Assembly (NCBI GenBank): GCA_035288845.1
Contig: DATDZB010000001.1
Coordinates: forward strand, 9,092-73,091
Length of the DNA: 64,000 bases
Source of the DNA: Candidatus Nanoarchaeia archaeon
GTDB lineage: Archaea; Nanobdellota; Nanobdellia; SCGC-AAA011-G17; GW2011-AR18
Direction of reading: 5' to 3'
A program made the translations under genes and the position numbers. Shown here piece by piece: positions 1-64,000 of the stretch; positions within the stretch are counted from its first letter, which is position 1, and each line of letters starts with the position of its first letter. The notes beneath the pieces were generated by a model. It had not been told where the DNA came from and did no database searches. It worked only from the letters and a program-made list of their open reading frames with translations.

Positions 1-581
1 CACCTTTAATTGAAAGTTCAATGGAAGTACTTTTAGAAAGTTCAAAAAAAGGACCAAAAATAGTTTCTCAATCATTAATAAGTATTTCAACATATGTAGA
101 AAGAATACACAAAGTAGCAGAACGTCTTAAAGATTTACTTGCAGAAATAATTTCTTCAATGAAATCCCAAATTTCATTTTTAACACCAACAATAGCAGGA
201 ATTGTAGTTGGTATATCTTCGATGATTGTAAATATAATTGTCTCTTTAAATCTAAGAATTAATGATTTTACTTTAGAAGCTGGTGGTTCACCAGCTGATT
301 CAGCAGGAGCTTTAACAAATATTGGAGATTTATTCAAACTAAGTGGAATAATTCCCAATTATTGGTTCCAAGTTGTTGTAGGTCTATATGTTGTTCAATT
401 AGCATATATACTGACAGTATTACAAAATGGAATTGAAAATGGGAATGATAAAATAAATGAACGTTATTTACTTGGAAAAAATATTACAAGAAGTTTCTTA
501 ATTTATGTTGTAATAGCTTTAGTTGTAACTGTTTTATTTAATCTTATGGTAAAAAACTTATTATCTGGTGCACTGGGTTAA
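1..581 (+). CDS. C-terminal portion of a polytopic membrane protein, truncated at its 5' end by the window edge. Possibly a FlaJ/TadC-like type IV pilus/archaellum platform protein.
   Basis: The frame stays open back to position 3. There are three predicted TM helices at the C-terminus (IAGIVVGISSMIVNIIVSL, VVVGLYVVQLAYILTVL, FLIYVVIALVVTVLFNLMV). It lies directly upstream of a pilin gene battery. Confidence 0.35.
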   Translation, partial: PLIESSMEVLLESSKKGPKIVSQSLISISTYVERIHKVAERLKDLLAEIISSMKSQISFLTPTIAGIVVGISSMIVNIIVSLNLRINDFTLEAGGSPADSAGALTNIGDLFKLSGIIPNYWFQVVVGLYVVQLAYILTVLQNGIENGNDKINERYLLGKNITRSFLIYVVIALVVTVLFNLMVKNLLSGALG

Positions 582-630
582 ACTTGAAGTCTTAGTAAAC
601 CTTATAAATTTATTACTCTAATTTTAATAA

Positions 631-2184
631 ATGGCGCAAAAGAAAAAAGTTCAAAATAATGGAAAAAGTAAACCATATGTACTTGCACTTATAGTTTTCT
701 TAGTTTTAATAGCAATTATTGTAGCATCTAGTTTTTTTAATAAAATAATGCCGCTTCAAGATGAAAATGAAACAAATAATACTCAAGTAAATTTAAATCA
801 AACCCAATCAAGAAACACTTCTACAAATACAAGTCAGCAACCAAGACAAATAGATATTTCAACTGGTCCTAGTAGTGGTTCAGGAAGCTCAGGTAGAAGC
901 TCTAGTGGGGGGTCAAGTAGTGGAGGAAGCAGTTCTACTGCTACTAGTTCAGCACCACAACCAGTGCAGCAATCAGAGATTATAACAATAAGACGTAATT
1001 TTGATGATGAAGATACTCAAATTATAACTGGAAGTTCATCAAATAATATTTATCAATTTGTAGTAAATACACCAGACAGATTAACATTCACACAAATGTA
1101 CTTTAACTTAAAATTTGAAAATTATGTGGATGATGCAGCTATGTATGCTTTTAGGAATGCAAAATTAGATGTACAAAAACTAAATCAAGGAAATTGGCAA
1201 ACAGTAATGACAACAACACTTACCAATTATGTAAGGAGCGATATTTATCCAATTTATTTTAGTTCAAATATGCCTATAGAAATTCAAAATGGAGATCAAT
1301 TTCGTTTAGTTATATCAAATGTACCTTGCGAATTAGATTCACCACCAAATTCCAATTCGATTTCTCTAAGCATGTTAGATTTTAGAAATAGAACAACAAT
1401 GAATTTTATAACTAGCAGAAATATAACTTTTTTAGAACCAGAAATTTCAACAGACATTCAAGACTGTACTTTAGCTTACAACCCAGTAGGAGAAGCTTTA
1501 TGGTTAAGATTTGAAGAACCAGGTGGAACTTTACATGATTCAAGCGGTAAACAAAATCATGCTTTTGATCCTTTCGGAATAACTTATAGAACTGAAGGTC
1601 GTATAGATAGATGGGGAATTTATTTTACAGGTACAGATAATTATGTTCAAATGGATACTTCTACCTCTTTAGACTTTTCTGATCCAATAACTATTGAAAT
1701 GTTTATTTATCCAAAGAAATTAAATGCATGGCAAGGATTAATTGGTGAAGGAAATGGTATCGATAATTATAATTTGCTTGTAGCGCTTACTCCAAATAAT
1801 AAAATAGGTTTCTATACAGAACAAGGAAATTTATGGTATGAAGGTTCAACAACAATACTCTTAGCTCAATGGAAACATCTTGTAGTTACAGTAGGAAATT
1901 GTAATGTTGTAAACAATATACATACAGATTGCGATGTAAGAGTTTTCCTAAATGGTGTAGAAGAAACACTTACTGGTTTAAATGGGGCAAATATAAGTCC
2001 AGGACCAACGGATGTAAATTTAGGAGCACCAATGGCACAATCTTCAAAAGTATTAGGATCATGGCCAGGAAGTTTACCAAGATTATATCCTTACAAAGGA
2101 ATAATGGACAATGTAGTAATTTATCCAAGGGCTTTAACACCAAATGAAATAGCATTAAAGTATAACAGTTATGGTTTTAATTAA
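631..2184 (+). CDS. Class III signal peptide (pilin-like) protein with a Ser/Gly-rich linker and a C-terminal LamG/concanavalin-like jelly-roll domain.
   Basis: The N-terminus is basic and followed by one hydrophobic helix (KSKPYVLALIVFLVLIAIIVASS). There is an SSGSGSSGRSSSGGSSSGG linker. The C-terminal region carries Laminin_G_3-like motifs (DSSGKQNHAF.., IEMFIYPKKLNAWQGLIGEG.., LVALTPNNKIGFY, VRVFLNGVEE). Confidence 0.6.
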   Translation: MAQKKKVQNNGKSKPYVLALIVFLVLIAIIVASSFFNKIMPLQDENETNNTQVNLNQTQSRNTSTNTSQQPRQIDISTGPSSGSGSSGRSSSGGSSSGGSSSTATSSAPQPVQQSEIITIRRNFDDEDTQIITGSSSNNIYQFVVNTPDRLTFTQMYFNLKFENYVDDAAMYAFRNAKLDVQKLNQGNWQTVMTTTLTNYVRSDIYPIYFSSNMPIEIQNGDQFRLVISNVPCELDSPPNSNSISLSMLDFRNRTTMNFITSRNITFLEPEISTDIQDCTLAYNPVGEALWLRFEEPGGTLHDSSGKQNHAFDPFGITYRTEGRIDRWGIYFTGTDNYVQMDTSTSLDFSDPITIEMFIYPKKLNAWQGLIGEGNGIDNYNLLVALTPNNKIGFYTEQGNLWYEGSTTILLAQWKHLVVTVGNCNVVNNIHTDCDVRVFLNGVEETLTGLNGANISPGPTDVNLGAPMAQSSKVLGSWPGSLPRLYPYKGIMDNVVIYPRALTPNEIALKYNSYGFN

Positions 2185-2222
2185 CACACTAAATTTATAA
2201 ATTAAACAAATTCTATTATATT

Positions 2223-2348
2223 ATGGAAAAAAGAGGATTTGAAGATCTCGAAAATCAGACTTTATTTATTCTAATTTTTGCTGCAATAATAATTGGATTG
2301 ATTATTATATTTATGCTAACTAAAATTTCTGGAGGAATTTTTAAATGA
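2223..2348 (+). CDS. Mini pilin-like protein of 41 aa (MEKRGFED..). It is not in the ORF track.
   Basis: MEKRG is followed by a 25-aa hydrophobic helix. It is same-strand and sits between pilin genes. Its stop overlaps the start of the next gene. Confidence 0.45.
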   Translation: MEKRGFEDLENQTLFILIFAAIIIGLIIIFMLTKISGGIFK

Positions 2349-3562
2349 CTGTGAATAAAAAAGCAGAATTTCAAACAGTCTTAACTGGTTTAATTATATT
2401 TGCAATAATTGTGGGAATAACTTTTTTTATATTTAGGGCAACATCAGATGCTTTTACTAAACAGTCAAATGCCCAAGCAATTAGGTCTTGGGTAAATTTA
2501 AAAACTGCAACAGCAGGAACAGAAATAGCTTTTTCAGATAGTTCAAGTAGACCACCAGTAATTGATCTAGATAAACCTTTAGAAGTAGTTGAAGAAGATC
2601 TTTACTCAAAAGGAAAAGATCCGCCAAAAGCATTCAAAGAAATAGGAGATTCAATGGTAGATTGTTGGTATGCTTTTGAAAGTGGTGAAAAGGATTTTAT
2701 GAATTCAGTAGAGAAAGAAAAATTTTGTTTTTCATGCAGAATAATTAAATTTGAGGATGATATTAAAAAAGATAAAATAGCTCTTAAAGATTTTAATAAA
2801 TTTCTTTATACAAATAGTCCAGGAACAAATAACAAAGGAGAAAGACAAACTTACATGCAAATACTAAATAATGATCCAGAATTAAAACCAGAACCTAGCG
2901 ATCTTGAAAATGATGTAATATTAATTGATGATGATTTTAAAATTATATTTTTTGCAGCATCTGGTAGAGGAATAGTAAATATTGTTTCTAATCTATTAAT
3001 ACAAGAAAATTTAATTCCAGAAGAAGATAAAACAGGTTTTACAACAGAAAAAGGAATATCTAAATTTGATCCAGATAAAACTCTAGAACCAATTGATGAT
3101 GTTGAAGGCTTATCAGCTAGTGAAAAAGCTGAATTAGGTGCAGCTGCATCTGGTGTTGGTGTAGCAAATAAATATTTATTACCCAAACTTGCAGAAGAAA
3201 TATCTCAAGAAGCTGGAAAAGAAACAGCTGCACAAACAGAAAAAATAACAACTAAAAAAGCAATTGAAAAAGTAACAGTAGAAATAGGCAAAACTGGAGC
3301 TCCTGAAAAAATTATTTTTGAAGCTAGTGAAGAAGTAACTGAAAAAGCAGTTGCTCAAAAAGCAATCAAAAAAGCAATTGGAAAAATAATTGCTAAAAAA
3401 GGAGCAGCTATAGGTTTAAAATTTGTATCAAAAGCAGCAGGATGGCCTTTAGCAGTTGCAGGTGCAAGTTATGGTTTGTACGAAGTAGTTAAAGGAAAAA
3501 AACCATTTGTAGCACAAATAATGTTAATAGATTCAGATAAGGTAAATGAAATATGCAATTAA
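2345..3562 (+). CDS. Pilin-like membrane-anchored protein with an Ala/Lys/Glu-rich amphipathic C-terminal region.
   Basis: The N-terminus reads MTVNKKAEFQTVLTGLIIFAIIVGITFFIF. The C-terminal 120 aa are low-complexity AKE-rich with a second hydrophobic segment. Confidence 0.5.
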   Translation: MTVNKKAEFQTVLTGLIIFAIIVGITFFIFRATSDAFTKQSNAQAIRSWVNLKTATAGTEIAFSDSSSRPPVIDLDKPLEVVEEDLYSKGKDPPKAFKEIGDSMVDCWYAFESGEKDFMNSVEKEKFCFSCRIIKFEDDIKKDKIALKDFNKFLYTNSPGTNNKGERQTYMQILNNDPELKPEPSDLENDVILIDDDFKIIFFAASGRGIVNIVSNLLIQENLIPEEDKTGFTTEKGISKFDPDKTLEPIDDVEGLSASEKAELGAAASGVGVANKYLLPKLAEEISQEAGKETAAQTEKITTKKAIEKVTVEIGKTGAPEKIIFEASEEVTEKAVAQKAIKKAIGKIIAKKGAAIGLKFVSKAAGWPLAVAGASYGLYEVVKGKKPFVAQIMLIDSDKVNEICN

Positions 3563-3717
3563 AAAATAAAAAAGGAGATATAGAATTTGATACAATAATA
3601 AAACTAATTGTAGCAGTAATATGTTTACTAATTGCAATAAGTTTAATATATTTTTTCAAAGATAAATCTCTTGCAATAATAGATTCAATAAAAGATATTT
3701 TGAGGTTTGGTAAATAA
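3553..3717 (+). CDS. Mini pilin-like protein of 54 aa (MQLKNKKGDIEF..). It is not in the ORF track.
   Basis: There is a KKG motif followed by the hydrophobic helix IIKLIVAVICLLIAISLIYFF. It is tightly packed between pilin genes. Confidence 0.4.
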   Translation: MQLKNKKGDIEFDTIIKLIVAVICLLIAISLIYFFKDKSLAIIDSIKDILRFGK

Positions 3718-4799
3718 TGGCAGACATTTCTATGCCAAAAATGGGAGTTTTTATTTTAGGAATTATAGTTCTAGTTTTAATAATATCAATTTTAATAACA
3801 ACAGGAAATCCAACAATAAAATCATTTAAGAATTCAATAAATAAGCTAATTGGTATTGAAGATAAAGAAAAGAATAATCCAGAAACTGAAACAAACAAAG
3901 TTCCTGCTCATTTCTTAGAATTAGTAAAAAGTTACAAAGAATGTAAATATTCTCCAGATTCAAATTGTTATTGTAAATTATCTTACTCACCAACAACTCC
4001 AAACTCAATAATAGAATTTGAAAGTAATGGAAATAATCTAAACATAAATTTACACACAAACAATCTAATAGATTATAATTCAGTAACAAACAAAGGAGCT
4101 AGTTTACAATCTATACCAAATAAAGAATCTGTAACTTATGAAGAACAAGTAGCAAATCAAATTTTATATTTCAAAAATACTTATTTTTCTCCATCAATTT
4201 CAAACTCACAATTTAATTTAAATGAATTTACTCTAGCACAAAAACAGTATTTAACAAATAATGAGCTATATTCAACAAAAGATGTAAATGGAAAAGATGT
4301 AATAACTTTAAGCGGCGGTTTAGCAATTTATAGGTTTGATCAAGAAAAATCAGCTTTATTTTCGTTTTCAGATGTAAATGGGTTAAAAAAATGTAATTCT
4401 TATCCGCAAATAAATGAAGCAATAGCTGAATTAGAAAGGTTAAGTAATCAAATTAATTCATGCAAAACTCAACAAATTAATTGTGAATATATTCCAAAAT
4501 TACCAAAAGATTATGTAATCTCTATTGAAAATAAAGAATTAGTATTAAAATTCAGAGACAGAGTTTTACAAACTAACAAACCATTTACAGAAAAATTATG
4601 TTTATTCGATGGTTTAGAAGATTCAAAACCAGAAGATGGAAACACATTTTATATATTAAACTTTAATGATCCTATAAAAATGCAAATTTTTTCATTTAAA
4701 GACACGACTTGTTTTTTACCTTTTGATCAAGATCTAATTGAATTAGAAAAATCAAGTCAGCAACGAAGTGTAATAGCAAGATCAATAATAGATAGCTAA
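3717..4799 (+). CDS. Secreted/pilin-like Cys-containing protein.
   Basis: The N-terminus reads MADISMPKMGVFILGIIVLVLIISILITTG. It is part of the pilin battery. Confidence 0.5.
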   Translation: MADISMPKMGVFILGIIVLVLIISILITTGNPTIKSFKNSINKLIGIEDKEKNNPETETNKVPAHFLELVKSYKECKYSPDSNCYCKLSYSPTTPNSIIEFESNGNNLNINLHTNNLIDYNSVTNKGASLQSIPNKESVTYEEQVANQILYFKNTYFSPSISNSQFNLNEFTLAQKQYLTNNELYSTKDVNGKDVITLSGGLAIYRFDQEKSALFSFSDVNGLKKCNSYPQINEAIAELERLSNQINSCKTQQINCEYIPKLPKDYVISIENKELVLKFRDRVLQTNKPFTEKLCLFDGLEDSKPEDGNTFYILNFNDPIKMQIFSFKDTTCFLPFDQDLIELEKSSQQRSVIARSIIDS

Positions 4800-4839
4800 C
4801 CAAAAAGTTTAAATAGAAAACATACAGGTTAAGTAAAAG

Positions 4840-5268
4840 ATGCTAAAAATAAATAAAAGAGGACAAGGTTTACCTATGAATGTTATTGTAATAGCAATCA
4901 TAGTTCTAGTTGTTTTAGTGATTTTAATTGCTTTCTTTGCTGGTGGGTTTTCATCCATTGTGGGCAAAATAAGAGATTTATTTGGCGGAACAGTTCAAGG
5001 TCAAGTAATTGATAACACAATACAAACCTGCGAAACATTCTGTGATTCAGCTAAAGCAACAGCTGTAAATTCGCAAAGAAATACTGCTTTTTGTACAAGA
5101 TCTTTCTTAGTAGATCAGGATGGTAATGCAGACACGCCGCCAAGAATAATGAAATGTGGTTCTACATCAAGGGGAAGAGCTCCAACAATACAAGAACAAG
5201 AAAGAGGAATTGAAGATGGCGGAGATTTAGGTGTTACATGCCCAGGTGTATCCTGTGGCGCAGCTTAA
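4840..5268 (+). CDS. Archaeal type IV pilin (class III signal peptide).
   Basis: The canonical KRGQG processing motif (MLKINKRGQGLP) is followed by the hydrophobic helix NVIVIAIIVLVVLVILIAFFAGG. There are Cys pairs in the mature part. Confidence 0.65.
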   Translation: MLKINKRGQGLPMNVIVIAIIVLVVLVILIAFFAGGFSSIVGKIRDLFGGTVQGQVIDNTIQTCETFCDSAKATAVNSQRNTAFCTRSFLVDQDGNADTPPRIMKCGSTSRGRAPTIQEQERGIEDGGDLGVTCPGVSCGAA

Positions 5269-5269
5269 T

Positions 5270-5446
5270 ATGAATAAAAAAGCATCTTCTTTATCTTTAG
5301 AAACAATTATTATTGCCATTATTGTTTTAGTTGTAATTATTATGGTTGCTTATTTTGTTTTAAAACAAGGCGGATTACTTGCAACTATTATTGGAGATCA
5401 AGCAAATAACTCAGTTGCTTTAATTCCAGAAAACCCATTACCATAA
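5270..5446 (+). CDS. Mini pilin-like protein of 58 aa (MNKKASSLSLETIIIAIIVLVV..).
   Basis: This is the internal Met of the listed 71-aa ORF. It starts 2 nt after the upstream stop. It has the MNKKAS N-terminus shared with neighbouring genes. Confidence 0.45.
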   Translation: MNKKASSLSLETIIIAIIVLVVIIMVAYFVLKQGGLLATIIGDQANNSVALIPENPLP

Positions 5447-5477
5447 GAAATAAATACTCTCATTCTATTATTTAACT

Positions 5478-6473
5478 ATGAAAAATAAAAGAGGGCAAGG
5501 TTATGCTGGTTACATTTTATTGTCTTTAATTATTGGTGCCTTCGCTGTATTTTTAGTTATAACTGCTCTTTCAACTACTTCAGATTTAATCCCAGGAACA
5601 GATGTAAAATGTTCAAATTCTAAATATTGGTCTGAAGAAAGAGGTCTTCATGATTTATTAGAAAATTTAGATAATAATAAAGAAACATCAGAAAGTTTTC
5701 TTTTCATCAATAATGACTGTAAATTAGTAAGTTTTACATTAAATCAAGGTTTCGGAAATATTTTATTATCAACTGAACAACCACGAGAACCTCTGCTTTG
5801 TTTATGTAAAATAGAACGTGAATCTTCTTCAGAAGCAGTTTGTGAACCAAATTATTGTTATAAGTTTAAAAACTTTGATTCTATAAACAATGAACAATTT
5901 TCAACTGAAGATCTAAAAGATTATGTTTCATTAAAATTTATTAAAGAGGGAAAAACATTAAGAATAATTTCAGCTGGAGATGAAAAACAAGCACAGCCAC
6001 TAATTTATTCTAAATCAGATCAAACAAAGTACTTAGATGAAACTGGTTTAATTAATCGTTTAGTTATAATTTTTAATACAAAACAAATAACATCTTATCT
6101 TCCTATTGTAAAATTAAAAGAAAGTGGTTTTTTAATTCCGCAAGAGATTACAAATAAAGAAGGATTTACACAATTATTTGATTTAAAATTAAGTTATTCC
6201 AAATTACCGGGACAAACTAATGAAGATTATTTAATTAATGCTAAAGAAATAGATCCAAATGCAGTTAAAGCAGCATTAATAGAAATCAACTTAGAAAAAT
6301 CTAAATTAAATGGTTTAAACAAAGACAAAATTGTATTATACTATAAAGTAAATAATAAATGGGCTTATTCAAAATTAACTTGTGAAGAAGCAAGCACCAA
6401 GTTCCTATGTAAAACGTCATTAACTGGTTTTTCAAATCAATTTGCAATAAGCACAATTGAAGAAGTTGCATAA
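5478..6473 (+). CDS. Archaeal type IV pilin-like protein (class III signal peptide), 331 aa.
   Basis: MKNKRGQGYAGYILLSLIIGAFAVFLVITALS carries a KRGQG motif followed by a hydrophobic helix. Confidence 0.65.
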   Translation: MKNKRGQGYAGYILLSLIIGAFAVFLVITALSTTSDLIPGTDVKCSNSKYWSEERGLHDLLENLDNNKETSESFLFINNDCKLVSFTLNQGFGNILLSTEQPREPLLCLCKIERESSSEAVCEPNYCYKFKNFDSINNEQFSTEDLKDYVSLKFIKEGKTLRIISAGDEKQAQPLIYSKSDQTKYLDETGLINRLVIIFNTKQITSYLPIVKLKESGFLIPQEITNKEGFTQLFDLKLSYSKLPGQTNEDYLINAKEIDPNAVKAALIEINLEKSKLNGLNKDKIVLYYKVNNKWAYSKLTCEEASTKFLCKTSLTGFSNQFAISTIEEVA

Positions 6474-6474
6474 A

Positions 6475-6831
6475 ATGAATAAAAAAGCATCTATGGAATT
6501 CTTGGCAGAAAAACTTGTAGATTTAGTTATGTTAGTAATTGTAATCGTAGTTTTCTTATCAGTAATAACTTCAATAAAAGGAAATGAAGTTCATGATCTA
6601 AATGTTGAATCAAGAGATTTAGCTTTTGTAAAAGATGCTATAACAATGACAAATCACAAAATAGATTATAATTATAAAACAAGAGAAAATGTTGAAATTG
6701 AAATAAATGAAAATGATTGTGTGATTAAAACTAGTAATAAACAAGGAGAAGCAAGTCCGAAATCTTTCTATTGTATAAACAACCAATTATCTAATAAAGA
6801 AAAAATTAATCTAAAGGTTAAAAATGAATAA
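6475..6831 (+). CDS. Pilin-like protein. The likely start is MNKKASMEF.
   Basis: MNKKAS is followed by the helix LVDLVMLVIVIVVFLSVITS. The upstream Met of the listed ORF overlaps the preceding gene. Confidence 0.45.
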   Translation: MNKKASMEFLAEKLVDLVMLVIVIVVFLSVITSIKGNEVHDLNVESRDLAFVKDAITMTNHKIDYNYKTRENVEIEINENDCVIKTSNKQGEASPKSFYCINNQLSNKEKINLKVKNE

Positions 6832-7303
6832 AAAAGGAATATTTGATATTTTAGAAAGAGGAATTTATATGACTTTTATAATTATCGTAGCAGTTTTCAT
6901 AGCAGCAGTTGCTTTATCTTATATTTCTGAAGAAATAAAAACTGAAAATATTGAGACTTATTTAATATTAAAAGGCCTGGTTAATTCTGAATCATGCTTA
7001 GCTTATAACGATGGAACAAGAATTCATCAAAATATTATTGATCTAAACAAATTAACTTCTAATAGACTAAGTTCTTGCCTTTCTAAAACAGATACAGGAT
7101 ATTTAATAACTTTAACAAACTTAAATGGAAACCTTGTAAAATCAGAAAGCAATTTAGACGTAAGACAAAAGGCATATCTTCCTATTTGTAAAAGTATCAA
7201 AGGATTTATTTGCACTAAAAAATCAACTTTAATAAATTATTATGAAAACAATCAAATTAAAACAGTAATTATGAATTTAGAGGTGATAAAACTTGACAAA
7301 TAA
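6824..7303 (+). CDS. Pilin-like protein.
   Basis: MNKKGIFDILERGIYMTFIIIVAVFIAAVALS. Confidence 0.45.
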   Translation: MNKKGIFDILERGIYMTFIIIVAVFIAAVALSYISEEIKTENIETYLILKGLVNSESCLAYNDGTRIHQNIIDLNKLTSNRLSSCLSKTDTGYLITLTNLNGNLVKSESNLDVRQKAYLPICKSIKGFICTKKSTLINYYENNQIKTVIMNLEVIKLDK

Positions 7304-7808
7304 AAAAGGAGACTTAGCATTTGGTTTATATTTTTGGCCTACATTCTCACTATTAATAATAACATTAATTATATTTGGAATAATATTTTTTATAGTGGGA
7401 ATTAAATCTGACAAAATAACAATAAACTCTCAAGTTTATGAAGATAGTTCGAAAATAATTACAGTCTCTAAATCACCAACAAATGTAATAATTAATGAAA
7501 AAAATTTATCCATCTCAGAATTAATATCTTTAGCACATAAAGATGAAAGTTATAAAGAAAAATTAAATACCGAATTTACTTATTTAATAAATAAAATTCC
7601 AAAACCAGAAAATAAAAAATCAAATTGGAATGCAAAGATAATTATTGATAATAATGAATTTTTAAAAATAGATCAATCTTCAGTTGGTTCAAGTAATTAT
7701 TTTAATCAAGTAATGATAATCCCTTTAGAAGATAAGAAGATAGCAAAATTAGAACTTTCTTTATCTTGTAGACTATGTAAATTACAAGATTTAGGGGAGT
7801 TTGTATAA
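7293..7808 (+). CDS. Pilin-like protein.
   Basis: MTNKKGDLAFGLYFWPTFSLLIITLIIFGIIFFIVG. Confidence 0.45.
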   Translation: MTNKKGDLAFGLYFWPTFSLLIITLIIFGIIFFIVGIKSDKITINSQVYEDSSKIITVSKSPTNVIINEKNLSISELISLAHKDESYKEKLNTEFTYLINKIPKPENKKSNWNAKIIIDNNEFLKIDQSSVGSSNYFNQVMIIPLEDKKIAKLELSLSCRLCKLQDLGEFV

Positions 7809-8633
7809 ATGAATAAAAAAGGAATATTCTTTCCATTATTTGTTTTTATAACCATTTTCTTATTATTAACTATGCTTTATGTAGTAAATGATGAAGAAAG
7901 TGAAAAAAATGATTTAATTGGATTAAAAGCAGTAAATATAATAAAATTACAAGATGAAACTGAAAAAATCCAATCTTATCTAGATTTATCAACAAAATAT
8001 GCAGCAAATGAAGCTCTAAAAAAACTAGCAGCTAATGGGGGTTATTCAGAAGGAAGGTGTAAAAAAACACAAAAAGATTTAATCAACACAGAAGAATACA
8101 TTATTTTAGAAACTTGTCCAGAACTGAATATAAATAACGAATTTAATTCTCAATTAAAAGAAGAAATAAAACAATATATAAAAATTTATGAAACAAGCTA
8201 TATTGAAGCAGACTTAGAAAAGTATTATGGACTTGGAATTTATGATTATGTCAGTTCATTAACAAAACCAGAAGAATTAACATTTAATAAACAATATACA
8301 GAAAAAGTTAGAGAAACAAATGTTTTAGAAATTAAAGACTCAGTAGTTTATTTTTCAGAAATAGATTTACAAATAGAAAACACAACAGATTCATTTATCA
8401 AATTAAGTCCAAAAATAAAACTGCAAAAACAAAATTTTGAAATTTACAATGAATTATATCTGGAAATAAAAGAAAACTGTTTGCAAAAAGAAACAACGAA
8501 ATGTGAAGGTTCTTTGAAAATAGAATTCCCAGAAATAACAATAGAAGTTGAGAATGAATTAGTAAAAATAAATTTACCTTCTAAACTAGGCAAAATAAGG
8601 TTAGCTTTTAAAGAGTATAAAAAACCAAGTTAG
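7809..8633 (+). CDS. Pilin-like protein.
   Basis: MNKKGIFFPLFVFITIFLLLTMLYVV. This is the same MNKKGIF N-terminus as the gene at 6824. Confidence 0.45.
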   Translation: MNKKGIFFPLFVFITIFLLLTMLYVVNDEESEKNDLIGLKAVNIIKLQDETEKIQSYLDLSTKYAANEALKKLAANGGYSEGRCKKTQKDLINTEEYIILETCPELNINNEFNSQLKEEIKQYIKIYETSYIEADLEKYYGLGIYDYVSSLTKPEELTFNKQYTEKVRETNVLEIKDSVVYFSEIDLQIENTTDSFIKLSPKIKLQKQNFEIYNELYLEIKENCLQKETTKCEGSLKIEFPEITIEVENELVKINLPSKLGKIRLAFKEYKKPS

Positions 8634-8687
8634 TAATATAGTTTAAAACACAAAAAAGCTTTTATAGCCTAATAAAGTAAGAGTATT

Positions 8688-9656
8688 ATGATTCTAGACT
8701 ACGACACAATATTAAGTAAAATAATAGATACTAGTGGTCTTTCTAGAGAAGATATTGAAAAAAAGATCAAACAAAAACAATCAGACTTACAAGATTTAAT
8801 ATCTAGGGAAGGAGCAGCCCACATTATTGCAAATGAATTAGGAGTAAAGCTCTTTGACGGAACTACTAAAACATTAAAAATAAATCAAGTTCAAGTTGGA
8901 TTAAATTCTGTTACTTTACTGGGAAAAGTAATGAATATCTATGAAATTAAAAGTTTTGAAAAAAATGGAAGAAAAGGTAGAATTGGATCTATGCTTCTCG
9001 GTGATGAAACTGGAGCAATAAGAATAGTTATTTGGGATGAAAAATTAATAGATCTAATAAAAGAAATAAAACAAGAAGACACATTAAAACTTTCTAATGC
9101 TTATTCAAAGCAAAATGCTAATGGTTTTAAAGAATTACATTTAGGAAGTAAATCGCAAATAATAATTAATCCTGAAAATGAATTAATAAAAGAAGTAAGA
9201 ACAAATACTACGACATTTACACCTGCTGAAAAAAAGAAAATAAGAGATTTAAATGCACCAGGATTCGCAGAAGTATTTGGTACAATAGTTCAAGTATTTG
9301 AACCTAAACATTACAATTCATGTCCTGTTTGTAGTAAAAAAGTAATGCCAATAGGAGATAAATTTACTTGTCAAGACCATGGCGAAGTAAAAAGTAAAAA
9401 AGTTCCAATATTAAATATTTATTTTGATGATGGAACTGGAAATATAAGGGCAGTTCTTTTTAGAGAACATGCAGAAAATATTCTTAATAATAAAGTTCAA
9501 TTAGATGAGATAAAAAAAGAGTGTTTGGGAAAGCAATTAATTTTAAAAGGAAAAATAACTAAAAATGAAATGTTTAATAGAATGGAATTGGTTGTTAATG
9601 GATTAGAACAGCCAGATCCAGAAAAGATAATTGCTGAATTGCAAAATGATGTATAA
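8688..9656 (+). CDS. rpa: Replication protein A (ssDNA-binding, OB folds plus a C-terminal zinc ribbon).
   Basis: The N-terminus has GLSREDIEKKIKQKQSDLQDLISREGAAHIIANELGV, as is typical of archaeal RPA. A CPVCSKK...CQDHGEV zinc motif lies between OB-fold regions. Confidence 0.7.
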   Translation: MILDYDTILSKIIDTSGLSREDIEKKIKQKQSDLQDLISREGAAHIIANELGVKLFDGTTKTLKINQVQVGLNSVTLLGKVMNIYEIKSFEKNGRKGRIGSMLLGDETGAIRIVIWDEKLIDLIKEIKQEDTLKLSNAYSKQNANGFKELHLGSKSQIIINPENELIKEVRTNTTTFTPAEKKKIRDLNAPGFAEVFGTIVQVFEPKHYNSCPVCSKKVMPIGDKFTCQDHGEVKSKKVPILNIYFDDGTGNIRAVLFREHAENILNNKVQLDEIKKECLGKQLILKGKITKNEMFNRMELVVNGLEQPDPEKIIAELQNDV

Positions 9657-10116
9657 AACCCATTTAGCTTTAGGTTTTTTAATTGGTATTTTAACTAGTG
9701 AGTTTTTAGGTGGTTCACATCCGATAATTTATATTATTTTAGTAACATTTTTTAGTTCTCTTCCAGATATAGATCATCCTAAAAGTAAAATAGGAAGAAA
9801 ATTTCCATTTATTTCTTGGCCAATAAATCTTATTTTTAGCCATAGGGGTTTCTTTCATTCAGTATTTCCTCCAATAATTTTACTTATAGTTTTTAAGTAC
9901 TTCAATTTAGACATAATTGCTTATCCTATTGCAGTAGGTTATATTGCACATCTACTAGGTGACACTATAACAAAAGAAGGAATAACTTTCTTCCATCCAG
10001 TGTCAAAATTTAGATTACGTGGTCCAATGAGAACTGGAAGATTCTTAGAACATATAATTATGGGCCTTATTTTAGTAGTAGATGTTATATTAATATTAAA
10101 ACTATTAAATTTTTAA
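9631..10116 (+). CDS. Membrane-bound metal-dependent hydrolase (DUF457/YdjM-like).
   Basis: Multiple TM segments carry HRGFFHS and HLLGD motifs. The true start is probably MMYKTHLALG near 9649. Confidence 0.5.
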   Translation: MLNCKMMYKTHLALGFLIGILTSEFLGGSHPIIYIILVTFFSSLPDIDHPKSKIGRKFPFISWPINLIFSHRGFFHSVFPPIILLIVFKYFNLDIIAYPIAVGYIAHLLGDTITKEGITFFHPVSKFRLRGPMRTGRFLEHIIMGLILVVDVILILKLLNF

Positions 10117-10138
10117 ATAGTAGTTTTTTCTCAGTTTA

Positions 10139-10801
10139 GTGGTATCAATAATAATTCCAGCATGTAACGAGGAAATGTACTTAGAGAATACACTAAAAAG
10201 TATTAAAAATCAGAATTTTAAAAACCATGAAATAATTGTTGTTTGTGATGGTTGTACAGATAATACTGAAAAAATAGCAAAAAAATACAAAACTAAAATA
10301 GTCAATTTAAAAGAAAGAACTGGCCCAGCAAATGCCAAAAATAAAGGTGTAGAAAAAGCAGATTACAATAAACTAGTATTTTTAGATGCAGATACTTTAT
10401 TATCAGAAGGAATTTTAAATAATATAGATAAAATTCTTAATTCAGAAAAAGAAATAATAGGAACTTGTATAATAAAACCATCAAATAGAAAATTAAAACA
10501 TAAAATTGCTATGTCTATTAAAAATACTTTTTTCTGCCCGCTAGGAAAATCTAATGGAATAATATTTTGTAAAAAATCTACATTTGAAAAATTTAAAGGA
10601 TTTAATAATTCATTAAAACAAGCAGAAGATTGGGACTTTGTTAGAAGAATAAAAAAACAAGGAAAATATATAATTCTAAAAAATCCAGTAATAAGTTCTA
10701 CAAGAAGATTTGAAGAAAAAGGATATACCTATACTACCGTTTACTGGATAAAACAAATGTTAAAACCAAAACTAGACAAAGATTATGAAATAATTAGATA
10801 G
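10139..10801 (+). CDS. Family 2 glycosyltransferase (GTG start).
   Basis: VSIIIPACNEE is followed by a DGCTDNT and DAD (DxD) motif. Confidence 0.65.
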   Translation: MVSIIIPACNEEMYLENTLKSIKNQNFKNHEIIVVCDGCTDNTEKIAKKYKTKIVNLKERTGPANAKNKGVEKADYNKLVFLDADTLLSEGILNNIDKILNSEKEIIGTCIIKPSNRKLKHKIAMSIKNTFFCPLGKSNGIIFCKKSTFEKFKGFNNSLKQAEDWDFVRRIKKQGKYIILKNPVISSTRRFEEKGYTYTTVYWIKQMLKPKLDKDYEIIR

Positions 10802-11332
10802 CTAAATCAAAATTCTCCAATTTTCTTTATAATATTTAAACTTCTTTTCAAATTCTTCTCTTGGTGTTAATTCCAAGTTTAAAGATTTTAAAATCTCTTT
10901 AAGATATTCTTCAGTTTTTTCTTTATCTTGTTCAGAAGACATTTTCTCTAATTCTAAAATATAACCATAACCTTTTGTAAAATCTACAGAAATACTAATA
11001 TCGTTCCATTTGAAATCGGTTCTTTCTCTAAACCATTTAATTCCAACATCAAATCCAAGAAGTTTTAATAATCTTTCACTTTTTGAAAAATCATCTTTGT
11101 CAAATTTAATTTCTATTTCTTCCCTTTGATGGTCATGAACTTTTCCAGATTTCCAAACCAATTTAGAAAAGTAATCATTTTTCTGAATTCTAAAGTCTTC
11201 TTTGCAATCAAAATAATAAGTTTCCTGGTTGTCTTTTTTTAAGAATTCAGCATTTTTAGTAAAGAAATCAAGTAATTCATTATATTTTTGTTCAGAAATG
11301 AAGACTTTAAGCTCAACTTCTATATTATTCAT
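10802..11332 (-). CDS. CYTH-domain protein (CyaB/thiamine-triphosphatase-like triphosphate tunnel enzyme).
   Basis: There is an N-terminal EVELKV motif and an acidic EEIEIKF repeat pattern. The protein is about 175 aa. Confidence 0.5.
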   Translation of the reverse strand: MNNIEVELKVFISEQKYNELLDFFTKNAEFLKKDNQETYYFDCKEDFRIQKNDYFSKLVWKSGKVHDHQREEIEIKFDKDDFSKSERLLKLLGFDVGIKWFRERTDFKWNDISISVDFTKGYGYILELEKMSSEQDKEKTEEYLKEILKSLNLELTPREEFEKKFKYYKENWRILI

Positions 11333-11377
11333 AGATTATAGTTGGTCTTTAATTATTTAAGAATTTAGATAATAAAA

Positions 11378-11430
11378 AATAAATAAAATAAAAAAATAGT
11401 TGGTTACGCTAGTCGTAACGAGAAACTTTT
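11378..11430 (-). terminator. Hairpin plus oligo-U terminator downstream of the zinc-ribbon gene.
   Basis: On the minus strand, CGTTACGACTAGCGTAAC forms a perfect 6-bp stem with a 5-nt loop. It is followed by a T-rich run (TTTTTTTATTTTATTTATTTTTT). Confidence 0.35.
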
Positions 11431-11440
11431 AAGTATGAAC

Positions 11441-11608
11441 TTATTGTTGATCTCTTTTACTTTGGTAACATTCTTTGCAATAAACTGGCTTACCTTCTTT
11501 AGGTTTGAATGGTACTTCACATTCATTACCACATTCAGAGCAAGTTGCTTTATGCATTTCCCTTGGGCCAAAATTTCTTCTTGGACCGCCTCTGTTAAAT
11601 CTATCCAT
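11441..11608 (-). CDS. Small RGG-rich zinc-ribbon protein (CxxC-x17-CxxC family), 55 aa. It is not in the ORF track.
   Basis: The sequence is MDRFNRGGPRRNFGPREMHKATCSECGNECEVPFKPKEGKPVYCKECYQSKRDQQ, with two CxxC pairs spaced 17 aa apart. The two listed 60-70 aa ORFs here are other-frame artefacts. Confidence 0.6.
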   Translation of the reverse strand: MDRFNRGGPRRNFGPREMHKATCSECGNECEVPFKPKEGKPVYCKECYQSKRDQQ

Positions 11609-11789
11609 TTTTCCTCCATGGTTCCATAAGTGGCTTTTACACCCTATATGTACTAATATAATTGAAATAAACCAATATTTATAAAACTATCTTTTAGGAA
11701 TTTGAAGGGATATAGGATATATTTTAGATAAATTTTATATAGGTTAATTTTAAACGAAAATAAAGATTTTATGTTAAAAGAGGCTTAAA

Positions 11790-12074
11790 ATGACTGGAAA
11801 TCCCGAAACCAAACATGATACTGTAGGCTATTATGCTGTTATTAGAAGCCCTAAGTCTGGGGTTTATTGGTCTGTATATTCTCCTAGTGCTGCAGGTTTA
11901 CAAGAAGACTTAACTAGAAAGAAAGCATTGGAATGGGAAGTATTAGCCCAATATGTTGATGTAAAAAATGGAACTGGAACAAAAATTACTCGTGCAGTTG
12001 ATGAATTGAATAGAAGAATGAGTGAAATAGATCCAGCACAAGCAAAAAAATATTTGGAAAAATTACTTGATTAA
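11790..12074 (+). CDS. Hypothetical protein.
   Basis: It is a 94-aa ORF. Its composition is richer in G/A/V/W than its neighbours. Confidence 0.4.
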   Translation: MTGNPETKHDTVGYYAVIRSPKSGVYWSVYSPSAAGLQEDLTRKKALEWEVLAQYVDVKNGTGTKITRAVDELNRRMSEIDPAQAKKYLEKLLD

Positions 12075-12412
12075 ACTTTCTTCACAATATCTGGTATTTT
12101 TAATTTAGGTACTTTAGACACACCCCAACCAAAAATAGCTTTCCATAAATTTTTATTTTGTTTTCTGTAATTTGAAAAAGAAATTTCTAATGCTAAATTA
12201 AATTCAAAAATTGCTTCTGAAAGTTGAGTTCTATTTAATATTGCACTTTGATCTTGATGTGAAAAAGCTAATTTTAGAAGATAATATAACTCATTAGTTA
12301 TTGCAATTATTTGAGATTTATCAAAAGCTTGTCCTCTTATTATATTTGCTTGTTTTTTAAGAAAGTCACACAACTCATCAAAATTAAAATTTCTAGCCAT
12401 AGAAAAAGACAT
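12071..12412 (-). CDS. Hypothetical protein.
   Basis: It is a 113-aa ORF with no recognisable motif. Confidence 0.4.
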   Translation of the reverse strand: MSFSMARNFNFDELCDFLKKQANIIRGQAFDKSQIIAITNELYYLLKLAFSHQDQSAILNRTQLSEAIFEFNLALEISFSNYRKQNKNLWKAIFGWGVSKVPKLKIPDIVKKV

Positions 12413-12484
12413 AATTTAAACATATTAAATAATTTATCTTATTAAAGATAGATAATAAACTAAAGAATTAAAAAAGTTATCGTT

Positions 12485-12682
12485 TTATTTGAAAATTAGT
12501 TTGTCAATTTTGGTTGTAAATAAAAGAAACCAGACTAATACAAAAGCAATAGGTAAAGAATAATAGCCTATTTCAAAAGATTTAGAGATTAAGTAATCGA
12601 CTAATCCAATAACGAATAAAAAAAATGTAAGTGCTGCAGTTAGTAAAAGTCTACTATTTCTAATTCTCTCTTTTAATTTCAT
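12485..12682 (-). CDS. Small membrane protein.
   Basis: The protein is 65 aa and has two hydrophobic helices. Confidence 0.3.
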   Translation of the reverse strand: MKLKERIRNSRLLLTAALTFFLFVIGLVDYLISKSFEIGYYSLPIAFVLVWFLLFTTKIDKLIFK

Positions 12683-12992
12683 AAATTAAATAATATTAAG
12701 GAGTATTTATTTATATTGTAAACTTTTCAATATTTTCTACAAAACCAATTTTAAATCTAAAAATAATCAATAACTAGAAGCGAAAATAACAACTACAAAA
12801 TATAGTTTTCATAACAACATACGACGACACGACATCCCACCCTCATAGAGTTTATATATAAAATTCCCAATCATAGTTTCATACCTCATTGAAAAAGAAC
12901 CTAACAGGAATAAGAGGTAAAATTCGATTTCCTAAGTAAGTTCTCTTGAGGGGTTATGAAACAAAAAGCGAAAGCAAAGGAGAGTAAAAAAT

Positions 12993-13277
12993 ATGGCAAG
13001 ACCAATAAAAAAGTTTAGATCAGGTCAACTAGAAGTTGCAATCTGGTTAAATGAAAGACAAATAAAAGACGACACAATTGTAGGTTTTAAAACAGTAAGC
13101 CTAAGAAAATCTTGGAAAGACGAAAAAAACGTTTGGAGAGATTCTACAATACAACTTAGAAAACACGATATTCCAAGAATTCTTGTTTTAATGAACAAAA
13201 CTATGGAAGAATTACTTTTAACACAAGAAGAAAAAGCACACGAAGATAAAGAAGAGGAGGATGAAGAAAATGAGTAG
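12993..13277 (+). CDS. Small basic protein with an acidic C-terminal tail, translationally coupled to radA.
   Basis: The protein is 94 aa and ends in the tail [12 protein letters not shown]. Its stop overlaps the radA start by 17 nt. Confidence 0.5.
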
Positions 13278-14277
13278 AAAAACTGAAATACTAGAGCAAG
13301 TTCAAGAGATTATGCCACAAAATACTAAAGAAAATAAAGTTATGACTGTAGAAGATTTACCAGGTGTAGGTCCAGCAACAGCTGAAAAATTAAAAGAATC
13401 AGGATTTGATACTTTACTTTCTTTAGCAGTAGCATCACCAGGTGAACTAGTTGAAGCTGGCGGATTAACAGAAGCAACAGCAAGAAAAGTAATCAAAGCT
13501 TCTAGAGACGCAATGAATATGGGTTTCGAATCTGGTGACGAAATAATGGAAAAGAGAAAAAGCATTATTAAAATCCTGACAAATTCTAAAGCTTTAGATT
13601 CTTTGTTTGGTGGTGGAATAGAAAGCGGAGCAATTACTGAATGTTATGGGGAATTTGGTTCTGGAAAATCTTCATTAGCACATCAACTAGCTGTAAATGT
13701 TCAATTACCAAAAGATCAAGGTGGAGTTGAAGGAACAGCAGTTTGGTTAGATACAGAATCAACATTTAGGCCTGAAAGAATTAAACAAATTGCAGAATCA
13801 AATGGTTTAGATGCAGAAAAAATGTTAAAGAACATTAAAGTTGCAAGATGTTTTAATTCAGATCATCAAATGCTTTTAGCAGAAAAAGTTGAAGATTTAA
13901 TTAAAGAAGGACAAAATATAAAATTAGTAATTGTTGATTCACTTATGTCTCACTTCAGAGCAGATTTTTCTGGTCGTGGTCAATTAGCAGATAGACAACA
14001 AAAACTAAACAAACACTTACACCAACTACAAAAATTAGCATCAAGCTACAATCTAGCAGTTTATGTAACAAACCAAGTAATGTCAAAACCAGATACTTTC
14101 TTTGGAGACCCAACTGCAGCTGTAGGTGGGCATATTGTAGCACATAACTCAACTTATAGAGTTTACTTGAGAAAAGGAAAAAAAGGAACAAGGGTAGCTA
14201 AAATGATTGATGCCCCGCAGTTACCTGAGACAGAAGCAATATTCCAAGTAACAGAAAAAGGTTTAGAAGACGTTTAG
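13261..14277 (+). CDS. radA: DNA repair and recombination protein RadA.
   Basis: The N-terminal HhH motif is [20 protein letters not shown]. Walker A is [14 protein letters not shown]. Walker B is [12 protein letters not shown]. Confidence 0.9.
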
Positions 14278-14372
14278 TTCTTCTATTTTTATTTTTTCAT
14301 TTAGTTAAATTTATTAAAACTTTAAGTTACAAGCGTAGATAGTTATTAATATTTGAAATTCTTTAATTTATT

Positions 14373-15248
14373 ATGGAAAAAGTTCGTGATTTTATTAAAA
14401 AAAATCCAAAAACGTCTATAACTGGAATAGTTGCAGGTGTATTAGCAATAGCATTATTAATTAATCAAAGATTACAAAAACAAGAAACAGAATTAAATAA
14501 AAAAATTGCGGAATTAACTAGAACTGCATCAACATCAGAAAGACAACCAAATCTACCGCATTATATACAAATAGATAGTTCAACAACATGGAAAGAAGCA
14601 TTCACAAAAATTTCTACAGAAGCACAAACAAGAGCTAAACTAAGAGAAAGAATACAAGAAATTATAAAAGAACTTAACTTAGAACCACAACTCGACCCAA
14701 AAAATACCATTTTTGGCACGCCTAGTTTTGAAAAATTAGAAACTATTTGGAAAAAAGATATTCAAATTGCAAAATTATTACCGGGCATAAATCCAGAATA
14801 TTTCAAACAGTATATGGAACATTTTTCAAGAGCAGATGGACTTTCTCAATGGACAATTCAGGAAATTATAAAAATCATTATTGAATCTTTAGATGTAAAA
14901 GGAGAATTAAATTGGTTAGATATCTATAATTTTACTATGAGGTTACAAGAGTATAAAGGAAAATATAATCCAAAGTCTCACGATCCAAGAATATTTTTAA
15001 TTGATATATTAATAGAAGAAATAACAATAGACTACATAACTGCAGTTAATTACAAAAGAGATTTACAAAAAACTTTGAGAGAGGTTCAAGAGCTAATAAG
15101 AATTGTAGAGTCACAAAAAATGTCAGATGAAAAAGATATATCTGAGCTTTATAATTATGAAAATAAAATTCTAGACTATTTATCTAGATTAGAAATATAT
15201 GAAGAATTTTTAAGACAGAAAAAAGAAGAATTAAAATCAATGAATTAA
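14373..15248 (+). CDS. Hypothetical protein.
   Basis: It is a 291-aa ORF that is mostly helical. Confidence 0.45.
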   Translation: MEKVRDFIKKNPKTSITGIVAGVLAIALLINQRLQKQETELNKKIAELTRTASTSERQPNLPHYIQIDSSTTWKEAFTKISTEAQTRAKLRERIQEIIKELNLEPQLDPKNTIFGTPSFEKLETIWKKDIQIAKLLPGINPEYFKQYMEHFSRADGLSQWTIQEIIKIIIESLDVKGELNWLDIYNFTMRLQEYKGKYNPKSHDPRIFLIDILIEEITIDYITAVNYKRDLQKTLREVQELIRIVESQKMSDEKDISELYNYENKILDYLSRLEIYEEFLRQKKEELKSMN

Positions 15249-15781
15249 ACCTTCTTATCATCAAATCCAAAAAAATACCCAACATATTTTACAATTAAAT
15301 GTCCCAAAGTCCAGACAATTAAAACCCAAAAAGAAATTTCTAAATAATTAGTAAAATAAAAAGGAACAAATAGTATAACTAAACCTAAAGCACTATTAAC
15401 TTGATCTAAAAAATAAAAACTTTCTCCAGATTTAAAATTAAATCTTCTTTTAATAAAACTACCAATCAAATCCCCAAATAAAACAGAAAATCCAATTAAA
15501 AAACCAAATAGAATGAAATTAATAGAATTATAATTAACTAAACTTAAAGCATTAAAATAATAAGTTCCAAAAAGTAATTTTTGTAAATAAACAACTAAAA
15601 TACTAAATAAAATTCCAAAGAAAAACCCACGAAAAGTTTTATTCTCTCCAAATAATCTATTTTTCCCAAGTTTAAAACCGAAATCAACTGGATAATTTAA
15701 AAAATTAATTTTACGAGCAATAACAGGCACTATATTAGCAATCGCAGCAGGAATTAACAAATAAACAATTTGTAATAACAT
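15245..15781 (-). CDS. carS: CDP-archaeol synthase.
   Basis: The motifs GENKTFRGFFFG and GDLIGSFIKRRFN closely match the CarS GKTWRG / GDLxGSFIKRR signature. It is a polytopic membrane protein of about 178 aa. Confidence 0.8.
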   Translation of the reverse strand: MLLQIVYLLIPAAIANIVPVIARKINFLNYPVDFGFKLGKNRLFGENKTFRGFFFGILFSILVVYLQKLLFGTYYFNALSLVNYNSINFILFGFLIGFSVLFGDLIGSFIKRRFNFKSGESFYFLDQVNSALGLVILFVPFYFTNYLEISFWVLIVWTLGHLIVKYVGYFFGFDDKKV

Positions 15782-16830
15782 TATCTTTTTTCCTTATTTA
15801 TTAACATATCAATTAAACTAAACGTTTGGGTATTATCCCACCTTTCTAATTTATAGTTATATTGTTTAAGATTCATAATAAAATCAACTACATGGTTCTC
15901 ATTCAAATCTGTATAAAATTCACCAAATTTCTTTTCCTGAATATATAATGAATTTAATACTTGTTCAAAATGTTTTTTAATAGGAACTACTAAAATAGGT
16001 TTTCCCAAATATAAAGATTCACTAATTAAAGTAAATCCGCCGTTTGTAATCACAGCCTTACAATTTACAAGATCTTTAAGGAAATCTTTTCCATCATTAA
16101 ATTTTTTAAAAAATAAATTTCCAACAACTTTATCTTTGTCAAAACCATAAATAATAAATTTATAATTAATTCTTTTTAAAATATCAATTAACTTGTCATA
16201 ACTTTTAGTAGATTGATAAACAAAAACATAATCTCTACTTTCGGTTTTCTTAACATCTAAAATTTCTTTTCTAATTATTGGTTTTATTTGAAATGAATCT
16301 TGTCTGTTTTCAATATGTGTTCCAGGTAAACACATTACTAAATTATATTTGGCTTTAAACAATATTGTTTTAATTATCATTAAAGCTTTTATTTTACTTA
16401 ATCTATAAATATCTGGGCAATTATAGTTTCCATAAATTAAAAAATGTTGGTTATTAATATTAATTAAAGGCTTATTAAGTTCATTTGCAATATAACCACT
16501 AAAGCTTTCCATGTCTGAAAAAACAATATCTGGATTAAATTTTTCTACAGCTCGCCTAGTATCACCAAGTTTTTCAAAAGTCTTTCTAGAAAGTTTTCTT
16601 AAATTAGCAATTGCAGTTTTAAAATTGAGAATTGCATTTTTTTTAAATATAATTTCTAACCCTTCTATGTTGTGAACATCATTATGATATCTTTTAAAAT
16701 AATTATATGCTCTTCCGCTAGTAATAATCATAACTTTATGCTTTTTTTTCTTAAGATGATCAATAATTACCTTGCTTCTAATAGCATGGCCCATTCCCAC
16801 ACTTAAAACCCCATATAGTATCTTAGCCAT
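15781..16830 (-). CDS. Glycosyltransferase (GT1/GT28 MurG-like fold), co-oriented with carS and abutting it.
   Basis: The N-terminus is MAKILYGVLSVGMGHAIRSKVI (G-x-G-H-x-x-R). There is a C-terminal nucleotide-sugar binding region (GGFTLISESLYLGKPILVVP). Confidence 0.6.
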   Translation of the reverse strand: MAKILYGVLSVGMGHAIRSKVIIDHLKKKKHKVMIITSGRAYNYFKRYHNDVHNIEGLEIIFKKNAILNFKTAIANLRKLSRKTFEKLGDTRRAVEKFNPDIVFSDMESFSGYIANELNKPLININNQHFLIYGNYNCPDIYRLSKIKALMIIKTILFKAKYNLVMCLPGTHIENRQDSFQIKPIIRKEILDVKKTESRDYVFVYQSTKSYDKLIDILKRINYKFIIYGFDKDKVVGNLFFKKFNDGKDFLKDLVNCKAVITNGGFTLISESLYLGKPILVVPIKKHFEQVLNSLYIQEKKFGEFYTDLNENHVVDFIMNLKQYNYKLERWDNTQTFSLIDMLINKEKR

Positions 16831-16878
16831 TAGAAATATACCTCTACACTAATCTAGTATAGTTAAATTTATAAATAT

Positions 16879-17067
16879 TTGGAAAGTCTCAAGAATATGA
16901 ATAAACAAATTACTTGCAATTCTTGTAATGTAAAGATAATGAACTTGACAGGATCTGTTATTTTTAAGTGTCCTAGCTGCAGTGAAACAGAGATTATAAG
17001 ATGCGACCATTGTAGAAGGATAGTTGCTAAATATCATTGTTCTAAATGTAACTTTGTAGGTCCTTAA
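16879..17067 (+). CDS. Zn-ribbon protein (COG2888-like), the usual neighbour of aEF-1beta.
   Basis: There are four CxxC pairs, and it ends in YHCSKCNFVGP. It is immediately upstream of the EF-1beta gene. Confidence 0.6.
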   Translation: MESLKNMNKQITCNSCNVKIMNLTGSVIFKCPSCSETEIIRCDHCRRIVAKYHCSKCNFVGP

Positions 17068-17068
17068 G

Positions 17069-17362
17069 ATGTCAACAAATAAGCCACCGACAAAGATGTT
17101 TATTACTATCAAAATTATGCCAGAATCTCCAGAAGTAGATCTAGAACATCTTAAAAATCATATTAAAGAAGTTGCTGACGCTTTTGAAGCATCTATGAAT
17201 CCAAAAACAGAAATTGAACCTGTTGCTTTTGGTTTAGAAGCTCTAAAAGTTACTTTATTATTAGATGAAACTAAAGGTTCTGAAGAGTTATGTGAAGAAA
17301 TAGCTAAAATACATGGTGTTAGCTCTGCAGAAGTTATTGATATGAGAAGATTAATTTCATAA
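17069..17362 (+). CDS. ef1b: Elongation factor 1-beta (aEF-1B).
   Basis: It has IKIMPESPEVDLEHLKNHIKEV, EPVAFGLEALKV and VIDMRR motifs. It is 97 aa. Confidence 0.8.
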   Translation: MSTNKPPTKMFITIKIMPESPEVDLEHLKNHIKEVADAFEASMNPKTEIEPVAFGLEALKVTLLLDETKGSEELCEEIAKIHGVSSAEVIDMRRLIS

Positions 17363-17372
17363 ACTTATTTTT

Positions 17373-18185
17373 ATGTATTTCAATAGAATAATATTTTGGT
17401 GTGAATTCCCTAAAGAAGTAAATTGGCAGAAATTTAATAAAATTCTAAACTTTCCAATTGAAATTTATATTGCTTCTAACACAAAAAAAGAATTCTTAAA
17501 ATGGAAATCAAAAATTAAAAATAAAAACGTTAAAGAAATAGGAGTATGGCCGACTTTAAGTTTAGAACAAGGTTATTGGTTTTCTTCATATCTTTCCAAA
17601 GAAAATATAAACAAATTAAAAGAATTTGAAAAAATTAATATGAAAATAGATTTAGAACCGCCATTATTAACTAAAAGTTATAACTTCTTTAAACTTGCAA
17701 GAATTTATACAAAATTTATATTGTTTAAAAGATCAAAAAATAAAACCTACCTAAACCAAACAATAAATGAAATAAGTAAATCTAATAAAATAATTTTAAG
17801 CGGATTTCCATTTCCAAAATTTTTAAGCTCATTTTATGGAGATGTTCATCTTGATGGAAAAAATATTTACAGAAACTTCTTTATTTACAGCACATTAATT
17901 CCTAAACCTTTAAGAGCAATTTCAAGATTATATTTTAAATATTTTATAAAAAAATCACTTAAGAAATTTACTGAAGAAAAAACTTTATTTGCAGTTGGAT
18001 GTATTGGCCATGGAATTCTAGGAAATGAACCAAAATATAATAATATAAATGAACTTGATAAAGATTTAAAATTTCTATTAAAAAATAAAGTAAAAAATGT
18101 TGTAATATTTGATTTAGCAGGCACAATGAATAGAGATAAACCTCAGGAATGGCTAAATACTATTAAAAAATACCAAAACCAATAA
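17373..18185 (+). CDS. Hypothetical protein.
   Basis: It is a 270-aa ORF. Confidence 0.45.
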   Translation: MYFNRIIFWCEFPKEVNWQKFNKILNFPIEIYIASNTKKEFLKWKSKIKNKNVKEIGVWPTLSLEQGYWFSSYLSKENINKLKEFEKINMKIDLEPPLLTKSYNFFKLARIYTKFILFKRSKNKTYLNQTINEISKSNKIILSGFPFPKFLSSFYGDVHLDGKNIYRNFFIYSTLIPKPLRAISRLYFKYFIKKSLKKFTEEKTLFAVGCIGHGILGNEPKYNNINELDKDLKFLLKNKVKNVVIFDLAGTMNRDKPQEWLNTIKKYQNQ

Positions 18186-18215
18186 ACTTAAAACTTCTAT
18201 CAATTTAATAAAAAC

Positions 18216-18821
18216 ATGTCACAATTATCAAAAGAACAATTAAAAGAAATTGAAGATTATCTAAAAACTTTCCCTGAAAATCAAAGAAAGGAAAAAGAAA
18301 TAGAAATAAAAAAACAATTAGAAAATCAAACTACCCAATGTCCATTTTGTTTAATGTCTGAAGGAAAAATAGAAACAACTAAAATTTTTGAAGATCCAGG
18401 TTTTCTAGCAGTTTTAGAAATAAACCCGGCAAACAGAGGACATACCATTTTAATGTCAAAAAGACATATTAAATCAATATCAGAATTAAATGAACCAGAA
18501 ACAGATCATTTAGGAAAAATAATAAAAAAACTATCAACAGCAATAAACTTAACAGCAGAAGGCGTAAATGTTCTTTATTCGGAAGGAAAAGCTTCAGGTC
18601 AAAGATTTGAACATTTTACAGTTAATATAATTCCAAGAATTTCTAAAGACAAAGTAAATATTGAATGGCAGCCAAGTAAAATAGAAAAACAGGATTTAGA
18701 AAAAATTAAGCAGGAGATAATAAGTAGAATACCAAAAGAAATTCCAAAAAATATTCCTCAACCATTAAAACAAGATTATCTAAAAAGTGAATTAATGAAA
18801 ATGAAAAAAAGATTACCTTAA
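18216..18821 (+). CDS. HIT-family-like protein with an N-terminal coiled-coil extension.
   Basis: It has CPFCLMSEGKIETTKIFEDPGFLAVLEINPANRGHTILMSKRH. The histidine triad is degenerate (FEHFTVNIIPR). Confidence 0.5.
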   Translation: MSQLSKEQLKEIEDYLKTFPENQRKEKEIEIKKQLENQTTQCPFCLMSEGKIETTKIFEDPGFLAVLEINPANRGHTILMSKRHIKSISELNEPETDHLGKIIKKLSTAINLTAEGVNVLYSEGKASGQRFEHFTVNIIPRISKDKVNIEWQPSKIEKQDLEKIKQEIISRIPKEIPKNIPQPLKQDYLKSELMKMKKRLP

Positions 18822-19013
18822 TTTGTTTGTAATAAAAGTTAGTAAATAGAAAAATCCAAAAACTACTATAGATATAACCAATAATTGTAAGATTATATAA
18901 ATAATTCCTAAAGGAAAGGTAATTGCCTTATTTTCATAAAAATAACTAACACCACGAATTACAAAACTAGCTATAATAGAACTAACAATAAGTACTTTAG
19001 TTTCTCTTTCCAT
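18813..19013 (-). CDS. Small membrane protein.
   Basis: It is 66 aa and has two TM helices. Confidence 0.3.
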   Translation of the reverse strand: MERETKVLIVSSIIASFVIRGVSYFYENKAITFPLGIIYIILQLLVISIVVFGFFYLLTFITNKLR

Positions 19014-19052
19014 AAATAATAATTGTAATGCTTGTTTATTAAACTTATTTAT

Positions 19053-19910
19053 TTAAACAAAAAACAAAAAGAAATCACCAAATAAAATACTAACAATAAA
19101 ACCAATTAAAAAACCAGGTACAAAAGGTATTCCTTCTTTTACTAAAACAGTTTTAATTTTATTTTTCTTCAAAATTTCAATATCTTCTTTAGTCAAACCA
19201 ATATTTCTAATCTTACAAATTAATTTGTTTGCTTTAAAAACATCTTTTGCAAGCCAGTCTCCTTCAACTAATTTATTTACTTTTATAAATTTATACATTA
19301 AAGAATTTTCAATAATTTTAGTAAATTGAATTATAATTGAAGAAATTAAACAAATTAATATTACTAAAGAAACCATTTTAAAAATAAAACTATCAAATAT
19401 AGAATAACTAATTAAAATTAAAAGCAGTCCAAAAATAAATAAAATAATTAAAATTTTAAATGAAGTTTTACTAATATCTTTCTTTACTTTGCTATAATTT
19501 TTAACTCCTAAAAATATGCTGTAAACAATTCCATAAACAACACCAGCAACAAGTATATTTAATAGTAAAGTTCCTAAAAAAGGCAGACTATTTAGAGAAA
19601 ATTTAGATATCACTTGGTAATTTCCAAACACAACGCCCAAACCCATTAATAATTTACAATCTCCTCCACCCCATTGTTTAGTATAATACATTAAATTAGC
19701 AAATACAAAAAATATAGCAAAACCAATTATGCCATAAATTAAATAACTAAAATCTTTTTCAATAAAAGAATAAATTAATCTTGCCCCAAAACCAACAGCA
19801 ATAAAAGAATAACTAACCAAGTCAGGAACTTCTCTTTTTTTAATATCTGTAATACTGCATATTATTAAAACTATTAAAGCCACAATAACTAAAAAATACC
19901 AAAAAATCAT
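19053..19910 (-). CDS. Archaeal prepilin/preflagellin peptidase (A24 family, PibD/FlaK-like).
   Basis: It is a polytopic membrane protein. The first catalytic Asp context is ITDIKKREVPD. The second is WGGGDCKLLMGLG (the GGGDxK motif). Confidence 0.8.
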   Translation of the reverse strand: MIFWYFLVIVALIVLIICSITDIKKREVPDLVSYSFIAVGFGARLIYSFIEKDFSYLIYGIIGFAIFFVFANLMYYTKQWGGGDCKLLMGLGVVFGNYQVISKFSLNSLPFLGTLLLNILVAGVVYGIVYSIFLGVKNYSKVKKDISKTSFKILIILFIFGLLLILISYSIFDSFIFKMVSLVILICLISSIIIQFTKIIENSLMYKFIKVNKLVEGDWLAKDVFKANKLICKIRNIGLTKEDIEILKKNKIKTVLVKEGIPFVPGFLIGFIVSILFGDFFLFFV

Positions 19911-19994
19911 GATATAATTTAAAATTAAAAACTATATAAAATATTCTTTAATTAGTACAAAAACATTTAAATACACCTTTGCCTGTTTTAATTC

Positions 19995-21194
19995 ATGCCT
20001 AGATCAAAAAAAGCTCAATCTGAAGGTGGAGCAGTAGCTGTAATTCTTATTATAATTGCTTTGTTTATGGTACTTTATTTATTGTTTATTTCTCCAGAAG
20101 AAAGGGAAAGAATTCTAGATTCAAATAACACAGGTAGTTCTATAGGTACATCTGGAAGATCTTCATTTTCAAGAATTGAATTAGTTGCAGAATCTCCTGG
20201 TTTGGTAACACCAACAAAAGAATTTGCAATTGTTCATCGGCTCCCTGGAGTCAATATTTTTCTTAAAGAGGAGCCAAGTTTTAAACCACTTTCATCTGAT
20301 TTAACTGTTTCAAGAACATTATTGTCTGAAAATTCTCCCACATTAAAATTTAATCTAGATCATTTAGAAGAAACTACAACAGCTAGTTTAATTTTCTCAG
20401 TAGAAGAATCAGAAGGAACTTTAGAATTAGAAATTAATGATAATATTTTTTACAGTAAACAAATACAAAAAAAAGGTGTAGAAATAGTAGAAATTCCTAA
20501 ATCTTCATTGATAGATAGAAATGAAATAAAATTTAGAGTTTCTTCTCCAGGAATAGCATTCTGGGCAACAAATAAATATCATCTAAAAGATATTAGTGTT
20601 AAACAAGAATATGTAAAAAGAAATAGAGAAGAAACAAGAACATTTACTATAACACCCCAAGAAAAATTAAACATGTTAAATACTAAATTAAAATATTCAC
20701 AAACATGCAACGATCCTTTACAAGACCAGCTTACAACTTTAGATATTTTAATTAATGATAAAAGATCACATACGGCAGAAGTAAGATGTGCTAATACAGA
20801 AGAAGAAATAGAAATAGATCCAGATTCATTAATTGCTGGATCAAATACTATTACTTTTAGATTGGAAAAAGGAGATTTTACTTTTAATCAATTAAAAATA
20901 GAAACAGAATCAAGAGAATCTGAAAGACCAACATATTTCTTCTCTTTAACAGACAGACAATTTGATGATATTCAAAGAGGAAGAAGAGGATTAAAATTAC
21001 AAATATTAATGGATAACAATCAAAGAGTTAAAAATGCTAGAATATTAATAAATAGTAATAATGTTCTAATGCAGGTAGAAAGAAATGATTTTGTTTTAGA
21101 CTTGAAAGATTATGTTCTAGAAGGAACAAACTTCATTAAATTAATTCCTGTAAATTCTTTCAATATTATAGGCTTTAAAGTAATTTTAGAATAA
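19995..21194 (+). CDS. Membrane-anchored or secreted hypothetical protein.
   Basis: The N-terminus is MPRSKKAQSEGGAVAVILIIIALFMVLYLLF, a possible KAQ class-III-like site. The rest is a predicted extracellular beta-rich region. Confidence 0.45.
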   Translation: MPRSKKAQSEGGAVAVILIIIALFMVLYLLFISPEERERILDSNNTGSSIGTSGRSSFSRIELVAESPGLVTPTKEFAIVHRLPGVNIFLKEEPSFKPLSSDLTVSRTLLSENSPTLKFNLDHLEETTTASLIFSVEESEGTLELEINDNIFYSKQIQKKGVEIVEIPKSSLIDRNEIKFRVSSPGIAFWATNKYHLKDISVKQEYVKRNREETRTFTITPQEKLNMLNTKLKYSQTCNDPLQDQLTTLDILINDKRSHTAEVRCANTEEEIEIDPDSLIAGSNTITFRLEKGDFTFNQLKIETESRESERPTYFFSLTDRQFDDIQRGRRGLKLQILMDNNQRVKNARILINSNNVLMQVERNDFVLDLKDYVLEGTNFIKLIPVNSFNIIGFKVILE

Positions 21195-21205
21195 AAAGGT
21201 GATAA

Positions 21206-22522
21206 ATGACTAGTGCAACTGCTGGATCAATTCCAGGAAATCCATTTCAAGAAGTATTTGGTCCAATAGGTGGTTGGCTAAAAAAAGCATTATTTACTTT
21301 AATAGTTGGTCTGCTTTGGGCAGCAGTATTTGCTTTTGTTGTAGGTGCAGGTGTCTTCTTATTTTATCAATTTAGATCTGGAAATGTTGAATCTACAGTA
21401 GAGCATGTAAATGTTGCTGGACAAGAAACAGTAGGAAATCCTCTTAAATTAGCAATAAAACAAAATGCTCCAGGACTTTACTACACTTTTGTTGAACCTG
21501 AAAGTCTTCAACCATATGCAATAGATTCAGTAGTACAAAATAATAAAAATAATGAGGAACTAGGTGTTAAAATAGTAGAATTTGAACCGCAAGTTTCTTT
21601 CTTCAGACCAAATTCAGAAATTAGTTTAAGAGGAAGAATAAAAGCAAGAGGTTTAGACCAGCCAACAAAAATAGAAGTTTATTGTCAATTAGAAGAAGAA
21701 CAAATGATACCAGCAGAACTTCTTGGTACAAATGTTATTGGACTTAACATAGGAACTATATTCAAAGATCAAACAACAGAATTTAGAGTTAATTGTAATT
21801 TCCCAGATGGAGTTTCAACTACAAAAGCAATAGAATCTAGAACAGCAAAATTAGTTGTAATTTATGAATTTTCTACAGTATCTTCTCAGCGTATTTGGGC
21901 ACTAAATAGAGAATCTCTACAAGACTTGCAAAGCAAAGGAATAGACCCATTTGTACAATATGACAAAAGAGATCCATTAAAAGATAAAGATAATAAAATA
22001 AGAGCTGAACAAACTCCAGGACCAATCAACTTAGGTTTACAAATTGATTTCCCGCAGCCAATTACTACTAATTCAAGATATGAACTGCTTGTACAAATTG
22101 CACCACAATCATATGGGGTATTACAAGAACTTAACTACTTGAAAATAAAAGTTCCTGCAGTTAAAGATCTAAATTTAGCTCTACAAGGAGGAGAAGCTTT
22201 AGGTTCAGGATCAAAATGCGATTTTACTTATGCAGGACAAACAGATGATGGTTACAAAGAGTATCAATTAGTAGATTCCAAATTACAAGAAACAAATAAA
22301 GTGTGTGATAAAGAATTACTAAGAGAATATGCATTCACAGAACAAGCATGTTTAGAATTTTTCAAACAACCATTATTCAAATGTAATTTTATTGCAACAA
22401 CTGTACCAGAAACTTTACTTTCAGATTTAATAAAAGCAGAAGCACTTTATTCAGTTAAAGTAGAAAAGAAACTTGTTATAGACATTAAAGGTCCACCTTC
22501 AAGTGCTGCAGGAGTAGCTTAG
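21206..22522 (+). CDS. Membrane-anchored hypothetical protein.
   Basis: The N-terminal TM region is LFTLIVGLLWAAVFAFVVGAGVFLFY. The large C-terminal domain contains Cys. Confidence 0.45.
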   Translation: MTSATAGSIPGNPFQEVFGPIGGWLKKALFTLIVGLLWAAVFAFVVGAGVFLFYQFRSGNVESTVEHVNVAGQETVGNPLKLAIKQNAPGLYYTFVEPESLQPYAIDSVVQNNKNNEELGVKIVEFEPQVSFFRPNSEISLRGRIKARGLDQPTKIEVYCQLEEEQMIPAELLGTNVIGLNIGTIFKDQTTEFRVNCNFPDGVSTTKAIESRTAKLVVIYEFSTVSSQRIWALNRESLQDLQSKGIDPFVQYDKRDPLKDKDNKIRAEQTPGPINLGLQIDFPQPITTNSRYELLVQIAPQSYGVLQELNYLKIKVPAVKDLNLALQGGEALGSGSKCDFTYAGQTDDGYKEYQLVDSKLQETNKVCDKELLREYAFTEQACLEFFKQPLFKCNFIATTVPETLLSDLIKAEALYSVKVEKKLVIDIKGPPSSAAGVA

Positions 22523-22530
22523 AATTAAAA

Positions 22531-23070
22531 ATGTGCTTTAGTAAAATTTCTACATTCTTTAAAAATTTAACAACAAATAAATTAGAATCTAAAAATAATA
22601 AAGAATTAGTAAATGAATTTATTAACTGTATAAAAAATTTCTACAAAGAAGTAGAAAAATTAGAACTTACTAGATATTTTATGAAATTAGAAAAGAAAGC
22701 AGTAAAAAAGAGAGTAGAATATGAATTATTTTTACTAGATAGGATTGAAGATATATTAGATGGGGACGAAGAAAGGAATGGGCCTTGGAGTTTTACGAAA
22801 GATGAAAAACATGAAATTAGTGAAGAATATCCAATTTTTAATATTTGTAACATGGCTCAGATTGAATTTCTAAGAGACTGGAAGCAAGAAGAAGGTGAAA
22901 GCGTGTTTCATCCATTTGCTGATGTAGAAATAAAAGCTTCTGAAGTAAGAAAATTAGATGAGGAAACTCAAGAAAAATTAATTAAATATAAAAGACTTGG
23001 TAGAGAAATAGCAACAGAACTATACAAAAGACTTGATCTTGAAGCTAGAAGAAGACTTAAAAAAATTTAA
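22531..23070 (+). CDS. Hypothetical cytoplasmic protein.
   Basis: It is a 179-aa charged, helical ORF. Confidence 0.4.
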   Translation: MCFSKISTFFKNLTTNKLESKNNKELVNEFINCIKNFYKEVEKLELTRYFMKLEKKAVKKRVEYELFLLDRIEDILDGDEERNGPWSFTKDEKHEISEEYPIFNICNMAQIEFLRDWKQEEGESVFHPFADVEIKASEVRKLDEETQEKLIKYKRLGREIATELYKRLDLEARRRLKKI

Positions 23071-23118
23071 ATCAAGAACATAGAAATCTTTTTAACTACG
23101 AATTTATCTTAATTTACT

Positions 23119-24057
23119 ATGAAATTAAAGTGGTGTTATCTAGTTATTGTTTTATTATTAATATTAACAGCTTGTTCTTCAATTTCAGATAGAATTCCTT
23201 TTTTAGGTGGAAAACAAGCACCAGTTGGAGGTTCAGGATTAACTTTAACTTTTGTAAATGTTCCAGCAAATAATGAATTAATTTATGAAGGAGCAGAATT
23301 CGATGTTGAAGTAGCTTTAGAAAATAATATCGTAAATGAACAAGGATTAACTGGCAGAATATGTTTACAAGATGATTTAACTGATAACTTTGGCGGAATT
23401 ACTTCAAATCTATGTCAAAATTTTAATTTACCTTCAGCTACAAAATCTTCTAATGGTAAAGTTACATCAGTACAAGAAAATTTCCTTTTCAAACCACAGC
23501 CCTATAAGGGATTACAAAAAGAACTAGAGCTTTCAAATAGTATAAATGCAGTTGTTGCATATGAACTAGAATCTATTTCTGGTTCTGAAGTGTGTATAAA
23601 AAGAAGAGAAGCAGAAGTAGCAAATTGTCTTAACCAACAAAAATTAGAGACAAGACAATCAGATTTACCTCTAAAAATACAAAGTATTGAAGCAAAAGTT
23701 TCATCAAAAGATCAATCAGAATATGTAGTTATATTAGATATTAGTTTAGAAAAAGCAACAAAAGGACAACTTTTAACTCCAGGAAGTATAACTTCTGGTA
23801 GTATAGAAGCACCAACAGCAGAAGTGAATTTTGAAATAAGCATTGATGGAAAACCTATAAAATGTAATACTGCTTCTGCAGGCAAAGTAACATTTAGATC
23901 TAATGAAAACGAAAAACTTATTAAATGCACAGGACCTATAACATTAAATCAAGATTCAATCATGGCACAAATAACTATGAAAATGAGTTATGGTTTCAAG
24001 CAGACTTTAAATGGTCCAAAAATTAGATTAATAAAAAATGAGGAATTGATAACATGA
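23119..24057 (+). CDS. Putative lipoprotein or secreted surface protein.
   Basis: There is a signal peptide with a lipobox-like LTAC|SS. The C-terminal region is beta-rich with Cys pairs. Confidence 0.5.
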   Translation: MKLKWCYLVIVLLLILTACSSISDRIPFLGGKQAPVGGSGLTLTFVNVPANNELIYEGAEFDVEVALENNIVNEQGLTGRICLQDDLTDNFGGITSNLCQNFNLPSATKSSNGKVTSVQENFLFKPQPYKGLQKELELSNSINAVVAYELESISGSEVCIKRREAEVANCLNQQKLETRQSDLPLKIQSIEAKVSSKDQSEYVVILDISLEKATKGQLLTPGSITSGSIEAPTAEVNFEISIDGKPIKCNTASAGKVTFRSNENEKLIKCTGPITLNQDSIMAQITMKMSYGFKQTLNGPKIRLIKNEELIT

Positions 24058-25007
24058 AAAAAATTACAATTGCATTCTTAGTTTTGATGTGTTTACTCTT
24101 AGTTCTATCTGGTTGTAAGGGAAATAAAACACCAAAAAACACAACTGGTTTTATTGGAGGAACAGAAGGAATATCTTCTCAAATAACTATTGAATCAACT
24201 TCAGGAAATAATAATGTTTTTGATAATGGTGTAGATCCTTTCTATATAGATGTTACTTTAGAAAATAAAGGTGAAGACGAGGCAGCAGAAGGAGAAGTTC
24301 TAGTAACTTTAGATAATATTAATTTTAATGCTTTCCAAATACAAGATCCTACAAAAAGAAATGATATATCTCTTTCTGGTTTAAGAAAAGAAGGCGGAAA
24401 AACAACAGATGCAGCACAAACAATAGTTAGATTTAATGCAAATTACAAACCAGATGAAGTAGCAGATAGAACAGTTTCATTATCAGTAAATTCTTGTTAT
24501 AAATATCAAACAATATCTAGAGTAAAAGATCTTTGTTTAAGAAAAAAAATAACAAGTCCAGGAACAACAGATACATGTAAAGTAGATGAAGCAAAAATAG
24601 CTGAAAATTCAGGTGCTCCATTCAGAATTAAAACATTTACTGAAAGTCCTGCTGGAGAAAATAAAGTTAGAATATTTATTGAAGCAATGAATGAAGGAAA
24701 AGGAACTATTTACAGCAAAGATTATTTATCTCAAGGAAAATGCATTGATAGTGAAGAAAATAAAAACAAGATCTATGCAAAAATACAATTAACAGAAGTT
24801 ACAAATAGTGCCAGCATAATTACTTGTTCAGGATTAGATAAAAATGAAGGAAATTTAAATGTTATACAAAATAAAGTTCAATTATCTTGTATGATTGATA
24901 CTTCAAGTTTACAAGATTCAACATTTGAAACACCATTACAAGTAACATTTGATTATGTTTACAAAGATGGTGCTACAACAACATTAACAATTAAAAGTTC
25001 TATTTAA
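24054..25007 (+). CDS. Putative lipoprotein or secreted surface protein.
   Basis: There is a signal peptide with a lipobox-like LSGC|KG. The mature part is Cys-containing and beta-rich. Its start overlaps the preceding gene's stop. Confidence 0.5.
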   Translation: MKKITIAFLVLMCLLLVLSGCKGNKTPKNTTGFIGGTEGISSQITIESTSGNNNVFDNGVDPFYIDVTLENKGEDEAAEGEVLVTLDNINFNAFQIQDPTKRNDISLSGLRKEGGKTTDAAQTIVRFNANYKPDEVADRTVSLSVNSCYKYQTISRVKDLCLRKKITSPGTTDTCKVDEAKIAENSGAPFRIKTFTESPAGENKVRIFIEAMNEGKGTIYSKDYLSQGKCIDSEENKNKIYAKIQLTEVTNSASIITCSGLDKNEGNLNVIQNKVQLSCMIDTSSLQDSTFETPLQVTFDYVYKDGATTTLTIKSSI

Positions 25008-25010
25008 CAA

Positions 25011-25244
25011 ATGGAAAAAAGAGATTTAATAATTGTAATCTTATCTATTTTACTTTTAATTTCTATTTTATTTAGTTTTTATATCTTTTTCAAAGAACAA
25101 AAACTAGAATCACAAATACAAAACATAGCTGATAAAGCAATAGAAGGATTTAACATTTCTAGAAATGAATTCGACAAAATAGATACAAGATTAACAAATT
25201 TAGAAGACAACATAATAAATTCAAATAATAATACAAACTCTTAA
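25011..25244 (+). CDS. Small membrane-anchored coiled-coil protein.
   Basis: The TM segment is LIIVILSILLLISILFSFYIFF. It is followed by a coiled coil. Confidence 0.35.
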   Translation: MEKRDLIIVILSILLLISILFSFYIFFKEQKLESQIQNIADKAIEGFNISRNEFDKIDTRLTNLEDNIINSNNNTNS

Positions 25245-25268
25245 ATAGGGTTATTTTATTGCTTTTTT

Positions 25269-25697
25269 ATGCCTATTAAACAAGGTAGCAAAGTAAAAGT
25301 AGAATATACTGGTAAATTAGAAGATGGTTCTATTTTTGATAGTTCTAAGAATCATGGAGTTCCTTTAGAATTTGAAGTTGGGGCTGGTCAGATAATTCAA
25401 GGTTTTGATGAAGCAATAATTGGAATGGAAAAAAACGATCAAAAAGAAGTTAAAATTCCAGCAGAAAAGGCTTATGGAACTTACAATCCAGAATTAACAA
25501 GACAAATACCAAGAGATAGTTTTCCTGAAGATCAAGAAGTTAAAGTTGGAATGATAGTAGGTTTACAATTACCAAATGGAGCTCAATTTCCAGCAAAAAT
25601 AGTTGATTTAAACGAACAAGAAATAACTTTAGATCTAAATCATCCTTTAGCAGGAAAAACTTTAATATTTGAAATAAAGATAGTTGATTATTCTTAG
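25269..25697 (+). CDS. FKBP-type peptidyl-prolyl cis-trans isomerase.
   Basis: It has VKVEYTGKLEDGSIFDSS, LEFEVGAGQIIQGFDEAIIGM and AYG motifs. Confidence 0.85.
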   Translation: MPIKQGSKVKVEYTGKLEDGSIFDSSKNHGVPLEFEVGAGQIIQGFDEAIIGMEKNDQKEVKIPAEKAYGTYNPELTRQIPRDSFPEDQEVKVGMIVGLQLPNGAQFPAKIVDLNEQEITLDLNHPLAGKTLIFEIKIVDYS

Positions 25698-25763
25698 AAA
25701 TGTATTAATTATATATTTTTGATTATAATCTTCTTTAAATATTTAAAAATTTACTAAAATAAT

Positions 25764-26243
25764 ATGGGGGAAGTTATAAATTTAGATTTTTCAACAAACA
25801 ATCATTGGTTTGGAATGTCTAAGCCAAAACCTCAACCAACTGAAGAAAATCAACTAAGTAAATATGCTGCAGCTATAACTGCCTTCAGAGAATATGCAAA
25901 ACAGCAAGATCTTGGAGAAGTTGTAGACAATGAAGGCGAGAATGTTTATGAAGACATGTGTAGAAGAAAAATAGGGAACTTTGCACACGGTTGGCACCAC
26001 AATTTATCAACTCCTTCAAGAAATTCACCAACACTATCTGCGAGAGTTGAAGCATTCAAGGAAGCAAATCTTAGAACTTATGGTTCTATTGTAATAAATG
26101 TAGAAGGTCCTTCTGATTTAATCCAAAAAATAAAATATGCAACAGAAAATGCTCCTGATTTACCCCTGGAAGAAACAATGGCATTAGGCAGAAAATTTAC
26201 AGCAACTAAATCAGAATGTTATGGTTATTGCAGAAGAGATTAG
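25764..26243 (+). CDS. Hypothetical protein.
   Basis: It is a 159-aa ORF with atypical composition (W, H, G, R-rich). Confidence 0.4.
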   Translation: MGEVINLDFSTNNHWFGMSKPKPQPTEENQLSKYAAAITAFREYAKQQDLGEVVDNEGENVYEDMCRRKIGNFAHGWHHNLSTPSRNSPTLSARVEAFKEANLRTYGSIVINVEGPSDLIQKIKYATENAPDLPLEETMALGRKFTATKSECYGYCRRD

Positions 26244-26278
26244 GAAATTCTTATAAGTAAATAAAATAACTTAATTTT

Positions 26279-27517
26279 ATGGAATTATTTGGTGATTTTC
26301 ACATTCACGGAAGATATGCACAAGCATGTTCTAAGTTAACAACTTTAGAAGATTTAGAAAGAAATTCAAGAATAAAAGGATTAAATGTTCTAGGAACTGG
26401 AGATGCTCAACATCCAAAATGGAGAACAGAAGAAATAGATAAAAAATTAACAGAAGATGAAAATGGAATTCTTTGGACGAAAACAAAATTTCCATTTATT
26501 CTAACAACAGAAATAGCTTTATTTTATTCACAAGGTGGAAAAGGAAGAAAAGTACATCAAGTAGTTTTACTTCCAAATAAAGAAATTCTAGACCAATTTA
26601 GAGATGCATTATTAAAAAAAGGCAGAATAGATTATGATGGCAGACCAATTTTTGGAATGTCAAGTATTGAATTTGTAGATTTTGTTAGAGCAATAAGTCC
26701 AGATATTGAAATAATTCCGGCCCATGTTTGGACTTCTTGGATGGCAATTTTTGGATCTAAATCTGGATTCGATTCTGTAGAAGAATGCTTTGAAGATAAT
26801 GCTAAACATATTCATGCATTGGAAACAGGAATTTCAAGTAATCCAGCAATGAATAGAAGAATTTCTTCTTTAGATAAATATAATTTAGTTTCATTTTCAG
26901 ATCCACATTCTTCACATCCTTCAAGATTAGGAAGAGAATCAACAATGTTTAATATTAAAAAATTAACTTACAAAGAAATTTTAAATGCAATAAGAACTGG
27001 TGAAGGATTAAAAGGAACAATTGAGTGTAATCCAGAATACGGAAAATATCATTACGATGGTCATAGAAATTGTAATGTTTACTTAACACCAGCAGAATCT
27101 AGAAAATTAAATGGAATTTGTCCTAAATGTAAACAGCCATTAACAATTGGTGTTGAATATAGAATAGAACAATTAGCAGATAGAGAAAAACCAATAAATG
27201 TTCCATACTCAAAAGAAGTTTTACCCTTACATGAATTAATAAAATCAATTTATGGAATGCAATCTTTTACTTCAAAAAAAATACAAGGCCTTTATGATAA
27301 TTTAATTAAAAATTTTAAAAGTGAATATAACATTTTACTTAATTGTCAAGAAGATGATTTGAAAAAAGTAGTTCATCCAAATCTAGCAAAAGTAATTTTA
27401 CTAAATAGAGAAAATAAAATAAAAATTAAACCAGGTTATGATGGTGTTTATGGTGAATTGCAAATTGAAGATTTACAAATAAAAGAGAAACCACAAAAAA
27501 GTTTGAAAGATTTTTAA
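26279..27517 (+). CDS. endoQ: Endonuclease Q (PHP domain plus zinc finger).
   Basis: GDFHIHGRYAQACSKL, KGLNVLGTGDAQHPKW, SDPHSSHPSRLGRE, GKYHYDGHRNC and CPKCKQPL parallel the Pyrococcus EndoQ motifs. Confidence 0.8.
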   Translation: MELFGDFHIHGRYAQACSKLTTLEDLERNSRIKGLNVLGTGDAQHPKWRTEEIDKKLTEDENGILWTKTKFPFILTTEIALFYSQGGKGRKVHQVVLLPNKEILDQFRDALLKKGRIDYDGRPIFGMSSIEFVDFVRAISPDIEIIPAHVWTSWMAIFGSKSGFDSVEECFEDNAKHIHALETGISSNPAMNRRISSLDKYNLVSFSDPHSSHPSRLGRESTMFNIKKLTYKEILNAIRTGEGLKGTIECNPEYGKYHYDGHRNCNVYLTPAESRKLNGICPKCKQPLTIGVEYRIEQLADREKPINVPYSKEVLPLHELIKSIYGMQSFTSKKIQGLYDNLIKNFKSEYNILLNCQEDDLKKVVHPNLAKVILLNRENKIKIKPGYDGVYGELQIEDLQIKEKPQKSLKDF

Positions 27518-27564
27518 TCAAAGTATTTAATAAAATATATAAATAGAAAAAAGGATTAATAATA

Positions 27565-28158
27565 ATGGCTGTTGATAAATCACGAAAGTTAATTTTAGAG
27601 GCTGAGAAGTCTTTAAGGTTATGTTCTAAAAATCTAAACAACATTGATCCGAAAATAGGGGAAGAAATATGTGATGTGGTCAGTAATTTAATAATAATAT
27701 TAAATGCAACGGTAGATGTTTTAGAAAGAATAATTTCTCCATCTAAAGATAAAAATGAATTAAAAAAATTAGTTTCTTCTATTCAAGATGAATTAATAAA
27801 AGGCAGAAAAAGTTTAAACAATAAAAATGATTTAAATTCAAGGAAAAAAATACCTGATTCAGATTTTGAAAATATAATTGCTGCAATAGAATCTTTAAAT
27901 TATTCGATTTATAATCTCACTGATTTTATTGATAAAATTATAGGAAATTTAGTTTTTAACACCTTTCCTATAGATTTAAATGAAAAGATTATAAATCTAG
28001 CAGTTTCAGAAATAAGGGACAGGTGGTTGATGGAAGCTTCAAGAAAAATGAGCGAAGTCAGTCGTAAAACAGATATAAATTTATTTAACTCAATTAGCCC
28101 TTTGTCTTATGTTGTTAGAGACTTAATGTACGCTAGTATAGAATTAACTAAGGGTTAG
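27565..28158 (+). CDS. Hypothetical protein.
   Basis: It is a 197-aa helical ORF. Confidence 0.4.
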   Translation: MAVDKSRKLILEAEKSLRLCSKNLNNIDPKIGEEICDVVSNLIIILNATVDVLERIISPSKDKNELKKLVSSIQDELIKGRKSLNNKNDLNSRKKIPDSDFENIIAAIESLNYSIYNLTDFIDKIIGNLVFNTFPIDLNEKIINLAVSEIRDRWLMEASRKMSEVSRKTDINLFNSISPLSYVVRDLMYASIELTKG

Positions 28159-28161
28159 ATT

Positions 28162-28932
28162 TTAACCAATATAATTAGTAAACTCTTTTTTACCAGATTT
28201 AATTTCTTCCTTTTTAATTATACTTTTTAATTTATCATTGATTTCTTTCTCTATAGCTTTAACTTCTTTATTTAATTCTTGAATATTCAAATTTAATTTT
28301 AATTTACGATTAAGAACATTCAAAAGTTCTTTAGCTTCTTTAATTCCTAAATAACTAGGTAATCCTAAAGTTTCAACTAATAAAATAACTCCATTTATAT
28401 TTCTATTTTGAGCTAATCCAAGTAATAAACCACTAACACCGACAATAGGACCAACAACTCCCTCAGCACTTTTAACTTGTGCATCTAAGTATTTGTTAAT
28501 AGTTTTAGTATTATTTCCTGCACAATATAATTTAATTTCTTTAGGTAATTCATTTAAACCAATTCCACCTAAAGTAACTATTTCTTTAACTTTTAATTTC
28601 TGAAACAAATCTAATAGGTTTTCACAAAATTCATAACAACTTTTCTCTTCTGAAGGTTGTACATCTCCAGAAATAAGAAGAAAATCATTTTTATTTATTT
28701 TTTTATGATATATCTCTATTTTAGGAAGTTCAACTAAACCATTTTCACTTAAAAAAACACAATTAGGAAAACTATCTGAATTTAATTCATAAATTTTAGT
28801 AGCTTCCAAAGCTTCTATAATAAAATCAACTGCAATTTTTCCGACATTTCCCATTCCAGGAAGTCCTTCTATAACTATAGGTTCCTTCACAATAACCTTA
28901 GCAAAATTCTTTATCATCCAATTACTATTCAT
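28162..28932 (-). CDS. PAC2-family protein (proteasome assembly chaperone-like, COG1938).
   Basis: The N-terminus has VIEGLPGMGNVGKIAVDFIIEALEA, which is typical of PAC2. Confidence 0.55.
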   Translation of the reverse strand: MNSNWMIKNFAKVIVKEPIVIEGLPGMGNVGKIAVDFIIEALEATKIYELNSDSFPNCVFLSENGLVELPKIEIYHKKINKNDFLLISGDVQPSEEKSCYEFCENLLDLFQKLKVKEIVTLGGIGLNELPKEIKLYCAGNNTKTINKYLDAQVKSAEGVVGPIVGVSGLLLGLAQNRNINGVILLVETLGLPSYLGIKEAKELLNVLNRKLKLNLNIQELNKEVKAIEKEINDKLKSIIKKEEIKSGKKEFTNYIG

Positions 28933-29007
28933 GTATAAATTTACGAATTAAATACTTATAAACTTTAGTATAATTAAGTATATAAAGCCAAAATATAATT
29001 TTACGTT

Positions 29008-29652
29008 ATGGCAAAGAAACCAAAATTCAAAGGTAAAGTAGTAATTGATGATCCAGAAAATGTAAAAATTAATGATATTAAACCAAATATAAAAAGATCA
29101 ATAAGTTTTCAAGAAGGTTCTTGGTTTTATAACCAAATGCTTGTTAAGTTAAGCAACCTAACCAAGGATTTTATAAAGGGAATAAATGAAGATCTTGCTC
29201 CTCCAGGGGAAAAGATGACAACTGAAGCAGAATTAACTATAAATGCACATTATATGGAAAATGTAGTTCATGACTTACGGGATTCCTTTGACTCAAAAGT
29301 AGTAATGGGAACTCCAGGAAGCATCTTTAGAGAAATATACTATGAAATTGATTTCTCTGTTGAAGGAAAAACTGGTTTTTGTGTGGTTGTAAGATTAGAA
29401 GAAATAGAAACCGGAGTAGATAAAGATTTTATAAATAATTTAGGAGAGAAAAAGTTCGAAGATAAATGGAAAGATAAAGCTTCAATAGCAGCTATTTATA
29501 TGTGTGATTTTTTCCCAGAACAAATGTCTAGGGACTTTGGAAATAATTGGAAAGAAATATTTTTAACAAAAGCAGACGATTTAAGAAATAAATTAGCAAA
29601 AGAATTTTCAATAGGAAAAAAATATATTCGTTTAAGTATTTCTAAGTATTAA
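29008..29652 (+). CDS. Hypothetical protein.
   Basis: It is a 214-aa ORF. Confidence 0.4.
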   Translation: MAKKPKFKGKVVIDDPENVKINDIKPNIKRSISFQEGSWFYNQMLVKLSNLTKDFIKGINEDLAPPGEKMTTEAELTINAHYMENVVHDLRDSFDSKVVMGTPGSIFREIYYEIDFSVEGKTGFCVVVRLEEIETGVDKDFINNLGEKKFEDKWKDKASIAAIYMCDFFPEQMSRDFGNNWKEIFLTKADDLRNKLAKEFSIGKKYIRLSISKY

Positions 29653-29814
29653 TTATTCTAAATGTTTTTTCTTGTAAAGTCTTCTGTAGAAACCATATTT
29701 ATCATCAGGTCTAAATTTAGCAGGCTTAGGAGAAACTGCTTTTCCTCCACAACTACAAATTTCTTCCATTGTGTATTTACTACAAGAAGTGCATTTAAGA
29801 ATCTGATTTATCAT
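29653..29814 (-). CDS. nop10: H/ACA RNP protein Nop10, 53 aa. It is not in the ORF track.
   Basis: The sequence is MINQILKCTSCSKYTMEEICSCGGKAVSPKPAKFRPDDKYGFYRRLYKKKHLE. It has a zinc ribbon and a PAKFRPDDKY motif. It lies immediately downstream of aIF2alpha, which is conserved archaeal synteny. Confidence 0.75.
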   Translation of the reverse strand: MINQILKCTSCSKYTMEEICSCGGKAVSPKPAKFRPDDKYGFYRRLYKKKHLE

Positions 29815-30580
29815 TTTTCGCAAAATTCATTTCACAATTTAATTTTTTAGCTAAAATAACTGCTTCATCTAAAAATTCTTTTAATTTACCTTCAGCTATT
29901 TTGTAATCTTTAGAAATAACTTCTAATTTATATTTAGGCGCACCCAAGTAACTAACATTTACACCTTTATTGACTGCTTTAGATAATATACTTTTTATAT
30001 CTTCTAATCCATTACTATTATCAGATTTTAAATTTAAAATTCCTTTTACACTAACTTCTATAGGTTTTATCTTTTCTTTCACAAATTTATATAAGTCTTC
30101 AGAAAGTTTAGAACTGACTTTTAAATCTGTAACTGCTTTTTTATCATATTCAGATATTGCTTGGAAAAACATATTCAAGCTTCCATATTTTTCAATAGCT
30201 TTGTAACCAAGATCATTATAAGCAGCTTTAAGATCCATGCCCAAATTTTTCGCAATTTGTTCAACTAATTTTTCAGCTTTTTCTTCATTTTTATAATCTT
30301 TTAATTTATTTATTCTTAAATTTGTAGTAACTCTTCTTAAAGATAAATCAATATTTCCTTGTAGGTTAATATTAAGAACTTTACAAACAATAACTCTTCC
30401 TTCAGTTACAAAATCTCTTAAATTTCTAATTCTACCAGGTGAAATTTCTGAAATATGATTCATACCTTCTAAATTTTGATATTCATCTATGCTAACAAAA
30501 ACAGAATGCGGTAATATCTTTCTAACTGTACAAACTACTAATTCTCCAATTTCTGGTTTTCCTGGTTTCTTGTAAAACAT
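29795..30580 (-). CDS. eif2a: Translation initiation factor 2 alpha subunit.
   Basis: There is an S1 domain with GELVVCTVRKILPHSVFVSIDEY..EGMNHISEISPGRIRNLRDFV. Confidence 0.85.
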   Translation of the reverse strand: MFYKKPGKPEIGELVVCTVRKILPHSVFVSIDEYQNLEGMNHISEISPGRIRNLRDFVTEGRVIVCKVLNINLQGNIDLSLRRVTTNLRINKLKDYKNEEKAEKLVEQIAKNLGMDLKAAYNDLGYKAIEKYGSLNMFFQAISEYDKKAVTDLKVSSKLSEDLYKFVKEKIKPIEVSVKGILNLKSDNSNGLEDIKSILSKAVNKGVNVSYLGAPKYKLEVISKDYKIAEGKLKEFLDEAVILAKKLNCEMNFAKNDKSDS

Positions 30581-30625
30581 AAAAATAATAGAACTTAAGA
30601 GTATTTTTAAATATATCTAAATAAA

Positions 30626-30916
30626 TCATATGTTAAGTGCTATTTCCAACCTTTCCTCTTCATCCTCAATTATATTACTTAATACTTTACTAACAAACGA
30701 AATGAAAGATGATCCATTTCTCATTGGTCTTTTCTGTCCCCATTTTCTAAGTTTAATTAATAATTCCCTCTTATCAATTTCTTTTCCTTTTAAAATAGTA
30801 TTATGAAAAGGTTCAATTATTTCAAGAAGTTCAATACAATAAGTACAATAATCAGATCTTAACCCTTCAATTCCAAGACCACAGCCTTTACAATATTTGT
30901 AATTTGTTTTCTTCAC
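30626..30916 (-). CDS. Hypothetical Zn-finger protein inserted in the r-protein/eIF2alpha operon.
   Basis: The N-terminus has CKGCG...CTYC. The protein is 96 aa. Confidence 0.4.
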   Translation of the reverse strand: MKKTNYKYCKGCGLGIEGLRSDYCTYCIELLEIIEPFHNTILKGKEIDKRELLIKLRKWGQKRPMRNGSSFISFVSKVLSNIIEDEEERLEIALNI

Positions 30917-30957
30917 AAAAGTTTATTGCTTCTTGAATATTTAAATATTAGCTAAAA

Positions 30958-31140
30958 TCAATTTAAAATCTCAAGAACTTTAGCTTTAATTTTAGCCATT
31001 CCACCACTAGGTTCTGCTAGAACTTCATTGCAAACTAAACAATGTACTTTGGTAGTTGGAGCACTAAACATATTTTGCTCATTTTTACATTTATTACAAT
31101 GTACTTTTATAAATTTAGTTTTTGTTTCTTTAATTGCCAT
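30958..31140 (-). CDS. rps27e: Ribosomal protein S27e.
   Basis: The zinc ribbon is FIKVHCNKCKNEQNMFSAPTTKVHCLVCNEVLAEPSGG. Confidence 0.85.
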   Translation of the reverse strand: MAIKETKTKFIKVHCNKCKNEQNMFSAPTTKVHCLVCNEVLAEPSGGMAKIKAKVLEILN

Positions 31141-31142
31141 AT

Positions 31143-31457
31143 TTATTTCAACTCGAATTTCTTTGCTCTAAATCCTTGTTTTTGTTGTGTTGATTTATTG
31201 CAAACTTTACATGTATATTTTAATAATGATTTTTTACTTCCTTTTGCCCCAGTTCTTTTCCATTTTGAAATTGCAGGTTTACTTCCCCATTTACCTTTAT
31301 TACCAGCACCTCTTCCTTGACCTCTTTTCTTTGCTCTAGCAATAGATCCTCTTGAAAGAGTACTTCTTTTACCCATTGCTTTATAAAAATCTACTTTCTG
31401 TTCAGTAGCTTTTTTACACTTTGGACAATATCTATTCATTGCTTTAGGTATTTTCAT
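31143..31457 (-). CDS. rpl44e: Ribosomal protein L44e.
   Basis: MKIPKAMNRYCPKCKKATEQKV ... YTCKVCNKS. The true start is the internal MKIP of the listed 125-aa ORF. Confidence 0.85.
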   Translation of the reverse strand: MKIPKAMNRYCPKCKKATEQKVDFYKAMGKRSTLSRGSIARAKKRGQGRGAGNKGKWGSKPAISKWKRTGAKGSKKSLLKYTCKVCNKSTQQKQGFRAKKFELK

Positions 31458-31524
31458 ATTAACTTGGAAAATTAGTCTATTTATAAAGCTTTTTCTAAGG
31501 CTTTTTATTAAATAAAACAAATAA

Positions 31525-32142
31525 TTAAACTTCTTCAGCCCTATTATTCTTAATTAAAATTTCAGAAATCTTAATTGGTAAGTTAGCCATATCTTCAGCT
31601 TCATAAGGCCCATATTCATTTAAATCATCACCAACAAATTTAGGAACAGATTCTAAAAATCTAACAAACTTATTTTGTTTTTCTTTCTTTTCTTCTACAT
31701 TTTTAAAAGAGTTAGTTTCTTCTATTTTAGGAAGCCTAGAATGTAAAATATTATTCAAAATTCCATTTCTATAAAGATTAAACATTCCAACCATGCCATT
31801 ATACATTTTAATTTCTTCTTCAAGTAAAGCATCAACATCTGCCATTCTCTCTCCAGTTCTAGAATTAAATAAAGCTATTTGAATTATCTTAGCTTCTCTT
31901 CTTTCATATAATTCTTTAAGAATCATCTTAGTATTCTCTAATTGCCTTTTAGTACTAGCTACACTTTGAGAAGCAAAAACACTATCTTTCTTCTCTTGAC
32001 TGTCTAAAATTGCTTTTTTTTCATCCAGATATTTAACAGTTTTATTAAACAAATCATGATCTAGTTTTTGCAATTCTTTTTTATATTTCTCTAATCTAAG
32101 AATCTCATATAACTTTTCATAAGTAATTATTCCTTCTTCCAT
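31525..32142 (-). CDS. Possible GINS subunit (Gins51/Gins15-like).
   Basis: The N-terminus TYEKLYEILRLEKYKKELQKLDHDLFNKTVKYL resembles the Sld5/Gins51 A-domain start. The size is right at 205 aa. It is near other replication genes. Confidence 0.4.
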   Translation of the reverse strand: MEEGIITYEKLYEILRLEKYKKELQKLDHDLFNKTVKYLDEKKAILDSQEKKDSVFASQSVASTKRQLENTKMILKELYERREAKIIQIALFNSRTGERMADVDALLEEEIKMYNGMVGMFNLYRNGILNNILHSRLPKIEETNSFKNVEEKKEKQNKFVRFLESVPKFVGDDLNEYGPYEAEDMANLPIKISEILIKNNRAEEV

Positions 32143-32196
32143 AAAAACTGAAAAAATAACTTAAATTTAAAGATTTATATTCCATTGCCTACAAGA

Positions 32197-32583
32197 TTAA
32201 CTTTTTGTTCTTTTGTGCTCATTAATTTGTTCATAGACATAAACAGCAGTTGCATTAGTGATCTTGCCAAATTCAATAATTCGTCCCAAATAAGGTTGAA
32301 GAAATCTTTCTGGATTAGGAGGATCATATAAAGAAAAAGCTTCAAATCTAGCTAAATGTTCTAAATCAGCTTTAGGTATAATAATTCCTTTTTCACTGTC
32401 AAATTTAAAACGTTTTGATTCTAAGATCTCTAGCTCATGTCTAGTAAAACCCTGGAAAAAAATTCCTTCTTCTAATTGAGCATAATCTGTACCAGGGTCA
32501 AGTTTTAAAGCATCAAGTGGACTATGGGTTCTAGAAATATCTAAAATTTTGTAAACACCTAAAATACATTCTACACTTCTCAT
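32197..32583 (-). CDS. Hypothetical protein, possibly co-transcribed with the GINS-like gene.
   Basis: It is a 128-aa ORF. Confidence 0.4.
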   Translation of the reverse strand: MRSVECILGVYKILDISRTHSPLDALKLDPGTDYAQLEEGIFFQGFTRHELEILESKRFKFDSEKGIIIPKADLEHLARFEAFSLYDPPNPERFLQPYLGRIIEFGKITNATAVYVYEQINEHKRTKS

Positions 32584-32638
32584 GAAAAAAGTAATTTACT
32601 TCAATTTATAAAAAATTATATACTTTATTATAATTGTT

Positions 32639-33886
32639 CTATAAGAATTTAATAGCTTTCAAAACATCCTTAGCATATAAATTACTATAAGAACCTTTCA
32701 AAGCTTCATTTTCTGTAAACCTAGAAATACTATTAATTTTATTTTTTCCAAAGTGAATAAAAGGAATTAAATCAGCTGAATAAGTTCTTAATTCAGAAGT
32801 AATAGAATAATTGCCAGTAACAACAAATTCAATATCATTTTCAATATCTTTTAAAAATCCAAAGAACTTTTTATCTATTAACTCAATAATTTTTTTCTTT
32901 TCTAAAGGTTTATTATCTTTACTTGCAACAGCTAATTCTTTAAAGTGTATAATATACTTTTGATAACTTTTTTGTTTAAGTTCTTTAATACTAAAATTTA
33001 TTATTTCTTTTACACCATCAAATAAATTTTCATAAACATTTGAATCTTTCATTTCTGGATATTTAATTTCTAAAATTTGAGCTCCACTTAATTTTAAAAT
33101 TCCTTTTTCCATAGGACTAGAAACAATAGCACCCCAATTTGCTCTTTTAGGCAAAGAAATTAAACTAATTCCAGCTTCTCTAGGAATAACAACATTTGCA
33201 GGAAGTAAATATTTTTTATTTCTCTTAATATTTATTGGATGATTTTTTAATAATTCGTGACTTTGTTTAACAAATTCATTAACTAATTTAGCACTTAATT
33301 TAGAATTACTTGAAGGATCTAAAGCCCTAGCTTCATTTAACTTTTCTTTCTCAGATAAAGTATGAACGCCAAATTTACCAATTTTTTTATAAGAAGGATC
33401 AACACTTGTAATATTTTCTGAATAATTTCCTTTGAAAACTAAAATTCCTTTATGTCCAATTAAATGTTTAAAATCAAATTGAACACCTAGTTTTAAATTT
33501 CTAATTAAATATTCAGTTAATTCTTCAGCTTCTTTAGAACTTAAACTTCTTCCAACTCTTTTATCAATAATGTTTTCATTTTCAACAGTAGCAAAACTAG
33601 TGCTAAAAGCTAAATCTCCTTTTTTAAAATCCATTCCTTCACCAAAAGCTTCTAATGGTCCTTTAGCAAATTGATATTTTTGTAGATCATAACCTAATAA
33701 TGAAATTAAAGCATCTTGACTTCTAGGAATTGTTTTTTCATTTATAGAATAAAAACTCCCGCCATTACTTTTTGAAGCAAAATAATCTAAATTTGGAGTT
33801 TCTGCAGCTTCTAAAGGAGTTAATCCATTTAAGACCTTACAAGGTTTATCATTAATAGCATCAATAATAACTAGAATCTTAACCAT
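32639..33886 (-). CDS. apgM: 2,3-bisphosphoglycerate-independent phosphoglycerate mutase, archaeal type.
   Basis: The N-terminus ILVIIDAINDKP...LNGLTPLEAAETPNLDYFA and LISLLGYD match ApgM. Confidence 0.8.
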   Translation of the reverse strand: MVKILVIIDAINDKPCKVLNGLTPLEAAETPNLDYFASKSNGGSFYSINEKTIPRSQDALISLLGYDLQKYQFAKGPLEAFGEGMDFKKGDLAFSTSFATVENENIIDKRVGRSLSSKEAEELTEYLIRNLKLGVQFDFKHLIGHKGILVFKGNYSENITSVDPSYKKIGKFGVHTLSEKEKLNEARALDPSSNSKLSAKLVNEFVKQSHELLKNHPINIKRNKKYLLPANVVIPREAGISLISLPKRANWGAIVSSPMEKGILKLSGAQILEIKYPEMKDSNVYENLFDGVKEIINFSIKELKQKSYQKYIIHFKELAVASKDNKPLEKKKIIELIDKKFFGFLKDIENDIEFVVTGNYSITSELRTYSADLIPFIHFGKNKINSISRFTENEALKGSYSNLYAKDVLKAIKFL

Positions 33887-33944
33887 AAAATATCCTGCAA
33901 GTAAGTTAGTATTTAAGATTTATTCTAAAAGAATATCTATTAAT

Positions 33945-34826
33945 CTATTTTTTGTCAGCAGCTTCTTTTAACTTTTTAAGATTTAATTTTTTCATTTTCA
34001 TCATAGCTTCCATAACTTTGGGATTTTTTAATAACTTCAATACTTCAACAGAAGCAATTTGCCAGGAAACACCAAACTTATCTTTTAACCAGCTACATTG
34101 AGATTCTTCTCCACCTTTAAGTAAATTATTCCAATAATAGTCAATTTTTTCTTGAGAATCACAATTAACTAAAAAAGAAGTAGCTTCATTAAAATCAAAA
34201 TTATGTTCACCAGGACCATCCATCGCCATAAATTCCTGATTTTCTAAATTAAATGAAGCATGTGCTACAGTTCCTTCTTTACCACCTGGAAAGTTTTTAT
34301 CATAATAAGTAATACTATTGATTTTAGAGTTTTTGAAAATTTTAAGATAATGGTTGATTGCAGCTTCTGCTTTACCCATTTTTTTATCAACAAATAATAA
34401 ACAAGGAACAATTCCAGAACCAGATTTAGCAAGCATTAATTGCCAAGAAACTCCAAATTGATCTTTGAAAAAAACATATTTTTCACTAAAAGGATATTTG
34501 TCTAAAGGCATCATAATTTCTCCATTTTTAGATAATTTCTTGAAAAATTCTTCTAATTCTTTTTCTTTTTGGAAATATACAAAGAAAGAAATTGAAGGAT
34601 TAGGTTTGAAAATAGGACCACCATTCAAAGCTATAAAATCTTGACCTTGTAATTGAAATGAAATTGTTAAAACTGAATCTTTAGGCATTCCAAAAGCTTT
34701 AGAACTTGCTTCATCATATCTTAAAATATTTCCAGTTTTAGAATTTTTAAAAATAGAAGTATAGTATCTAACTGCTTCTTCAGCATTATCATCAAACCAT
34801 AAACATGGAGTTATTTTTTGCATCAA
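33945..34826 (-). CDS. Tandem VOC/glyoxalase-fold protein (PhnB / 3-demethylubiquinone methyltransferase-like domains, two copies).
   Basis: ITPCLWFDDNAEEA repeats as IVPCLLFVDKKMGKAEAA. Each half contains the GVSWQ motif. Confidence 0.6.
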   Translation of the reverse strand: MMQKITPCLWFDDNAEEAVRYYTSIFKNSKTGNILRYDEASSKAFGMPKDSVLTISFQLQGQDFIALNGGPIFKPNPSISFFVYFQKEKELEEFFKKLSKNGEIMMPLDKYPFSEKYVFFKDQFGVSWQLMLAKSGSGIVPCLLFVDKKMGKAEAAINHYLKIFKNSKINSITYYDKNFPGGKEGTVAHASFNLENQEFMAMDGPGEHNFDFNEATSFLVNCDSQEKIDYYWNNLLKGGEESQCSWLKDKFGVSWQIASVEVLKLLKNPKVMEAMMKMKKLNLKKLKEAADKK

Positions 34827-34884
34827 CTAATCTAGTAATGAATATTTATAAAATTGTCGTATAAAGATTATATGAATAGATTAA

Positions 34885-35472
34885 TTATTCTAAAGGAGCA
34901 TCCATAAATATTTTTTCTAAATTTCCGTAATTTGGAGCAAAAGGAAATCTCAATTGTCTTTTAAAATCTACAGCATCTTTTGCAAAAGCCATGTAACTAC
35001 CATAGTCGTAAATAAAAGGTTGTAAACCAAAGGAATTTATTGCAGCTCTTAATGTTCTTGGATCAGCTCTTGCTTTTCTTCCAATCCATTCAGCTATTCC
35101 ATTGTTGTCGTAATGAATTTTATTCTGGTAGCTAAAAAAAGGCATTGCATATTCATCAGGTAAATCCTCCCCATACAAACCATAATAAGCATGAGCTAAT
35201 TCATGAAATAAAGTATTGTCTCTAGAATACCCTTCCAAACCAGAACTTATTGAAATTCCTCCATTTTTAAAACATATTCCAGCTATCTTACTTTGTTTAA
35301 GATTATCACTAACTCTAACTTTCCATTTCTTACTAACTAATTCGACTATTGCTCTTTGATTTAATGGATGATCTCTAATTAATTGCCAAATTATCCTACC
35401 AGATTCCTTTTTTTGTAATTCTAGAACATGAGTGTTTAGTTCCATCCAATTATACCCAACAAGTTCTCCCAT
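34885..35472 (-). CDS. Putative zinc metallopeptidase (HExxH).
   Basis: It has the motif LFHELAHAY. The protein is 195 aa and its composition is atypical for the locus. Confidence 0.45.
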   Translation of the reverse strand: MGELVGYNWMELNTHVLELQKKESGRIIWQLIRDHPLNQRAIVELVSKKWKVRVSDNLKQSKIAGICFKNGGISISSGLEGYSRDNTLFHELAHAYYGLYGEDLPDEYAMPFFSYQNKIHYDNNGIAEWIGRKARADPRTLRAAINSFGLQPFIYDYGSYMAFAKDAVDFKRQLRFPFAPNYGNLEKIFMDAPLE

Positions 35473-35522
35473 AAAATAAGAAAAATAACTACCTTTATAA
35501 CAATTTCAATTTTTCAAAATAT

Positions 35523-36503
35523 ATGAAAGTTAAACAAATTCCAGAAGATTTTATTGTAGAAGAAATTATAGATTTGAAAATAGATGATAAAAAACAAGAT
35601 TACTCTATATTTAGATTAACTAAGAAAAATTGGTCAACTTTTAATATTATTGAAAAAATATCAGAAAGATTACAAATTCCACAAAAGTTTATTGGTTATG
35701 CAGGAATTAAAGACAGAAAAGCAGTAACTACACAATATATTTCCATTTATAAAATTAATAAAGAAAAAATTGAAAATCTAAAAATAGAAGATGTAAATCT
35801 AGAATTTGTAGGTTATTCTAAAGAAAGAATTAATTTAGGAGATTTAAAAGAAAATAAATTCAAAATTACAATTAGAAATTTAAATAAAAAGATTAAATTG
35901 CCAAAAAAACTACAATTAGAAAACTATTTTGATTCACAAAGATTTGGTAAAGATAATAATACACATGAAATAGGAAAATTAATTCTAAAAAGGAATTTCA
36001 AAGAAGTTTGTAAAATTCTAAATCTAGAAATAAATAACAATGACCCAATTGGCGCTTTAAGAAAACAGCCTTTAAAATTATTAAAATTTTATATTTCAGC
36101 TTATCAATCTTATATTTGGAATAAAAATTTAAATGAAATCATAAAACAAAATAAAAGTATTAAGACAATTAAATCAGAGTTAGGAGAGATTTCATTTTCA
36201 AATAAAAAAATAAAACCATTTAAAATCCCATTATTAAACTTTGATACAGAAGAAGATATAATCTTAACTAAAATAATGAAAGAAGAAAACATTTCTAAAC
36301 TTGATTTTATAATAAAACAAATACCAGAATTAATATATGCTTCTATAGAAAGGGAAGCATTTATAGAAATAAAAAATATAAAATCTAAATTTTCAAAAGA
36401 CGAATTAAATAAAGAAAAATTAAAATTAGTATTAGAATTTAATCTTCCAAAAGGAAGCTACGCTACAATGTTAATTAAGAAAATATCCTTATTATTACAA
36501 TAA
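35523..36503 (+). CDS. truD: tRNA pseudouridine synthase TruD (Pus7-like).
   Basis: The N-terminus MKVKQIPEDFIVEEI is characteristic of TruD. Confidence 0.65.
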   Translation: MKVKQIPEDFIVEEIIDLKIDDKKQDYSIFRLTKKNWSTFNIIEKISERLQIPQKFIGYAGIKDRKAVTTQYISIYKINKEKIENLKIEDVNLEFVGYSKERINLGDLKENKFKITIRNLNKKIKLPKKLQLENYFDSQRFGKDNNTHEIGKLILKRNFKEVCKILNLEINNNDPIGALRKQPLKLLKFYISAYQSYIWNKNLNEIIKQNKSIKTIKSELGEISFSNKKIKPFKIPLLNFDTEEDIILTKIMKEENISKLDFIIKQIPELIYASIEREAFIEIKNIKSKFSKDELNKEKLKLVLEFNLPKGSYATMLIKKISLLLQ

Positions 36504-36534
36504 TGCTTTTAATTTAAGATCATATTGCACAAGC

Positions 36535-37110
36535 ATGTGGGATCAATCAAGAGTAAAGTTTAGAATTGAAGCATTAAATATTGCCTATCTTTGTGCGAAT
36601 TTTGGAGTAAAAAGAGCAAATCCAAAACTTTCAGGAAACGGATTAGAATTTGATTTAGTAGCTGGAAAAAGTAGTCTTTTTGAATTAAAATCCAGGACAT
36701 TTCCAAGATTAGAATCAGCTAGAACACGTGAAACAAAAGATGGAACTTTAAGAAAAAGATATAAATCTGAATTTGAGTGGTGGGCATTAGATGCAGATCA
36801 AATAGCAGCATATTCAAATTGGTGTTCAGAAAATGATTACACTCCCTATTGGATATTTTTATTGGGAGAAACAAATAGAAGAGTAACTGATCATGTTATT
36901 TTAGGTGAAAATTCAATTTTAAATAGAGAAGTATATGTTTTACCTTGGGAAACACACAGATTAGTAAATATCAGCCCAAACGGCAGTTACCATAACATTG
37001 GATTAAAAAGGTTAAAAAATAATTATGGGTTTAAAACAAAAACAATACCTAAAGGAACAATTCATATTGAAGAATCAATAGAAAAAGCAGTAAAAAGATA
37101 TTTTGCTTAA
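36535..37110 (+). CDS. Hypothetical protein, possible PD-(D/E)xK-like nuclease fold.
   Basis: EFDLVAGKSSLFELK resembles a D..E.K motif. It may use a GTG/alternative start. Confidence 0.35.
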   Translation: MWDQSRVKFRIEALNIAYLCANFGVKRANPKLSGNGLEFDLVAGKSSLFELKSRTFPRLESARTRETKDGTLRKRYKSEFEWWALDADQIAAYSNWCSENDYTPYWIFLLGETNRRVTDHVILGENSILNREVYVLPWETHRLVNISPNGSYHNIGLKRLKNNYGFKTKTIPKGTIHIEESIEKAVKRYFA

Positions 37111-37169
37111 CTTTAATTTAAACTAAAGTCTTAGCTATGTTATTAAATGTTTTATCTTATAAATAAACT

Positions 37170-37490
37170 ATGAAAATAAAAATATTTAGTATTTTACTTA
37201 TAATGTTAATAACATTACCAATATCTCAAGCTCTAGAACCAGCAGAATGGTGGGGTTATTGTAATTATAAAATACATAATGATTCTTATTATCTAAATTA
37301 TACAGAATATCAAAATATATCTGTAGAAGAATGTTATGAAATGATGGAAAGTTTTCAAAGATTAGAAGAAGAGTTATATGGTAAAAAAACAAAGTGGTAT
37401 GAAAATATAAGTTACATTAAAGTAACACTAATCTTAATGGTTATTTCAATCTTAACTTATATAATATACAAACAATACAATAAAAGCTAA
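37170..37490 (+). CDS. Small secreted/membrane protein.
   Basis: There is a signal peptide plus a C-terminal TM segment. Confidence 0.35.
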   Translation: MKIKIFSILLIMLITLPISQALEPAEWWGYCNYKIHNDSYYLNYTEYQNISVEECYEMMESFQRLEEELYGKKTKWYENISYIKVTLILMVISILTYIIYKQYNKS

Positions 37491-37527
37491 TAAAAAACCT
37501 TTTAAACTTTCATTATTAATTCTATTC

Positions 37528-38814
37528 ATGTTTAAGTTTTTAAAAGATAAAATAAAAGAAACAGTTTCTAGAATCTCAAGAAAAGTAGAAGAGGAAGAAA
37601 TAATTGAAACACCTGAAGAAGAAATAGTAGAAATAAAACCAAAAAAAGAAAAGAAAGCAAAAGAAAAGAAAAAATCAGAAAAAAAACAAAAAGAAGTTGA
37701 AGAAGTAGAACAAGAACCAGAAGAAATTATAGAAGAAGCAAAAGAAGAAGTTAAAACTAAATTAGAAGAACCTAAAGAAAAAAAAGGATTTTTCTCAATA
37801 TTTAAAAGAAAAGTAAAAGATGAATATGTTGAAGAACCAATTGAAGAAGAAGTTGAAGTTGAAACTGAAAAAGCAGAACAACTAGAAGAAGAATTAAAAA
37901 TTGAAGAAAAAGAAATTGAAAAGCAAGAAGAGAAGAAATCCATTTTTGCAAAATTAAAAGAAAAAGTAACAACAACCAAGATTTCTGAAGATAGATTTAA
38001 TGAACTATTTGAAGATTTAGAAGTAACTTTGCTAGAAAATAATGTAGCATTTGATGTAGTTGATAAAATAAAAGAAGATTTAAAAAAAGATTTATTAGAA
38101 AAAGCAATTAAAAGAGGAGAAGTTGAAACTAAAATAATAGACTCTTTAAAAGAAAGCATTGAAGACTTATTTTTAACACCAAGTATAAAATTAATTGAAC
38201 AAATAAAAGAAAAACAAGAAAAACCATATGTGATCTGTTTTGTAGGACAAAATGGTGCAGGTAAAACAACAACAATAGCTAAAGTTGCTCATTTGTTAAA
38301 GAAAAACAATATTTCTTCAGTTATAGCAGCTTCAGATACATTTAGAGCAGGTTCAATAAATCAATTAAAAGAATGGGGAGCTAAACTAAATGTAAAAGTA
38401 ATTGCTCACGATTATGGGTCAGATCCAGCAGCAGTTGCATTTGATGCTAAAAACTATTGTCAAGCACATAAAATTGAAGTTTTATTAATAGATACTGCAG
38501 GAAGACAACATACAAATGCAGATTTAATGAGAGAATTAGAAAAAATTGTTAGAGTAACTAAACCAGATTTAAAAATATTCATTGGTGAAGCAATAACAGG
38601 TAATGATGCAGTAGAACAAGCTAAAGAATTTAAAGATTTAATTGGAATTGACGGAATAATATTAACTAAAGCAGATGTAGATGAAAAAGGTGGAGCAATT
38701 GTTTCAGTTTCTCATGTTACTCATAGACCAATAATGTACTTAGGTGTTGGCCAGCAATTAGGTGATTTAGAAGAATTTAATAAAGAAAAAATATTAAAAA
38801 ATTTAGGACTATGA
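37528..38814 (+). CDS. ftsY: Signal recognition particle receptor FtsY.
   Basis: The N-terminal 150 aa are an E/K-rich low-complexity region. The NG domain has GQNGAGKTTTIAK, DTAGRQH and TKADVDEKGG. Confidence 0.9.
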   Translation: MFKFLKDKIKETVSRISRKVEEEEIIETPEEEIVEIKPKKEKKAKEKKKSEKKQKEVEEVEQEPEEIIEEAKEEVKTKLEEPKEKKGFFSIFKRKVKDEYVEEPIEEEVEVETEKAEQLEEELKIEEKEIEKQEEKKSIFAKLKEKVTTTKISEDRFNELFEDLEVTLLENNVAFDVVDKIKEDLKKDLLEKAIKRGEVETKIIDSLKESIEDLFLTPSIKLIEQIKEKQEKPYVICFVGQNGAGKTTTIAKVAHLLKKNNISSVIAASDTFRAGSINQLKEWGAKLNVKVIAHDYGSDPAAVAFDAKNYCQAHKIEVLLIDTAGRQHTNADLMRELEKIVRVTKPDLKIFIGEAITGNDAVEQAKEFKDLIGIDGIILTKADVDEKGGAIVSVSHVTHRPIMYLGVGQQLGDLEEFNKEKILKNLGL

Positions 38815-38815
38815 A

Positions 38816-39298
38816 ATGGTAGAAATATATGAAACAAAAAATTTTAAGGTTGTAACTCCGTTTGAACCACACATAACAAGAGAAGATGGGGGACATATAA
38901 TGATAATACCGAAGAAAGATTATTGTGATAGAACTCAACTCCCCCCAAAAAAAGCTATAGAATTAATGAGATTAACAATGATTACTGGAGAAGCTTTTGC
39001 AAAAGCAATGAACAAAAATGGAGTTGATATTGGTAGAATAAATTATCAAGATAATGGAAATTGGTCAGTCTTTAAACCTGGCGGCCCAATTTTACATATT
39101 CACATTGTAGGTAGAGCAAAAAGTGCAAAAATTCAAAAATACGGAACATGTTTAAAATTACCAGACCCTAAAGATGATCCAAATTATTATAAAAATAATA
39201 AACAGTTAACAAATGAAGATGTTAAAGAAATTAATAAACAAATAAGAATAATATCTAGATATGAAAAATATAAGAATTCCAATTGGAAATTATTATGA
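38816..39298 (+). CDS. HIT-like superfamily protein.
   Basis: It has HIMIIPKKDY and the histidine-rich PILHIHIVGR. Confidence 0.4.
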   Translation: MVEIYETKNFKVVTPFEPHITREDGGHIMIIPKKDYCDRTQLPPKKAIELMRLTMITGEAFAKAMNKNGVDIGRINYQDNGNWSVFKPGGPILHIHIVGRAKSAKIQKYGTCLKLPDPKDDPNYYKNNKQLTNEDVKEINKQIRIISRYEKYKNSNWKLL

Positions 39299-39702
39299 TA
39301 GATCATGCAGCTTTAATTATAAAAAATAATGAAAAGATATTATTTATAAAAAGATCAAAATATAAAAGAGTTCTTCCAAACTTATGGGGTTTTCCTTCTG
39401 GAACTAAAGAAGAAAATGAAGACATTAATGAAACAGCAGTAAGAGAAGCTTATGAAGAATTAGATTTAAAAATTAAAGTTGAAAAATTAATTACAACAAA
39501 AGATGTTCAAGAATTTAATGTAAGGTTACACTTTTTACTTTGTTCAATAATTTCTGGAAATCCTATTATTAAAGATGAAAAAGAAATTTCAGAAATGGAA
39601 TGGTTAACTTTCCAAGAATTCTTCAATAAATACCAAGACCATGAAATAGGAAATGGCGTTTCTTTCTTAAGAAAAAATCCAAGCTTATGGGTTAATATTT
39701 AG
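39283..39702 (+). CDS. NUDIX hydrolase.
   Basis: The Nudix box is GFPSGTKEENEDINETAVREAYEELDL. Confidence 0.8.
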   Translation: MEIIMIDHAALIIKNNEKILFIKRSKYKRVLPNLWGFPSGTKEENEDINETAVREAYEELDLKIKVEKLITTKDVQEFNVRLHFLLCSIISGNPIIKDEKEISEMEWLTFQEFFNKYQDHEIGNGVSFLRKNPSLWVNI

Positions 39703-40245
39703 TCCAAAGAAATTATTTAGTAATAATCCAACACCATAACCAACTAAAGCAGCAATAATTCCAATAATCATTAATTCAAACCCACTTCTTTTCCAATTTC
39801 CAGTTGTTAACTTTCCTTTTACAACACCAACAATAAATAAAATTATAGCTGAAAATATTAAACTTATAATAATTCCATTTTTAACCTTGAAAAAGAAAAA
39901 AGGCAATAAAGGAATAATACTGCCTATAACAGTAGACAATCCAACAACACCTGCACTTTTCAAAGGTTCTTCTGATTCCTTAAGAAACAATCTATGTTTA
40001 ACTTTATTTTTATCTTTCTTATCATCACGAATTAAACTTTTATAATAATCTTTTTGAGCTCTTGAAGAAGTATAAGCAACTGCAGCCATACTAACACTTT
40101 CAGCAACAGTAGCCACAATTCCAGATATTAAAACAATATTTGTATTCAATGTTGCACTAGCTACACCTAAAACTAATCCAAGAACATTAACAAGACCGTC
40201 TTGCCCGCCAAGAATAAAATCTCTGAAATTCACCTTTTTAGACAT
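39685..40245 (-). CDS. VIT1/CCC1-family membrane protein (putative metal transporter).
   Basis: GGQDGLVNVLGLVLGVASA is followed by further TM segments. Confidence 0.5.
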   Translation of the reverse strand: MSKKVNFRDFILGGQDGLVNVLGLVLGVASATLNTNIVLISGIVATVAESVSMAAVAYTSSRAQKDYYKSLIRDDKKDKNKVKHRLFLKESEEPLKSAGVVGLSTVIGSIIPLLPFFFFKVKNGIIISLIFSAIILFIVGVVKGKLTTGNWKRSGFELMIIGIIAALVGYGVGLLLNNFFGLNINP

Positions 40246-40322
40246 GCTACTAAAATATAACTATTGGTATAAATATATTTCTAATGGAAAAGCTTAATTA
40301 AAAGAAAAAATCAAATATTTAT

Positions 40323-40961
40323 ATGGAAAAATCTAGAATAATTATTTGTGCAATAGCAATAATATCTTTCTTAGCTATTATCTTTTATGGAATATCAGTA
40401 AATACTACAAATTATGTAACAGAAACAATATTTTTTATAATATTTACATTAATCTTAATTTATCTTTTCAATTACTTAAAACTAGACAATTTCACTTATT
40501 CAATATTAATTTTAGCAATGCTTTTACATTCTCTTGGAACATTTGGGTTTTATGCAAAAACTCCAATTATAATTCAATATGATCATATAACTCATTTCAT
40601 ATTAACTTTTGCCTTTGCTGTTCCATTATTTAAATTATTAAAAGGTAAAATAACAGGTAGACATCATAAAAGAACAATTATAATTATTGTCTTATTTTTC
40701 TGTCTTGGAGTAGGAGCTTTAATAGAACAAATTGAATTTCTAGGTTATCTAAATTCAGATGGAGCAAGAACATTTTTTTACGTAGGAGATGCAGGCGATA
40801 CAGGTGTTGGTGGATTTACACAAATAGAATTAAAAGAAATTGATGCAGTTGGTGGCGGCTGGCTTAACACTATGTGGGATTTAATGTATAATTTTCTTGG
40901 AGCAGTAATGGGAATTATTGTTGCTTTAATATTTTATAATAAAAATTATTTGCTCAGTTAA
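40323..40961 (+). CDS. Polytopic membrane protein, hypothetical.
   Basis: It is 212 aa with six or more hydrophobic helices. Confidence 0.45.
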   Translation: MEKSRIIICAIAIISFLAIIFYGISVNTTNYVTETIFFIIFTLILIYLFNYLKLDNFTYSILILAMLLHSLGTFGFYAKTPIIIQYDHITHFILTFAFAVPLFKLLKGKITGRHHKRTIIIIVLFFCLGVGALIEQIEFLGYLNSDGARTFFYVGDAGDTGVGGFTQIELKEIDAVGGGWLNTMWDLMYNFLGAVMGIIVALIFYNKNYLLS

Positions 40962-42188
40962 TCATTCTTTAACTTTTAAAAATAAAATAAATGAAATCAA
41001 AAAGAAAACAATTAAAGGAATTAGGGCAATTCTTTGATTTAAATTAACAGCAATTATACCAAAAATTAAAGGTCCAGTAGTAGCAGCAACTTTACTTGCA
41101 AAGCCATTAAAACCAAAGAATTCAGTTTTTTTATCAGAAGGTATAATTTTACTTAACCAAGATCTAGCAACACTTTGACTTGACCCAATAACTAAACCAG
41201 TTAATACTGCGACTAAATAAAACATTTCTTTAGAATTAATAATTATTAATAATAAGACTATTAAAATCCAAACCCCTAAAGTAGATAACAAAATTTTCTT
41301 AGCACCTTTCTTATCACTTAAATATCCAAAAAATACTGCACTTGGAAATCCAACTAATTGAACTATTAATAAGGCAATAGTAATTTCACTTAAACTCATA
41401 CTTAATGTTGTTTTAGCATAAATAGCCATAAAACTAAATAAAGTAACTAATGCATCATTCATAAAATAAAAACCAACTAAAAACCAAGCGATATTTTTAT
41501 GAGTCTTTAAATTTTTCAAAGTATGCTTGACTCTAGAAAATCCAATTTTAATAAGTTCAAATAATTTATATTTATTGTTTGAAACAGAAGACTCTTTTAA
41601 AAATATAAAACTAGGCAAAGCAAAAATTAGAAAAAATAAAGCCGTAAGCGGAAAAGTTAATTTATAGATAAAAAGATTATTATAGCCTGCTTCATAAAAT
41701 GGTCTTAATAACAGCATTGCAGTAATCCCACCAATATAACCTAAACCCCAGCCTAAACCTGAGATTACTCCTGCATTGTCTTTAGTTGAAATATGTGTTA
41801 AAAAAGAATCATATAAAACTAAAGCTATTTCATAAAAAACATTTGTAGTTATAAATAATAATGAAGAAAAAAGCAGCATATCAGAACCTGTGAAAAATAA
41901 TGAAGCTGTTCCAATTATAGATAAAGATGTGAAAATAATAAATTTAATTTTTTTCCTTTGATCATGGTCTGCAATTGCTCCAATGATTGGAGATATTAAT
42001 GCACCTAAAAGTATAGATAAACTTATATTTAATCCCCACCAAAATTCACCATTTGTACCAGCAATAACTTCTTTAAAAAATATAGAAAAAACAAAGCTTA
42101 AAATTAATAATGCGTAACTAGAATTTGCAAAATCAAAAAAAGCCCAGGAAAGAATTTCTTTCTTCATCAAAGATTTGAAAATACCCAT
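40962..42188 (-). CDS. MFS transporter.
   Basis: It has 12 predicted TM helices, including the MFS-like segment GAIADHDQRKK. Confidence 0.7.
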   Translation of the reverse strand: MGIFKSLMKKEILSWAFFDFANSSYALLILSFVFSIFFKEVIAGTNGEFWWGLNISLSILLGALISPIIGAIADHDQRKKIKFIIFTSLSIIGTASLFFTGSDMLLFSSLLFITTNVFYEIALVLYDSFLTHISTKDNAGVISGLGWGLGYIGGITAMLLLRPFYEAGYNNLFIYKLTFPLTALFFLIFALPSFIFLKESSVSNNKYKLFELIKIGFSRVKHTLKNLKTHKNIAWFLVGFYFMNDALVTLFSFMAIYAKTTLSMSLSEITIALLIVQLVGFPSAVFFGYLSDKKGAKKILLSTLGVWILIVLLLIIINSKEMFYLVAVLTGLVIGSSQSVARSWLSKIIPSDKKTEFFGFNGFASKVAATTGPLIFGIIAVNLNQRIALIPLIVFFLISFILFLKVKE

Positions 42189-42220
42189 GTTAATTTATAA
42201 AATATTAAAGCTTTTAAAGA

Positions 42221-43123
42221 TTAGCTATTAAATTCATAAAATGACTTTATTCTTTCATTAATATCACTTCTTTCTTTATCAAATTGCTCTTTGTTCTTAT
42301 TCTTAATTGCTTTTATAAAATGATCCAAATCTCTCGTCAGAAGCCAAAAATTTATTTTTCTTTTAACTAAATCAAAATCTTTTCTAGATCTTAAATAGTT
42401 AGAAAAAGTTTTACCAAATTTAAATAAATAAATTAAATCTCTATCAGGATCATTTACAATAATATCTCCAAAATCAATAACACCAACAGCTTTCTTTAAT
42501 TTTTCATCGTAAAATATGTGGCCTATACTAAAATCATCGTGCAGTAAAGCAGGTTTGTATTTAAAATTTAAAGGATTTTCTAAATATCCTTTAAAAATAG
42601 CTTCTACACCTTCAGTTTCATATTCATTTAACTTTTTAAATGCTTTTTTTCTACATTTATTAAGAAATATTTTGAAATTTGAAAAACTATCTATTTCTTT
42701 AACACCTAATTTCTTAGCTTTTTCAACTGGAAAACTATGTAACTGATCTAAAAACTCCAAAACTTGATTAAATAATTTTTTAACTTGTTTAGAATTTAAT
42801 GAACCTAATAATTCTTTAGTAAGGCTTTGACCTGGAACAGATTCATAAACAATAAAAGTTTTATTATTGTATTTTTTAATATACAAAGGTTTTGGTATTT
42901 TTAATTTAATGTAGTTAGAAAGTTCCAAAAGTTGTTTGGCTTCAATATGTGATTTTTTATATTCTGGTTTAGGAAATCTAAGTATTAATAAATTATTAAT
43001 TAAATATGCATCATTATCTGCACCACAGCCAAGAAATTTTATACTTTTTAATTTAATTGCAGGAATTTTATCTTTAATAAGACTCTTTATAAAAATATTA
43101 GTAGTAGCTCTCTTTCTTTTCAT
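42221..43123 (-). CDS. Aminoglycoside/choline-kinase-like phosphotransferase (APH fold).
   Basis: It has HDDFSIGHIFYD and IDFGDIIVNDPDRDL, a Brenner plus DFG-like motif. Confidence 0.6.
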   Translation of the reverse strand: MKRKRATTNIFIKSLIKDKIPAIKLKSIKFLGCGADNDAYLINNLLILRFPKPEYKKSHIEAKQLLELSNYIKLKIPKPLYIKKYNNKTFIVYESVPGQSLTKELLGSLNSKQVKKLFNQVLEFLDQLHSFPVEKAKKLGVKEIDSFSNFKIFLNKCRKKAFKKLNEYETEGVEAIFKGYLENPLNFKYKPALLHDDFSIGHIFYDEKLKKAVGVIDFGDIIVNDPDRDLIYLFKFGKTFSNYLRSRKDFDLVKRKINFWLLTRDLDHFIKAIKNKNKEQFDKERSDINERIKSFYEFNS

Positions 43124-43173
43124 AGTAATTTTAGTACCAAATAACTTTTAAATGTTTAGAATCTAATTATTTC

Positions 43174-44538
43174 ATGGTATTAGACAAGCTAAGTAAATCA
43201 TTAAAAGAAACTCTATCAAAGATAGCTAAATCTATGTTTGTAGATGAAAAATTAATCAATGAATTAGTTAAAGATATTCAAAGAGCATTATTAGCATCAG
43301 ATGTAAATGTAAAACTAGTATTTGATCTTTCTAAGTCTATAAAGGAAAGAGCTTTGCAAGAAAAACCACCACAAGGAATAACACAAAAAGAACATTTAGT
43401 GAAAATTGTTTATGAAGAACTTGTAAAATTCATGGGTGGTGAATCTTCAAAATTAGAATTAACAGAAAAACCATTTAAAATTATGATGGTTGGTTTATTT
43501 GGTTCTGGTAAAACAACTACAATTGGAAAATTAGCAAAATATTATTTGAAAAGAGGAAACAAAGTTTGTTCTATAGGTTTAGATGTTTACAGACCAGCTG
43601 CAATGGATCAGCTGGAACAAGTTTCTAAACAAATTAATATTCCTTGTTTTATAGATAAAAAAGAAAAAAACCCAATTAAAATCTACAAAAATTTTGAAAA
43701 AGAATTAAATAAATTTGATTTAATATTAATTGATACTTCAGGTAGAGATGCTTTATCTAAAGATTTAATAAAAGAAATTGAAGATTTAAATAAAACAATA
43801 AAACCGCAGGAAAAATTATTAGTTCTTTCTGCAGATATAGGGCAGGCAGCGCAAACACAAGCAAAATCATTTCATGAAGCTTGTAATATTACAGGTATTG
43901 TTGTTACTAAATTAGATGGAACAGCTAGAGGTGGCGGTGCAATTTCAGCATGCTCAGTTTCTGGTGCTCCAATTAAATTTATTGGTTTAGGAGAAAAAGC
44001 AGATGATCTAGAAACATTTAATCCAAAAGGTTTTGTTTCTAGAATTCTTGGAATGGGAGACATCGAAGCTTTACTAGAAAAAACTAAAGAAGTGATATCA
44101 GAAGAAGAAGCACAAGATATGAGTAAGAAATTAATAAAAGGAGATTTTAATTTTCTAGACTTGTATGATCAAATGGAAAAAATGTCCTCAATGGGTTCTT
44201 TGTCAAAAATTATGGAATTAATTCCAGGTTTAAGTAAAGCAAATATTCCAAAAGAAATGTTAGAAGGTCAAGAAGATAAAATGAAAAAATGGAAATACAT
44301 TCTTCAGTCATGTACTAAAAAAGAATTAGAAGATCCAGAATTATTAGACTCTTCAAGAATACAAAGAATTGCAGAAGGTTCAGGAACAACAGTTCAAGAT
44401 GTTAGAAGTTTATTAAAACAATATAAACAAAGTAAAAAAACAATGAAAATGATGAAAGGTCTTTCTGGTGATGAAAAAGATATGGAAAAATTAATGAAAA
44501 AATTCAAAGGAAAAATGCCAAAAGGAATGGGTTTTTAG
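43174..44538 (+). CDS. srp54: Signal recognition particle protein SRP54.
   Basis: The NG domain has MMVGLFGSGKTTTIGK, DTSGRD and TKLDGTARGG. There is a Met-rich M domain. Confidence 0.9.
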   Translation: MVLDKLSKSLKETLSKIAKSMFVDEKLINELVKDIQRALLASDVNVKLVFDLSKSIKERALQEKPPQGITQKEHLVKIVYEELVKFMGGESSKLELTEKPFKIMMVGLFGSGKTTTIGKLAKYYLKRGNKVCSIGLDVYRPAAMDQLEQVSKQINIPCFIDKKEKNPIKIYKNFEKELNKFDLILIDTSGRDALSKDLIKEIEDLNKTIKPQEKLLVLSADIGQAAQTQAKSFHEACNITGIVVTKLDGTARGGGAISACSVSGAPIKFIGLGEKADDLETFNPKGFVSRILGMGDIEALLEKTKEVISEEEAQDMSKKLIKGDFNFLDLYDQMEKMSSMGSLSKIMELIPGLSKANIPKEMLEGQEDKMKKWKYILQSCTKKELEDPELLDSSRIQRIAEGSGTTVQDVRSLLKQYKQSKKTMKMMKGLSGDEKDMEKLMKKFKGKMPKGMGF

Positions 44539-44576
44539 AAAGATATAGTTTTAAACTTTTTCTTTACCATTTTGTT

Positions 44577-44870
44577 ATGGAATTATCAGATGTATTAGTA
44601 GAGTGGCTTGTAGGAAATTTAACAGCAGGTGCTATTATGGCAAGTCGAAATTATGATAGAGCAAAAGCATGTTATACTGAATTACAAACTTCAAGCATAC
44701 CAGAGCCTAATCATTTAAATTTTCTAGGATATCAATTAAAAAGAAGTTTACTTAGAACAGTTTTAGTTAGTCCTATAATTAGTGAAACAAAAATTGATGA
44801 AATAATTGGAAAAAATCCTTTAGAAAAATATGTTAGGGCTTATAATTTAGCTACAAGAAGAGAAAATTAA
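44577..44870 (+). CDS. Hypothetical protein at the edge of the atypical island.
   Basis: It is a 97-aa ORF. Confidence 0.35.
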   Translation: MELSDVLVEWLVGNLTAGAIMASRNYDRAKACYTELQTSSIPEPNHLNFLGYQLKRSLLRTVLVSPIISETKIDEIIGKNPLEKYVRAYNLATRREN

Positions 44871-44871
44871 T

Positions 44872-46374
44872 TTATTGACGAGTAAGTTTTTCAGTTCTAA
44901 GATCAATTTGTTCAGAAACTATCCCTCTAGCAAAAAGCTGAGTGATAGTACTAGAAGGATAAGCCTCTCCTCTAAGAACACCATCTTTAAAAGTAGAACC
45001 AGGCTTATAAATTAATACAACTAACGCATATGGTTGACTGCCTTTTGTTCCTTCAAAAAGATGTGCACTATTTCCTACCCATCCAAGTCTATTTTTTGTT
45101 TCTACAAGATCTCCAGGATTAGGACGGAAATCACTTAGATTTCCATAAACTCCTATTGTTCTATCTTGGTGCTCAACTACTACAGTTTTACCAAAATTCC
45201 TTTCACCAAGAACAAGAGGTCCAGAGTGTAATACTTTTCCATTATCAATTGGATAAACATCAGTTCCAGTAGGTGCATGATATATTACCATATCATTATA
45301 ACTTGATCTTAATCCATCAATAGCAATAGCTTTTTCCAAGCCACTCTCATTAACATTTAATCTTCTTCCATCTCTAGAAGCTGCTGTTTTTAGAGGTGAA
45401 TTATATTTTAATAAAAAAGGTATATCCCTTACATCTACTAAAATTTGTCCATCTCTAATAAATGCTTCACTTAAATTTATTGTTTTTCCATCTAGATTCA
45501 AAATTTTTCCAGGTAAAGGCTTTGTTGTTTCTTTGTCAAGTTCATTCCATAAATATGCTGCAACTCCACTTGCTAAGACTGCGGCAGCTCCCAAAACTCC
45601 AGCAAGCCGAGCCATTCTATTTGAAGAATGAATAGCAGTATAATTTTCTCTAAAATCAGTTCCATCAAATCCAGGAGTAGGAGTTGAATCAACTGCAACT
45701 TTTGCAGATGTTGTTTGTCGAGTTTGAGAAGTTTGAAGCGCAGAAGTCTGAGTTGAATAAGCTGGTACTTGAGCATGAGTATATGCCGGGTTTAAAGCTG
45801 AAGGCGCAATTAATGTAGAAGGAACTCTAGCAGATGATTTAGAATCTCTTACTCTTCCAGCAGAAATTTCAACAGATTCTTCAAATCTAATATCCATTGT
45901 ACCTACTCTCCCACCTAAAGGTACATTAGCAGCAACCACTCTAGATACCCCACTTTCTTCATTAGGAACTTCAACAAAAAGTTCTTGAGTATCTAATTCA
46001 ACATCATCACCATCTGAAACAGAAGGAGGGAATTGGTTTTTGTCTATTACACTTCCAATAGATCTGTCTGCTTGTTCTAAACTTTCATCTATTTCTCTTA
46101 CTCCTTCTTGCAACATATCTCCCAACTCTGAACTTCTTGCTGATCCTCTAGCAACAGCAGCTAGTTGTTCTTCTAATTGAGCTCGTTTTAATTTTTCTTC
46201 ATGAGGTGACAGTCCTTTTCCTTTTTCAGCATAAATCACTCTCATTTCTTCGTGAGCTCTAGTAACTACAGAAACTTCTTCTCCAGGTTTTTGACCTTCC
46301 AAACCTGCTATTAATTTTTCAGCAACCTGACCACCTTTATTTTTTTTAGAATCGCCCATTTCATCATCACTCAT
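44872..46374 (-). CDS. Bitopic membrane protein with a C-terminal LytM/M23-peptidase-like domain (partly degenerate).
   Basis: There is a disordered acidic N-terminal region and a single TM segment (MARLAGVLGAAAVLASGVAAYLW). The C-terminus has YHAPTGTDVYPIDNGKVLHSG...FGKTVVVEHQDRTIGVYGNLSDF..PGDLVETKNRLGWVGNS. The composition is Gly/Ala/Arg/Pro-rich, unlike the rest of the window. Confidence 0.55.
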   Translation of the reverse strand: MSDDEMGDSKKNKGGQVAEKLIAGLEGQKPGEEVSVVTRAHEEMRVIYAEKGKGLSPHEEKLKRAQLEEQLAAVARGSARSSELGDMLQEGVREIDESLEQADRSIGSVIDKNQFPPSVSDGDDVELDTQELFVEVPNEESGVSRVVAANVPLGGRVGTMDIRFEESVEISAGRVRDSKSSARVPSTLIAPSALNPAYTHAQVPAYSTQTSALQTSQTRQTTSAKVAVDSTPTPGFDGTDFRENYTAIHSSNRMARLAGVLGAAAVLASGVAAYLWNELDKETTKPLPGKILNLDGKTINLSEAFIRDGQILVDVRDIPFLLKYNSPLKTAASRDGRRLNVNESGLEKAIAIDGLRSSYNDMVIYHAPTGTDVYPIDNGKVLHSGPLVLGERNFGKTVVVEHQDRTIGVYGNLSDFRPNPGDLVETKNRLGWVGNSAHLFEGTKGSQPYALVVLIYKPGSTFKDGVLRGEAYPSSTITQLFARGIVSEQIDLRTEKLTRQ

Positions 46375-46480
46375 AAAACAATGAAAAATAAATTTCTCTT
46401 ATAAGGATTTATAATCTCTAATATATAAGATTAAGTAATAGAAATCTCATCTACTTAAAAGTTGTAAAATTCAGAAAAAT

Positions 46481-48445
46481 TTATTCTCTAACTTTTTTTC
46501 TAGATCTACTATCAATAAGGTTGTAAGCATTTCCACCAGGCATTATTGATTCAAATGAATTACTAGGAACCTTAGGTCCAGATAATTTAACTCTATTAGA
46601 TTGACTATCTGTTGTAAAAGTAGATCCTTTCCTATAAAGTACTAAAGAAAGGTAAGCAGGACTGCCATCAACAACATCTGCTCCAGTAGTTCCAACCTCA
46701 CCTACTAATTGTCCTCTTTCAATTTTATCTCCTTTAGATACATGTGTTCTTCCTAAATTTCCATATAAAGCAAAATTTCCATCATCTAATTCTGCTATAA
46801 CTGTAGTTCCGTAAGATACTTCATCTTGATAATATCCTGTATGAATAATTTTACCTCTAGATATTGCCCTAATTTGTGTTCCAGCATCAGCAACATAAAT
46901 GCTTCCAGCAGGTCTAGGTCCTTTTTTAAATTTCTTTGCCTTTAAAGTATTTAATCCATGAACACTAGTAAAGTTTATATTTGATCCACCAACCATAACC
47001 CATCCTGTAATTGGAAGATCATATCTTAAAAAGTCTGAAATTTGTTCTGGATCTACTAAAATTTTACCTGAAAAGTCTGCTAAAAAGCTTCCATCCAACG
47101 TATAAAAACCAGGTCCTGTATTATCAATTCTAGGAATTTTAATATATGTTTCTATTCCATTTAATTCTTGGCGAATATCTGCAAGTTCTTTATTTGCAGC
47201 AGCAAGTTTTTTTCTTTCAGATTCATTAGGCATAAATGCTAAAGCTGCAAATGCAGTACCAGCAACTAATCCAGCTAATCCGCCTGTGAAAAGAAACATA
47301 TTTCTCCAAGTATTATTATTTTCTTTTATTCTTGAGTTTAATCTTTCAACGCCAGCTAATCTAGAAGTTTCTATAGAGCCATAAAGTGTATCATGCTCAA
47401 TATCTTTTTGTTTGCTAAAATAACCAGCTATTTTACCAGGTATCTCTAACACACCTTCTAATAATTTTTCAGCCTTCGTATAAAGAGTTGGTCTTATTCC
47501 AGAAACTTCTGAATCTTCTTTTGGTTTTGCTTTAACTTTCTCTGAAACTTCTTCCAACTTAACTTCTGGTTTTTTCATTCCAGTTCTTTTTGAAATTGGA
47601 GTTCCTCCAATAGAAGGTGAAACTGTACCACCATTAAGAACTGTTTCTATAGCTACACCACTTGATTCTGAATTTCCTGCAACATAAGCTATATGTTGAC
47701 TCATATCTGGCAAACTTGGATGTCCTTCAAGTTTAGCATCTTCTAATTGATCGTTAGTGATTTCTAAAGTTGGATCTTTTCTAAGTATTGTAGGAGGAAT
47801 TCTTGGTTGCCTTTGACCTTCATCATTATGAAATGCTGTTGCTTCATCTGCTAATTTTTCTAATAAGCCTTTTCCTTCTTGATCAGCAATAATTCTTTTT
47901 GGATCTATTCTAGTAGAAGGTTTTTCAGGTTTAGCTATAACAGCATCTCCAACTCTGCCAACCCTATGTAATCTTTGACCTAAATATCTTCCTTCAAGTT
48001 CTCTATCAGCTGGCTTATGAATTGAAGCAGCAACATCTGTTTCTTGATCATACCTTTGCATACTTGGAAGAAGTGGAGGAGGTTGATAAGCAGGAACCTT
48101 TTCTTTGCTTGAAGGTGTATCTCTTTTCAATAATGTCGGAACAGCACCATCAGTTCTAGGTTCATAAAATGGTGCTCTATCTTCAGTATGAGCTTGATTT
48201 GGAATAGCTTGAGCAAGCCCATCAGTTTGAAGAGAATCACTTGGCAAAAATTCTCTTTCTGCACGTTCTGTTAAATTTTTCCCTCTTAATGTGCTTAGGC
48301 TCTCTCTATTTGCAGGAACCTTTCTCTCTCTTACAGCATGAGTAACTTCTTTACTTTCTGGATTCATTGGTCTTATAGGTCTTTTAGTAGCCATGAAAAA
48401 AATAGTAGGAATAACTTTATAAGATTTACTATGGCCAAGTAGCAA
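46481..48445 (-). CDS. Paralogous bitopic membrane protein with a C-terminal degenerate LytM/M23-like domain.
   Basis: A roughly 390-aa disordered N-terminal region is followed by a TM segment (FLFTGGLAGLVAGTAFAALAF) and a coiled coil. The C-terminal domain aligns to the M23 consensus but lacks the HxxxD and HxH ligands (SIYVADAGTQIRAISRGKII...YGTTVIAELDDGNFALYGNLGRTHVSKGDKIERGQLVGEVGTTG...YLSLVLY). It shares the ILVDxxxIxxFLxYxLP segment with the upstream paralog. Confidence 0.55.
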   Translation of the reverse strand: MLLGHSKSYKVIPTIFFMATKRPIRPMNPESKEVTHAVRERKVPANRESLSTLRGKNLTERAEREFLPSDSLQTDGLAQAIPNQAHTEDRAPFYEPRTDGAVPTLLKRDTPSSKEKVPAYQPPPLLPSMQRYDQETDVAASIHKPADRELEGRYLGQRLHRVGRVGDAVIAKPEKPSTRIDPKRIIADQEGKGLLEKLADEATAFHNDEGQRQPRIPPTILRKDPTLEITNDQLEDAKLEGHPSLPDMSQHIAYVAGNSESSGVAIETVLNGGTVSPSIGGTPISKRTGMKKPEVKLEEVSEKVKAKPKEDSEVSGIRPTLYTKAEKLLEGVLEIPGKIAGYFSKQKDIEHDTLYGSIETSRLAGVERLNSRIKENNNTWRNMFLFTGGLAGLVAGTAFAALAFMPNESERKKLAAANKELADIRQELNGIETYIKIPRIDNTGPGFYTLDGSFLADFSGKILVDPEQISDFLRYDLPITGWVMVGGSNINFTSVHGLNTLKAKKFKKGPRPAGSIYVADAGTQIRAISRGKIIHTGYYQDEVSYGTTVIAELDDGNFALYGNLGRTHVSKGDKIERGQLVGEVGTTGADVVDGSPAYLSLVLYRKGSTFTTDSQSNRVKLSGPKVPSNSFESIMPGGNAYNLIDSRSRKKVRE

Positions 48446-48492
48446 TAAAGTATATGCCTTATATATAAATACTAATCATCAAATATCAAAAA

Positions 48493-49110
48493 ATGAAACA
48501 ATTAATTGCTGAAGGTGCAGAAGCAAAAATCTACAAAAATGGTTCTTTAATAATAAAAGAAAGAATTCCTAAAAAATACAGAATTAAAGAATTAGATAAC
48601 AAAATAAGAAGGTATAGAACAAGAAGAGAAATTTCTATTTTACAAAAAACTTCTCAATTAATTAACACACCAAAATTAAAACAAGGATCTTCAGAAAGTA
48701 ATTTTATAATAGTTATGGATTTTATTAAAGGAAAAAAACTTGCAGATTGTTTAGATAAATTAAATGAGAAAGAAAGAACAGAAATATGTAAAAAAATAGG
48801 AAAACAAATTGCAGTTCTACATAATAACAATATTATTCATGGAGATTTAACAACTTCAAATATGATTTTAAATAAAAATGAAATTTATTTTATTGATTTT
48901 GGTTTAAGCTTCATAGATCAAAAACCAGAACATAAAGCAGTAGATTTACATTTAATAAAACAAGCTTTAGAAAGTAAACATTATAAAAATTTCGAATCAA
49001 GTTTTAAAAATATCATTGAAAGTTACAAAGAAAATTCTAAAAATTATAAAGAAATTCTAGATAGATTAATAAAAGTTGAATCAAGAGGAAGATACAAGTT
49101 AAAGAATTAA
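48493..49110 (+). CDS. bud32: KEOPS kinase Bud32 (Kae1-associated kinase).
   Basis: It has LIAEGAEAKIY and the catalytic motifs IIHGDLTTSNMIL and FIDFGLS. It is 205 aa. Confidence 0.75.
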   Translation: MKQLIAEGAEAKIYKNGSLIIKERIPKKYRIKELDNKIRRYRTRREISILQKTSQLINTPKLKQGSSESNFIIVMDFIKGKKLADCLDKLNEKERTEICKKIGKQIAVLHNNNIIHGDLTTSNMILNKNEIYFIDFGLSFIDQKPEHKAVDLHLIKQALESKHYKNFESSFKNIIESYKENSKNYKEILDRLIKVESRGRYKLKN

Positions 49111-49163
49111 TTGAAAGATTAGAATTATTAAAAGACACAAAGTTTTATAAAAAGTTACATGAC

Positions 49164-49337
49164 TCAATTAATAGCCCTAAGTAGATATATCTTGGAAGCA
49201 GCCCCGTCGAACATTTACGCAATTGCGTTTTGTGCGGAATCTAGCGGCCCAGGATAGTGGCCTTTGGAGGATTATTCCTAAGAAAGCCATTGACGGCAGA
49301 AAATTATGTCGAATTCAAATCTGCCCGGGGCTATTAA
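49164..49337. other. GC-rich (~48%) element of about 175 nt bounded by perfect 11-bp inverted repeats. It is a candidate structured ncRNA or a MITE-like insertion.
   Basis: ATTAATAGCCC at 49164-49174 is the reverse complement of GGGCTATTAAT at 49327-49337. The internal 10-nt palindrome AGATATATCT lies at ~49180-49189. A GGCC..GGCC hairpin is present. The GC content is far above the local ~28%. Confidence 0.35.
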
Positions 49338-49372
49338 TCTTCTACGATAAAATTTAAAAACAGAAAACAATC

Positions 49373-49756
49373 TTGGATAATATGGGTAGATCAGCATATG
49401 GGGCTAGTTATGAAAGTGTAGAAACAATTCTAAATGGATTTAATCCTCCTGGAAAATTTTATAATAAATTAATGCTTGCAGGTAAAAATTATGCAGATGC
49501 TAGATTAATGTTTGAAATTGCAAGAGATAAAGAATATGGATGGTTTGAGCAAGTTCAAGAAGAATTAGATCAACGTTATACTAATTTTTTAACACAAATT
49601 AATTTAATAAATGATAGATTAAAAAGTAAAGGAAGTACTTATCAAATCCCAACAAATCCATTAAATGTTCATAGATTACTAGAAGGAATAAAAGGAAGAA
49701 TAATACATTCTAGAAGAGCCTTACCTTCTTCAAAAAGTTTAGAAAATGATTTATAA
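49373..49756 (+). CDS. Hypothetical protein, first of two tandem paralogs.
   Basis: It is 127 aa. The C-terminus LEGIKGRIIHSRRA parallels VADIRGHHTIHRKA of the next ORF. Confidence 0.4.
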   Translation: MDNMGRSAYGASYESVETILNGFNPPGKFYNKLMLAGKNYADARLMFEIARDKEYGWFEQVQEELDQRYTNFLTQINLINDRLKSKGSTYQIPTNPLNVHRLLEGIKGRIIHSRRALPSSKSLENDL

Positions 49757-49822
49757 AAATCAAGAAAAGTTAAATCACCACTAAATAGTAATGTTTATAA
49801 AATTTACAGTCTCTACAATTTC

Positions 49823-50149
49823 ATGGAATATAAAACTTTTTTAGATGGGTTCAAACAAGTTGATCCACAATTTGAATTATACGGGTCTTTTGTTTTATCT
49901 GCTGTTGCTTATTATGAAGCTAGAGTTGCATCTTCAACAGCAAGTGTTGCTGGAGCACATGATTCTATAGCTTTAAATGCTGAAACAGAAAGCTGCTTAA
50001 GAGATCTAAAAATAAGAACTACAGCTATAAATGAAAAATTAGCTGCAAAAGAATTACCAGCAATCCCTTCAAGTGGAGAAGCTTTAGACGATTTAGTTGC
50101 AGATATTAGAGGCCACCATACTATACATAGAAAAGCTTCAAACGCTTAA
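49823..50149 (+). CDS. Hypothetical protein, the paralog of the preceding gene.
   Basis: It is 108 aa and shares the Y..L.LA...Y.EAR and C-terminal I+G..IH.+A motifs. Confidence 0.4.
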   Translation: MEYKTFLDGFKQVDPQFELYGSFVLSAVAYYEARVASSTASVAGAHDSIALNAETESCLRDLKIRTTAINEKLAAKELPAIPSSGEALDDLVADIRGHHTIHRKASNA

Positions 50150-50202
50150 TTCTTAAAAGATAAACTAAAAACCTTTATAAATAGTAATTTTTCTCTAAAT
50201 TT

Positions 50203-50655
50203 ATGGCAAGAATGTATTCCCGTAAAAAAGGAAAAGCAGGAAGTAAAAAACCTTTAGTAAAATCACCTCAATCATGGTTAAATTATTCTAAAGAAGAAGT
50301 AGAGCAATTAGTAATAAAATTCGGAAAAGCAGGAAAGTCTACTTCAGAAATAGGAATTACTTTAAGAGACAATTACGGAATCCCAGATGTTTATAAATTA
50401 ACAAGTAAAAGAGTAAAAACAATTTTAAATGAAAATAAAATAGAACATAAAATACCTGAAGACTTATCAAATTTAATTAAAAAAGAAATTACAATACTTA
50501 AACATTTAGAAATAGGAAAAAAAGATATGCCTTCACACAGAGGTTTATTATTAACAAATTCTAAAATTAAAAGACTAGTAAAATACTACAAAAGAAAAGG
50601 CATACTTCCTGCAGATTGGAAATATAGCAGAGATCAAGCTAAGTTAACAATTTAA
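50203..50655 (+). CDS. rps15: Ribosomal protein S15 (uS15, S13e type).
   Basis: MARMYSRKKGKAGSKKP ... LLLTNSKIKRLVKYYKRKGILPADWKY. Confidence 0.85.
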   Translation: MARMYSRKKGKAGSKKPLVKSPQSWLNYSKEEVEQLVIKFGKAGKSTSEIGITLRDNYGIPDVYKLTSKRVKTILNENKIEHKIPEDLSNLIKKEITILKHLEIGKKDMPSHRGLLLTNSKIKRLVKYYKRKGILPADWKYSRDQAKLTI

Positions 50656-50659
50656 TATT

Positions 50660-51910
50660 ATGCTTTCAACTGATGAAATTAAAGTTAAAAACAAGTTAAT
50701 AGATTTAGAGCTTCCAATTATTTTATTTTCTAGATGTTCAAAAGAAGGAATTGCTTCAGCTTCAATTTTAGCAAAGACATTGCAAAGATTAAATAAAAAT
50801 TTCTCTTTAATATTTTTTAATAATTTAGATGATAACAAATTAACAGAATTAAAAACACATAGAAGCGAACAAGTTGTTATTTTAGATCCATTAGAAACTG
50901 AAAAAATACATAATTATTTGTATTTGTTTAGAACAGAAAAAACAGTTTCAGAAAAATGTTTTGAAGTAGCTAAGTCTATTGATTCAAAAAATATTGATTT
51001 AATTTATTTAACTTTAATTTCTTTAGAAAATGTAAATAATAAGTCATTAATAGAAGAAACTGAAAATTCAGGAAAAGTAAAAAGAATAAAAGGTCTAAAA
51101 ATTCTTGGTTCAAATACAAGACCAATAAACAAAACAATTGAATTATCTATAGATCCATTTATTGTAAGTTTTTCAGGTTCAGAAGAAAACTCAATTAATT
51201 TATTTAAAGATTCAGGAATAAGTTTGAAAACTGCAGAATCATGGACTTGTTTAATGGATTTAAATGAACTGCAGATTGAAAAGTTAATTACTTCTTTATC
51301 TCTAAACCAATATCCAATTGATGAACTATATGAAACAAGATTTATTTTAACAGATGAAAAAAGAAATAGTCCATTTAAAGACGTTCATGAGTTTTCTTTA
51401 TTTTTAGAAGCATGTATTAATTGTAAAAAACCTAGTATAGCAGTTGCTAAATGTCTTAATAGTATTTCATTTACAAATAGATCATTAGAATTATTAAAAG
51501 ATTATAGACAAGACATAATCAAAGCCTTGTCTTTATTCTATATATCAAAAGATGATTCAATAATAAAAGAAAAAGAAAATTGTATAATTATAAATTACAA
51601 AAATTTAGTTTCAGAAAATATTTTACATAAAGTAGTTGATTTAATACAAAACTCTAAAATTTATGAGAAAAAGAAAAGAATTGTTGCTATTTGCCAAACA
51701 CAATTAGAAGAATTAAAATGTGTTATTTCATTTTTTGACAATAAATCAGATGCAAATATTAAGAATTTAATAAGTTCTTTACCTGGTGAAATAAAAGTAG
51801 AAAATCTAGAAAATTGTATAATATTAAATTCTAGTTTAGATTTAGAAAACAAAATTCTTGAGTTAATTCTAGAACATATAGAATCTGTAAGAATAGAAGA
51901 AATAAATTAA
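50660..51910 (+). CDS. RecJ-like DHH-superfamily protein with degenerate catalytic motifs (Cdc45/GAN-like, probably non-nucleolytic).
   Basis: It lies downstream of rps15, as GAN does in Thermococcales. ASASILAKTL matches the GAN motif-I neighbourhood. However, the DHH motifs read FSRCSKEG (for HxDxDG) and ILDPLETE (for DHH). Confidence 0.5.
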   Translation: MLSTDEIKVKNKLIDLELPIILFSRCSKEGIASASILAKTLQRLNKNFSLIFFNNLDDNKLTELKTHRSEQVVILDPLETEKIHNYLYLFRTEKTVSEKCFEVAKSIDSKNIDLIYLTLISLENVNNKSLIEETENSGKVKRIKGLKILGSNTRPINKTIELSIDPFIVSFSGSEENSINLFKDSGISLKTAESWTCLMDLNELQIEKLITSLSLNQYPIDELYETRFILTDEKRNSPFKDVHEFSLFLEACINCKKPSIAVAKCLNSISFTNRSLELLKDYRQDIIKALSLFYISKDDSIIKEKENCIIINYKNLVSENILHKVVDLIQNSKIYEKKKRIVAICQTQLEELKCVISFFDNKSDANIKNLISSLPGEIKVENLENCIILNSSLDLENKILELILEHIESVRIEEIN

Positions 51911-51945
51911 TAAACATTGAAAATATCTAATTAAAAGTTTAACTT

Positions 51946-52281
51946 ATGGTAGACGGACATAAAATAATTGAAAGTGTTAAAATAGAAATTTTTCTTGAAA
52001 AAATTAAGTTTATTGATAAAAATGATATTGAAGCAATAGATGAACATGCATTTTTTCGTTTAAACATAAAAGATAGGAAGACTTTTAAAGATAAAATAAT
52101 TAATGAATATTTATTAGGTGCCGACCCAATATTTGTAGGCATACAGAAAAATGAAGCTTGGGTTGTAATATATAATTATAATAAAGAGCAAGCTTTAAAA
52201 ATTATACTAAATATAGGATTAAATAAAGTATTAATAATTACATTTTATATTATAAATAAAAATAATATTCCACGAATATGA
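51946..52281 (+). CDS. DUF4258-like small protein, the putative toxin partner.
   Basis: It is 111 aa. The HAFFRLNIKDRKTFKDKIINEYL motif is HA..R...R-type. Its stop overlaps the next gene's start. Confidence 0.35.
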   Translation: MVDGHKIIESVKIEIFLEKIKFIDKNDIEAIDEHAFFRLNIKDRKTFKDKIINEYLLGADPIFVGIQKNEAWVVIYNYNKEQALKIILNIGLNKVLIITFYIINKNNIPRI

Positions 52282-52661
52282 AAAAATCAGAAAAAATATT
52301 AAAAGGAAAAGGACAAGCAGACTATGATTATAAAAATGATATTCTCTTTTTTAAAACAATTAATAGAAAATATAGTTCATCTTTAGAAGCAATAAACTTA
52401 GTTTTAGATCTAGATGATGAAAATTTTTTAATAGGTATTCAGATATTTGAAGCATCTAAATATTTAGGTTTTTCTAAAAAACAGCTCTTAAATATCAAAG
52501 CATGGCAATATCAAGCTAGAATTCATGAAGGACAAATAGAGTTAAAACTTGCTTTCACAATAATGGAAAGAAATAAATTAAAAAATAATGAGAAGGTAAT
52601 AATAAATCAACCTTCACCAGAATATATTCAAGAAACCCCGATAATGGTTTGTGAAGCTTAG
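52278..52661 (+). CDS. DUF2283-like small protein.
   Basis: The DYDYKNDILFF motif resembles the YDxExDxLYI signature of DUF2283. Confidence 0.4.
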   Translation: MKKSEKILKGKGQADYDYKNDILFFKTINRKYSSSLEAINLVLDLDDENFLIGIQIFEASKYLGFSKKQLLNIKAWQYQARIHEGQIELKLAFTIMERNKLKNNEKVIINQPSPEYIQETPIMVCEA

Positions 52662-52725
52662 TTTATTAAAATCTATAAATTCTAACTAAAAACCTTTATA
52701 AACCCTTAAAATTCCCAAATCTAAA

Positions 52726-53310
52726 ATGGCTGAACAACCAGAAAAAGTACATGTAAAGGATCTGAAGAAAAAGAAGAAAAAATGGCTTACTATTTTAGCT
52801 AGTCATGAATTCAGAGGCCAAGAAATAGGCGAAACTTACATAGAAGAACCTGAACATGCATTGGGAAGACATCTTAAAGTTAATTTAATGACTTTAACTA
52901 AAGATCCGAAAAGACAAAATTATAATGTTTATTTTAAAATTACAGAAGTTAAGAATAATCAGGCTTTAACAGAATTAGTAGCTTATAAAATGCAGTTAGC
53001 TCAAATAAAGAAAATAACCAAAAAAGCTAGAAACAAAATTGAAGATTCTGAAGTATTTGAAACTAAAGATAAGAAAAAAATGGTTATTAAACCAGCTTTT
53101 GTAACTAAAAGCATGACTTATAAAACATCATTGTCATCTGTAAGATTAGAAGCAAGAAAATTCTTAGCAGCATATGCTAAACAGACTGAAGCTTCTTTAA
53201 TTTTACAAGATATAATTATGAATAATTTACAAAGAGAATTAAAAAATGCAGTTAAAAAAATAGTTCCAGTTACAACTTGCAATATTAAGGCTGCTTATGT
53301 AGAAGAGTAA
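52726..53310 (+). CDS. rps3ae: Ribosomal protein S3Ae (eS1).
   Basis: KKKKKKWLTILASHEFRGQEIGETYIEEPEHALGRHLKVNLMTLT. It is 194 aa. Confidence 0.85.
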   Translation: MAEQPEKVHVKDLKKKKKKWLTILASHEFRGQEIGETYIEEPEHALGRHLKVNLMTLTKDPKRQNYNVYFKITEVKNNQALTELVAYKMQLAQIKKITKKARNKIEDSEVFETKDKKKMVIKPAFVTKSMTYKTSLSSVRLEARKFLAAYAKQTEASLILQDIIMNNLQRELKNAVKKIVPVTTCNIKAAYVEE

Positions 53311-53316
53311 ATCTTT
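53304..53316 (+). promoter_or_regulatory. TATA-like box upstream of tRNA-Thr.
   Basis: TCTTTTAAAGT is centred about 30 nt upstream of the tRNA 5' end. Confidence 0.3.
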
Positions 53317-53344
53317 TAAAGTAATTCTAGTTCGTTTTTCTTAA

Positions 53345-53474
53345 GCCACCGTGGCTCAATGGCAGAGCAGCTGACTTGTACCTGATCATCTGATGCTTAA
53401 TTGCAAATGATCTTAAGTGATCAGCAGGTTGGGGGTTCAACTTAGATTTTATCTATGAAAGTCCCTCCGGTGGC
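53345..53474 (+). tRNA. tRNA-Thr(UGU) with two introns, one canonical at 37/38 (39 nt) and one non-canonical (~20 nt) in the T-loop.
   Basis: The acceptor pairs GCCACCG with CGGTGGC. The D arm pairs GCTC with GAGC. The anticodon stem pairs GCTGA with TCAGC, and the loop reads CTTGTA, with intron 53381-53419. The variable region is AGGTT. The T stem pairs GGGGG with CCCTC around a 27-nt loop that starts TTCAA, which implies a ~20-nt insertion. The discriminator is T. Confidence 0.65.
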
Positions 53475-53535
53475 TTTATTATATTTAAAAGAATAAATAA
53501 TGAAATAAATAGGTGAAAAACCAACATCTATTAAT

Positions 53536-54138
53536 TTAATACCCTTTATGGATTACCAATTTAAATTTATTATTTTTTAATCTAGGTTTATTATAAATTT
53601 TTTGCAAGAGATAACCTATTATAAAAAGATGAAAGATATAACTAAAGATATGTTCAATTTGCATTGTAAGTCTCATAAAAATTGTTGATGAAATTTTTAT
53701 ATCCTCTGAAACATTCAAATAATATACAGAAGAACTAAAAATAGAGTGTTGAAATTTACCTTGCAATGGTAAATTATCTTCAGCCCATACTAGTCCACTT
53801 TGCTCTGAACTATAAAGGGCACCAAATAGAATTATTATGAAAAATGAAAATAAAAGATAACTTATAATTAAAAATGGAAGATTATAGCTTTGTAATAAGT
53901 TGTGAAATGCAATACTAGAGATAATGATTAAAATAAGCAATACCCCTAGGATTAAAAATAATACCTTCCAATTTAATAAAATTGGAGTAAATAAATAACT
54001 AACAACAAAAGAAAATAGAGCAAGAATATTTAAGATATTAATAACTTTCCAAAAGATATTCATTTCTTTCCAAGTTTTAATGAAATATTCTTTTATTTTT
54101 ATTCTAATAGGGCAATAATTACATAAATTTTCTTCCAT
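53536..54138 (-). CDS. Polytopic membrane protein, hypothetical.
   Basis: It is 200 aa with an N-terminal CxxC and four or more TM helices. Confidence 0.45.
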   Translation of the reverse strand: MEENLCNYCPIRIKIKEYFIKTWKEMNIFWKVINILNILALFSFVVSYLFTPILLNWKVLFLILGVLLILIIISSIAFHNLLQSYNLPFLIISYLLFSFFIIILFGALYSSEQSGLVWAEDNLPLQGKFQHSIFSSSVYYLNVSEDIKISSTIFMRLTMQIEHIFSYIFHLFIIGYLLQKIYNKPRLKNNKFKLVIHKGY

Positions 54139-54207
54139 AAATTAAATACCCTAAAGAACTATATAAATATATTTTAAGCCAATTAAATATACAAATCAAA
54201 GTAAAAA

Positions 54208-54312
54208 ATGGTAGGCATGTATGAAAGAAAAATTCAGACTAGTAGCACCTTGGAACAGTATATAACAAGGGAAGATGTTAACTATATAATTATAATTCCA
54301 AAAAAGAAATAA
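54208..54312 (+). pseudogene. Remnant of a HIT-like gene paralogous to the gene at 38816.
   Basis: The 34-aa ORF MVGMYERKIQTSSTLEQYITREDVNYIIIIPKKK matches HITREDGGHIMIIPKKDY of the 38816 product and then terminates. Confidence 0.25.
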
Positions 54313-54414
54313 TCTTTAAGTATGAAAAATCCAAATATTCTAATTAGAAATGAATAGAAATATTTATAAGTAAGCTTATCTTACTATAAGAATAACTTAT
54401 TAGAGAATATAAAT

Positions 54415-54687
54415 ATGACTATTGAAACTACGAAAATGTCTAGTAAAGGACAGATTGTAATTCCTCAAGATATGAGAGAGGAGTTAGGATTAGAAGAAGG
54501 AACATTATTTGTAGTAATAGGTACTAAAGATACAATTTTTCTTAAAAAATTAGAAATGCCTTCAAAAGAGAAGCTAATTAAAGATTTTCAAGAGATTGCG
54601 AAAGAAGGAAGGAAAAGAGCTGAAAAGTTAGGAATAAAATCTGAAAAAGATATTAACGAAATTATTCATAAATCAAGAAAAAAATGA
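54415..54687 (+). CDS. AbrB/SpoVT-family antitoxin.
   Basis: MSSKGQIVIPQDMREELGLEEGTLFVV is a swapped-hairpin motif. It is 90 aa and overlaps the downstream PIN gene by 4 nt. Confidence 0.6.
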   Translation: MTIETTKMSSKGQIVIPQDMREELGLEEGTLFVVIGTKDTIFLKKLEMPSKEKLIKDFQEIAKEGRKRAEKLGIKSEKDINEIIHKSRKK

Positions 54688-55085
54688 AAATTGTTTTTGA
54701 CACAAACATTCTGATCTCAGCAACACTTTGGGAAGGAAGCGTTGCGCAAAAAGTGTTGTTTAAACTTATCCAGGAAGATACTATAATTTACACTTCCAAG
54801 GAAATTCTTGAAGAATATAAAAAAGTTCTCAAAAGAGATTTCAAATACACAGAACAAGAAGTAGAAACAATTTTAGAAAAGATCTTACTCTTTGTTCAAA
54901 TTATAGAACCAAGTGAAAAATTAGATATAATAAAAGCAGATCCAGAAGATAATAAGATATTAGAATGCGCAGTTGCATCAAAAGCAGAATACATTTTAAG
55001 TTATGATAAAAAACACTTACTAATTCTTAAAGAGTTTCAAGGTATACTTATTTTAACACCAGAACAATTCCTAAAAATCACCTAG
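54684..55085 (+). CDS. PIN-domain toxin (VapC-like).
   Basis: The N-terminus MKIVFDTNILISA carries the conserved Asp. It is 133 aa. Confidence 0.65.
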   Translation: MKIVFDTNILISATLWEGSVAQKVLFKLIQEDTIIYTSKEILEEYKKVLKRDFKYTEQEVETILEKILLFVQIIEPSEKLDIIKADPEDNKILECAVASKAEYILSYDKKHLLILKEFQGILILTPEQFLKIT

Positions 55086-55153
55086 ACTAAAGAAATTAAA
55101 AAAATAAAAAAAACTAGATCCACCCAAAAGATCTAGCCATAATGCCACCCTAT

Positions 55154-55408
55154 TTATTGAAATTTATATTCTACACTAGTAGATCCTCCTGCTTCTTTTC
55201 CATCAAAATAAATAACTCCTTCATCTCTTAAATAACCTAAACCACGGTTTAAATCAGTAGGACCAATATCTTCTCCTACACGTTGTCTAAGACTACTATA
55301 AAAAGGACCACCAGCCAATTTACTTGCTCTTTTTTCTACAAATACTGCTCTTACTAACGGAACTAGTCTTTCAACAACTTCCGCATCTACACAATCTGTT
55401 AATTCCAT
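55154..55408 (-). CDS. Hypothetical protein with atypical composition.
   Basis: It is 84 aa and rich in G/V/R/E, unlike the local proteome. Confidence 0.35.
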   Translation of the reverse strand: MELTDCVDAEVVERLVPLVRAVFVEKRASKLAGGPFYSSLRQRVGEDIGPTDLNRGLGYLRDEGVIYFDGKEAGGSTSVEYKFQ

Positions 55409-55657
55409 GTTTATTCCTCCGGTTTAAACGTTCCCTAATTTTCTCAGAAAGTAATTCTAACGCCCTCAGAAAAAATTAGTAAGAGCGTTAAAACATAATA
55501 TGGATAATAATCACTAACACAAAGATACTATTAATTATCTTATGTTGTGACTTCATGCTAATTATTATGTAAGTTTTAATATATAAACATTATTGTCTTT
55601 TATCTTATAAATTAATTTAGTAATCTTTTTATTAGTTTTCTTTAAATCAATATCTAT

Positions 55658-55743
55658 GGGCTCGTAGTTTAGCGGCTATAACGCAACCTTGACGAGTAAT
55701 CTCAAAGTGGTTGAGGTCGCAAGTTCGAATCTTGCCGGGCCCA
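55658..55743 (+). tRNA. tRNA-Val(GAC) with a 13-nt canonical intron. Phe(GAA) cannot be fully excluded.
   Basis: The acceptor pairs GGGCTCG with CGGGCCC. The D stem pairs GTT with AAC. The anticodon stem pairs CAACC with GGTTG, and the 20 nt between the strands comprise a 7-nt loop plus a 13-nt intron. A relaxed BHB is present (TTGA:TCAA central helix flanked by 3-nt bulges CGA and AGT). The T arm pairs GCAAG with CTTGC around the loop TTCGAAT. The discriminator is A. Confidence 0.6.
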
Positions 55744-55803
55744 TTAGAAATCTTTCAATAAATTCTCAAGAACAGTTATAAACAAAATTACAAAAGCAAG
55801 TTA

Positions 55804-56316
55804 ATGAAAAATATATTCTTAATTTTATTAATACTTTTAGTTACAAGTTGCACATTCAAAGAAGAAATAAAAACAGAAAATGCAACTGTAAAAGAAATAA
55901 TAGATGGAGATACTTATTTAGTTGATATAAATGGAACTGAAGAAAAAGTAAGAATTCTAGGCGTAGATTATCCAGATGTAACAAAAAGTAGAATGAAAAA
56001 CTTCTTAGATCTAAATATTACAGAAATTAGAATAAAAGAATGTTATAAAAAAGGAAAAATAGAATTACAAAACAACTTAGTTGGAAAAAAAGTAATATTA
56101 AAAAAAGATCCAAAAGAAAGTAATAGAGATAAATACAAAAGATTACTAAGATATGTAGAAATTAATAATACAGATGTTGAAACATGGCTTTTAAAAAATG
56201 GTTATGCAAGATTTTATGATCCAAATAAAGAACTTTGTAGCAAATGTATAGACTATTATATTTTATATGAAAATGTAAGTACTTCAAAAACTGGGTGTTT
56301 ATGGTCAGAAAGTTAA
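55804..56316 (+). CDS. Secreted thermonuclease (staphylococcal nuclease homolog) with a lipoprotein-type signal.
   Basis: The signal peptide is LVTSC|TF. The SNase motifs are VKEIIDGDTYLVDINGTEEKVRILGVDYPD and KYKRLLRYVEINNTDVETWLLKNGYA. Confidence 0.75.
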   Translation: MKNIFLILLILLVTSCTFKEEIKTENATVKEIIDGDTYLVDINGTEEKVRILGVDYPDVTKSRMKNFLDLNITEIRIKECYKKGKIELQNNLVGKKVILKKDPKESNRDKYKRLLRYVEINNTDVETWLLKNGYARFYDPNKELCSKCIDYYILYENVSTSKTGCLWSES

Positions 56317-56355
56317 ATAGAAAATAATATAAGAAGAATAAAATAGAAAAACAAT

Positions 56356-56910
56356 ATGCCTAAAAAAGAGATAGATCATAAAGAAAAAAAGAAACTACTA
56401 AATCTTTCAGAAATAAGTTTAATTCTAGATACATATGAAGATATTTTTTCAGATTTTGACCCAAGACCTTTTACTGAAAGAGCATTATCAGATGATTTTT
56501 TACTAGAAGCTAAAAAAGCAGCTAGAGATAAAAATAATCATGTTCAATTGAATTTTTTAATACCTAAAAATAAAAGAGATTTAAATGAAGAAAAATTAAT
56601 CAAACAAAGATTAAAACAACATTTTGAAAAACATTATTCTAATTTGGAAAGAGATAAAAATAAAATGCTTAAAAGAGGAATTATGTTTATAGCAGCAGGA
56701 GTTATTTTAATGTTATTTGCTTCTTTAGTATTATTAAAAGAAAAAGGTGGATTTTTATCTGCATTTTTAATAATTTTACTTGAACCTGGTGGATGGTTTT
56801 TATTTTGGGAAGGACTTTACCAAGTAATATTTGAATCTAAAAAGATGAATCCAAATTTACATTTCTATGGAAAAATGAAAAATGCAGAAGTAAGTTTCTT
56901 AGGTGTATGA
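56356..56910 (+). CDS. Membrane protein, hypothetical.
   Basis: It is 184 aa with two central TM helices. Confidence 0.4.
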   Translation: MPKKEIDHKEKKKLLNLSEISLILDTYEDIFSDFDPRPFTERALSDDFLLEAKKAARDKNNHVQLNFLIPKNKRDLNEEKLIKQRLKQHFEKHYSNLERDKNKMLKRGIMFIAAGVILMLFASLVLLKEKGGFLSAFLIILLEPGGWFLFWEGLYQVIFESKKMNPNLHFYGKMKNAEVSFLGV

Positions 56911-56912
56911 AT

Positions 56913-57377
56913 TTATTTAGTAAAATCAATAACTATAGGTTTAACAATCCTTTTCCAGTCTTCAGCTTTCATTCTAATAGAATTAGTATGTAATCCAGCA
57001 TTAAATTCAATTTCTAAATTATTAAGTAAAGAAGGATCACAATAAACCTCTAATCCATATAAATTTCCAAAAGGAGGAACACTTCCAATTTCACAATGAA
57101 TGTTACTAAGAACTTCTTCAGGACTAGCTAAACTTGCACTTTTAGTATTTAATATTTCTTTAATTTTATTCCAATCTAGTTTCTTAGAAGCACTTAAAAC
57201 AAAATTGTAAAATTTACCAGAACTTCTAACAACCATAGATTTAGCACCTTCTTCCAATTTAGCATTTCTAACTCTTGCTGCATCTTCGCTTGTAAAAACA
57301 GACTCATGTTCTAAAACTTCATATTTAATTTTATTAGAATCTAAAAACTTCTTAATTTTTTCAAAATCTTGTTTCAT
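56913..57377 (-). CDS. YbaK/ProX-type aminoacyl-tRNA deacylase domain protein.
   Basis: It is 154 aa. The GAKSMVVRSSGKFYNFVLSASKKLDWNKI ... GSVPPFG pattern is typical of YbaK. Confidence 0.55.
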   Translation of the reverse strand: MKQDFEKIKKFLDSNKIKYEVLEHESVFTSEDAARVRNAKLEEGAKSMVVRSSGKFYNFVLSASKKLDWNKIKEILNTKSASLASPEEVLSNIHCEIGSVPPFGNLYGLEVYCDPSLLNNLEIEFNAGLHTNSIRMKAEDWKRIVKPIVIDFTK

Positions 57378-57424
57378 AATTTTGTAACAATATCTTTAAA
57401 TATAAATTTAACTCTAAAATACTA

Positions 57425-57655
57425 ATGGAATGGAAAGAAATTTTTATAGTTTCATCAATTATTGGTGTAATAAGTTATTTTTTTACACTTACTAATTATC
57501 TTCAAATTTCTTCTCCACTTTTTGGAGTTATAGCTGCAGGTTTAGTTTTAAATAAAAAATTAAGTCCAAAATCTTCTTGGGGAATATTTATTGGAATGAT
57601 ATTAACTGGTTTAATATCTATAATATTAGAACTATTATTTTGGTTATTTTCATAA
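57425..57655 (+). CDS. Small membrane protein.
   Basis: It is 76 aa with three hydrophobic helices. Confidence 0.3.
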   Translation: MEWKEIFIVSSIIGVISYFFTLTNYLQISSPLFGVIAAGLVLNKKLSPKSSWGIFIGMILTGLISIILELLFWLFS

Positions 57656-57695
57656 AGAACAAAATACTTAAATATAAATTTTACAAGCTTTTATT

Positions 57696-58280
57696 ATGGC
57701 AAGATTATTCAAAGAAATAGGTTGTCCTGGTTGTAATGCCGAATTTAAAACTATACCTACAAAAATAGGAAAATATTGCCCAAATTGTAAAGAAATTATA
57801 TTTATTACCCAGCAAGCAAAAAAAGAACAGCTAAAAAATAAATTAGATGAAGAAAAACTTCTAGAAAAAATAAAAGAAGCTTTAGAAGGTAAAGAAAGAA
57901 ATGATTTTTTAGATGATTTCTTAAATGAAGCTTTAGATCCATTATTTGAAAATAAAAGCGAAGAAGAAGATTTTATTACTTTAATTTTTAATGATAAAAT
58001 TGGAAAATGTAATGGTTGTGGAATAAACTGCGAACTTATTTCTGGTTCAGATAAATCTTGTTCTGATTGTGTTGGTTTAATAAATATTGTAGGTGATTTT
58101 GAATTGGACGTAAGTCAAGGTAAAGAATTAAGTGAAAGAAGCTTACTAATTCAACTCAGAGAATGGATGACTGAAAAAAAAGAAGTTAGAGATAAAGTGT
58201 TTGATCCATTCCTAGATAATTTATTAAAAAAATTAATTCCAGATAAGAAGAAAAGAGAAAACATTATTCGTAGTGTCTAA
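57696..58280 (+). CDS. Zn-ribbon-containing hypothetical protein.
   Basis: The N-terminus has CPGCNAEF...CPNCKE. There is a second Cys cluster at CNGCGINC...CSDC. Confidence 0.4.
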   Translation: MARLFKEIGCPGCNAEFKTIPTKIGKYCPNCKEIIFITQQAKKEQLKNKLDEEKLLEKIKEALEGKERNDFLDDFLNEALDPLFENKSEEEDFITLIFNDKIGKCNGCGINCELISGSDKSCSDCVGLINIVGDFELDVSQGKELSERSLLIQLREWMTEKKEVRDKVFDPFLDNLLKKLIPDKKKRENIIRSV

Positions 58281-58285
58281 AAAAT

Positions 58286-58480
58286 TTATTCAGGAATAAT
58301 TTTAAACTTTTTACTTAACCCAAACTTAGATCTAATAACTGTAAATTTTTTTATACCTAATTCTTCAGCATGCTTCTTAGCAGCAGCTTCAGTTAAAAAA
58401 GTCTTTAATCTAGAAGTTCTATTTCTTTCATTACCTTTAGGGATATATCTCAATCTCCTAGTATGCATTTTCCTAACCAT
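58286..58480 (-). CDS. Small basic protein, hypothetical.
   Basis: It is 64 aa and rich in K/R. Confidence 0.3.
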   Translation of the reverse strand: MVRKMHTRRLRYIPKGNERNRTSRLKTFLTEAAAKKHAEELGIKKFTVIRSKFGLSKKFKIIPE

Positions 58481-58502
58481 ATAATCTGGAAAAAATTAGC
58501 CT

Positions 58503-58970
58503 TTAAAAAGCTTCCTCTACTAATCCCCCTATTACAATGCCCCAGTCTACTATTTTAATTGCCTTTTTATGCAATGTTCCATTAATTCTCAAAGGAATTC
58601 TTCTAGAAGCATTTAAAATTTTGTCTGCTAAATGGTTGTAAGGAAAACGAGAAGAAACATAATTTTGAGTATGTTGGCCAACTAAATAAACTGGTGAATA
58701 TTTTTCAATTGGTCCGTAAGTACTTTTAAAACCACCAGATTCTAAAACTACTCCTTCATTTCCAGGATCTAACCAAAAAGCTGTTCTAGATAAAACTCTA
58801 AACTGCATATTACCTGCTTGTTGCCAAAGACCCGTTACTGTTACATCTCTTTCAACCTCAGAATAATGATGTCTAGCCAAAAGCTCAGGTAGAGAATCAT
58901 AAGGTACTTTTCTAGGCAAAACTAATTTACTTTTCATTAAATTTTCCAGCACTTTATCAATATTAACCAT
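58503..58970 (-). CDS. Hypothetical protein.
   Basis: It is a 155-aa ORF. Confidence 0.4.
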   Translation of the reverse strand: MVNIDKVLENLMKSKLVLPRKVPYDSLPELLARHHYSEVERDVTVTGLWQQAGNMQFRVLSRTAFWLDPGNEGVVLESGGFKSTYGPIEKYSPVYLVGQHTQNYVSSRFPYNHLADKILNASRRIPLRINGTLHKKAIKIVDWGIVIGGLVEEAF

Positions 58971-59072
58971 TAAACTAAAAAATCCAAAAAGGCTATAAAT
59001 CTAACGTTAAAGATAATACTCAAAAATATACTTAGCGTTATGTTTATATATAAATGAATTAAAATAAATTCT

Positions 59073-61109
59073 ATGGAAAAAAGGGGGCAGGCAGCAGTTT
59101 TTCTAATAATAGGAATAATCTTATTAATCGTAGTAATAAGTGTCATAGTTATTAAACAAGATTTCTTAAAAAATCTATTTTCAAGTATCTCAACAGAAAG
59201 ATTAACTGTTCCTCAGCAAGTAAAACCAGTACAAACTTTTCTAGATTCTTGTGTTCAAGAAATAACAAAAGAAGGAATTAATATTATAGCATTTCAAGGT
59301 GGCAGATTAAATTTAGAAGAAGATAATATTCCAACAACACCATTTACTCCGTTGCAAACTTCTCTAGAAATAATTCCAGATTCAGAAATTAAAACAAGTG
59401 TTTGGTTTAGATCAAGAGGAAATGGAATACAAGAATTAAATATTCCAACAGAACAAGAAATAGAAAATTCAATATCCCAATATGTAGAAGAAAATTTTGC
59501 TAATTGTGTTCAAAACTTAACAGAATTTGATAGACAAGGTTATTCTACAAGTGCTGATGGAATTCCAGAAGTAACAACAGATATCTCATCTAATAATGTA
59601 TTAACAACAGTTGATTTCCCAGTAAATATTCAAATTTTATCTACAAATTTTACATTATCAAAACATCAAGGTTCAGTAGATTCTAATCTAGGTAAACTTT
59701 ACACAATGGCTAAAGAAATAATGGAAAAAGAAAATGAAGACTTTTTCTTAGAAAATAAAACAATTGATACTTTGGTTGCTTATGATCCAGAAATTCCTTT
59801 TTCAGGAACAGATTTTTCATGTACTCAAGACATATGGGTTAAATCAGATGTAGAAAGAAAATTAAAAAATGTTTTATTTGAAAATGTAGCAGCTATGCGT
59901 ATAAAAGGAACAAATTACGATTTAACAAATGACAATCAAAAATATTTAGTATTTGATGCTTTAGATACAACAGACAGCGAAGTTACAGCAAACTTAATGT
60001 ATATTCCAAGCTGGCCAACTTCAATAGAAATTTCACCTTCAGAAGGAAATATATTAAAAAGTGATTTAATTACAAACAAAGCAGGTGGAGCAGTTTCAGC
60101 TTTATTATCAACATTTTTCTGTCTAAATAATCATCAATTTGTTTATGACTTAAAATATCCTGTATTAATTAGTTTAACATCATCTGATGGTTTAACATTC
60201 CAATTCGCAACACAAGTAATACTAGACAACAATAAACCAAGATCAAACACAGTAATATCTACAACACTTCCAGATATAGAATCTCCAATATGTAATTACA
60301 GACAAAAAGATGTAACTATATTTACAGGATTTATAGATGAAAATAATCAGCTAGCTCCATTAGAAGATGTAACTTTAAGCTACAAATGTTTCCCTGCAAC
60401 TTGCCAATTAGGAAATACAATATTAAATTCAGATGGAGAACCAACTTTAACAACTAAAGTTCCTTTATGTGTTAATGGAATAATAGAAGGAAGAAAAGAA
60501 GGCTATAAACAAATATTGAAAACATATTACTCTTCAAACAATGAAAATTCTCCAGAAATAGCTCTAGTTCAATTAGAAAAGGTTTACAATAAAAAAATAA
60601 ATTTATTCATAACAGAAAAAGAAACAGGAGAAACAAGAGAACCATTTGGAACAGAAACAATTACTTTCCAATTTATACACCAAGGAACAAATTATCAAAA
60701 TTCATATATTTATCCAAATGAAAATAATACTTTAGATTTGATACCTGGAAAATATATAGTAAGTGCTTATTTAATGAGAAATAGTAGCACTTATAAAATA
60801 CAAATTCCAAAAGAAGAATTAACTACTTGTGTAGAAACAGAAAGTCTAGGTTTATTTGCTTTGTTCCAAAAAAATCAAGTATGTAAAACTACAGAAACAG
60901 AAGCATTTGAATCTAATAGTGTATTAACTGGAGGATTTACAGATTTGGAATATGAATTTACTAGAAAAGATTTATCATCAAATGAAGCACTAAATTTATT
61001 TATATTATCTTCAAAAATACCAGGCAGCTTTAGTGATTTACAAAAAATACAAATAGAAATCGAAACAAATAAAGATCACTCATTATTTAAGGAACCAATA
61101 GTAGGATGA
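59073..61109 (+). CDS. Large class III signal peptide (pilin-like) surface protein or adhesin.
   Basis: MEKRGQAAVFLIIGIILLIVVISVIVI carries a KRGQ|A motif. The extracellular region is 650 aa with several Cys pairs. Confidence 0.6.
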   Translation: MEKRGQAAVFLIIGIILLIVVISVIVIKQDFLKNLFSSISTERLTVPQQVKPVQTFLDSCVQEITKEGINIIAFQGGRLNLEEDNIPTTPFTPLQTSLEIIPDSEIKTSVWFRSRGNGIQELNIPTEQEIENSISQYVEENFANCVQNLTEFDRQGYSTSADGIPEVTTDISSNNVLTTVDFPVNIQILSTNFTLSKHQGSVDSNLGKLYTMAKEIMEKENEDFFLENKTIDTLVAYDPEIPFSGTDFSCTQDIWVKSDVERKLKNVLFENVAAMRIKGTNYDLTNDNQKYLVFDALDTTDSEVTANLMYIPSWPTSIEISPSEGNILKSDLITNKAGGAVSALLSTFFCLNNHQFVYDLKYPVLISLTSSDGLTFQFATQVILDNNKPRSNTVISTTLPDIESPICNYRQKDVTIFTGFIDENNQLAPLEDVTLSYKCFPATCQLGNTILNSDGEPTLTTKVPLCVNGIIEGRKEGYKQILKTYYSSNNENSPEIALVQLEKVYNKKINLFITEKETGETREPFGTETITFQFIHQGTNYQNSYIYPNENNTLDLIPGKYIVSAYLMRNSSTYKIQIPKEELTTCVETESLGLFALFQKNQVCKTTETEAFESNSVLTGGFTDLEYEFTRKDLSSNEALNLFILSSKIPGSFSDLQKIQIEIETNKDHSLFKEPIVG

Positions 61110-64000
61110 AAAAAAATAGGTTGATAGCAATATTTTGTATGTTATTAATAGTTAGTATGCCTATAGTTTTTTCTGCAGATGTAACAAACAATCCTTCTCC
61201 TTTAGAAAATCAACAAAGTTCTTACTTAAGTAATAGTTTTTCAAATTCAGTTTACAATGATCCATATCAAAATTATGTAAGAAGATCAACAGGTTATGGT
61301 TCATATGGACCAGAACAATATTTAGGTGAAGCAATTGTTATTAATGTTGCAGATTATGAACCAAAATTAGTTAGAGCTTCTTTATTAGAACAGCAAGATG
61401 TTCCAGTATTTATTTATTTAAAAGGTTATACATTACAAAGTTTTATTTCACAAACTGGAAATATAATTTCTGGAGTAGAACAAGGTACAACAGGAACTTC
61501 TAAAGGTTCTTCAATAAGTTCATTAAGTGCATTAGATCCATTTGCTATTTCAGAAATTCCACCAATAGATTACATTCAAATCCTACCAAATTATAACACA
61601 TCTGAAAAAGATTACATTAGATCAATAAATTATATAAAGCCTAGAAAAGATAAACAATCTCTTTCAAATTTAGGTTATTTAGTAGTTTACTTAAGAAAAA
61701 TAGATAATGAAAATGCAACTCCAAGTAATAACACAATTAATATTAATTTAAATGCAAAAATATATTTAAATTTAGAACAAAATTCTTTATTTGGAGTATC
61801 TGAACAAAGTTTATCTTTGAAACAATTAGAAAATAAATCTGAATTTTTACAAAATAAAGATAAATATTCATTTTATTCAGGAAAAGGCTACTTAAGAGCA
61901 ACAAGAGTATCTCCTACTTCTGTTACATTAGAAGTTTACAATAAAGATTTAACTCCAATTTCTTTAGCTTCAGCATCTAATGCAGCTGGTCTAGAACAAA
62001 GAACATCTGTAACTTTAGCAAAAGGTGAAACATCCTCTCCTATTTCATTTGGTTATTCAGGAAATCCAATAAATGATTTATTTAGAGTAAGACTAGACGA
62101 AGTTACAGCTCCAGGAGATAAAGCAGAAATACAATATGAAATAAATGGAAGGAAAATAACTAGAAAAGTTCCTGTAAATGCAAGATTACATTCAGCTTCA
62201 AATTGGATATTAAAAGAAGTAAAAAAAATTGAAAGCAATAAGGTTGTTACACAAGTAACAAATCCAAATGTTAACAAAGTATTTGGTTCAGAAATTAGTG
62301 TTGATGAAGTAGCTTCAGAATTTAAACTTAAAACTCAGCAAAGAAATGAATTATTTGATCTAGCTTCAATAGGAAGAAATCTATATGTTGAAAAACATCA
62401 AATAAGAATAGAAAACCAAGTTACATTTGAAAAAAAAGTATTAGAAACTAAACTTGTTACTTTAGATGGAAATAAACCTTTTTCACAAGCAGAAGTTATA
62501 GGACCAGATTCAGTTAGAATATTAGAAAGAAGATATTGTGAAGAAGTTTCAGATGTTGAAAGAGATGATGTTGCGTGTCAAGCAATATTTAGATATCAAA
62601 AATTAATACAAGAATTCCCAAATAGCGAAGAAACTTTAAAAGCAAAAAGTGATTTAGCAGATATTTATGCAGACTTTTTAATAGTTTACAAAGCTTGTCA
62701 ATTAAATGTTCAAAATAGAGTAATAGATCCAGATAGCTGTAAAATTTATCAAAAAGATATGATTGATTTAGCAGCTTACTATTATTATCAAATAGGAGAT
62801 AATGAAAAGATAAGCAACTTATATGGTACAATTGCTGGCGAAGAATATCTTCAAGATGAAGGAGTACCAATTAAATTATTTGGAGTTTCTACAGCAAAAG
62901 ACGAACAGCCAAAATTCAAATTATCACTTTATGATGGAATTAAAGAAACAAATCAAATTACATATCAAAATGGAGATGTAATAAAATCTATTGGTATTAA
63001 TGGTAAAATTAAATATGAAAAACAAGGAGATTATTACTGGGTTGTAGATCAAGTAAATCCTTCTAGTATAAGCTTAGTTTTACGTAGATTTACAGATCAA
63101 TTTAACAAAGAAATTAATTTAGATAATATTTTAGATATAAATACTTACACCTTATTAAGCAAATTAGGAATTAAATCAATTCCAACAGGAGAAAGAAGAG
63201 ACTTAATTCTAAATAGAAGAACAACATTAAATACTGCATTTGCACAAAAAGATGCACAAGGAAGAATAATAGGTCCAGCAGAAGTTGCAAATGTAGAAGT
63301 AAAAGAAATTGAATCTAAATCAGAAGCATATATAACAATAGTTCCAGGTGCAGGAAGAGCATACTCAACTTCAAGTTTCTCAGTCCACATTCCAGTAGAT
63401 CCAAGACCATTTAAATTAACACCAGACCAACTAGAATCTCAAATTAAAGGTACTAAAGATTTAATTAAAATATTAGATGAAATAATAACTAAATTAGATG
63501 AATATATTTCTACATTAAAGAAATTATGTCTAGGTGCATTTGCAGTTTTAACAATTAAAAATTCATTAAGCGGAACAAGAAATATAGCAAGAAAACAAGT
63601 TTCAGAATATTACAAAGCAAGTTGTCAAAAAGAAATTGCAGAAGGAAAAACATCTGAACATCCTGCATTTACAAGAATGGAAGAATGTTTAAATCATTAC
63701 GGAGATAAAATAAAACAATCAACAGATTCAACACAAAAACATATCTCTGATATAAATGATAAAATAAAAGGTAAAACAGCAGATGAACTAACTAGTGTTG
63801 CTCTAGCATCTTCAGATGAAGAAAAGATATGTGGTTCATTTAATGAATTCGTAAAAGCAAGTCCAAATGCAAACCAGCAAACATTAATTACAAATTATAG
63901 AGATTGTTTACTAAATGCAAAAATACAAAATGATGCATCTTTAGCACAAGGGTTTAAAGATTATTCACAGCAAAAATCAAATGAAATTGGAATAAAAACT
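61106..64000 (+). CDS. Very large secreted protein, 3' partial at the window end (>960 aa). It is not in the ORF track.
   Basis: The frame from the ATG at 61106 stays open to the window end. It has a Sec-type signal peptide (MKKNRLIAIFCMLLIVSMPIVFSADV). Its start overlaps the upstream gene's stop (ATGA). The three listed minus-strand ORFs at 62-63.4 kb lie antisense within it. Confidence 0.55.
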   Translation, partial: MKKNRLIAIFCMLLIVSMPIVFSADVTNNPSPLENQQSSYLSNSFSNSVYNDPYQNYVRRSTGYGSYGPEQYLGEAIVINVADYEPKLVRASLLEQQDVPVFIYLKGYTLQSFISQTGNIISGVEQGTTGTSKGSSISSLSALDPFAISEIPPIDYIQILPNYNTSEKDYIRSINYIKPRKDKQSLSNLGYLVVYLRKIDNENATPSNNTININLNAKIYLNLEQNSLFGVSEQSLSLKQLENKSEFLQNKDKYSFYSGKGYLRATRVSPTSVTLEVYNKDLTPISLASASNAAGLEQRTSVTLAKGETSSPISFGYSGNPINDLFRVRLDEVTAPGDKAEIQYEINGRKITRKVPVNARLHSASNWILKEVKKIESNKVVTQVTNPNVNKVFGSEISVDEVASEFKLKTQQRNELFDLASIGRNLYVEKHQIRIENQVTFEKKVLETKLVTLDGNKPFSQAEVIGPDSVRILERRYCEEVSDVERDDVACQAIFRYQKLIQEFPNSEETLKAKSDLADIYADFLIVYKACQLNVQNRVIDPDSCKIYQKDMIDLAAYYYYQIGDNEKISNLYGTIAGEEYLQDEGVPIKLFGVSTAKDEQPKFKLSLYDGIKETNQITYQNGDVIKSIGINGKIKYEKQGDYYWVVDQVNPSSISLVLRRFTDQFNKEINLDNILDINTYTLLSKLGIKSIPTGERRDLILNRRTTLNTAFAQKDAQGRIIGPAEVANVEVKEIESKSEAYITIVPGAGRAYSTSSFSVHIPVDPRPFKLTPDQLESQIKGTKDLIKILDEIITKLDEYISTLKKLCLGAFAVLTIKNSLSGTRNIARKQVSEYYKASCQKEIAEGKTSEHPAFTRMEECLNHYGDKIKQSTDSTQKHISDINDKIKGKTADELTSVALASSDEEKICGSFNEFVKASPNANQQTLITNYRDCLLNAKIQNDASLAQGFKDYSQQKSNEIGIKT

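Follow-up and report, generated by a model that had tools for sequence, protein, structure and literature searches.

Introduction

The com operons of monoderm bacteria are ordered ATPase, platform, then one small and several minor pilin-like genes. In Methanococcus maripaludis the Epd pilus ('System 1') is encoded by an operon of about 11 genes in which ATPase, platform and many class III proteins lie together, with two separate platform genes, a shaft pilin lacking a globular head, one protein with an adhesin-like domain and a dedicated 9-TM peptidase, EppA. The euryarchaeal 'System 2' plan is described in a 2026 preprint as combining class III pilins with motif-less pilin-like proteins, membrane proteins of small size and one large protein resembling adhesins; one example of 'Clade 2 / System 2' is PilB3-PilC3 of Haloferax volcanii with PilA1-6, and the ATPase afGspE (AF0659, PDB 2OAP) has been placed in Clade 2 (Makarova 2016).

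Here we describe positions 1 to 8633 of a 64 kb stretch of DNA (the window) from a DPANN archaeon (Woesearchaeota/Nanoarchaeia). They probably make up the distal two-thirds of an archaeal type IV pilus (type IV filament) locus, a lineage-specific version of a familiar machine. Among known plans, the locus comes closest to System 2. It has the same mixture of protein types, a platform encoded by one gene, and an ATPase with long N- and C-terminal extensions whose best solved match is afGspE, its putative placement in Clade 2 following from this best PDB hit and not from phylogeny. As among the PilA paralogues, the hydrophobic helices of three proteins (4840, 5270 and 3553; genes are named by their first coordinate, Table 1) are similar. 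The locus departs from System 2 in that its pilins have no PilA/Pilin_N (PF07790) match, the T2SSF HMM does not recognize its divergent platform, three headless mini-pilins are present, and the host belongs to DPANN and not to the Euryarchaeota.

Clustering of ATPase, platform and many class III proteins, headless pilins and an adhesin-like domain are shared with the Epd locus, whereas the present locus has a single two-domain platform gene, the peptidase is of FlaK/PibD type, and no Class_IIIsignal/DUF361 match is found. Likenesses extend to bacteria, since the ATPase matches CpaF of Tad/Flp systems (7e-25), the very short headless pilins resemble Flp, and the order of ATPase, platform and pilin battery resembles that of comG operons. 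The host is archaeal, however, and the locus lacks a TadB/TadC split, a secretin and the Flp G/XXXXEY motif.

Organization of the locus

The region is filled by 13 consecutive open reading frames, all on the plus strand, in agreement with the count of about 13 co-oriented genes in the first-pass annotation: the platform fragment (3-581) and twelve genes that each encode a short basic N-terminus followed by a single hydrophobic helix. Frames abut or overlap at 3553/3562, 3717/3717, 6824/6831, 7293/7303 and 7808/7809, indicating a single operon. The window starts at position 9371 of sequence L001, with which the overlapping sequence is identical, and on this contig the gene order begins with three small 4-TM proteins and two coiled-coil proteins, followed by an intein-interrupted FlaI/TadA-family ATPase, the 723-aa platform protein and the battery of twelve. 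Ten of these encode predicted prepilins whose class III leader is very short (consensus M-N-K-K-G/A), comprising three headless mini-pilins of 41-58 aa, one small-headed protein of 142 aa and six larger 'minor pilin' types of 118-405 aa. The remaining two are N-terminally anchored without a cleavage motif, one of them carrying a C-terminal LamG lectin-like domain.

The GenBank annotation lists all battery genes as 'hypothetical' apart from the LamG gene, such that the putative pilus gene set of this tiny groundwater archaeon is unannotated. The host is archaeal as judged by RadA, eIF2-alpha and an intron-bearing tRNA, and its relatives are labelled Woesearchaeota or Nanoarchaeia, bearing out the DPANN-type host suggested earlier.

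Table 1. Features of the locus and associated genes in the window. A slash marks the putative cleavage position; loci are related loci in which the family is found.
Feature	Coordinates	Strand	Length	N-terminus	Remarks
Platform C-terminus	1-581	+	192 residues		Residues 532-723 of 723-aa polytopic membrane protein
LamG protein	631-2184	+	517 aa		Anchor helix, Ser/Gly-rich linker, C-terminal LamG/concanavalin-like domain
Headless mini-pilin 1	2223-2348	+	41 aa	MEKRG/FEDLENQTLFILIF...	
Pilin-like	2345-3562	+	405 aa	MTVNKKA/EFQTV...	35 loci
Headless mini-pilin 2	3553-3717	+	54 aa	MQLKNKKG/DIEFD...	C-terminal LRFG motif; 31 loci
Cys-containing protein	3717-4799	+	360 aa		N-terminal anchor helix; 27 loci
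Small-headed pilin-like	4840-5268	+	142 aa	MLKINKRG/QGLPMNVIVIAIIVLVV...	
Headless mini-pilin 3	5270-5446	+	58 aa	MNKKA/SSLSLETIIIAIIVLVV...	
Pilin-like	5478-6473	+	331 aa	MKNKRG/QGYAGY...	24 loci
Pilin-like	6475-6831	+	118 aa	MNKKA/SMEFLAEK...	22 loci
Pilin-like	6824-7303	+	159 aa	MNKKG/IFDILERG...	22 loci
Pilin-like	7293-7808	+	171 aa	MTNKKG/DLAFG...	TTG start; 17 loci
Pilin-like	7809-8633	+	274 aa	MNKKG/IFFPLFVF...	Last gene of battery; 20 loci
RPA-like gene	8688-9656				Conserved; follows last battery gene
A24 prepilin/preflagellin peptidase	19053-19910	-			FlaK/PibD type
Class III-like N-terminus	19995-21194	+	399 aa	MPRSKKA/QSEGGAVAVIL...	Divergently adjoins peptidase
Class III-like N-terminus	59073-61109	+	678 aa	MEKRG/QAAVFLIIG...	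Away from locus

Platform protein and motor ATPase

The complete platform gene lies at L001:7780-9951, and its fragment in the window closes with the three transmembrane helices read there in the first-pass annotation (hydrophobic stretches at fragment residues about 57-86, 122-140 and 160-188, corresponding to helices 549-623, 650-677 and 681-720 of the AlphaFold model). The 723-aa sequence itself has no match in Pfam, NCBIfam or PDB sequences, but 18 of 38 diverse homologues match PF00482 (T2SSF; best 3.2e-10) with both halves covered, one scoring above the Pfam threshold over the first half (32.8 bits, cut-off 25.2) and a different one matching in the second. Foldseek searches with the AlphaFold model gave local matches to the cytoplasmic domains of OutF, EpsF and PilC (probability 0.97-0.98, TM 0.68-0.76) and no significant global match for the full-length protein; EpsF is also the top PDB profile match, and the N- and C-terminal halves align with each other as an internal repeat (E 1.1e-4). 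From its homologues and predicted structure, the 723-aa protein is thus a divergent two-domain T2SSF platform of FlaJ/TadC/PilC type, and the FlaJ/TadC-like assignment originally made for the first reading frame holds by this indirect route.

HMM searches had been proposed for the first reading frame and for the DNA upstream; the direct search with the former was negative, and the latter encodes, just outside the window and adjoining the platform gene on the same contig, a FlaI/TadA-type motor ATPase. This ATPase carries a 516-aa intein, removal of which yields a T2SSE match of 1.8e-16, and it matches afGspE (2OAP, 6e-28), CpaF and FlaI (5e-17) among PDB entries, as well as the NCBIfam FlaI model (7.7e-33). 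Neither a retraction ATPase nor any second ATPase is present within the window.

Class III signal motifs

A [KR][GA] motif at residues 4-8, immediately ahead of the hydrophobic stretch, is present in ten of the twelve battery genes (2223, 2345, 3553, 4840, 5270, 5478, 6475, 6824, 7293 with its TTG start, and 7809), and the canonical class III site is absent from 631 and 3717. The class III N-termini ascribed to the whole battery are therefore found, by a home-made cleavage-site rule, in all but these two. When both strands of all 64 kb were scanned, the rule matched ten times within 2223-8633 (6.4 kb), always on the plus strand, and four times in the other 57.6 kb, where two of the matches are internal to other genes; in a stricter scan, the Poisson probability of at least eight matches at the rate of the rest of the window is 2.5e-9.

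A set of 193 class III open reading frames from 43 related loci shares the MNKKG/MNKKA leader, with a modal length of five residues and conservation that extends beyond the filter (K at -3 in 88%, N at -4 in 54%, M at -5 in 50%). This leader consensus favours ATG 5270 as the start of mini-pilin 3, where gene callers chose GTG 5231, and suggests 6475 rather than 6457 for the 118-aa gene. Several genes (6475, 6824) have charged residues separating the putative cut from the hydrophobic core, which leaves the precise site uncertain, and 6824 has a second possible site after G13. The twelve proteins match none of the curated families of pilins or archaellins that Pfam and NCBIfam contain, and Pilin_N, Class_IIIsignal, Arch_flagellin and TIGR02537 gave no match among them.

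Individual battery proteins

The 631 protein matches Laminin_G_3 over residues 334-508 (4.1e-17) and is a candidate adhesin; its PGAP product name is 'LamG domain-containing protein'. It has no homologue in 80 related loci, and in relatives a mini-pilin directly follows the platform without a 631-type gene between, so that 631 looks like an insertion specific to this lineage, separating the platform gene from mini-pilin 1. The latter frame is also called by JGI's gene caller (start MEKRG/FEDLENQ...), and counterparts by position, of 33-46 aa and 26-80 nt after the platform, occur in at least 12 related loci. The sequence TTTATAAA at 2194-2201 lies about 25 nt 5' of the mini-pilin 1 ATG, which in an AT-rich genome is weak evidence.

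The 2345 protein has no match in Pfam or NCBIfam, and the LRFG end of mini-pilin 2 is conserved in its family. Orthologues of the 3717 protein in other loci likewise have no K-K-G leader, and the protein is a conserved component that is either atypical or not a pilin. The 142-aa protein (4840) has about 40 homologues, exclusively in Woesearchaeota, in which the first ~48 residues are nearly invariant and six cysteines are invariant, and mini-pilin 3 has a helix similar to its own. In the AF2 model of the 142-aa protein (pLDDT 83), a helix spans residues 13-47 and the head is small and helical, with three strands. A Foldseek search with this model found no PDB match; the pilin folds to be sought in the mature domains were thus not recovered in the one head folded, and 'pilin fold' applies to the N-terminal helix only. 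We consider the 142-aa protein a candidate structural pilin.

Conservation and origin of the battery

The platform family is present in at least 589 species-representative genomes. The same layout recurs in many Woesearchaeota, and the complete AR20 genome keeps the gene order with positional orthologues. Among 37 loci with at least 9 kb of downstream sequence, 19 have the platform followed by 6-10 same-strand class III reading frames, against three class III matches in total on the opposite strand, and about 15 have no such genes after the platform. Each battery family other than 631 is found in 17-35 loci.

From the similar N-termini, the first-pass annotation had judged local duplication likely, which we do not favour: MNKKG/MNKKA is a family-wide leader, the heads show no mutual similarity by BLAST or profile-profile comparison such that paralogy is undetected, and positional orthologues exist in other species. 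The recurrent layout and the breadth of the platform family point instead to an old conserved operon. Identity to relatives is 29-61% for battery proteins, 72-73% for the platform and 78-79% for the ATPase, and faster divergence of the battery is expected for exposed surface subunits.

Prepilin peptidase, proposed assembly and alternatives

The prepilin peptidase predicted downstream was confirmed as an A24-family enzyme (Peptidase_A24 PF01478, 3.7e-16; FlaK NCBIfam, 1.5e-17; FlaK structure 3S0X, 1.5e-8) with both catalytic aspartates kept (D22 and GGGD84). It lies about 10 kb from the battery on the opposite strand, and no second A24 peptidase is present within the window.

The sequences show the gene content, the conservation of the operon, the homologies of the three machine components (ATPase, platform and peptidase) and the signature at the N-termini; from these we infer cleavage, filament formation, the identity of the major subunit and an adhesive role. 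The hydrophobic helix would insert each prepilin into the membrane, and the A24 peptidase would cleave the prepilin after G/A. A hexameric ATPase would dock on the cytoplasmic domains of the platform and lift processed subunits out of the membrane, giving a helical fibre held by their N-terminal helices. Small subunits would form the shaft, and the large-headed subunits and LamG protein would prime or cap it and confer binding specificity. Attachment to surfaces or host cells is the most likely use.

It is possible, though unlikely, that the same machinery builds a non-adhesive structure, either a short DNA-uptake pseudopilus or a device for secretion or display of the large-headed proteins. 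The ComGA-ComGB-ComGC..GG operon of monoderm bacteria is a parallel for such a pseudopilus, with com-type gene order also at this locus; DNA uptake would be useful to DPANN cells because they cannot make nucleotides, and competence genes are reported in ultra-small groundwater cells (PMC9938205). However, no DNA-channel gene, and nothing like ComEC, ComEA or DprA, is seen among the part of the window's genes scanned, the LamG lectin-like protein and fast-diverging heads fit adhesion better, and the tested archaeal systems of the same plan are adhesive.

We think it very improbable that the twelve genes encode ordinary signal-anchored or Sec-secreted surface proteins that merely neighbour the ATPase and platform and are not built into a fibre. 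The unmatched curated pilin families, the folded head that is not pilin-like, and the resemblance of 631 and 3717 to simple N-terminal anchors are as such proteins would have it, but M-N-K-K-G/A directly before the helix is conserved well past what the filter requires, strand and position are in at least 19 species strictly tied to the platform, the 41-58-aa headless members are little more than leader and helix, which makes no sense for secreted proteins, and the A24 peptidase found here has no archaellum genes to serve. An archaellum (motility) operon has next to no likelihood. The ATPase, platform and A24 peptidase families are common to both systems and the FlaI and FlaK models match here, yet the ATPase is nearer to afGspE and CpaF than to FlaI, and archaellins (PF01917), FlaH/ArlH, FlaF/G (ArlF/G) and FlaC/D/E/X (ArlCDE/X) are absent from the twelve genes and 10 kb upstream, by which this reading is effectively refuted.

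Returning to the pilus, the peptidase may also act outside the battery. The 678-aa protein (59073), which has no Pfam match, is a probable further substrate, as is the 399-aa protein (19995), which has a weak BcsB/CBM-like match (5.7e-7).

A divergent platform protein precedes the pilin-like genes

The window has a G+C content of about 27% and carries archaeal housekeeping genes (RadA, eIF2-alpha, SRP54, FtsY, TruD and an intron-bearing tRNA). An exact match of its proteins assigns it to a Rifle aquifer scaffold (ANAN16-1 scaffold_806), and in GenBank these proteins are found in a 'Candidatus Nanoarchaeia archaeon' MAG. Within 1–8633 the first-pass annotation had described thirteen co-oriented genes with a basic N-terminus and one helix, and the ORF list agrees with this as thirteen plus-strand ORFs, mostly abutting or overlapping, of which the first is a fragment and the other twelve (the battery, named here by start position) each begin with a short basic stretch followed by one hydrophobic helix. 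The 41-aa ORF that encodes mini-pilin 1 is also present in the JGI annotation, and at least 12 related loci have an equivalent of 33–46 aa immediately following the platform gene. The conserved MNKK[G/A] leader favours ATG starts at 5270 and 6475 over the upstream GTG or TTG starts at 5231 and 6457 given by gene callers or the ORF list, and gene 7293 requires a TTG start to yield MTNKKG. The sole sizeable intergenic gap of the battery, at 2185–2222, contains the sequence TTTATAAA at 2194–2201, approximately 25 nt 5' of the mini-pilin 1 ATG; this would weakly fit a putative archaeal promoter inside the battery, from which a leaderless transcript would start; octamers this rich in A and T are common in the genome.

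The fragment at the start of the window makes up the C-terminal 192 residues of a protein of 723 aa and carries its final three membrane helices. Searches of Pfam, NCBIfam and PDB sequences gave no match for the fragment, the full platform protein or a profile of its close homologues, and the T2SSF model (PF00482) matched neither the fragment nor the full 723-aa protein, whether at its gathering threshold or at E ≤ 0.1. The family is nonetheless large, with more than 4,200 matches among the 8,000 candidates scored and 1,279 clusters at 50% identity, and a locus search with an alignment of closer homologues places it in 589 or more species-representative genomes, nearly all of which bear the label Woesearchaeota, Nanoarchaeia or Nanoarchaeota. 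All named members that we encountered are annotated as 'hypothetical protein'.

When 38 diverse members (mutual identity 25–52%) were scanned singly, 18 matched T2SSF, with a best E-value of 3.2e-10, and the matches fall in both halves of the protein, at approximately 138–290 (in one homologue with 32.8 bits against a cut-off of 25.2) and, in another, at approximately 468–608. The two halves of the family profile also align with each other (E 1.1e-4 over 149 columns), revealing an internal repeat. An AlphaFold model of the platform (pLDDT 76, pTM 0.70) gave nothing with E < 0.001 in a global Foldseek search of the PDB, and local Foldseek alignment recovered the cytoplasmic domains of OutF, EpsF and PilC with probabilities of 0.97–0.98, target TM scores of 0.68–0.76 and an rmsd of about 3 Å; EpsF was also the best match of the diverse family profile to the PDB, weakly (E 0.41). 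The homologue matches, the local structural matches and the internal repeat together identify the 723-aa protein, indirectly, as a divergent two-repeat platform of the GspF/PilC/TadC/FlaJ type. The proposal that the first ORF is FlaJ/TadC-like with three terminal TM helices is thus upheld by its homologues, structure and helices, although a direct HMM search with the ORF is negative.

Positions and strands of the features discussed (those prefixed L001 are on the same contig, in a stretch reaching 10 kb further upstream, whose position 9371 is position 1 of the window and whose overlap with the window is identical; a single number is a start position)
Feature	Position	Strand	Remark
Three 4-TM and two coiled-coil proteins	L001:57–2705		Beside ATPase gene
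Intein-bearing ATPase	L001:2781–6623		1,280 aa, just upstream of window
Two ORFs	L001:6679–7716		140 and 185 aa, between ATPase and platform genes
Platform fragment	3–581	+	
LamG gene	631	+	
Mini-pilin 1	2223–2348	+	Directly after platform
Mini-pilin 2	3553	+	C-terminal LRFG
142-aa protein	4840	+	
Mini-pilin 3	5270	+	SLSLET-type start
Prepilin peptidase	19053–19910	-	
Surface-type proteins	19995–25007	+	Adjoin peptidase
M23 protein pair	44872–48445	-	500 and 654 aa
tRNA gene	55658–55743	+	
678-aa protein and following ORF	59073–64000	+	ORF extends past window end

ATPase, peptidase and candidate accessory genes

The first-pass annotation had suggested a search upstream of the window for FlaI/TadA, and a T2SSE ATPase was located there on the same contig. 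A LAGLIDADG intein of 516 aa is inserted in the conserved Asp-box motif, between IED and T, and the extein is a 764-aa ATPase that matches T2SSE at 1.8e-16 and whose best solved matches are afGspE (6e-28), CpaF (7e-25) and FlaI (5e-17). Among 74 related loci with an ATPase gene, tblastn detected the intein in only 8. The prepilin peptidase expected downstream was borne out as an A24 family enzyme (PF01478 at 3.7e-16) that aligns to FlaK (3S0X) with both catalytic aspartates matched (D22 and GGGD84), and it also gives a weak Arc_PepC_II signal. No second ATPase, platform or peptidase was found in the window.

The ATPase gene has as neighbours the genes for three tandem paralogous 4-TM proteins (180–188 aa) and, on the opposite strand, for two coiled-coil proteins. 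These genes are kept beside the ATPase in 44–57 of 80 related loci, including loci that lack the pilin battery, and their products, which have no Pfam or NCBIfam match, may be system-specific accessory components. The two ORFs between the ATPase and platform genes have no counterpart in the 80 related loci and no family match; in AR20, a complete Woesearchaeota archaeon genome, the ATPase and platform genes abut directly.

Predicted class III signal peptides

Class III sites were scored with a home-made rule, [KR][GA] at residues 4–8 directly before the hydrophobic stretch. By this rule 10 of the 12 battery genes have a predicted site, whereas 631 and 3717 do not (nor do the orthologues of 3717), so that the class III reading of the first-pass annotation holds for most of the twelve and fails for these two. 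Over the whole window, both strands included, the rule gives 10 matches within 2223–8633, all on the plus strand, and 4 elsewhere, 2 of which are internal to other genes; the Poisson probability of the clustering, calculated from an earlier and stricter scan, is 2.5e-9. An alignment of 193 related ORFs on the putative cut has M at -5 (50%), N at -4 (54%), K at -3 (88%), K/R at -2 and G/A at -1, with a modal leader of five residues and an acidic residue within +1 to +7 in 65%. Because the filter fixed positions -2 and -1 alone, the other leader positions reflect genuine conservation.

The curated pilin and archaellin families Pilin_N (PF07790), Class_IIIsignal (PF04021) and Arch_flagellin (PF01917) gave no Pfam match at E ≤ 0.1 to the eleven battery proteins other than mini-pilin 1, and NCBIfam pilin and archaellin N-terminal models matched none of these eleven at E ≤ 0.1 or E ≤ 1. 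With the exception of the LamG protein, PGAP and GenBank name all of them 'hypothetical protein'. That the battery proteins are cleaved and assemble into a filament is inferred, as are the major subunit and the function.

The battery is a conserved set of distinct genes

Conservation was examined in the 37 related loci that continue for 9 kb or more downstream of the platform. Between 6 and 10 class III-type ORFs follow the platform on the same strand in 19 of them, and in about 15 there is none or one, so the pilin genes are not always adjacent to the platform. Opposite-strand matches total just 3. Loci without following class III genes include L015, L049, L052, L061, L062, L069, L072, L073, L075, L079 and L085; two of these, L049 and L069, were mapped and have no convincing plus-strand genes after the ATPase–platform pair.

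The gene order in AR20 is the same as here, with three 4-TM paralogues, two opposite-strand coiled-coil genes, ATPase, platform, about ten class III genes, an RPA-like gene and YdjM, and orthologues of 2345, 3553, 4840, 6824 and 7809 can be recognised there in unchanged order. All battery genes but 631 belong to families found in 17–35 loci, and the three families of headless mini-pilins occupy fixed positions across loci. These positional orthologues across species indicate that the genes of the battery are old and distinct from one another. Local duplication, which the MNKKG and MNKKA starts had suggested, is rejected: BLASTP similarity among the twelve is confined to the first 30–45 residues, and hhalign comparisons of eight head-domain family profiles all gave probabilities below 3%, such that the starts represent a common leader with no similarity between the heads. 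In the closest relatives identities are 72–73% for the platform, 78–79% for the ATPase and 67–70% for the RPA-like protein, and fall to 29–61% for the battery proteins, as expected for exposed, interaction-determining subunits.

The 142-aa protein has a nearly invariant N-terminal stretch of 48 residues and six invariant cysteines, and its model (pLDDT 83) has the expected long N-terminal helix with a small helix-rich head, for which Foldseek found no match among solved structures. For the LamG gene 631, by contrast with the rest of the battery, none of 80 related loci has a counterpart, and it occupies the spot at which relatives have nothing between the platform and mini-pilin 1; together these point to a lineage-specific insertion, which would have brought in a lectin-like candidate adhesin.

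Relationship to known systems

Judged from sequence, the plan of the locus is that of a classical archaeal type IV pilus, with a predicted ATPase, platform, peptidase and class III-type subunits all present. It appears to fit best with System 2, which, in the description of a 2026 preprint, has one platform gene, an ATPase whose termini are extended, membrane proteins, large adhesin-like proteins, and several class III pilins together with pilin-like proteins lacking the motif. The locus architecture agrees with that description, and the closest solved ATPase, by which the clade of the ATPase is judged, is afGspE, a Clade 2 member (Makarova 2016). The Epd pilus (System 1) likewise has headless pilins, but its platform is encoded by two separate genes and its peptidase is of the EppA (9-TM) type, in contrast to the single 723-aa gene with both T2SSF repeats and the FlaK/PibD-type peptidase found here. 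The order of ATPase, platform and pilin genes recalls that of bacterial comG operons, and for this reason we retain as an alternative that the locus would encode a pseudopilus for DNA uptake or display, which we consider improbable. An archaellum is rejected, as no specific component was found: archaellins, ArlH, ArlF/G, ArlCDE and ArlX gave no match in the battery or in the 10 kb upstream.

The presumed lifestyle of DPANN archaea is one of attachment to other cells, yet few of the responsible genes are known. The locus shows where one large DPANN order keeps its missing platform and pilins, which are conserved across hundreds of species, and why routine annotation overlooks both. No paper describing this Woesearchaeota locus was found in the literature. 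The 2016 archaeal pilus census includes no Woesearchaeota and did not find pilins for the nanoarchaeal ATPases. A 2020 preprint stated that type IV pilus components are 'missing in DPANN genomes', a sentence dropped in the published version, and used the supposed absence to assign piliated ultra-small cells to CPR bacteria; type IV filament systems have already been reported in some DPANN in a recent preprint. Because this type of machine is well known, the locus is of value for annotation and ecology and not as a source of new concepts: the gene set, the MNKK[G/A] leader motif and the candidate lectin adhesin can be used for re-annotation, metaproteomic searches and studies of host interaction.

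A possible, if doubtful, extension of the type IV pilus assignment is that the locus represents a Woesearchaeales-wide subtype of type IV filament missed by current censuses. Such a subtype would be marked by a platform invisible to T2SSF HMMs, by conserved accessory genes of its own (the three 4-TM paralogues and the two coiled-coil genes), and by a fixed set of about ten 'hypothetical' pilin-like families that includes the three headless mini-pilins. If this is true, it could account for the pili-like connections observed in groundwater between ultra-small cells and hosts, and would correct one preprint's view that DPANN genomes are without type IV pilus components.

Other genes in the window

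Several surface-type proteins are encoded next to the peptidase, among them a protein of class III type (399 aa) that weakly matches a BcsB/CBM-like domain, a 438-aa membrane protein, and the products of 23119 and 24054, whose N-termini end ...LTAC and ...LSGC and resemble lipoprotein lipoboxes. Towards the end of the window lies the gene for a protein of class III type with 678 aa (MEKRG/QAAVF..., the slash marking the putative cut), and directly after it comes an ORF that exceeds 964 aa and has a Sec-type signal peptide; neither has a Pfam match, and the two may constitute a second module, for the surface or for adhesion, that the same peptidase serves.

Two adjacent proteins, each with one Peptidase_M23 domain, are encoded in the stretch of highest G+C in the window (0.32–0.33 versus about 0.27). 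M23 enzymes cleave the cross-links of bacterial peptidoglycan, and their domains are notable in a wall-less archaeon; the pair may be directed at hosts or prey that are bacteria, or gene transfer may have brought it in. For the tRNA gene ARAGORN gives an impossible 4-base anticodon, and alignment to the Rfam model has a 16-nt insert in the anticodon loop, as compared with 3 in the model, which indicates an archaeal tRNA intron.

Follow-up and report, generated by a model that had tools for sequence, protein, structure and literature searches.

Two tandem genes of a tiny Woesearchaeota-type (DPANN) archaeon encode paralogous bitopic proteins of 500 and 654 aa (A500 and B654), probably exposed at the cell surface, in which an ectodomain of about 200 aa with a predicted M23/LytM fold has lost its zinc ligands and catalytic histidines. 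The leading interpretation, held tentatively at a probability of about 45%, is that both proteins are 'LytM factors' whose role is to bind or regulate hydrolases that attack bacterial peptidoglycan. The segment that carries them (44577-48445) is part of the window, which is the whole 64,000-nt stretch of DNA that was analysed. What the initial annotation observed in this segment was confirmed, and its interpretation was partly supported.

Gene layout and origin of the segment

A500 is encoded on the minus strand at 44872..46374, as defined by the ORF, NCBI record HLC58294.1, PF01551 and an AlphaFold model. B654, also on the minus strand (46481..48445), is the maximal 654-aa ORF from a TTG codon. 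This TTG lies within a TATA-like region, and the ATG at 48394 is the likelier start, giving the 637 aa of HLC58295.1, a protein labelled 'M23 family metallopeptidase' at NCBI. Direct reading of the minus strand revealed a TATA-like box, TCTTATAAAG, at 48415..48424, 21-30 nt 5' of this ATG, and another, CCTTATAAGAG, at 46395..46405, 21-31 nt 5' of the A500 ATG; each gene may have its own promoter. Over about 210 C-terminal residues, A500 and B654 are 30% identical (E 4e-17), as expected of the paralogues that they had been taken for, and two short motifs are common to their N-termini. The same segment also holds a plus-strand 97-aa ORF (44577..44870), convergent with A500 and with its stop codon 1 nt from that of A500. 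It yielded no family matches in profile and relative searches and has no relatives at the corresponding slot in the other Woesearchaeota examined; seven public contigs carry it as an annotated gene.

The GC content of the segment is indeed elevated, at 0.340 compared with 0.265 +/- 0.013 (maximum 0.293) in 525 non-overlapping windows of equal size (z = 5.9). The genes themselves reach 0.360 and 0.342, against 0.266 +/- 0.035 in 65 other ORFs, and the proteins are rich in Gly, Ala, Arg and Pro (combined fraction 0.28-0.29 vs 0.16 +/- 0.05). The GC excess is confined to codon positions 1 and 2. GC3 (0.106 and 0.104 vs 0.129 +/- 0.032) and the synonymous codon score (z = 0.08 and 0.84) are native, and therefore the composition is no evidence for recent transfer, contrary to the earlier idea that it marks foreign DNA.

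SRP54 and Bud32 are direct neighbours in many Woesearchaeota, and here they are separated by 3.95 kb, which shows that the segment, including the 97-aa ORF, is an insertion relative to conserved synteny. The slot is prone to rearrangement and contains unrelated genes in each relative; in one close relative (L006), an intact Tat-signal M23 gene adjoins SRP54. Within a search of 1.84 billion representative proteins, the A500/B654 family was limited to one species-level lineage. Both frames recur unchanged, in the same arrangement, in six further assemblies that come from several samples, and the remaining copies are identical or nearly so; one metagenome variant has an ectodomain shorter by 40 residues.

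The earlier proposal of horizontal acquisition from a bacterium or a virus found support for the bacterium only. A bacterial origin is plausible for the ectodomain module, since the only relatives spanning all of its roughly 200 aa are two uncharacterised, TM-anchored M23 proteins with an intact catalytic site (P0032 and P0053), one of which, P0032, is encoded beside MraY, FtsW and MurG of bacterial cell-wall synthesis. Both share with A500 and B654 the M23 core and its ILVDxxxIxxFLxYxSP extension, a G(A/S)TF motif past the HxH strand and an I(D/K/N)xRxx(K/R) tail. However, identity to the module is only 26-28%, P0032 and P0053 keep the H,D,H,H,H residues lost from the archaeal pair, and their TM helix is at the extreme N-terminus. 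No viral relatives of the segment's proteins were found, and neither were an integrase, an att site or flanking repeat, or a tRNA target for the segment.

Membrane anchor and degenerate ectodomain

The C-terminal M23/LytM domain was recovered by profile and confirmed in predicted structures. PF01551 matches A500 with 41.4 bits (E 1.6e-10) and B654 with 52.2 bits (E 7.1e-14), above its gathering cut-off of 28.7. The modelled core spans residues 360-470 of A500 (44965..45297, minus strand; pLDDT 89-97, with one block at 70) and about residues 514-624 of B654 (46574..46906, minus strand; pLDDT mostly 82-98). In Foldseek searches, the best match of the A500 core was the DipM LytM domain (7qrl_C, E 2.7e-7), and that of the B654 core was the EnvC LytM domain (4bh5, E 3e-8, TM 0.77), with DipM (7qrl) also found; the Csd1-Csd2 heterodimer was likewise among the top structural matches of the pair. 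The EnvC LytM domain is also the best PDB sequence match. The likeness to the non-catalytic LytM domains of EnvC and NlpD that the initial annotation had pointed out is borne out.

The replacement of zinc ligands had been flagged in the 654-aa copy only, where it stands, but neither copy keeps any of the five zinc/catalytic positions. H,D,H,H,H has become N,I,N,A,V in A500 and P,I,N,Y,S in B654, and the Pfam alignments cover profile positions 7-76 and 8-77 of 96, ending just inside the two motifs. Judging by these residues, neither protein should be able to cut peptidoglycan. The D to I and H to N changes are common to both proteins, although these are only 30% identical, which suggests that inactivation preceded the duplication; the ancestor would already have been dead, and the fold would have been retained over a long divergence.

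A500 consists of a helical N-terminal region, a disordered linker, one TM helix and the degenerate ectodomain. B654 begins with an orphan N-terminal region of about 365-380 aa, after which come one TM helix, a juxtamembrane helix and the ectodomain. The single TM helix claimed for each protein was located by hydropathy scan at residues 254-276 of A500 (45547..45615, minus strand; AlphaFold helix 247-279) and 383-406 of B654 (47228..47299, minus strand). The coiled coil proposed to follow it amounts to a short juxtamembrane helix of 23 residues in B654 (408-430; 47156..47224, minus strand; residues 4-26 of the AlphaFold model, pLDDT > 90); none was predicted at this position in A500. Similarly, the long disordered N-terminus was overdrawn for A500, in which four helices are predicted within residues 13-110 (46045..46338, minus strand; pLDDT 60-75, where the model had no alignment depth); the roughly 100 residues after them have pLDDT near 30. 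This helical region, which is probably cytoplasmic, had no PDB or Pfam relatives. An N-in, C-out topology is likely for both proteins because the ectodomain module can be aligned over its full length with P0032 and P0053, in which intact M23 follows an N-terminal TM helix. The weak charge bias across the TM helix counts against this topology and against the leading interpretation, above all in A500 (0 on both sides; in B654, +3 before the helix and +1 after it).

Candidate role at the bacterial cell wall

With every catalytic residue gone, binding or regulation is more likely than cutting, and is the most likely role of the pair. Binding would most probably take place through the degenerate groove, whose ligand may be a peptidoglycan peptide, the archaeon's own secreted wall hydrolases, or both. 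The large, fast-evolving, partly disordered N-terminal regions would remain in the cytoplasm, and the ectodomains would hold in place or modulate wall-degrading activity on the archaeal surface at its contact with a bacterial partner or prey. The candidate partner or target is a signal-peptide SLT protein of 2093 aa, together with a 936-aa protein of the same organism that contains Amidase_2 (E 1.7e-19). The earlier suggestion of a role at a host or bacterial cell wall gains support from these giant proteins.

The SLT/Amidase_2 cluster begins about 13 kb downstream on the other strand, beyond ribosomal and housekeeping genes. Its first gene (59073..61109, plus strand) encodes a 678-aa protein with a pilin-like N-terminus, which in many relatives is encoded in synteny with the giant SLT protein. 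The 5' part of the SLT gene follows (61106..64000, plus strand) as a frame open for 964 codons to the window end. The full gene is present in L088 (12034-18315), where the C-terminal SLT domain, beyond the window here, is recognised by Pfam at residues 1892-2033 (E 2e-12) with ES, GLMQ and AYNGG motifs visible. Relatives whose fetched regions contain no LytM pair retain the 678-aa protein and the giant protein's N-terminal and central parts; these regions stop short of its SLT domain. The pair is consequently at most accessory. The lack of a physical or expression link to the cluster also counts against a partnership, as does the amidase type, since the LytM factors known to us activate Amidase_3 enzymes rather than Amidase_2. 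Type IV pilin-like and peptidoglycan-lytic gene clusters both occur within the window, and no murein genes were seen there.

A500 and B654 resemble EnvC, NlpD, DipM and ActS in combining the M23/LytM fold with the loss of the HxxxD and HxH motifs, and in an expected site of action outside the cytoplasmic membrane. Through its LytM domain, DipM interacts with several autolysins and raises the activity of SdpA, a lytic transglycosylase, and of the amidase AmiC (PMC10336132); genes for both types of enzyme lie near the pair. More generally, degenerate M23 folds serve as protein hubs (PMC9662197). In contrast to EnvC, the pair lacks a long coiled coil and an FtsX link; unlike NlpD and DipM, it has no lipobox or LysM. 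It also differs from the bacterial factors in occurring in an archaeon and in joining a TM anchor to an orphan N-terminal region of 250-380 aa, and its NCBIfam scores are far under the cut-offs of the bacterial LytM factor families.

Another parallel, in architecture, is PrgK of the Enterococcus pCF10 type IV secretion system, in which a poorly structured intracellular N-domain of about 250 aa and one TM helix (254-274, compared with 254-276 in A500) precede an extracellular LytM domain without HxxxD and HxH that modulates the protein's SLT-type domain; all its extracellular domains, including the dead LytM, bind peptidoglycan in vitro (PMC11323569). However, PrgK carries SLT-type and CHAP domains on its own chain and belongs to a conjugation system, whereas here SLT and amidase are on separate giant proteins and no T4SS genes were seen.

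The initial annotation called such domains unexpected in an archaeon, which was overstated. Peptidoglycan hydrolase homologues, including M23, are prominent in Nanoarchaeota, and four Nanoarchaeia genomes are reported to contain M23 domains (PMC12352652), besides the intact M23 gene of L006. Woldo/Danwoldo and the LysM+SLT proteins of Woesearchaeales similarly bring bacterial wall-targeting domains into archaea (PMC12352652), but these are secreted with an intact catalytic site and carry fused wall-binding domains, whereas A500 and B654 are membrane-anchored and dead, with no such domain.

Alternative readings

The ectodomains could be pure adhesins that grip stem peptides or cross-bridges in the peptidoglycan of a bacterial host and hold the archaeon on its surface, regulating no enzyme. 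The groove of M23 domains binds peptides, the PrgK domains bind peptidoglycan, the ectodomains are anchored rather than secreted, and the pilin-like and lytic clusters point to a contact-dependent lifestyle. This is nonetheless unlikely, given that the degenerate LytM domains studied to date work mainly via protein partners (PMC9662197, PMC10336132). In addition, LysM, SH3 and PG_binding were not recognised in either protein. A protein-protein zipper in the manner of SpoIIQ and SpoIIIAH is quite unlikely; the ligand of the ectodomains would be a surface protein of the archaeon or an archaeal host, peptidoglycan would not be involved, and the cytoplasmic regions would recruit internal machinery. 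SpoIIQ of Bacillus sporulation indeed joins a membrane anchor to a degenerate LytM ectodomain that binds protein across a cell-cell interface, and the tandem paralogues may heterodimerise as Csd1-Csd2 does. The long orphan N-termini with their common motifs would also fit, but SpoIIQ itself has only a short cytoplasmic stub. The NCBIfam SpoIIQ model scores 11.8 bits against a cut-off of 250, no SpoIIIAH-like or other partner gene was found, the orphan 97-aa ORF being the sole neighbour, and a role at the wall is the simpler assumption given the peptidoglycan-lytic genes nearby.

Loss of all catalytic residues, confinement to one lineage, the rearrangement-prone slot and the variant missing 40 residues would suit the view that the genes descend from an acquired bacterial M23 endopeptidase gene and are now decaying without function. 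Decay is improbable, however, for frames of 500 and 637-654 codons still open at 27% GC, with native codon use, a TATA-like box at each gene, a fold predicted at pLDDT above 90 despite divergence to 30% identity, and two shared substitutions that point to inactivation before duplication. That the proteins are active peptidases with an unconventional site, as their M23 metallopeptidase labels from Pfam and NCBI might imply, is very improbable, as the residues at the five positions are unfit for the usual zinc geometry in both copies and the Pfam alignments stop just inside the motifs. The GC excess and the break in synteny could also reflect recent transfer of an island, integration of a virus or a bacterial fragment joined by mis-assembly. 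No integration or viral hallmark was found, and this reading has next to no likelihood; it is already contradicted by the native codon usage and by the same arrangement in the six further assemblies.

Two anchored M23 paralogues without catalytic residues

The gene content of the window is archaeal (RadA, CDP-archaeol synthase, RPA, aIF2-alpha, GINS, S13e/S15, S3Ae, L44e, SRP54 and a Bud32/RIO-type kinase), with a GC content of 27%. Among one-per-species genomes, the SRP54 genes nearest to that of the window are found in Woesearchaeota MAGs, including AR18, at 74-85% identity. Two neighbouring genes on the minus strand, in the vicinity of SRP54, Bud32 and S15, encode the proteins A500 (44872-46374, 500 aa) and B654 (46481-48445, 654 aa when counted from a TTG codon). 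Both proteins are present at NCBI (HLC58294.1 and HLC58295.1) in a 'Candidatus Nanoarchaeia archaeon' MAG, where they were automatically named 'M23 family metallopeptidase'. Translation of B654 more probably starts from an ATG at 48394, yielding a 637-aa product in agreement with the NCBI call; an exact look-up of the 654-aa TTG-start product matched no contig. The box TCTTATAAAG is located 21-30 nt upstream of this ATG and a comparable box, CCTTATAAGAG, precedes A500; thus, each gene probably has a separate promoter. Five further public assemblies, from several samples, show the arrangement of the pair without a single base difference; in a sixth, one mismatch and an unaligned gap were seen. 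Mis-assembly is therefore excluded. In a metagenome variant of A500 (P0002, 460 aa, SRR3989344), 40 residues are missing from the ectodomain extension (window 45290-45470, A500 residues ~294-345). The breakpoints fall in similar 'DG..LN' segments, where three weak 28-nt direct repeats occur (45304, 45358 and 45439), and the missing residues may reflect either a real strain deletion or an assembly artefact.

A500 and B654 are paralogous in their C-terminal ~210 residues only (30% identity, E 4e-17), and each contains one hydrophobic helix (residues 254-276 and 383-406 respectively), in agreement with the single TM helix per protein noted in the initial annotation. PF01551 is the sole Pfam domain found in the two proteins and scores above the gathering cut-off of 28.7 bits in both (41.4 bits in A500 and 52.2 bits in B654). 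In the model of the B654 ectodomain (residues 405-654), built from an alignment of 31 sequences, the 23-residue juxtamembrane helix is predicted with confidence and the ~80-residue extension with less, while pLDDT in the M23 core is mostly 82-98. In the full-length model of A500, residues 13-110 form four helices (pLDDT 60-75) and residues 129-152 a hairpin; then come ~100 residues at a pLDDT near 30, the TM helix (247-279) and the M23 core, where pLDDT is 89-97 save for one block at 70.

When the models were compared with the PDB by Foldseek, the non-catalytic LytM domains of EnvC (4bh5) and DipM (7qrl) ranked first for B654 and that of DipM ranked first for A500, at a probability of 1.00 and with TM scores of 0.77 for EnvC and 0.70-0.72 for DipM. 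The active M23 enzymes EnpA, ShyA, lysostaphin and LytM ranked below the dead LytM domains, with B654 superposing on lysostaphin and LytM at an rmsd of 1.6-2.4 A over ~100 residues. The assignment of the C-termini to the M23 fold and the likeness of the longer copy to EnvC/NlpD-type domains, both proposed earlier from the sequence, were borne out by these results.

The five positions conserved in M23 peptidases (the H and D of HxxxD, the middle catalytic histidine and both histidines of HxH) are occupied by P,I,N,Y,S in B654 and by N,I,N,A,V in A500, while H,D,H,H,H is found in 63 of the 149 aligned relatives. Neither protein contains the HxxxD, HxH and catalytic histidines of active enzymes of the lysostaphin/LytM/ShyA type, and since all five positions are replaced, both are catalytically dead. 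The replacement of zinc ligands reported for the 654-aa protein is therefore correct, but degeneracy is not restricted to that copy. The Pfam alignments end just within both motifs (profile positions 7-76 and 8-77 of 96). The D-to-I and H-to-N replacements are common to both proteins despite just 30% identity; thus, the simplest reading is that the ancestor was inactive before duplication and that the fold has been retained since.

Searches for relatives of the N-terminal regions in Pfam, NCBIfam and the PDB returned none. These otherwise unrelated regions share two short motifs, in differing order: RVIYAEKGKG in A500 and RIIADQEGKG in B654 (46214-46242 and 47868-47896), and AEKLIAGL and AEKLLEGV (46300-46323 and 47450-47473). 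They could be linear binding motifs or chance matches. The proteins are predicted to be oriented with the N-terminus inside and the C-terminus outside, because the ectodomain homologues carry an N-terminal anchor and B654 has a modest positive-inside bias; a charge bias across the TM helix is absent in A500.

Composition, insertion and ancestry

The higher GC content reported for 44577-48445 was confirmed (0.340 versus 0.265 +/- 0.013, maximum 0.293, in 525 non-overlapping windows of equal size; z = 5.9), as was the richness of its proteins in Gly, Ala, Arg and Pro (0.28-0.29 in A500 and B654 versus 0.16 +/- 0.05 in other ORFs). However, the GC excess is confined to codon positions 1 and 2 (GC1 0.49-0.54, GC2 0.43), whereas GC3 is native (0.106 and 0.104 versus 0.129 +/- 0.032). 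Synonymous codon use in the two genes is native as well, with z = 0.08 and 0.84 in a codon score for which 65 other ORFs served as the training set. The four amino acids are enriched in N-terminal regions and ectodomains alike, and the ectodomains equal their catalytically intact relatives at 0.26-0.27. The composition therefore mirrors the kind of protein encoded and not a recent arrival. An old transfer with ameliorated silent sites and selection on amino-acid content cannot be separated by composition. Of methodological interest is that a GC anomaly as clear as z = 5.9 may stem wholly from amino-acid composition, and is thus by itself no sign of recent transfer.

The pair is an insertion relative to conserved synteny. 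In nine Woesearchaeota loci, SRP54 and Bud32 are separated by 5-20 nt and are followed downstream by S15 and then a DHH-CID protein; in the window, the same gap spans 3954 nt. The inserted segment (44539-48492) contains just three ORFs, the third being a 97-aa ORF on the plus strand (44577-44870), and the pair was present in none of 80 related loci. The check for an integrase or att sites in the flanks, proposed in the initial annotation, yielded no integrase, nearby tRNA or meaningful flanking repeat at the insertion. The best repeat is a 16-nt chance match inside coding sequence, by which att sites were rejected, and the sole tRNA lies at 55658. In other relatives, the SRP54-Bud32 slot is occupied by orphan small ORFs, an ABC/FtsX-like/CARDB set, CTP synthase or RtcB. 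A specialized 'wall-attack island' was rejected on this basis, and the slot is better described as a rearrangement-prone junction. The ABC set (an ABC ATPase, an FtsX-like permease and a CARDB-domain protein; locus L013, 4138-7035, -) indicates that the slot gains unrelated surface-related genes in different lineages. Two small G/A/R/P-rich ORFs in the Bud32-S15 interval (49373-49756 and 49823-50149, +) have weak homologues in two relatives (L006 and L003). These homologues are positioned just upstream of S15, so the small ORFs were rejected as part of the island and are native lineage-specific genes outside the insertion.

Relatives of the ectodomain were obtained with HMMER, by which 1.84 billion representative proteins were searched exhaustively; word-indexed searches returned the query alone or nothing. 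Below 1e-30, only the query proteins were found, including the 460-aa A500 variant. The whole module aligned in two other proteins only, P0032 and P0053, both of which begin with a TM helix and retain H,D,H,H,H. Their features in common with the pair are the ILVDxxxIxxFLxYxSP extension, the G(A/S)TF motif that comes after the HxH strand, and the C-terminal tail. P0032 is flanked by MraY, FtsW, MurG and ribosomal proteins L27 and L9, and thus originates from a wall-building bacterium. The ectodomain was probably derived from a bacterial anchored endopeptidase of the P0032/P0053 type. At core level, several other bacterial M23 domains reach scores equal to those of P0032 and P0053. The horizontal acquisition suggested by the initial annotation is supported to the extent that the pair is inserted into conserved synteny and has bacterial-type relatives, but not by codon usage or GC3. 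A viral source was rejected: no relative was found in IMG/VR, matches to M23 proteins of Bacillus phages are at core level only (31-33% identity), and BFVD and PHROG matches are not better than bacterial ones. A defence system was also rejected, as PADLOC gave no match.

Two close Woesearchaeota relatives contain a different M23 gene. A 347-aa protein with a Tat-like SRRGFL signal and intact HxxxD/H/HxH is encoded directly upstream of SRP54 in L006 (6854-7897, +), and a similar protein is encoded in L061 (~15.7-16.8 kb, -). Both resemble bacterial M23 proteins more than they resemble the pair. Descent of the pair from the SRP54-adjacent gene was rejected, since its product matches the pair at E ~1e-3, is much closer to bacterial proteins and does not contain the GxTF motif.

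Wall hydrolases, LytM factors and a possible role

A four-gene cluster on the plus strand, ~13 kb downstream of the pair, encodes wall-hydrolase domains. It begins with a 678-aa protein with a pilin-like N-terminus (59073-61109), followed by a 2093-aa signal-peptide protein (from 61106 past the window end) that ends in an SLT lytic transglycosylase domain (E 2e-12) in which the ES, GLMQ and AYNGG motifs are recognizable. The right end was extended via an identical protein into a public contig of the same organism (L088, 12034-21926), where two more genes complete the cluster. One encodes 936 aa and has an Amidase_2 domain at its C-terminus (E 1.7e-19), in which the first zinc histidine aligns with that of a solved amidase; the other encodes a 254-aa protein with six TM helices. 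The amidase belongs to a type other than Amidase_3, and the SLT and Amidase_2 proteins are linked to the pair by co-residence only. Synteny of the 678-aa protein with the N-terminal and central parts of the giant protein is conserved in many Woesearchaeota relatives without the pair in the regions fetched, which stop short of the C-terminal SLT domain.

In bacteria, EnvC and NlpD relieve amidase autoinhibition (PMC9662197), and the LytM groove of DipM binds several autolysins, stimulating one lytic transglycosylase and one amidase (PMC10336132). A500 and B654 share with LytM factors an M23 fold without catalytic residues, but differ from each of these proteins. EnvC has a long FtsX-docking coiled coil, whereas the pair has the 23-residue helix only and scores 26.7 and 13.8 bits against the PRK11637 cut-off of 270, outside the equivalog. 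NlpD and DipM carry LysM repeats N-terminal to LytM, none of which were found in the pair (Pfam, E <= 1), and NCBIfam scores for DipM do not exceed 18.8 bits against cut-offs of 740-900. The SpoIIQ score is 11.8 bits against 250. PrgK of pCF10, in which the intracellular N-domain is poorly structured and the extracellular LytM domain is devoid of HxxxD and HxH, closely resembles A500 in layout (PMC11323569). Its intracellular N-domain, single TM helix (254-274, nearly as in A500) and degenerate extracellular LytM are matched by the pair in its predicted orientation; unlike PrgK, the pair has neither SLT-type and CHAP domains on the same chain nor a T4SS neighbourhood. In PrgK, the dead LytM domain makes the SLT-type domain less active, and each of the extracellular domains binds peptidoglycan (PMC11323569).

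In a recent survey, archaeal peptidoglycan hydrolases were prominent in Nanoarchaeota, LysM+SLT proteins being listed for Woesearchaeales and M23 domains for four Nanoarchaeia genomes, and archaea can kill bacteria (PMC12352652). An M23 domain in this clade is therefore not surprising in itself, contrary to the initial annotation, whose observations are otherwise confirmed with corrections and whose interpretation is partly supported. The survey took in only proteins joining a catalytic and a wall-binding domain (PMC12352652); the pair is unlike these in that it has no wall-binding domain and its catalytic domain is dead.

A500 and B654 cannot function as peptidases and would act by binding, as do the dead LytM domains studied to date. 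As surface LytM factors, they would have as ligands either peptidoglycan peptides or hydrolases of the organism itself, or both kinds, and in this way anchor or adjust wall degradation where the archaeon contacts a bacterium. We consider this the most likely role, with a probability of roughly 45%, because the organism encodes SLT and amidase proteins and shows signs of a contact-dependent lifestyle. Several points weigh against it, namely that nothing directly connects the pair with the hydrolase cluster, which relatives keep without the pair, that the amidase belongs to a family other than those LytM factors are known to activate, that the charge evidence for topology is weak, and that the pair comes from a single lineage, the other assemblies being identical or nearly so. 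A pure adhesin, a role in line with peptidoglycan binding by PrgK, is the foremost alternative, yet an improbable one, and no wall-binding domain was found in the pair. Slightly less probable still is a murein-independent protein zipper like SpoIIQ or Csd1/Csd2; the anchored ectodomains would suit this role, but the SpoIIQ score is far below cut-off. That the pair is a relic without function seems unlikely; all five catalytic positions are lost, but the fold appears to have been retained since duplication. An unconventional active enzyme is highly improbable despite the M23 label at Pfam and NCBI, and the same holds for a recent island or artefact, given the native silent sites and recurrence in further assemblies, although the GC content and the insertion would fit an island.

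More speculatively, and with low probability, a DPANN archaeon may have adopted the LytM-factor logic of bacteria for an interaction between the two domains of life. Surface-anchored dead LytM domains would then activate or localize hydrolases at the site of bacterial contact. The targets would be the giant SLT and amidase proteins of the archaeon itself or, conceivably, autolysins of the bacterium, and the long cytoplasmic regions would couple this to the cell interior. If true, archaea would possess a regulated means of breaking through bacterial walls. Little is known of how Woesearchaeota-type DPANN interact with other cells, and here a dead anchored LytM pair, giant SLT and Amidase_2 proteins and a type IV pilin-like cluster occur in one organism. 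The layer of regulation or tethering by which bacteria control autolysins may thus be present in some archaea too, with a reach limited by the finding of the pair in one species-level lineage only. The fold, the degenerate state, the LytM-factor idea and M23 domains in Nanoarchaeia were already known. No paper combining 'LytM' and 'DPANN' was found in the searchable literature, and as far as this literature shows, a catalytically dead LytM domain in a DPANN archaeon, its PrgK-like anchored layout with large orphan cytoplasmic regions, and its tandem duplicate in a genome also containing giant SLT and amidase proteins are new.

Other surface-related genes

Nine consecutive ORFs (631-8633, +) start with KKG or KRGQG followed by a hydrophobic helix, like archaeal type IV pilins, and one pilin-like ORF contains a Laminin_G_3 lectin-like domain. 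A 1280-aa intein-containing PilB/T2SSE-like ATPase is encoded just outside the window (L089, 2781-6623), and a prepilin peptidase (Peptidase_A24) at 19053-19910 (-). The latter is followed by a five-ORF operon (19995-25007, +), several products of which have an N-terminal hydrophobic helix or lipoprotein-like signal; save for a weak BcsB hit, no Pfam match was found, and the operon may encode another cell-surface structure. A MazE-like antitoxin and PIN-domain toxin pair is located at ~54415-55085 (+), according to the gene table of an identical contig (L082).

Follow-up and report, generated by a model that had tools for sequence, protein, structure and literature searches.

A probable three-intron tRNA-Gln(UUG) gene with a proposed splicing-decoy leader in a DPANN archaeon

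Multi-intron tRNA genes are known from the Thermoproteales, where introns with relaxed splice motifs occur at non-canonical positions and three introns per gene is the stated maximum (PMC4033280). The strict form of the archaeal splice motif, the bulge-helix-bulge, consists of two 3-nt bulges that lie on opposite strands and are 4 bp apart, and relaxed forms of this motif exist (PMC5829648). In Methanopyrus kandleri, the precursor of tRNA-Glu(UUC) contains one canonical intron and one non-canonical intron in the D loop (PMC5829648). DPANN archaea, including Woesearchaeota and Pacearchaeota, are reported to possess many disrupted tRNA genes, and tRNAs that are missing from their sets await manual discovery; for this group, an alpha4 splicing endonuclease that carries an additional loop, L3, has been reported (PMC5829648). 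The split tRNAs of Nanoarchaeum equitans are made from halves that are joined via complementary leader and trailer sequences, with a relaxed bulge-helix-bulge (PMC4033280).

Here we report on a 64-kb stretch of DNA (in the following, the window, to which all coordinates refer) from a Woesearchaeota/Pacearchaeota-like DPANN archaeon. A compositionally distinct block in this window is very probably a tRNA-Gln(UUG) gene on the plus strand that extends from 49200 to 49333 and contains three introns (Table 1). The gene itself is a multi-intron archaeal tRNA gene and belongs to an already known type. The feature is real and has an ordinary function, that of a tRNA, and its architecture is unusual and escapes standard annotation. 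The explanation as a whole, which comprises a three-intron DPANN tRNA-Gln(UUG) gene and a leader for which we propose a decoy function in splicing, is in our view likely to be right.

The GC-rich block downstream of bud32

The GC enrichment that gave rise to the original prediction is real. The GC content amounts to 0.485 over 49200-49333 and 0.442 over 49167-49338, in comparison to 0.271 for the 64-kb window. Over the whole span that had been flagged (49130-49372) it is 0.383, and flanking 150-nt windows have values of 0.19-0.25. All other GC islands in the window are coding, with the exception of a second tRNA. The neighboring genes were also described correctly, with bud32 upstream and two related ORFs downstream (22% identity, E = 1e-4); the latter two gave no Pfam match. 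The wider neighborhood encodes archaeal housekeeping proteins, namely Bud32, S15, S3Ae, RadA, SRP54, aIF2-alpha, and CDP-archaeol synthase, and the homologs of the encoded Bud32 are named as Woesearchaeota, Pacearchaeota, or Nanoarchaeota proteins.

We compared 80 loci around Bud32 relatives that were drawn from species-representative genomes. In many of them, sequence matches to the block were found just downstream of bud32, and ARAGORN detected a tRNA-Gln gene with a UUG or CUG anticodon beside bud32 in about 35 of the 80 related genomes. Among 140 related loci, the block had no homologs other than orthologous tRNA-Gln genes, which occupy the same position beside bud32. In relatives in which introns are fewer or absent, the locus is reduced to a simple 73-nt tRNA, and the window sequence aligned exon by exon with these 73-nt genes, both in alignments and in spliced alignments that allowed long gaps. 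The original suggestion of a structured non-coding RNA that is conspicuous by its GC content was right in kind, but it had not named a tRNA precursor gene.

All four exons follow one another in the regular order within a single stretch of 134 nt, which rules out a split or permuted tRNA gene. When the three introns were removed in silico, the resulting 73-mer formed a normal cloverleaf that ARAGORN called as tRNA-Gln(ttg). All stems of this spliced product are intact, including a 7-bp acceptor stem, and the anticodon loop, the T loop, and the A1-U72 pair are canonical. An A1-U72 pair is typical of archaeal tRNA-Gln. The CCA end is not encoded in the gene. The spliced product is identical to the intron-less tRNA-Gln of two relatives (L018 and L065) at 61 of 73 positions (84%), and to the spliced products of two other relatives (L004 and L006) at 68 of 73 positions. 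A helix of AGCCCCG (49200-49206) with CGGGGCT (49326-49332), also recovered by our repeat search, had been offered as an overlapping alternative to the pairing of the inverted repeat that bounds the block; this helix indeed exists, and it corresponds to the acceptor stem of the mature tRNA.

The gene is missed by Rfam and ARAGORN because it is interrupted by three introns. ARAGORN made no call on the unspliced sequence and found nothing at the block in the raw sequence. With Rfam at the gathering score, the only match over the window was a tRNA at 55658-55743, and a search of 49050-49450 at E <= 10 gave nothing relevant, so that the covariance-model scan that had been recommended for the block was without a match at either threshold.

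Table 1. Features of the proposed tRNA-Gln(UUG) locus, in order of position in the window
Feature	Position	Strand	Description and basis
Putative TATA-like promoter	49143-49154	+	TTTTATAAAAAG; best match to a matrix derived from related tRNA-Gln promoters
Left repeat arm	49167-49177	+	ATTAATAGCCC; ATTAAT plus AGCCC
Predicted 5' leader, 27 nt	49173-49199	+	AGCCCU (49173-78), GUAGAU (49181-86), UAUCUUGG (49187-94)
Exon 1	49200-49209	+	tRNA positions 1-10, AGCCCCGUCG; alignment to intron-less orthologs, spliced alignment, ARAGORN on spliced sequence
Intron 1	49210-49239	+	30 nt, at 10/11; helix CCGU (49204-07)/GCGG (49234-37)
Exon 2	49240-49267	+	tRNA positions 11-37, anticodon UUG at 49264-49266; alignments, ARAGORN
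Intron 2	49268-49284	+	17 nt, at canonical 37/38; putative bulges GG↓A and AA↓A; alignments
Exon 3	49285-49299	+	tRNA positions 38-53; alignments, ARAGORN
Intron 3	49300-49313	+	14 nt, at 53/54; bulge-helix-loop type
Exon 4	49314-49333	+	tRNA positions 54-73; T loop UUCAAAU, T-stem 3' strand, CGGGGCU, discriminator A
Right repeat arm	49328-49338	+	reverse complement of left arm; acceptor 3' strand positions 68-72, discriminator, 5 nt of trailer

Introns and splice motifs

Within each 3-nt bulge, cleavage by the archaeal splicing endonuclease takes place behind the second nucleotide. For introns 1 and 3, the boundaries derived from homology are identical to cuts after the second bulge nucleotide (indicated by arrows) with a 4-bp spacing. 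We regard the tRNA identity, the positions of the three introns (10/11, 37/38, and 53/54), and, in the case of introns 1 and 3, also the splice motifs as established at the level of sequence comparison.

In intron 1, exon nucleotides 5-8 (CCGU) pair with the GCGG near the 3' end of the intron. The 5' bulge is strict (CG↓A, i.e. C9 G10↓A), the 3' site AA↓U11 lies in a 2x3 internal loop and corresponds to a relaxed form, and the inner hairpin opens with ACA/UGU. A scan of metagenome contigs for the junction of intron 1 and exon 2 yielded 52 loci, from which 23 distinct homologous introns were obtained. In all 23, pairs 1-3 of the inner helix were formed, by A-U, G-C, C-G, G-U, and U-A combinations, and over the inner helix 88 of 92 cells were paired versus 64 +/- 3 with permuted partners. 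Compensatory changes are seen in this helix.

The central helix of intron 3 is formed by C48 G49 G50 C51 (CGGC, 49294-97) with GUCG (49308-11), followed by the 3' bulge AA↓U54 and an outer helix UGA/UCA, which is extended to UUGA/UCAA if a terminal U-A pair is included. As the 5' site lies in a loop in the locally optimal fold, the motif is of the bulge-helix-loop form. The pairing stretch of the intron covaries with the T stem in relatives, with CGGC/GCCG in L005 and L008, CCGA/UCGG in L013, and CGGA/UCCG in L136.

The predicted motif of intron 2 is plausible but not clean. Three of the four pairs of its central helix can form (C-G, U-A, U-A, U x U), and in a nearest-neighbor model the canonical conformer lies 7.3 kcal/mol above the local optimum, which is a competing register. 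The boundary can be shifted by 1-2 nt without any change of the product. In relatives, the last nucleotides of the 37/38 intron are AA, preceded by a 4-nt stretch that is complementary to C32-U35, and all four pairs are formed.

Intron positions turn over rapidly among close relatives, in which sites are found at 10/11, 15/16, 25/26, 37/38, 53/54, and 59/60, and the close relative L136 apparently contains four introns. For the window gene, we also considered a fourth intron, with the AGCCC upstream of the gene as the true exon 1. This reading was rejected, since the central helix would have to pair GCCC with GCCC and the corresponding "intron" of relatives would shrink to as little as 8 nt, given spacers of 1-12 nt. 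Introns and leader contain no RUGAUGA/CUGA boxes of a C/D-box guide RNA.

The leader, its promoter, and a possible folding switch

AGCCCU, which begins 27 nt before the tRNA, reproduces part of the 5' strand of the acceptor stem. Genes with the 10/11 intron mostly have such a second copy of this strand, in the forms AGCCCCG, TGCCCCG, and AGCCTCG, at 1-16 nt ahead of their true 5' end. With a threshold of at least 6 of 7 matching positions within at most 40 nt upstream, a copy was present in 21 of 31 genes with intron 1 versus 1 of 42 genes without it (Fisher p = 7e-10), a contrast that overstates independence, as the intron-1 genes probably share a common origin; 0.27 copies were expected from shuffled upstream sequence. 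For the gene sequences compared, the association of acceptor-copy leaders with the 10/11 intron is clear. The copy is perfect (7/7) in 15 genes, and the adjacent spacer varies freely (1-12 nt) and is of unrelated sequence, which indicates selection on the copy. The copy of the window gene is itself degenerate and agrees at only 5-6 of 7 positions. None of the closest Bud32 relatives that we examined has intron 1 or the leader.

The distance to the promoter is informative with respect to transcription of the copy. Relatives without intron 1 have a TATA-like box 30-34 nt before tRNA position 1, which suggests that a leader is short or absent in these genes. Where intron-1 genes have a promoter that scores well, the box is located 29-36 nt ahead of the start of the copy and 46-66 nt ahead of the true position 1. 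This spacing points to a transcribed leader that starts at the copy and that is apparently present in intron-1 genes, and only in these. In the window, the predicted promoter lies 29 nt before 49173, and we infer that transcription starts near this position, the A of AGCCCU.

The predicted motifs of introns 1 and 3 compete with the cloverleaf because they use nucleotides 5-8 of the acceptor stem and 48-51 of the T stem. We analyzed this competition with thermodynamic models, which leave out proteins and co-transcriptional folding. When the window precursor was folded with its 27-nt leader, the intron-1 helix had a probability of 0.83 and the intron-3 helix of 0.99, and the true acceptor stem was at 0.00. 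In this fold, the AGCCCU of the leader paired with GGGGCU at 49327-32 (p = 0.98) and GUAGAU with AUCUGC at 49319-24 (p = 0.98). Without the leader, the intron-1 helix was at 0.00, the intron-3 helix at 0.08, the true acceptor stem at 0.97, and the T stem at 0.92. With the leader kept and all introns removed, the acceptor stem was predicted at 0.68, the pairing of the leader copy with the 3' strand at 0.28, and GUAGAU with AUCUGC at 0.24. In silico mutation of either AGCCCU or GUAGAU abolished both splice motifs. The third leader element, UAUCUUGG, which lies within or beside the palindrome (49183-92), pairs with the D-loop sequence CCAGGAUA in the optimal fold, and its in silico mutation was without effect. 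Among 28 related intron-1 genes, 13 were predicted to form the intron-1 helix (p > 0.5) when folded with the leader; without it, none was.

The calculated folds, combined with the known processing pathway, suggest the following sequence of events. The precursor would be transcribed from the TATA-like box at about 49143-54. AGCCCU and GUAGAU of the leader would then pair with the 3' strands of the acceptor stem and of the T stem, respectively, thereby freeing the real acceptor 5' strand and permitting formation of the splice motifs. The archaeal splicing endonuclease would cut the 3-nt bulges on either side of the 4-bp helix, an RtcB-type ligase would join the exons, the ends would be trimmed, and CCA would be added. 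After splicing, the true acceptor stem would be more stable, resulting in a strand exchange to the cloverleaf, and the leader would then be trimmed, presumably by RNase P. Every archaeal genome examined so far is reported to have ribonucleoprotein components of RNase P, and DPANN lack the protein-only form, HARP (PMC6380272). We also considered that the splicing endonuclease might remove the leader at -1/+1 and rejected this as a general mechanism, as the geometry would require a 3-nt spacer that starts with U, which applies to only 1 of about 19 genes. Our Pfam scan of the approximately 78 ORFs of the 64-kb window detected no EndA (splicing endonuclease), no RtcB, and no RNase P subunits, and their absence from a window of this size is uninformative. 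Splicing endonucleases of broad specificity and RtcB-type ligases are reported for DPANN (PMC5829648).

A leader that acts as a decoy and holds the precursor in a spliceable fold is a proposal for which we see the chances as evenly balanced. The wider proposal that surrogate strands in the leader constitute a selected, general folding switch of DPANN, with an acceptor copy and in the present case also a mimic of the T stem, is slightly less secure.

The most serious alternative, which we judge to be somewhat less probable but by no means negligible, accepts the same three-intron tRNA-Gln gene and sees no function of the upstream AGCCC copy at the RNA level. The copy could be the scar of a short tandem duplication of the 5' end, or an old start that was kept for the promoter, and its AT-rich extension to the inverted repeat would have arisen by chance in a genome of 27% GC. 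In favor of chance, no relative shares the outer ATTAAT pairs: this part of the repeat is unconserved, with 0-3 bp of outer pairing in relatives versus 6 in the window. It probably also lies upstream of the transcription start and may not be part of the transcript. Moreover, among 300 randomly drawn 243-nt pieces of the window, 7 (2%) contained a perfect inverted repeat of at least 11 bp, as did 2 of 300 shuffled versions of the segment, which makes the repeat unusual but not extreme. A constraint near the promoter would be consistent with the location of the copy, which sits where position 1 sits relative to the TATA box in intron-free relatives. The distribution of the copy also has exceptions. 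The lone gene that has an acceptor copy and no intron 1 is the UUG copy of L008, and in 10 of the 31 intron-1 genes a CYTTGG leader, which is complementary to the D loop, takes the place of a good acceptor copy. For most of these CYTTGG-leader genes, the equilibrium model yields the cloverleaf and not the splice motif; co-transcriptional folding could be their route to the splice motif.

What speaks against a copy without function is its perfect preservation beside a variable spacer in 15 genes and its association with intron 1, the only one whose motif is in competition with the acceptor stem. The native leader furthermore surpassed 99.7% of shuffled leaders in giving both splice motifs, as only 1 of 400 composition-preserving shuffles did so (~0.3%). 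As weak additional evidence, substitutions inside the copies are mostly C to U and keep the pairing with G. On balance, we give some preference to the folding role of the leader.

Other readings of the block and comparison with known systems

A decaying tRNA pseudogene, in which the inserts would be junk that is no longer removed while another tRNA-Gln gene is in use, is improbable. The failure of standard detectors at the locus and the imperfect motif of intron 2 would fit such a pseudogene. However, it would not be expected to retain intact stems, a canonical anticodon loop and T loop, and the A1-U72 pair in its spliced product, and introns 1 and 3 have boundaries that agree exactly with the bulge-helix-bulge rule. 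The compensatory changes in the homologous introns of relatives and the block sequence, which is identical in the compared contigs from two independent samples, also argue against decay.

An independent structured RNA with a length of roughly 170 nt, for instance a reduced RNase P RNA, an SRP RNA, or a new family, with the long terminal helix as its native closing stem, is even harder to support. The block folds strongly, with a z-score of -4.8 for the plus strand (-2.5 for the minus strand), and the predicted plus-strand fold has a closing stem of 12+6 bp. By eye, there is also some likeness to the SRP helix-8 word GGAAGCAGCC and to ACAGAA-like words of RNase P. These word matches are without a compatible structural context, and no Rfam family matches the block even at E <= 10. 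For SRP RNA, GGAAGCAGCC fits the helix-8 consensus but lacks closing pairs; for a reduced RNase P RNA, GAAAGCC and GCAGAAAA are adjacent instead of flanking a catalytic core; and neither candidate is matched by a model. The exon structure of a tRNA explains the whole block, and the corresponding loci of less interrupted relatives reduce to a 73-nt tRNA.

The inverted repeat that led to the idea of a mobile insertion does exist, with two perfect 11-bp arms, although the left and right coordinates given for it were off by 3 nt and 1 nt, respectively; our repeat search could extend it to 20-nt arms with 80% complementarity (49167-49186/49319-49338), and the 10-nt palindrome AGATATATCT is present as had been reported, at 49183-49192. 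The core of the left arm, AGCCC(U) at 49173-49178, is the copy of the tRNA 5' end, and the right arm is the 3' end of the tRNA itself. A MITE-like element with 11-bp terminal inverted repeats, which the block resembles in being short, contrasting in AT/GC composition, and bounded by a perfect repeat, is nevertheless hardly credible, as the arms are a single pair in the 64-kb window (no further copies of ATTAATAGCCC with one mismatch allowed, and no repeat family that includes the block), the flanks GACTCA (49161-66) and CTTCTA (49339-44) show no target-site duplication, the interior is an orthologous housekeeping tRNA that is syntenic across dozens of genomes, one arm is a functional tRNA end, and the AT-rich outer half of the repeat is not conserved in relatives. 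The suggestion that the block had arrived together with the downstream ORFs likewise found no support, as nothing links it to them.

In a limited literature search, we found no description of a leader decoy or of an archaeal tRNA with four introns, and a leader with a duplicated acceptor strand appears to be undescribed. The analysis recovers an essential tRNA-Gln(UUG) gene that both ARAGORN and Rfam overlooked. It provides a concrete case of the unidentified disrupted tRNA genes that are thought to be behind the incomplete tRNA sets of DPANN (PMC5829648), and such misses distort inferences on completeness and codon usage for tiny genomes. A testable rule emerges, according to which an intron motif in competition with the acceptor stem is accompanied by a duplicated acceptor strand where transcription starts. 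If the leader is indeed a decoy, then the architecture of the precursor, besides the specificity of the endonuclease, would limit the sites of tRNA introns in a new way. If the switch is general, it would permit 10/11-type introns that could otherwise not display a bulge-helix-bulge motif, and it would help to explain tRNA genes with three or even four introns in DPANN lineages.

With the multi-intron tRNA genes of Thermoproteales and other archaea, the window gene shares introns that are short and spliced by proteins, one at 37/38 and others at non-canonical sites in the D arm and the T arm. As in the Thermoproteales, the predicted motifs are strict or relaxed bulge-helix-bulge or bulge-helix-loop forms, and the gene is missed by standard finders; its three introns equal the maximum reported for genes of that type. 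Unlike in the Thermoproteales, the host is a DPANN archaeon, for which the reported endonuclease is of the alpha4 type with an extra L3 loop and not the crenarchaeal heterotetramer, and the 10/11 intron comes with a predicted transcribed leader that duplicates the acceptor 5' strand. Similar to pre-tRNA-Glu(UUC) of M. kandleri, the window gene combines a 37/38 intron with a relaxed intron in the D region, which requires an endonuclease of broad specificity, but it has three introns instead of two and uses a different position in the D arm, and no leader device has been reported for M. kandleri. With the split tRNAs of N. equitans, which is also a DPANN archaeon, it has in common that sequence outside of the tRNA shapes the substrate of the endonuclease. 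In contrast to these split tRNAs, the window gene is contiguous and collinear, its leader is proposed to sequester a competing strand and not to form the motif that is cut, and removal of this leader would need 5' end processing and not the endonuclease.

Promoter spacing and leaders

In the 42 tRNA-Gln loci without intron 1 (the 10/11 intron) among L003-L082, a set of loci from related species-representative genomes, a TATA-like box lies at a very constant distance of 30-34 nt from tRNA position 1. This suggests that tRNA transcription in these archaea is leaderless or nearly so. Nanoarchaeum equitans is known to transcribe its tRNA genes in this way. If it also applies here, the mode of leader removal in the genes with intron 1 becomes a question of interest.

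Genes neighboring the tRNA-Gln gene

The further features of the window are listed in the table together with the introns of a related tRNA-Gln gene. The two ORFs downstream of the tRNA-Gln gene had no Pfam match and are weakly alike (22% identity, E = 1e-4); in one relative, a DUF3232 protein is encoded between bud32 and S15, along with a 108-aa ORF. Upstream of bud32, the two large proteins with Peptidase_M23 domains adjoin each other, and GC-richer stretches of their genes explain some other GC islands in the window. PIN/MazE pairs are also present in the relatives L136 and L138, where they flank bud32.

The second tRNA gene of the window was recognized by Rfam as a tRNA whose anticodon loop carries a 16-nt insertion, and ARAGORN returned a 4-nt anticodon, 'tgac', given as undetermined. 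Read by eye, the gene is probably a tRNA-Val(GAC) with an intron of ~13 nt at 37/38. A TATA-like TTTAAATC is found ~15 nt upstream of its 5' end.

Coordinates of neighboring features in the window and of the L136 tRNA-Gln gene
Feature	Location	Positions	Strand	Remarks
Large protein	window	44872-46374	-	C-terminal Peptidase_M23 domain
Large protein	window	46481-48445	-	C-terminal Peptidase_M23 domain
ORF downstream of tRNA-Gln	window	49382-49756	+	
Second ORF downstream of tRNA-Gln	window	49823-50149	+	
MazE-like antitoxin / PIN-domain toxin pair	window	54415-55085	+	between S3Ae and the putative tRNA-Val gene
tRNA gene with intron, second in window	window	55658-55743	+	Rfam, ARAGORN
tRNA-Gln(UUG), apparently with four introns	L136	2175-2308		25/26, 23 nt; 37/38, 13 nt; 53/54, 13 nt; 59/60, 12 nt

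Turnover of tRNA-Gln introns among relatives

Across the bud32-adjoining genes of L003-L082 and L135-L142, sites at 10/11, 15/16, 25/26, 37/38, ~45, 53/54, and 59/60 occur in varied combinations, which shows a rapid change of tRNA-Gln intron sites among relatives. The closest species representative, L003, whose Bud32 is 74% identical to that of the window, has introns at 25/26 and 37/38 and lacks the 10/11 and 53/54 introns of the window. Differing intron sets are found in neighboring tandem genes of a single locus, L008 (3746-3870 and ~3955-4070): the UUG gene is interrupted at 25/26 and 37/38, whereas introns of the CUG gene lie at 10/11 and 53/54. The L008 UUG gene carries an upstream acceptor copy without intron 1, possibly as a vestige of intron loss. 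The metagenome contig L113, which has two junction matches, likewise has adjoining UUG and CUG tRNA-Gln genes that differ in their introns. In two further metagenome matches, L086 (~3020-3050) and L120, GGACGCGGAAT(A/C)TAGCGGAAGC directly follows the D arm and repeats the intron-1/exon-2 junction word GCGGAATNTAGCGG, suggesting that these genes hold another, related insert or an internal duplication.

An apparent four-intron tRNA-Gln gene

A Logan contig of SRR3989342 (L136), whose Bud32 is 73% identical to that of the window, contains an orthologous tRNA-Gln(UUG) gene that appears, from its sequence, to have four introns. Removal of all four leaves a 73-nt tRNA-Gln according to ARAGORN. Among the motifs inspected (25/26, 53/54, and 59/60), the central helix has 4 bp at 53/54 and 59/60, where the 3' bulges are of the AA|U type, and 3/4 central pairs are formed at 25/26. 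PMC4033280 gives three introns as the maximum for an archaeal tRNA gene, a number that the apparent count in L136 exceeds by one.
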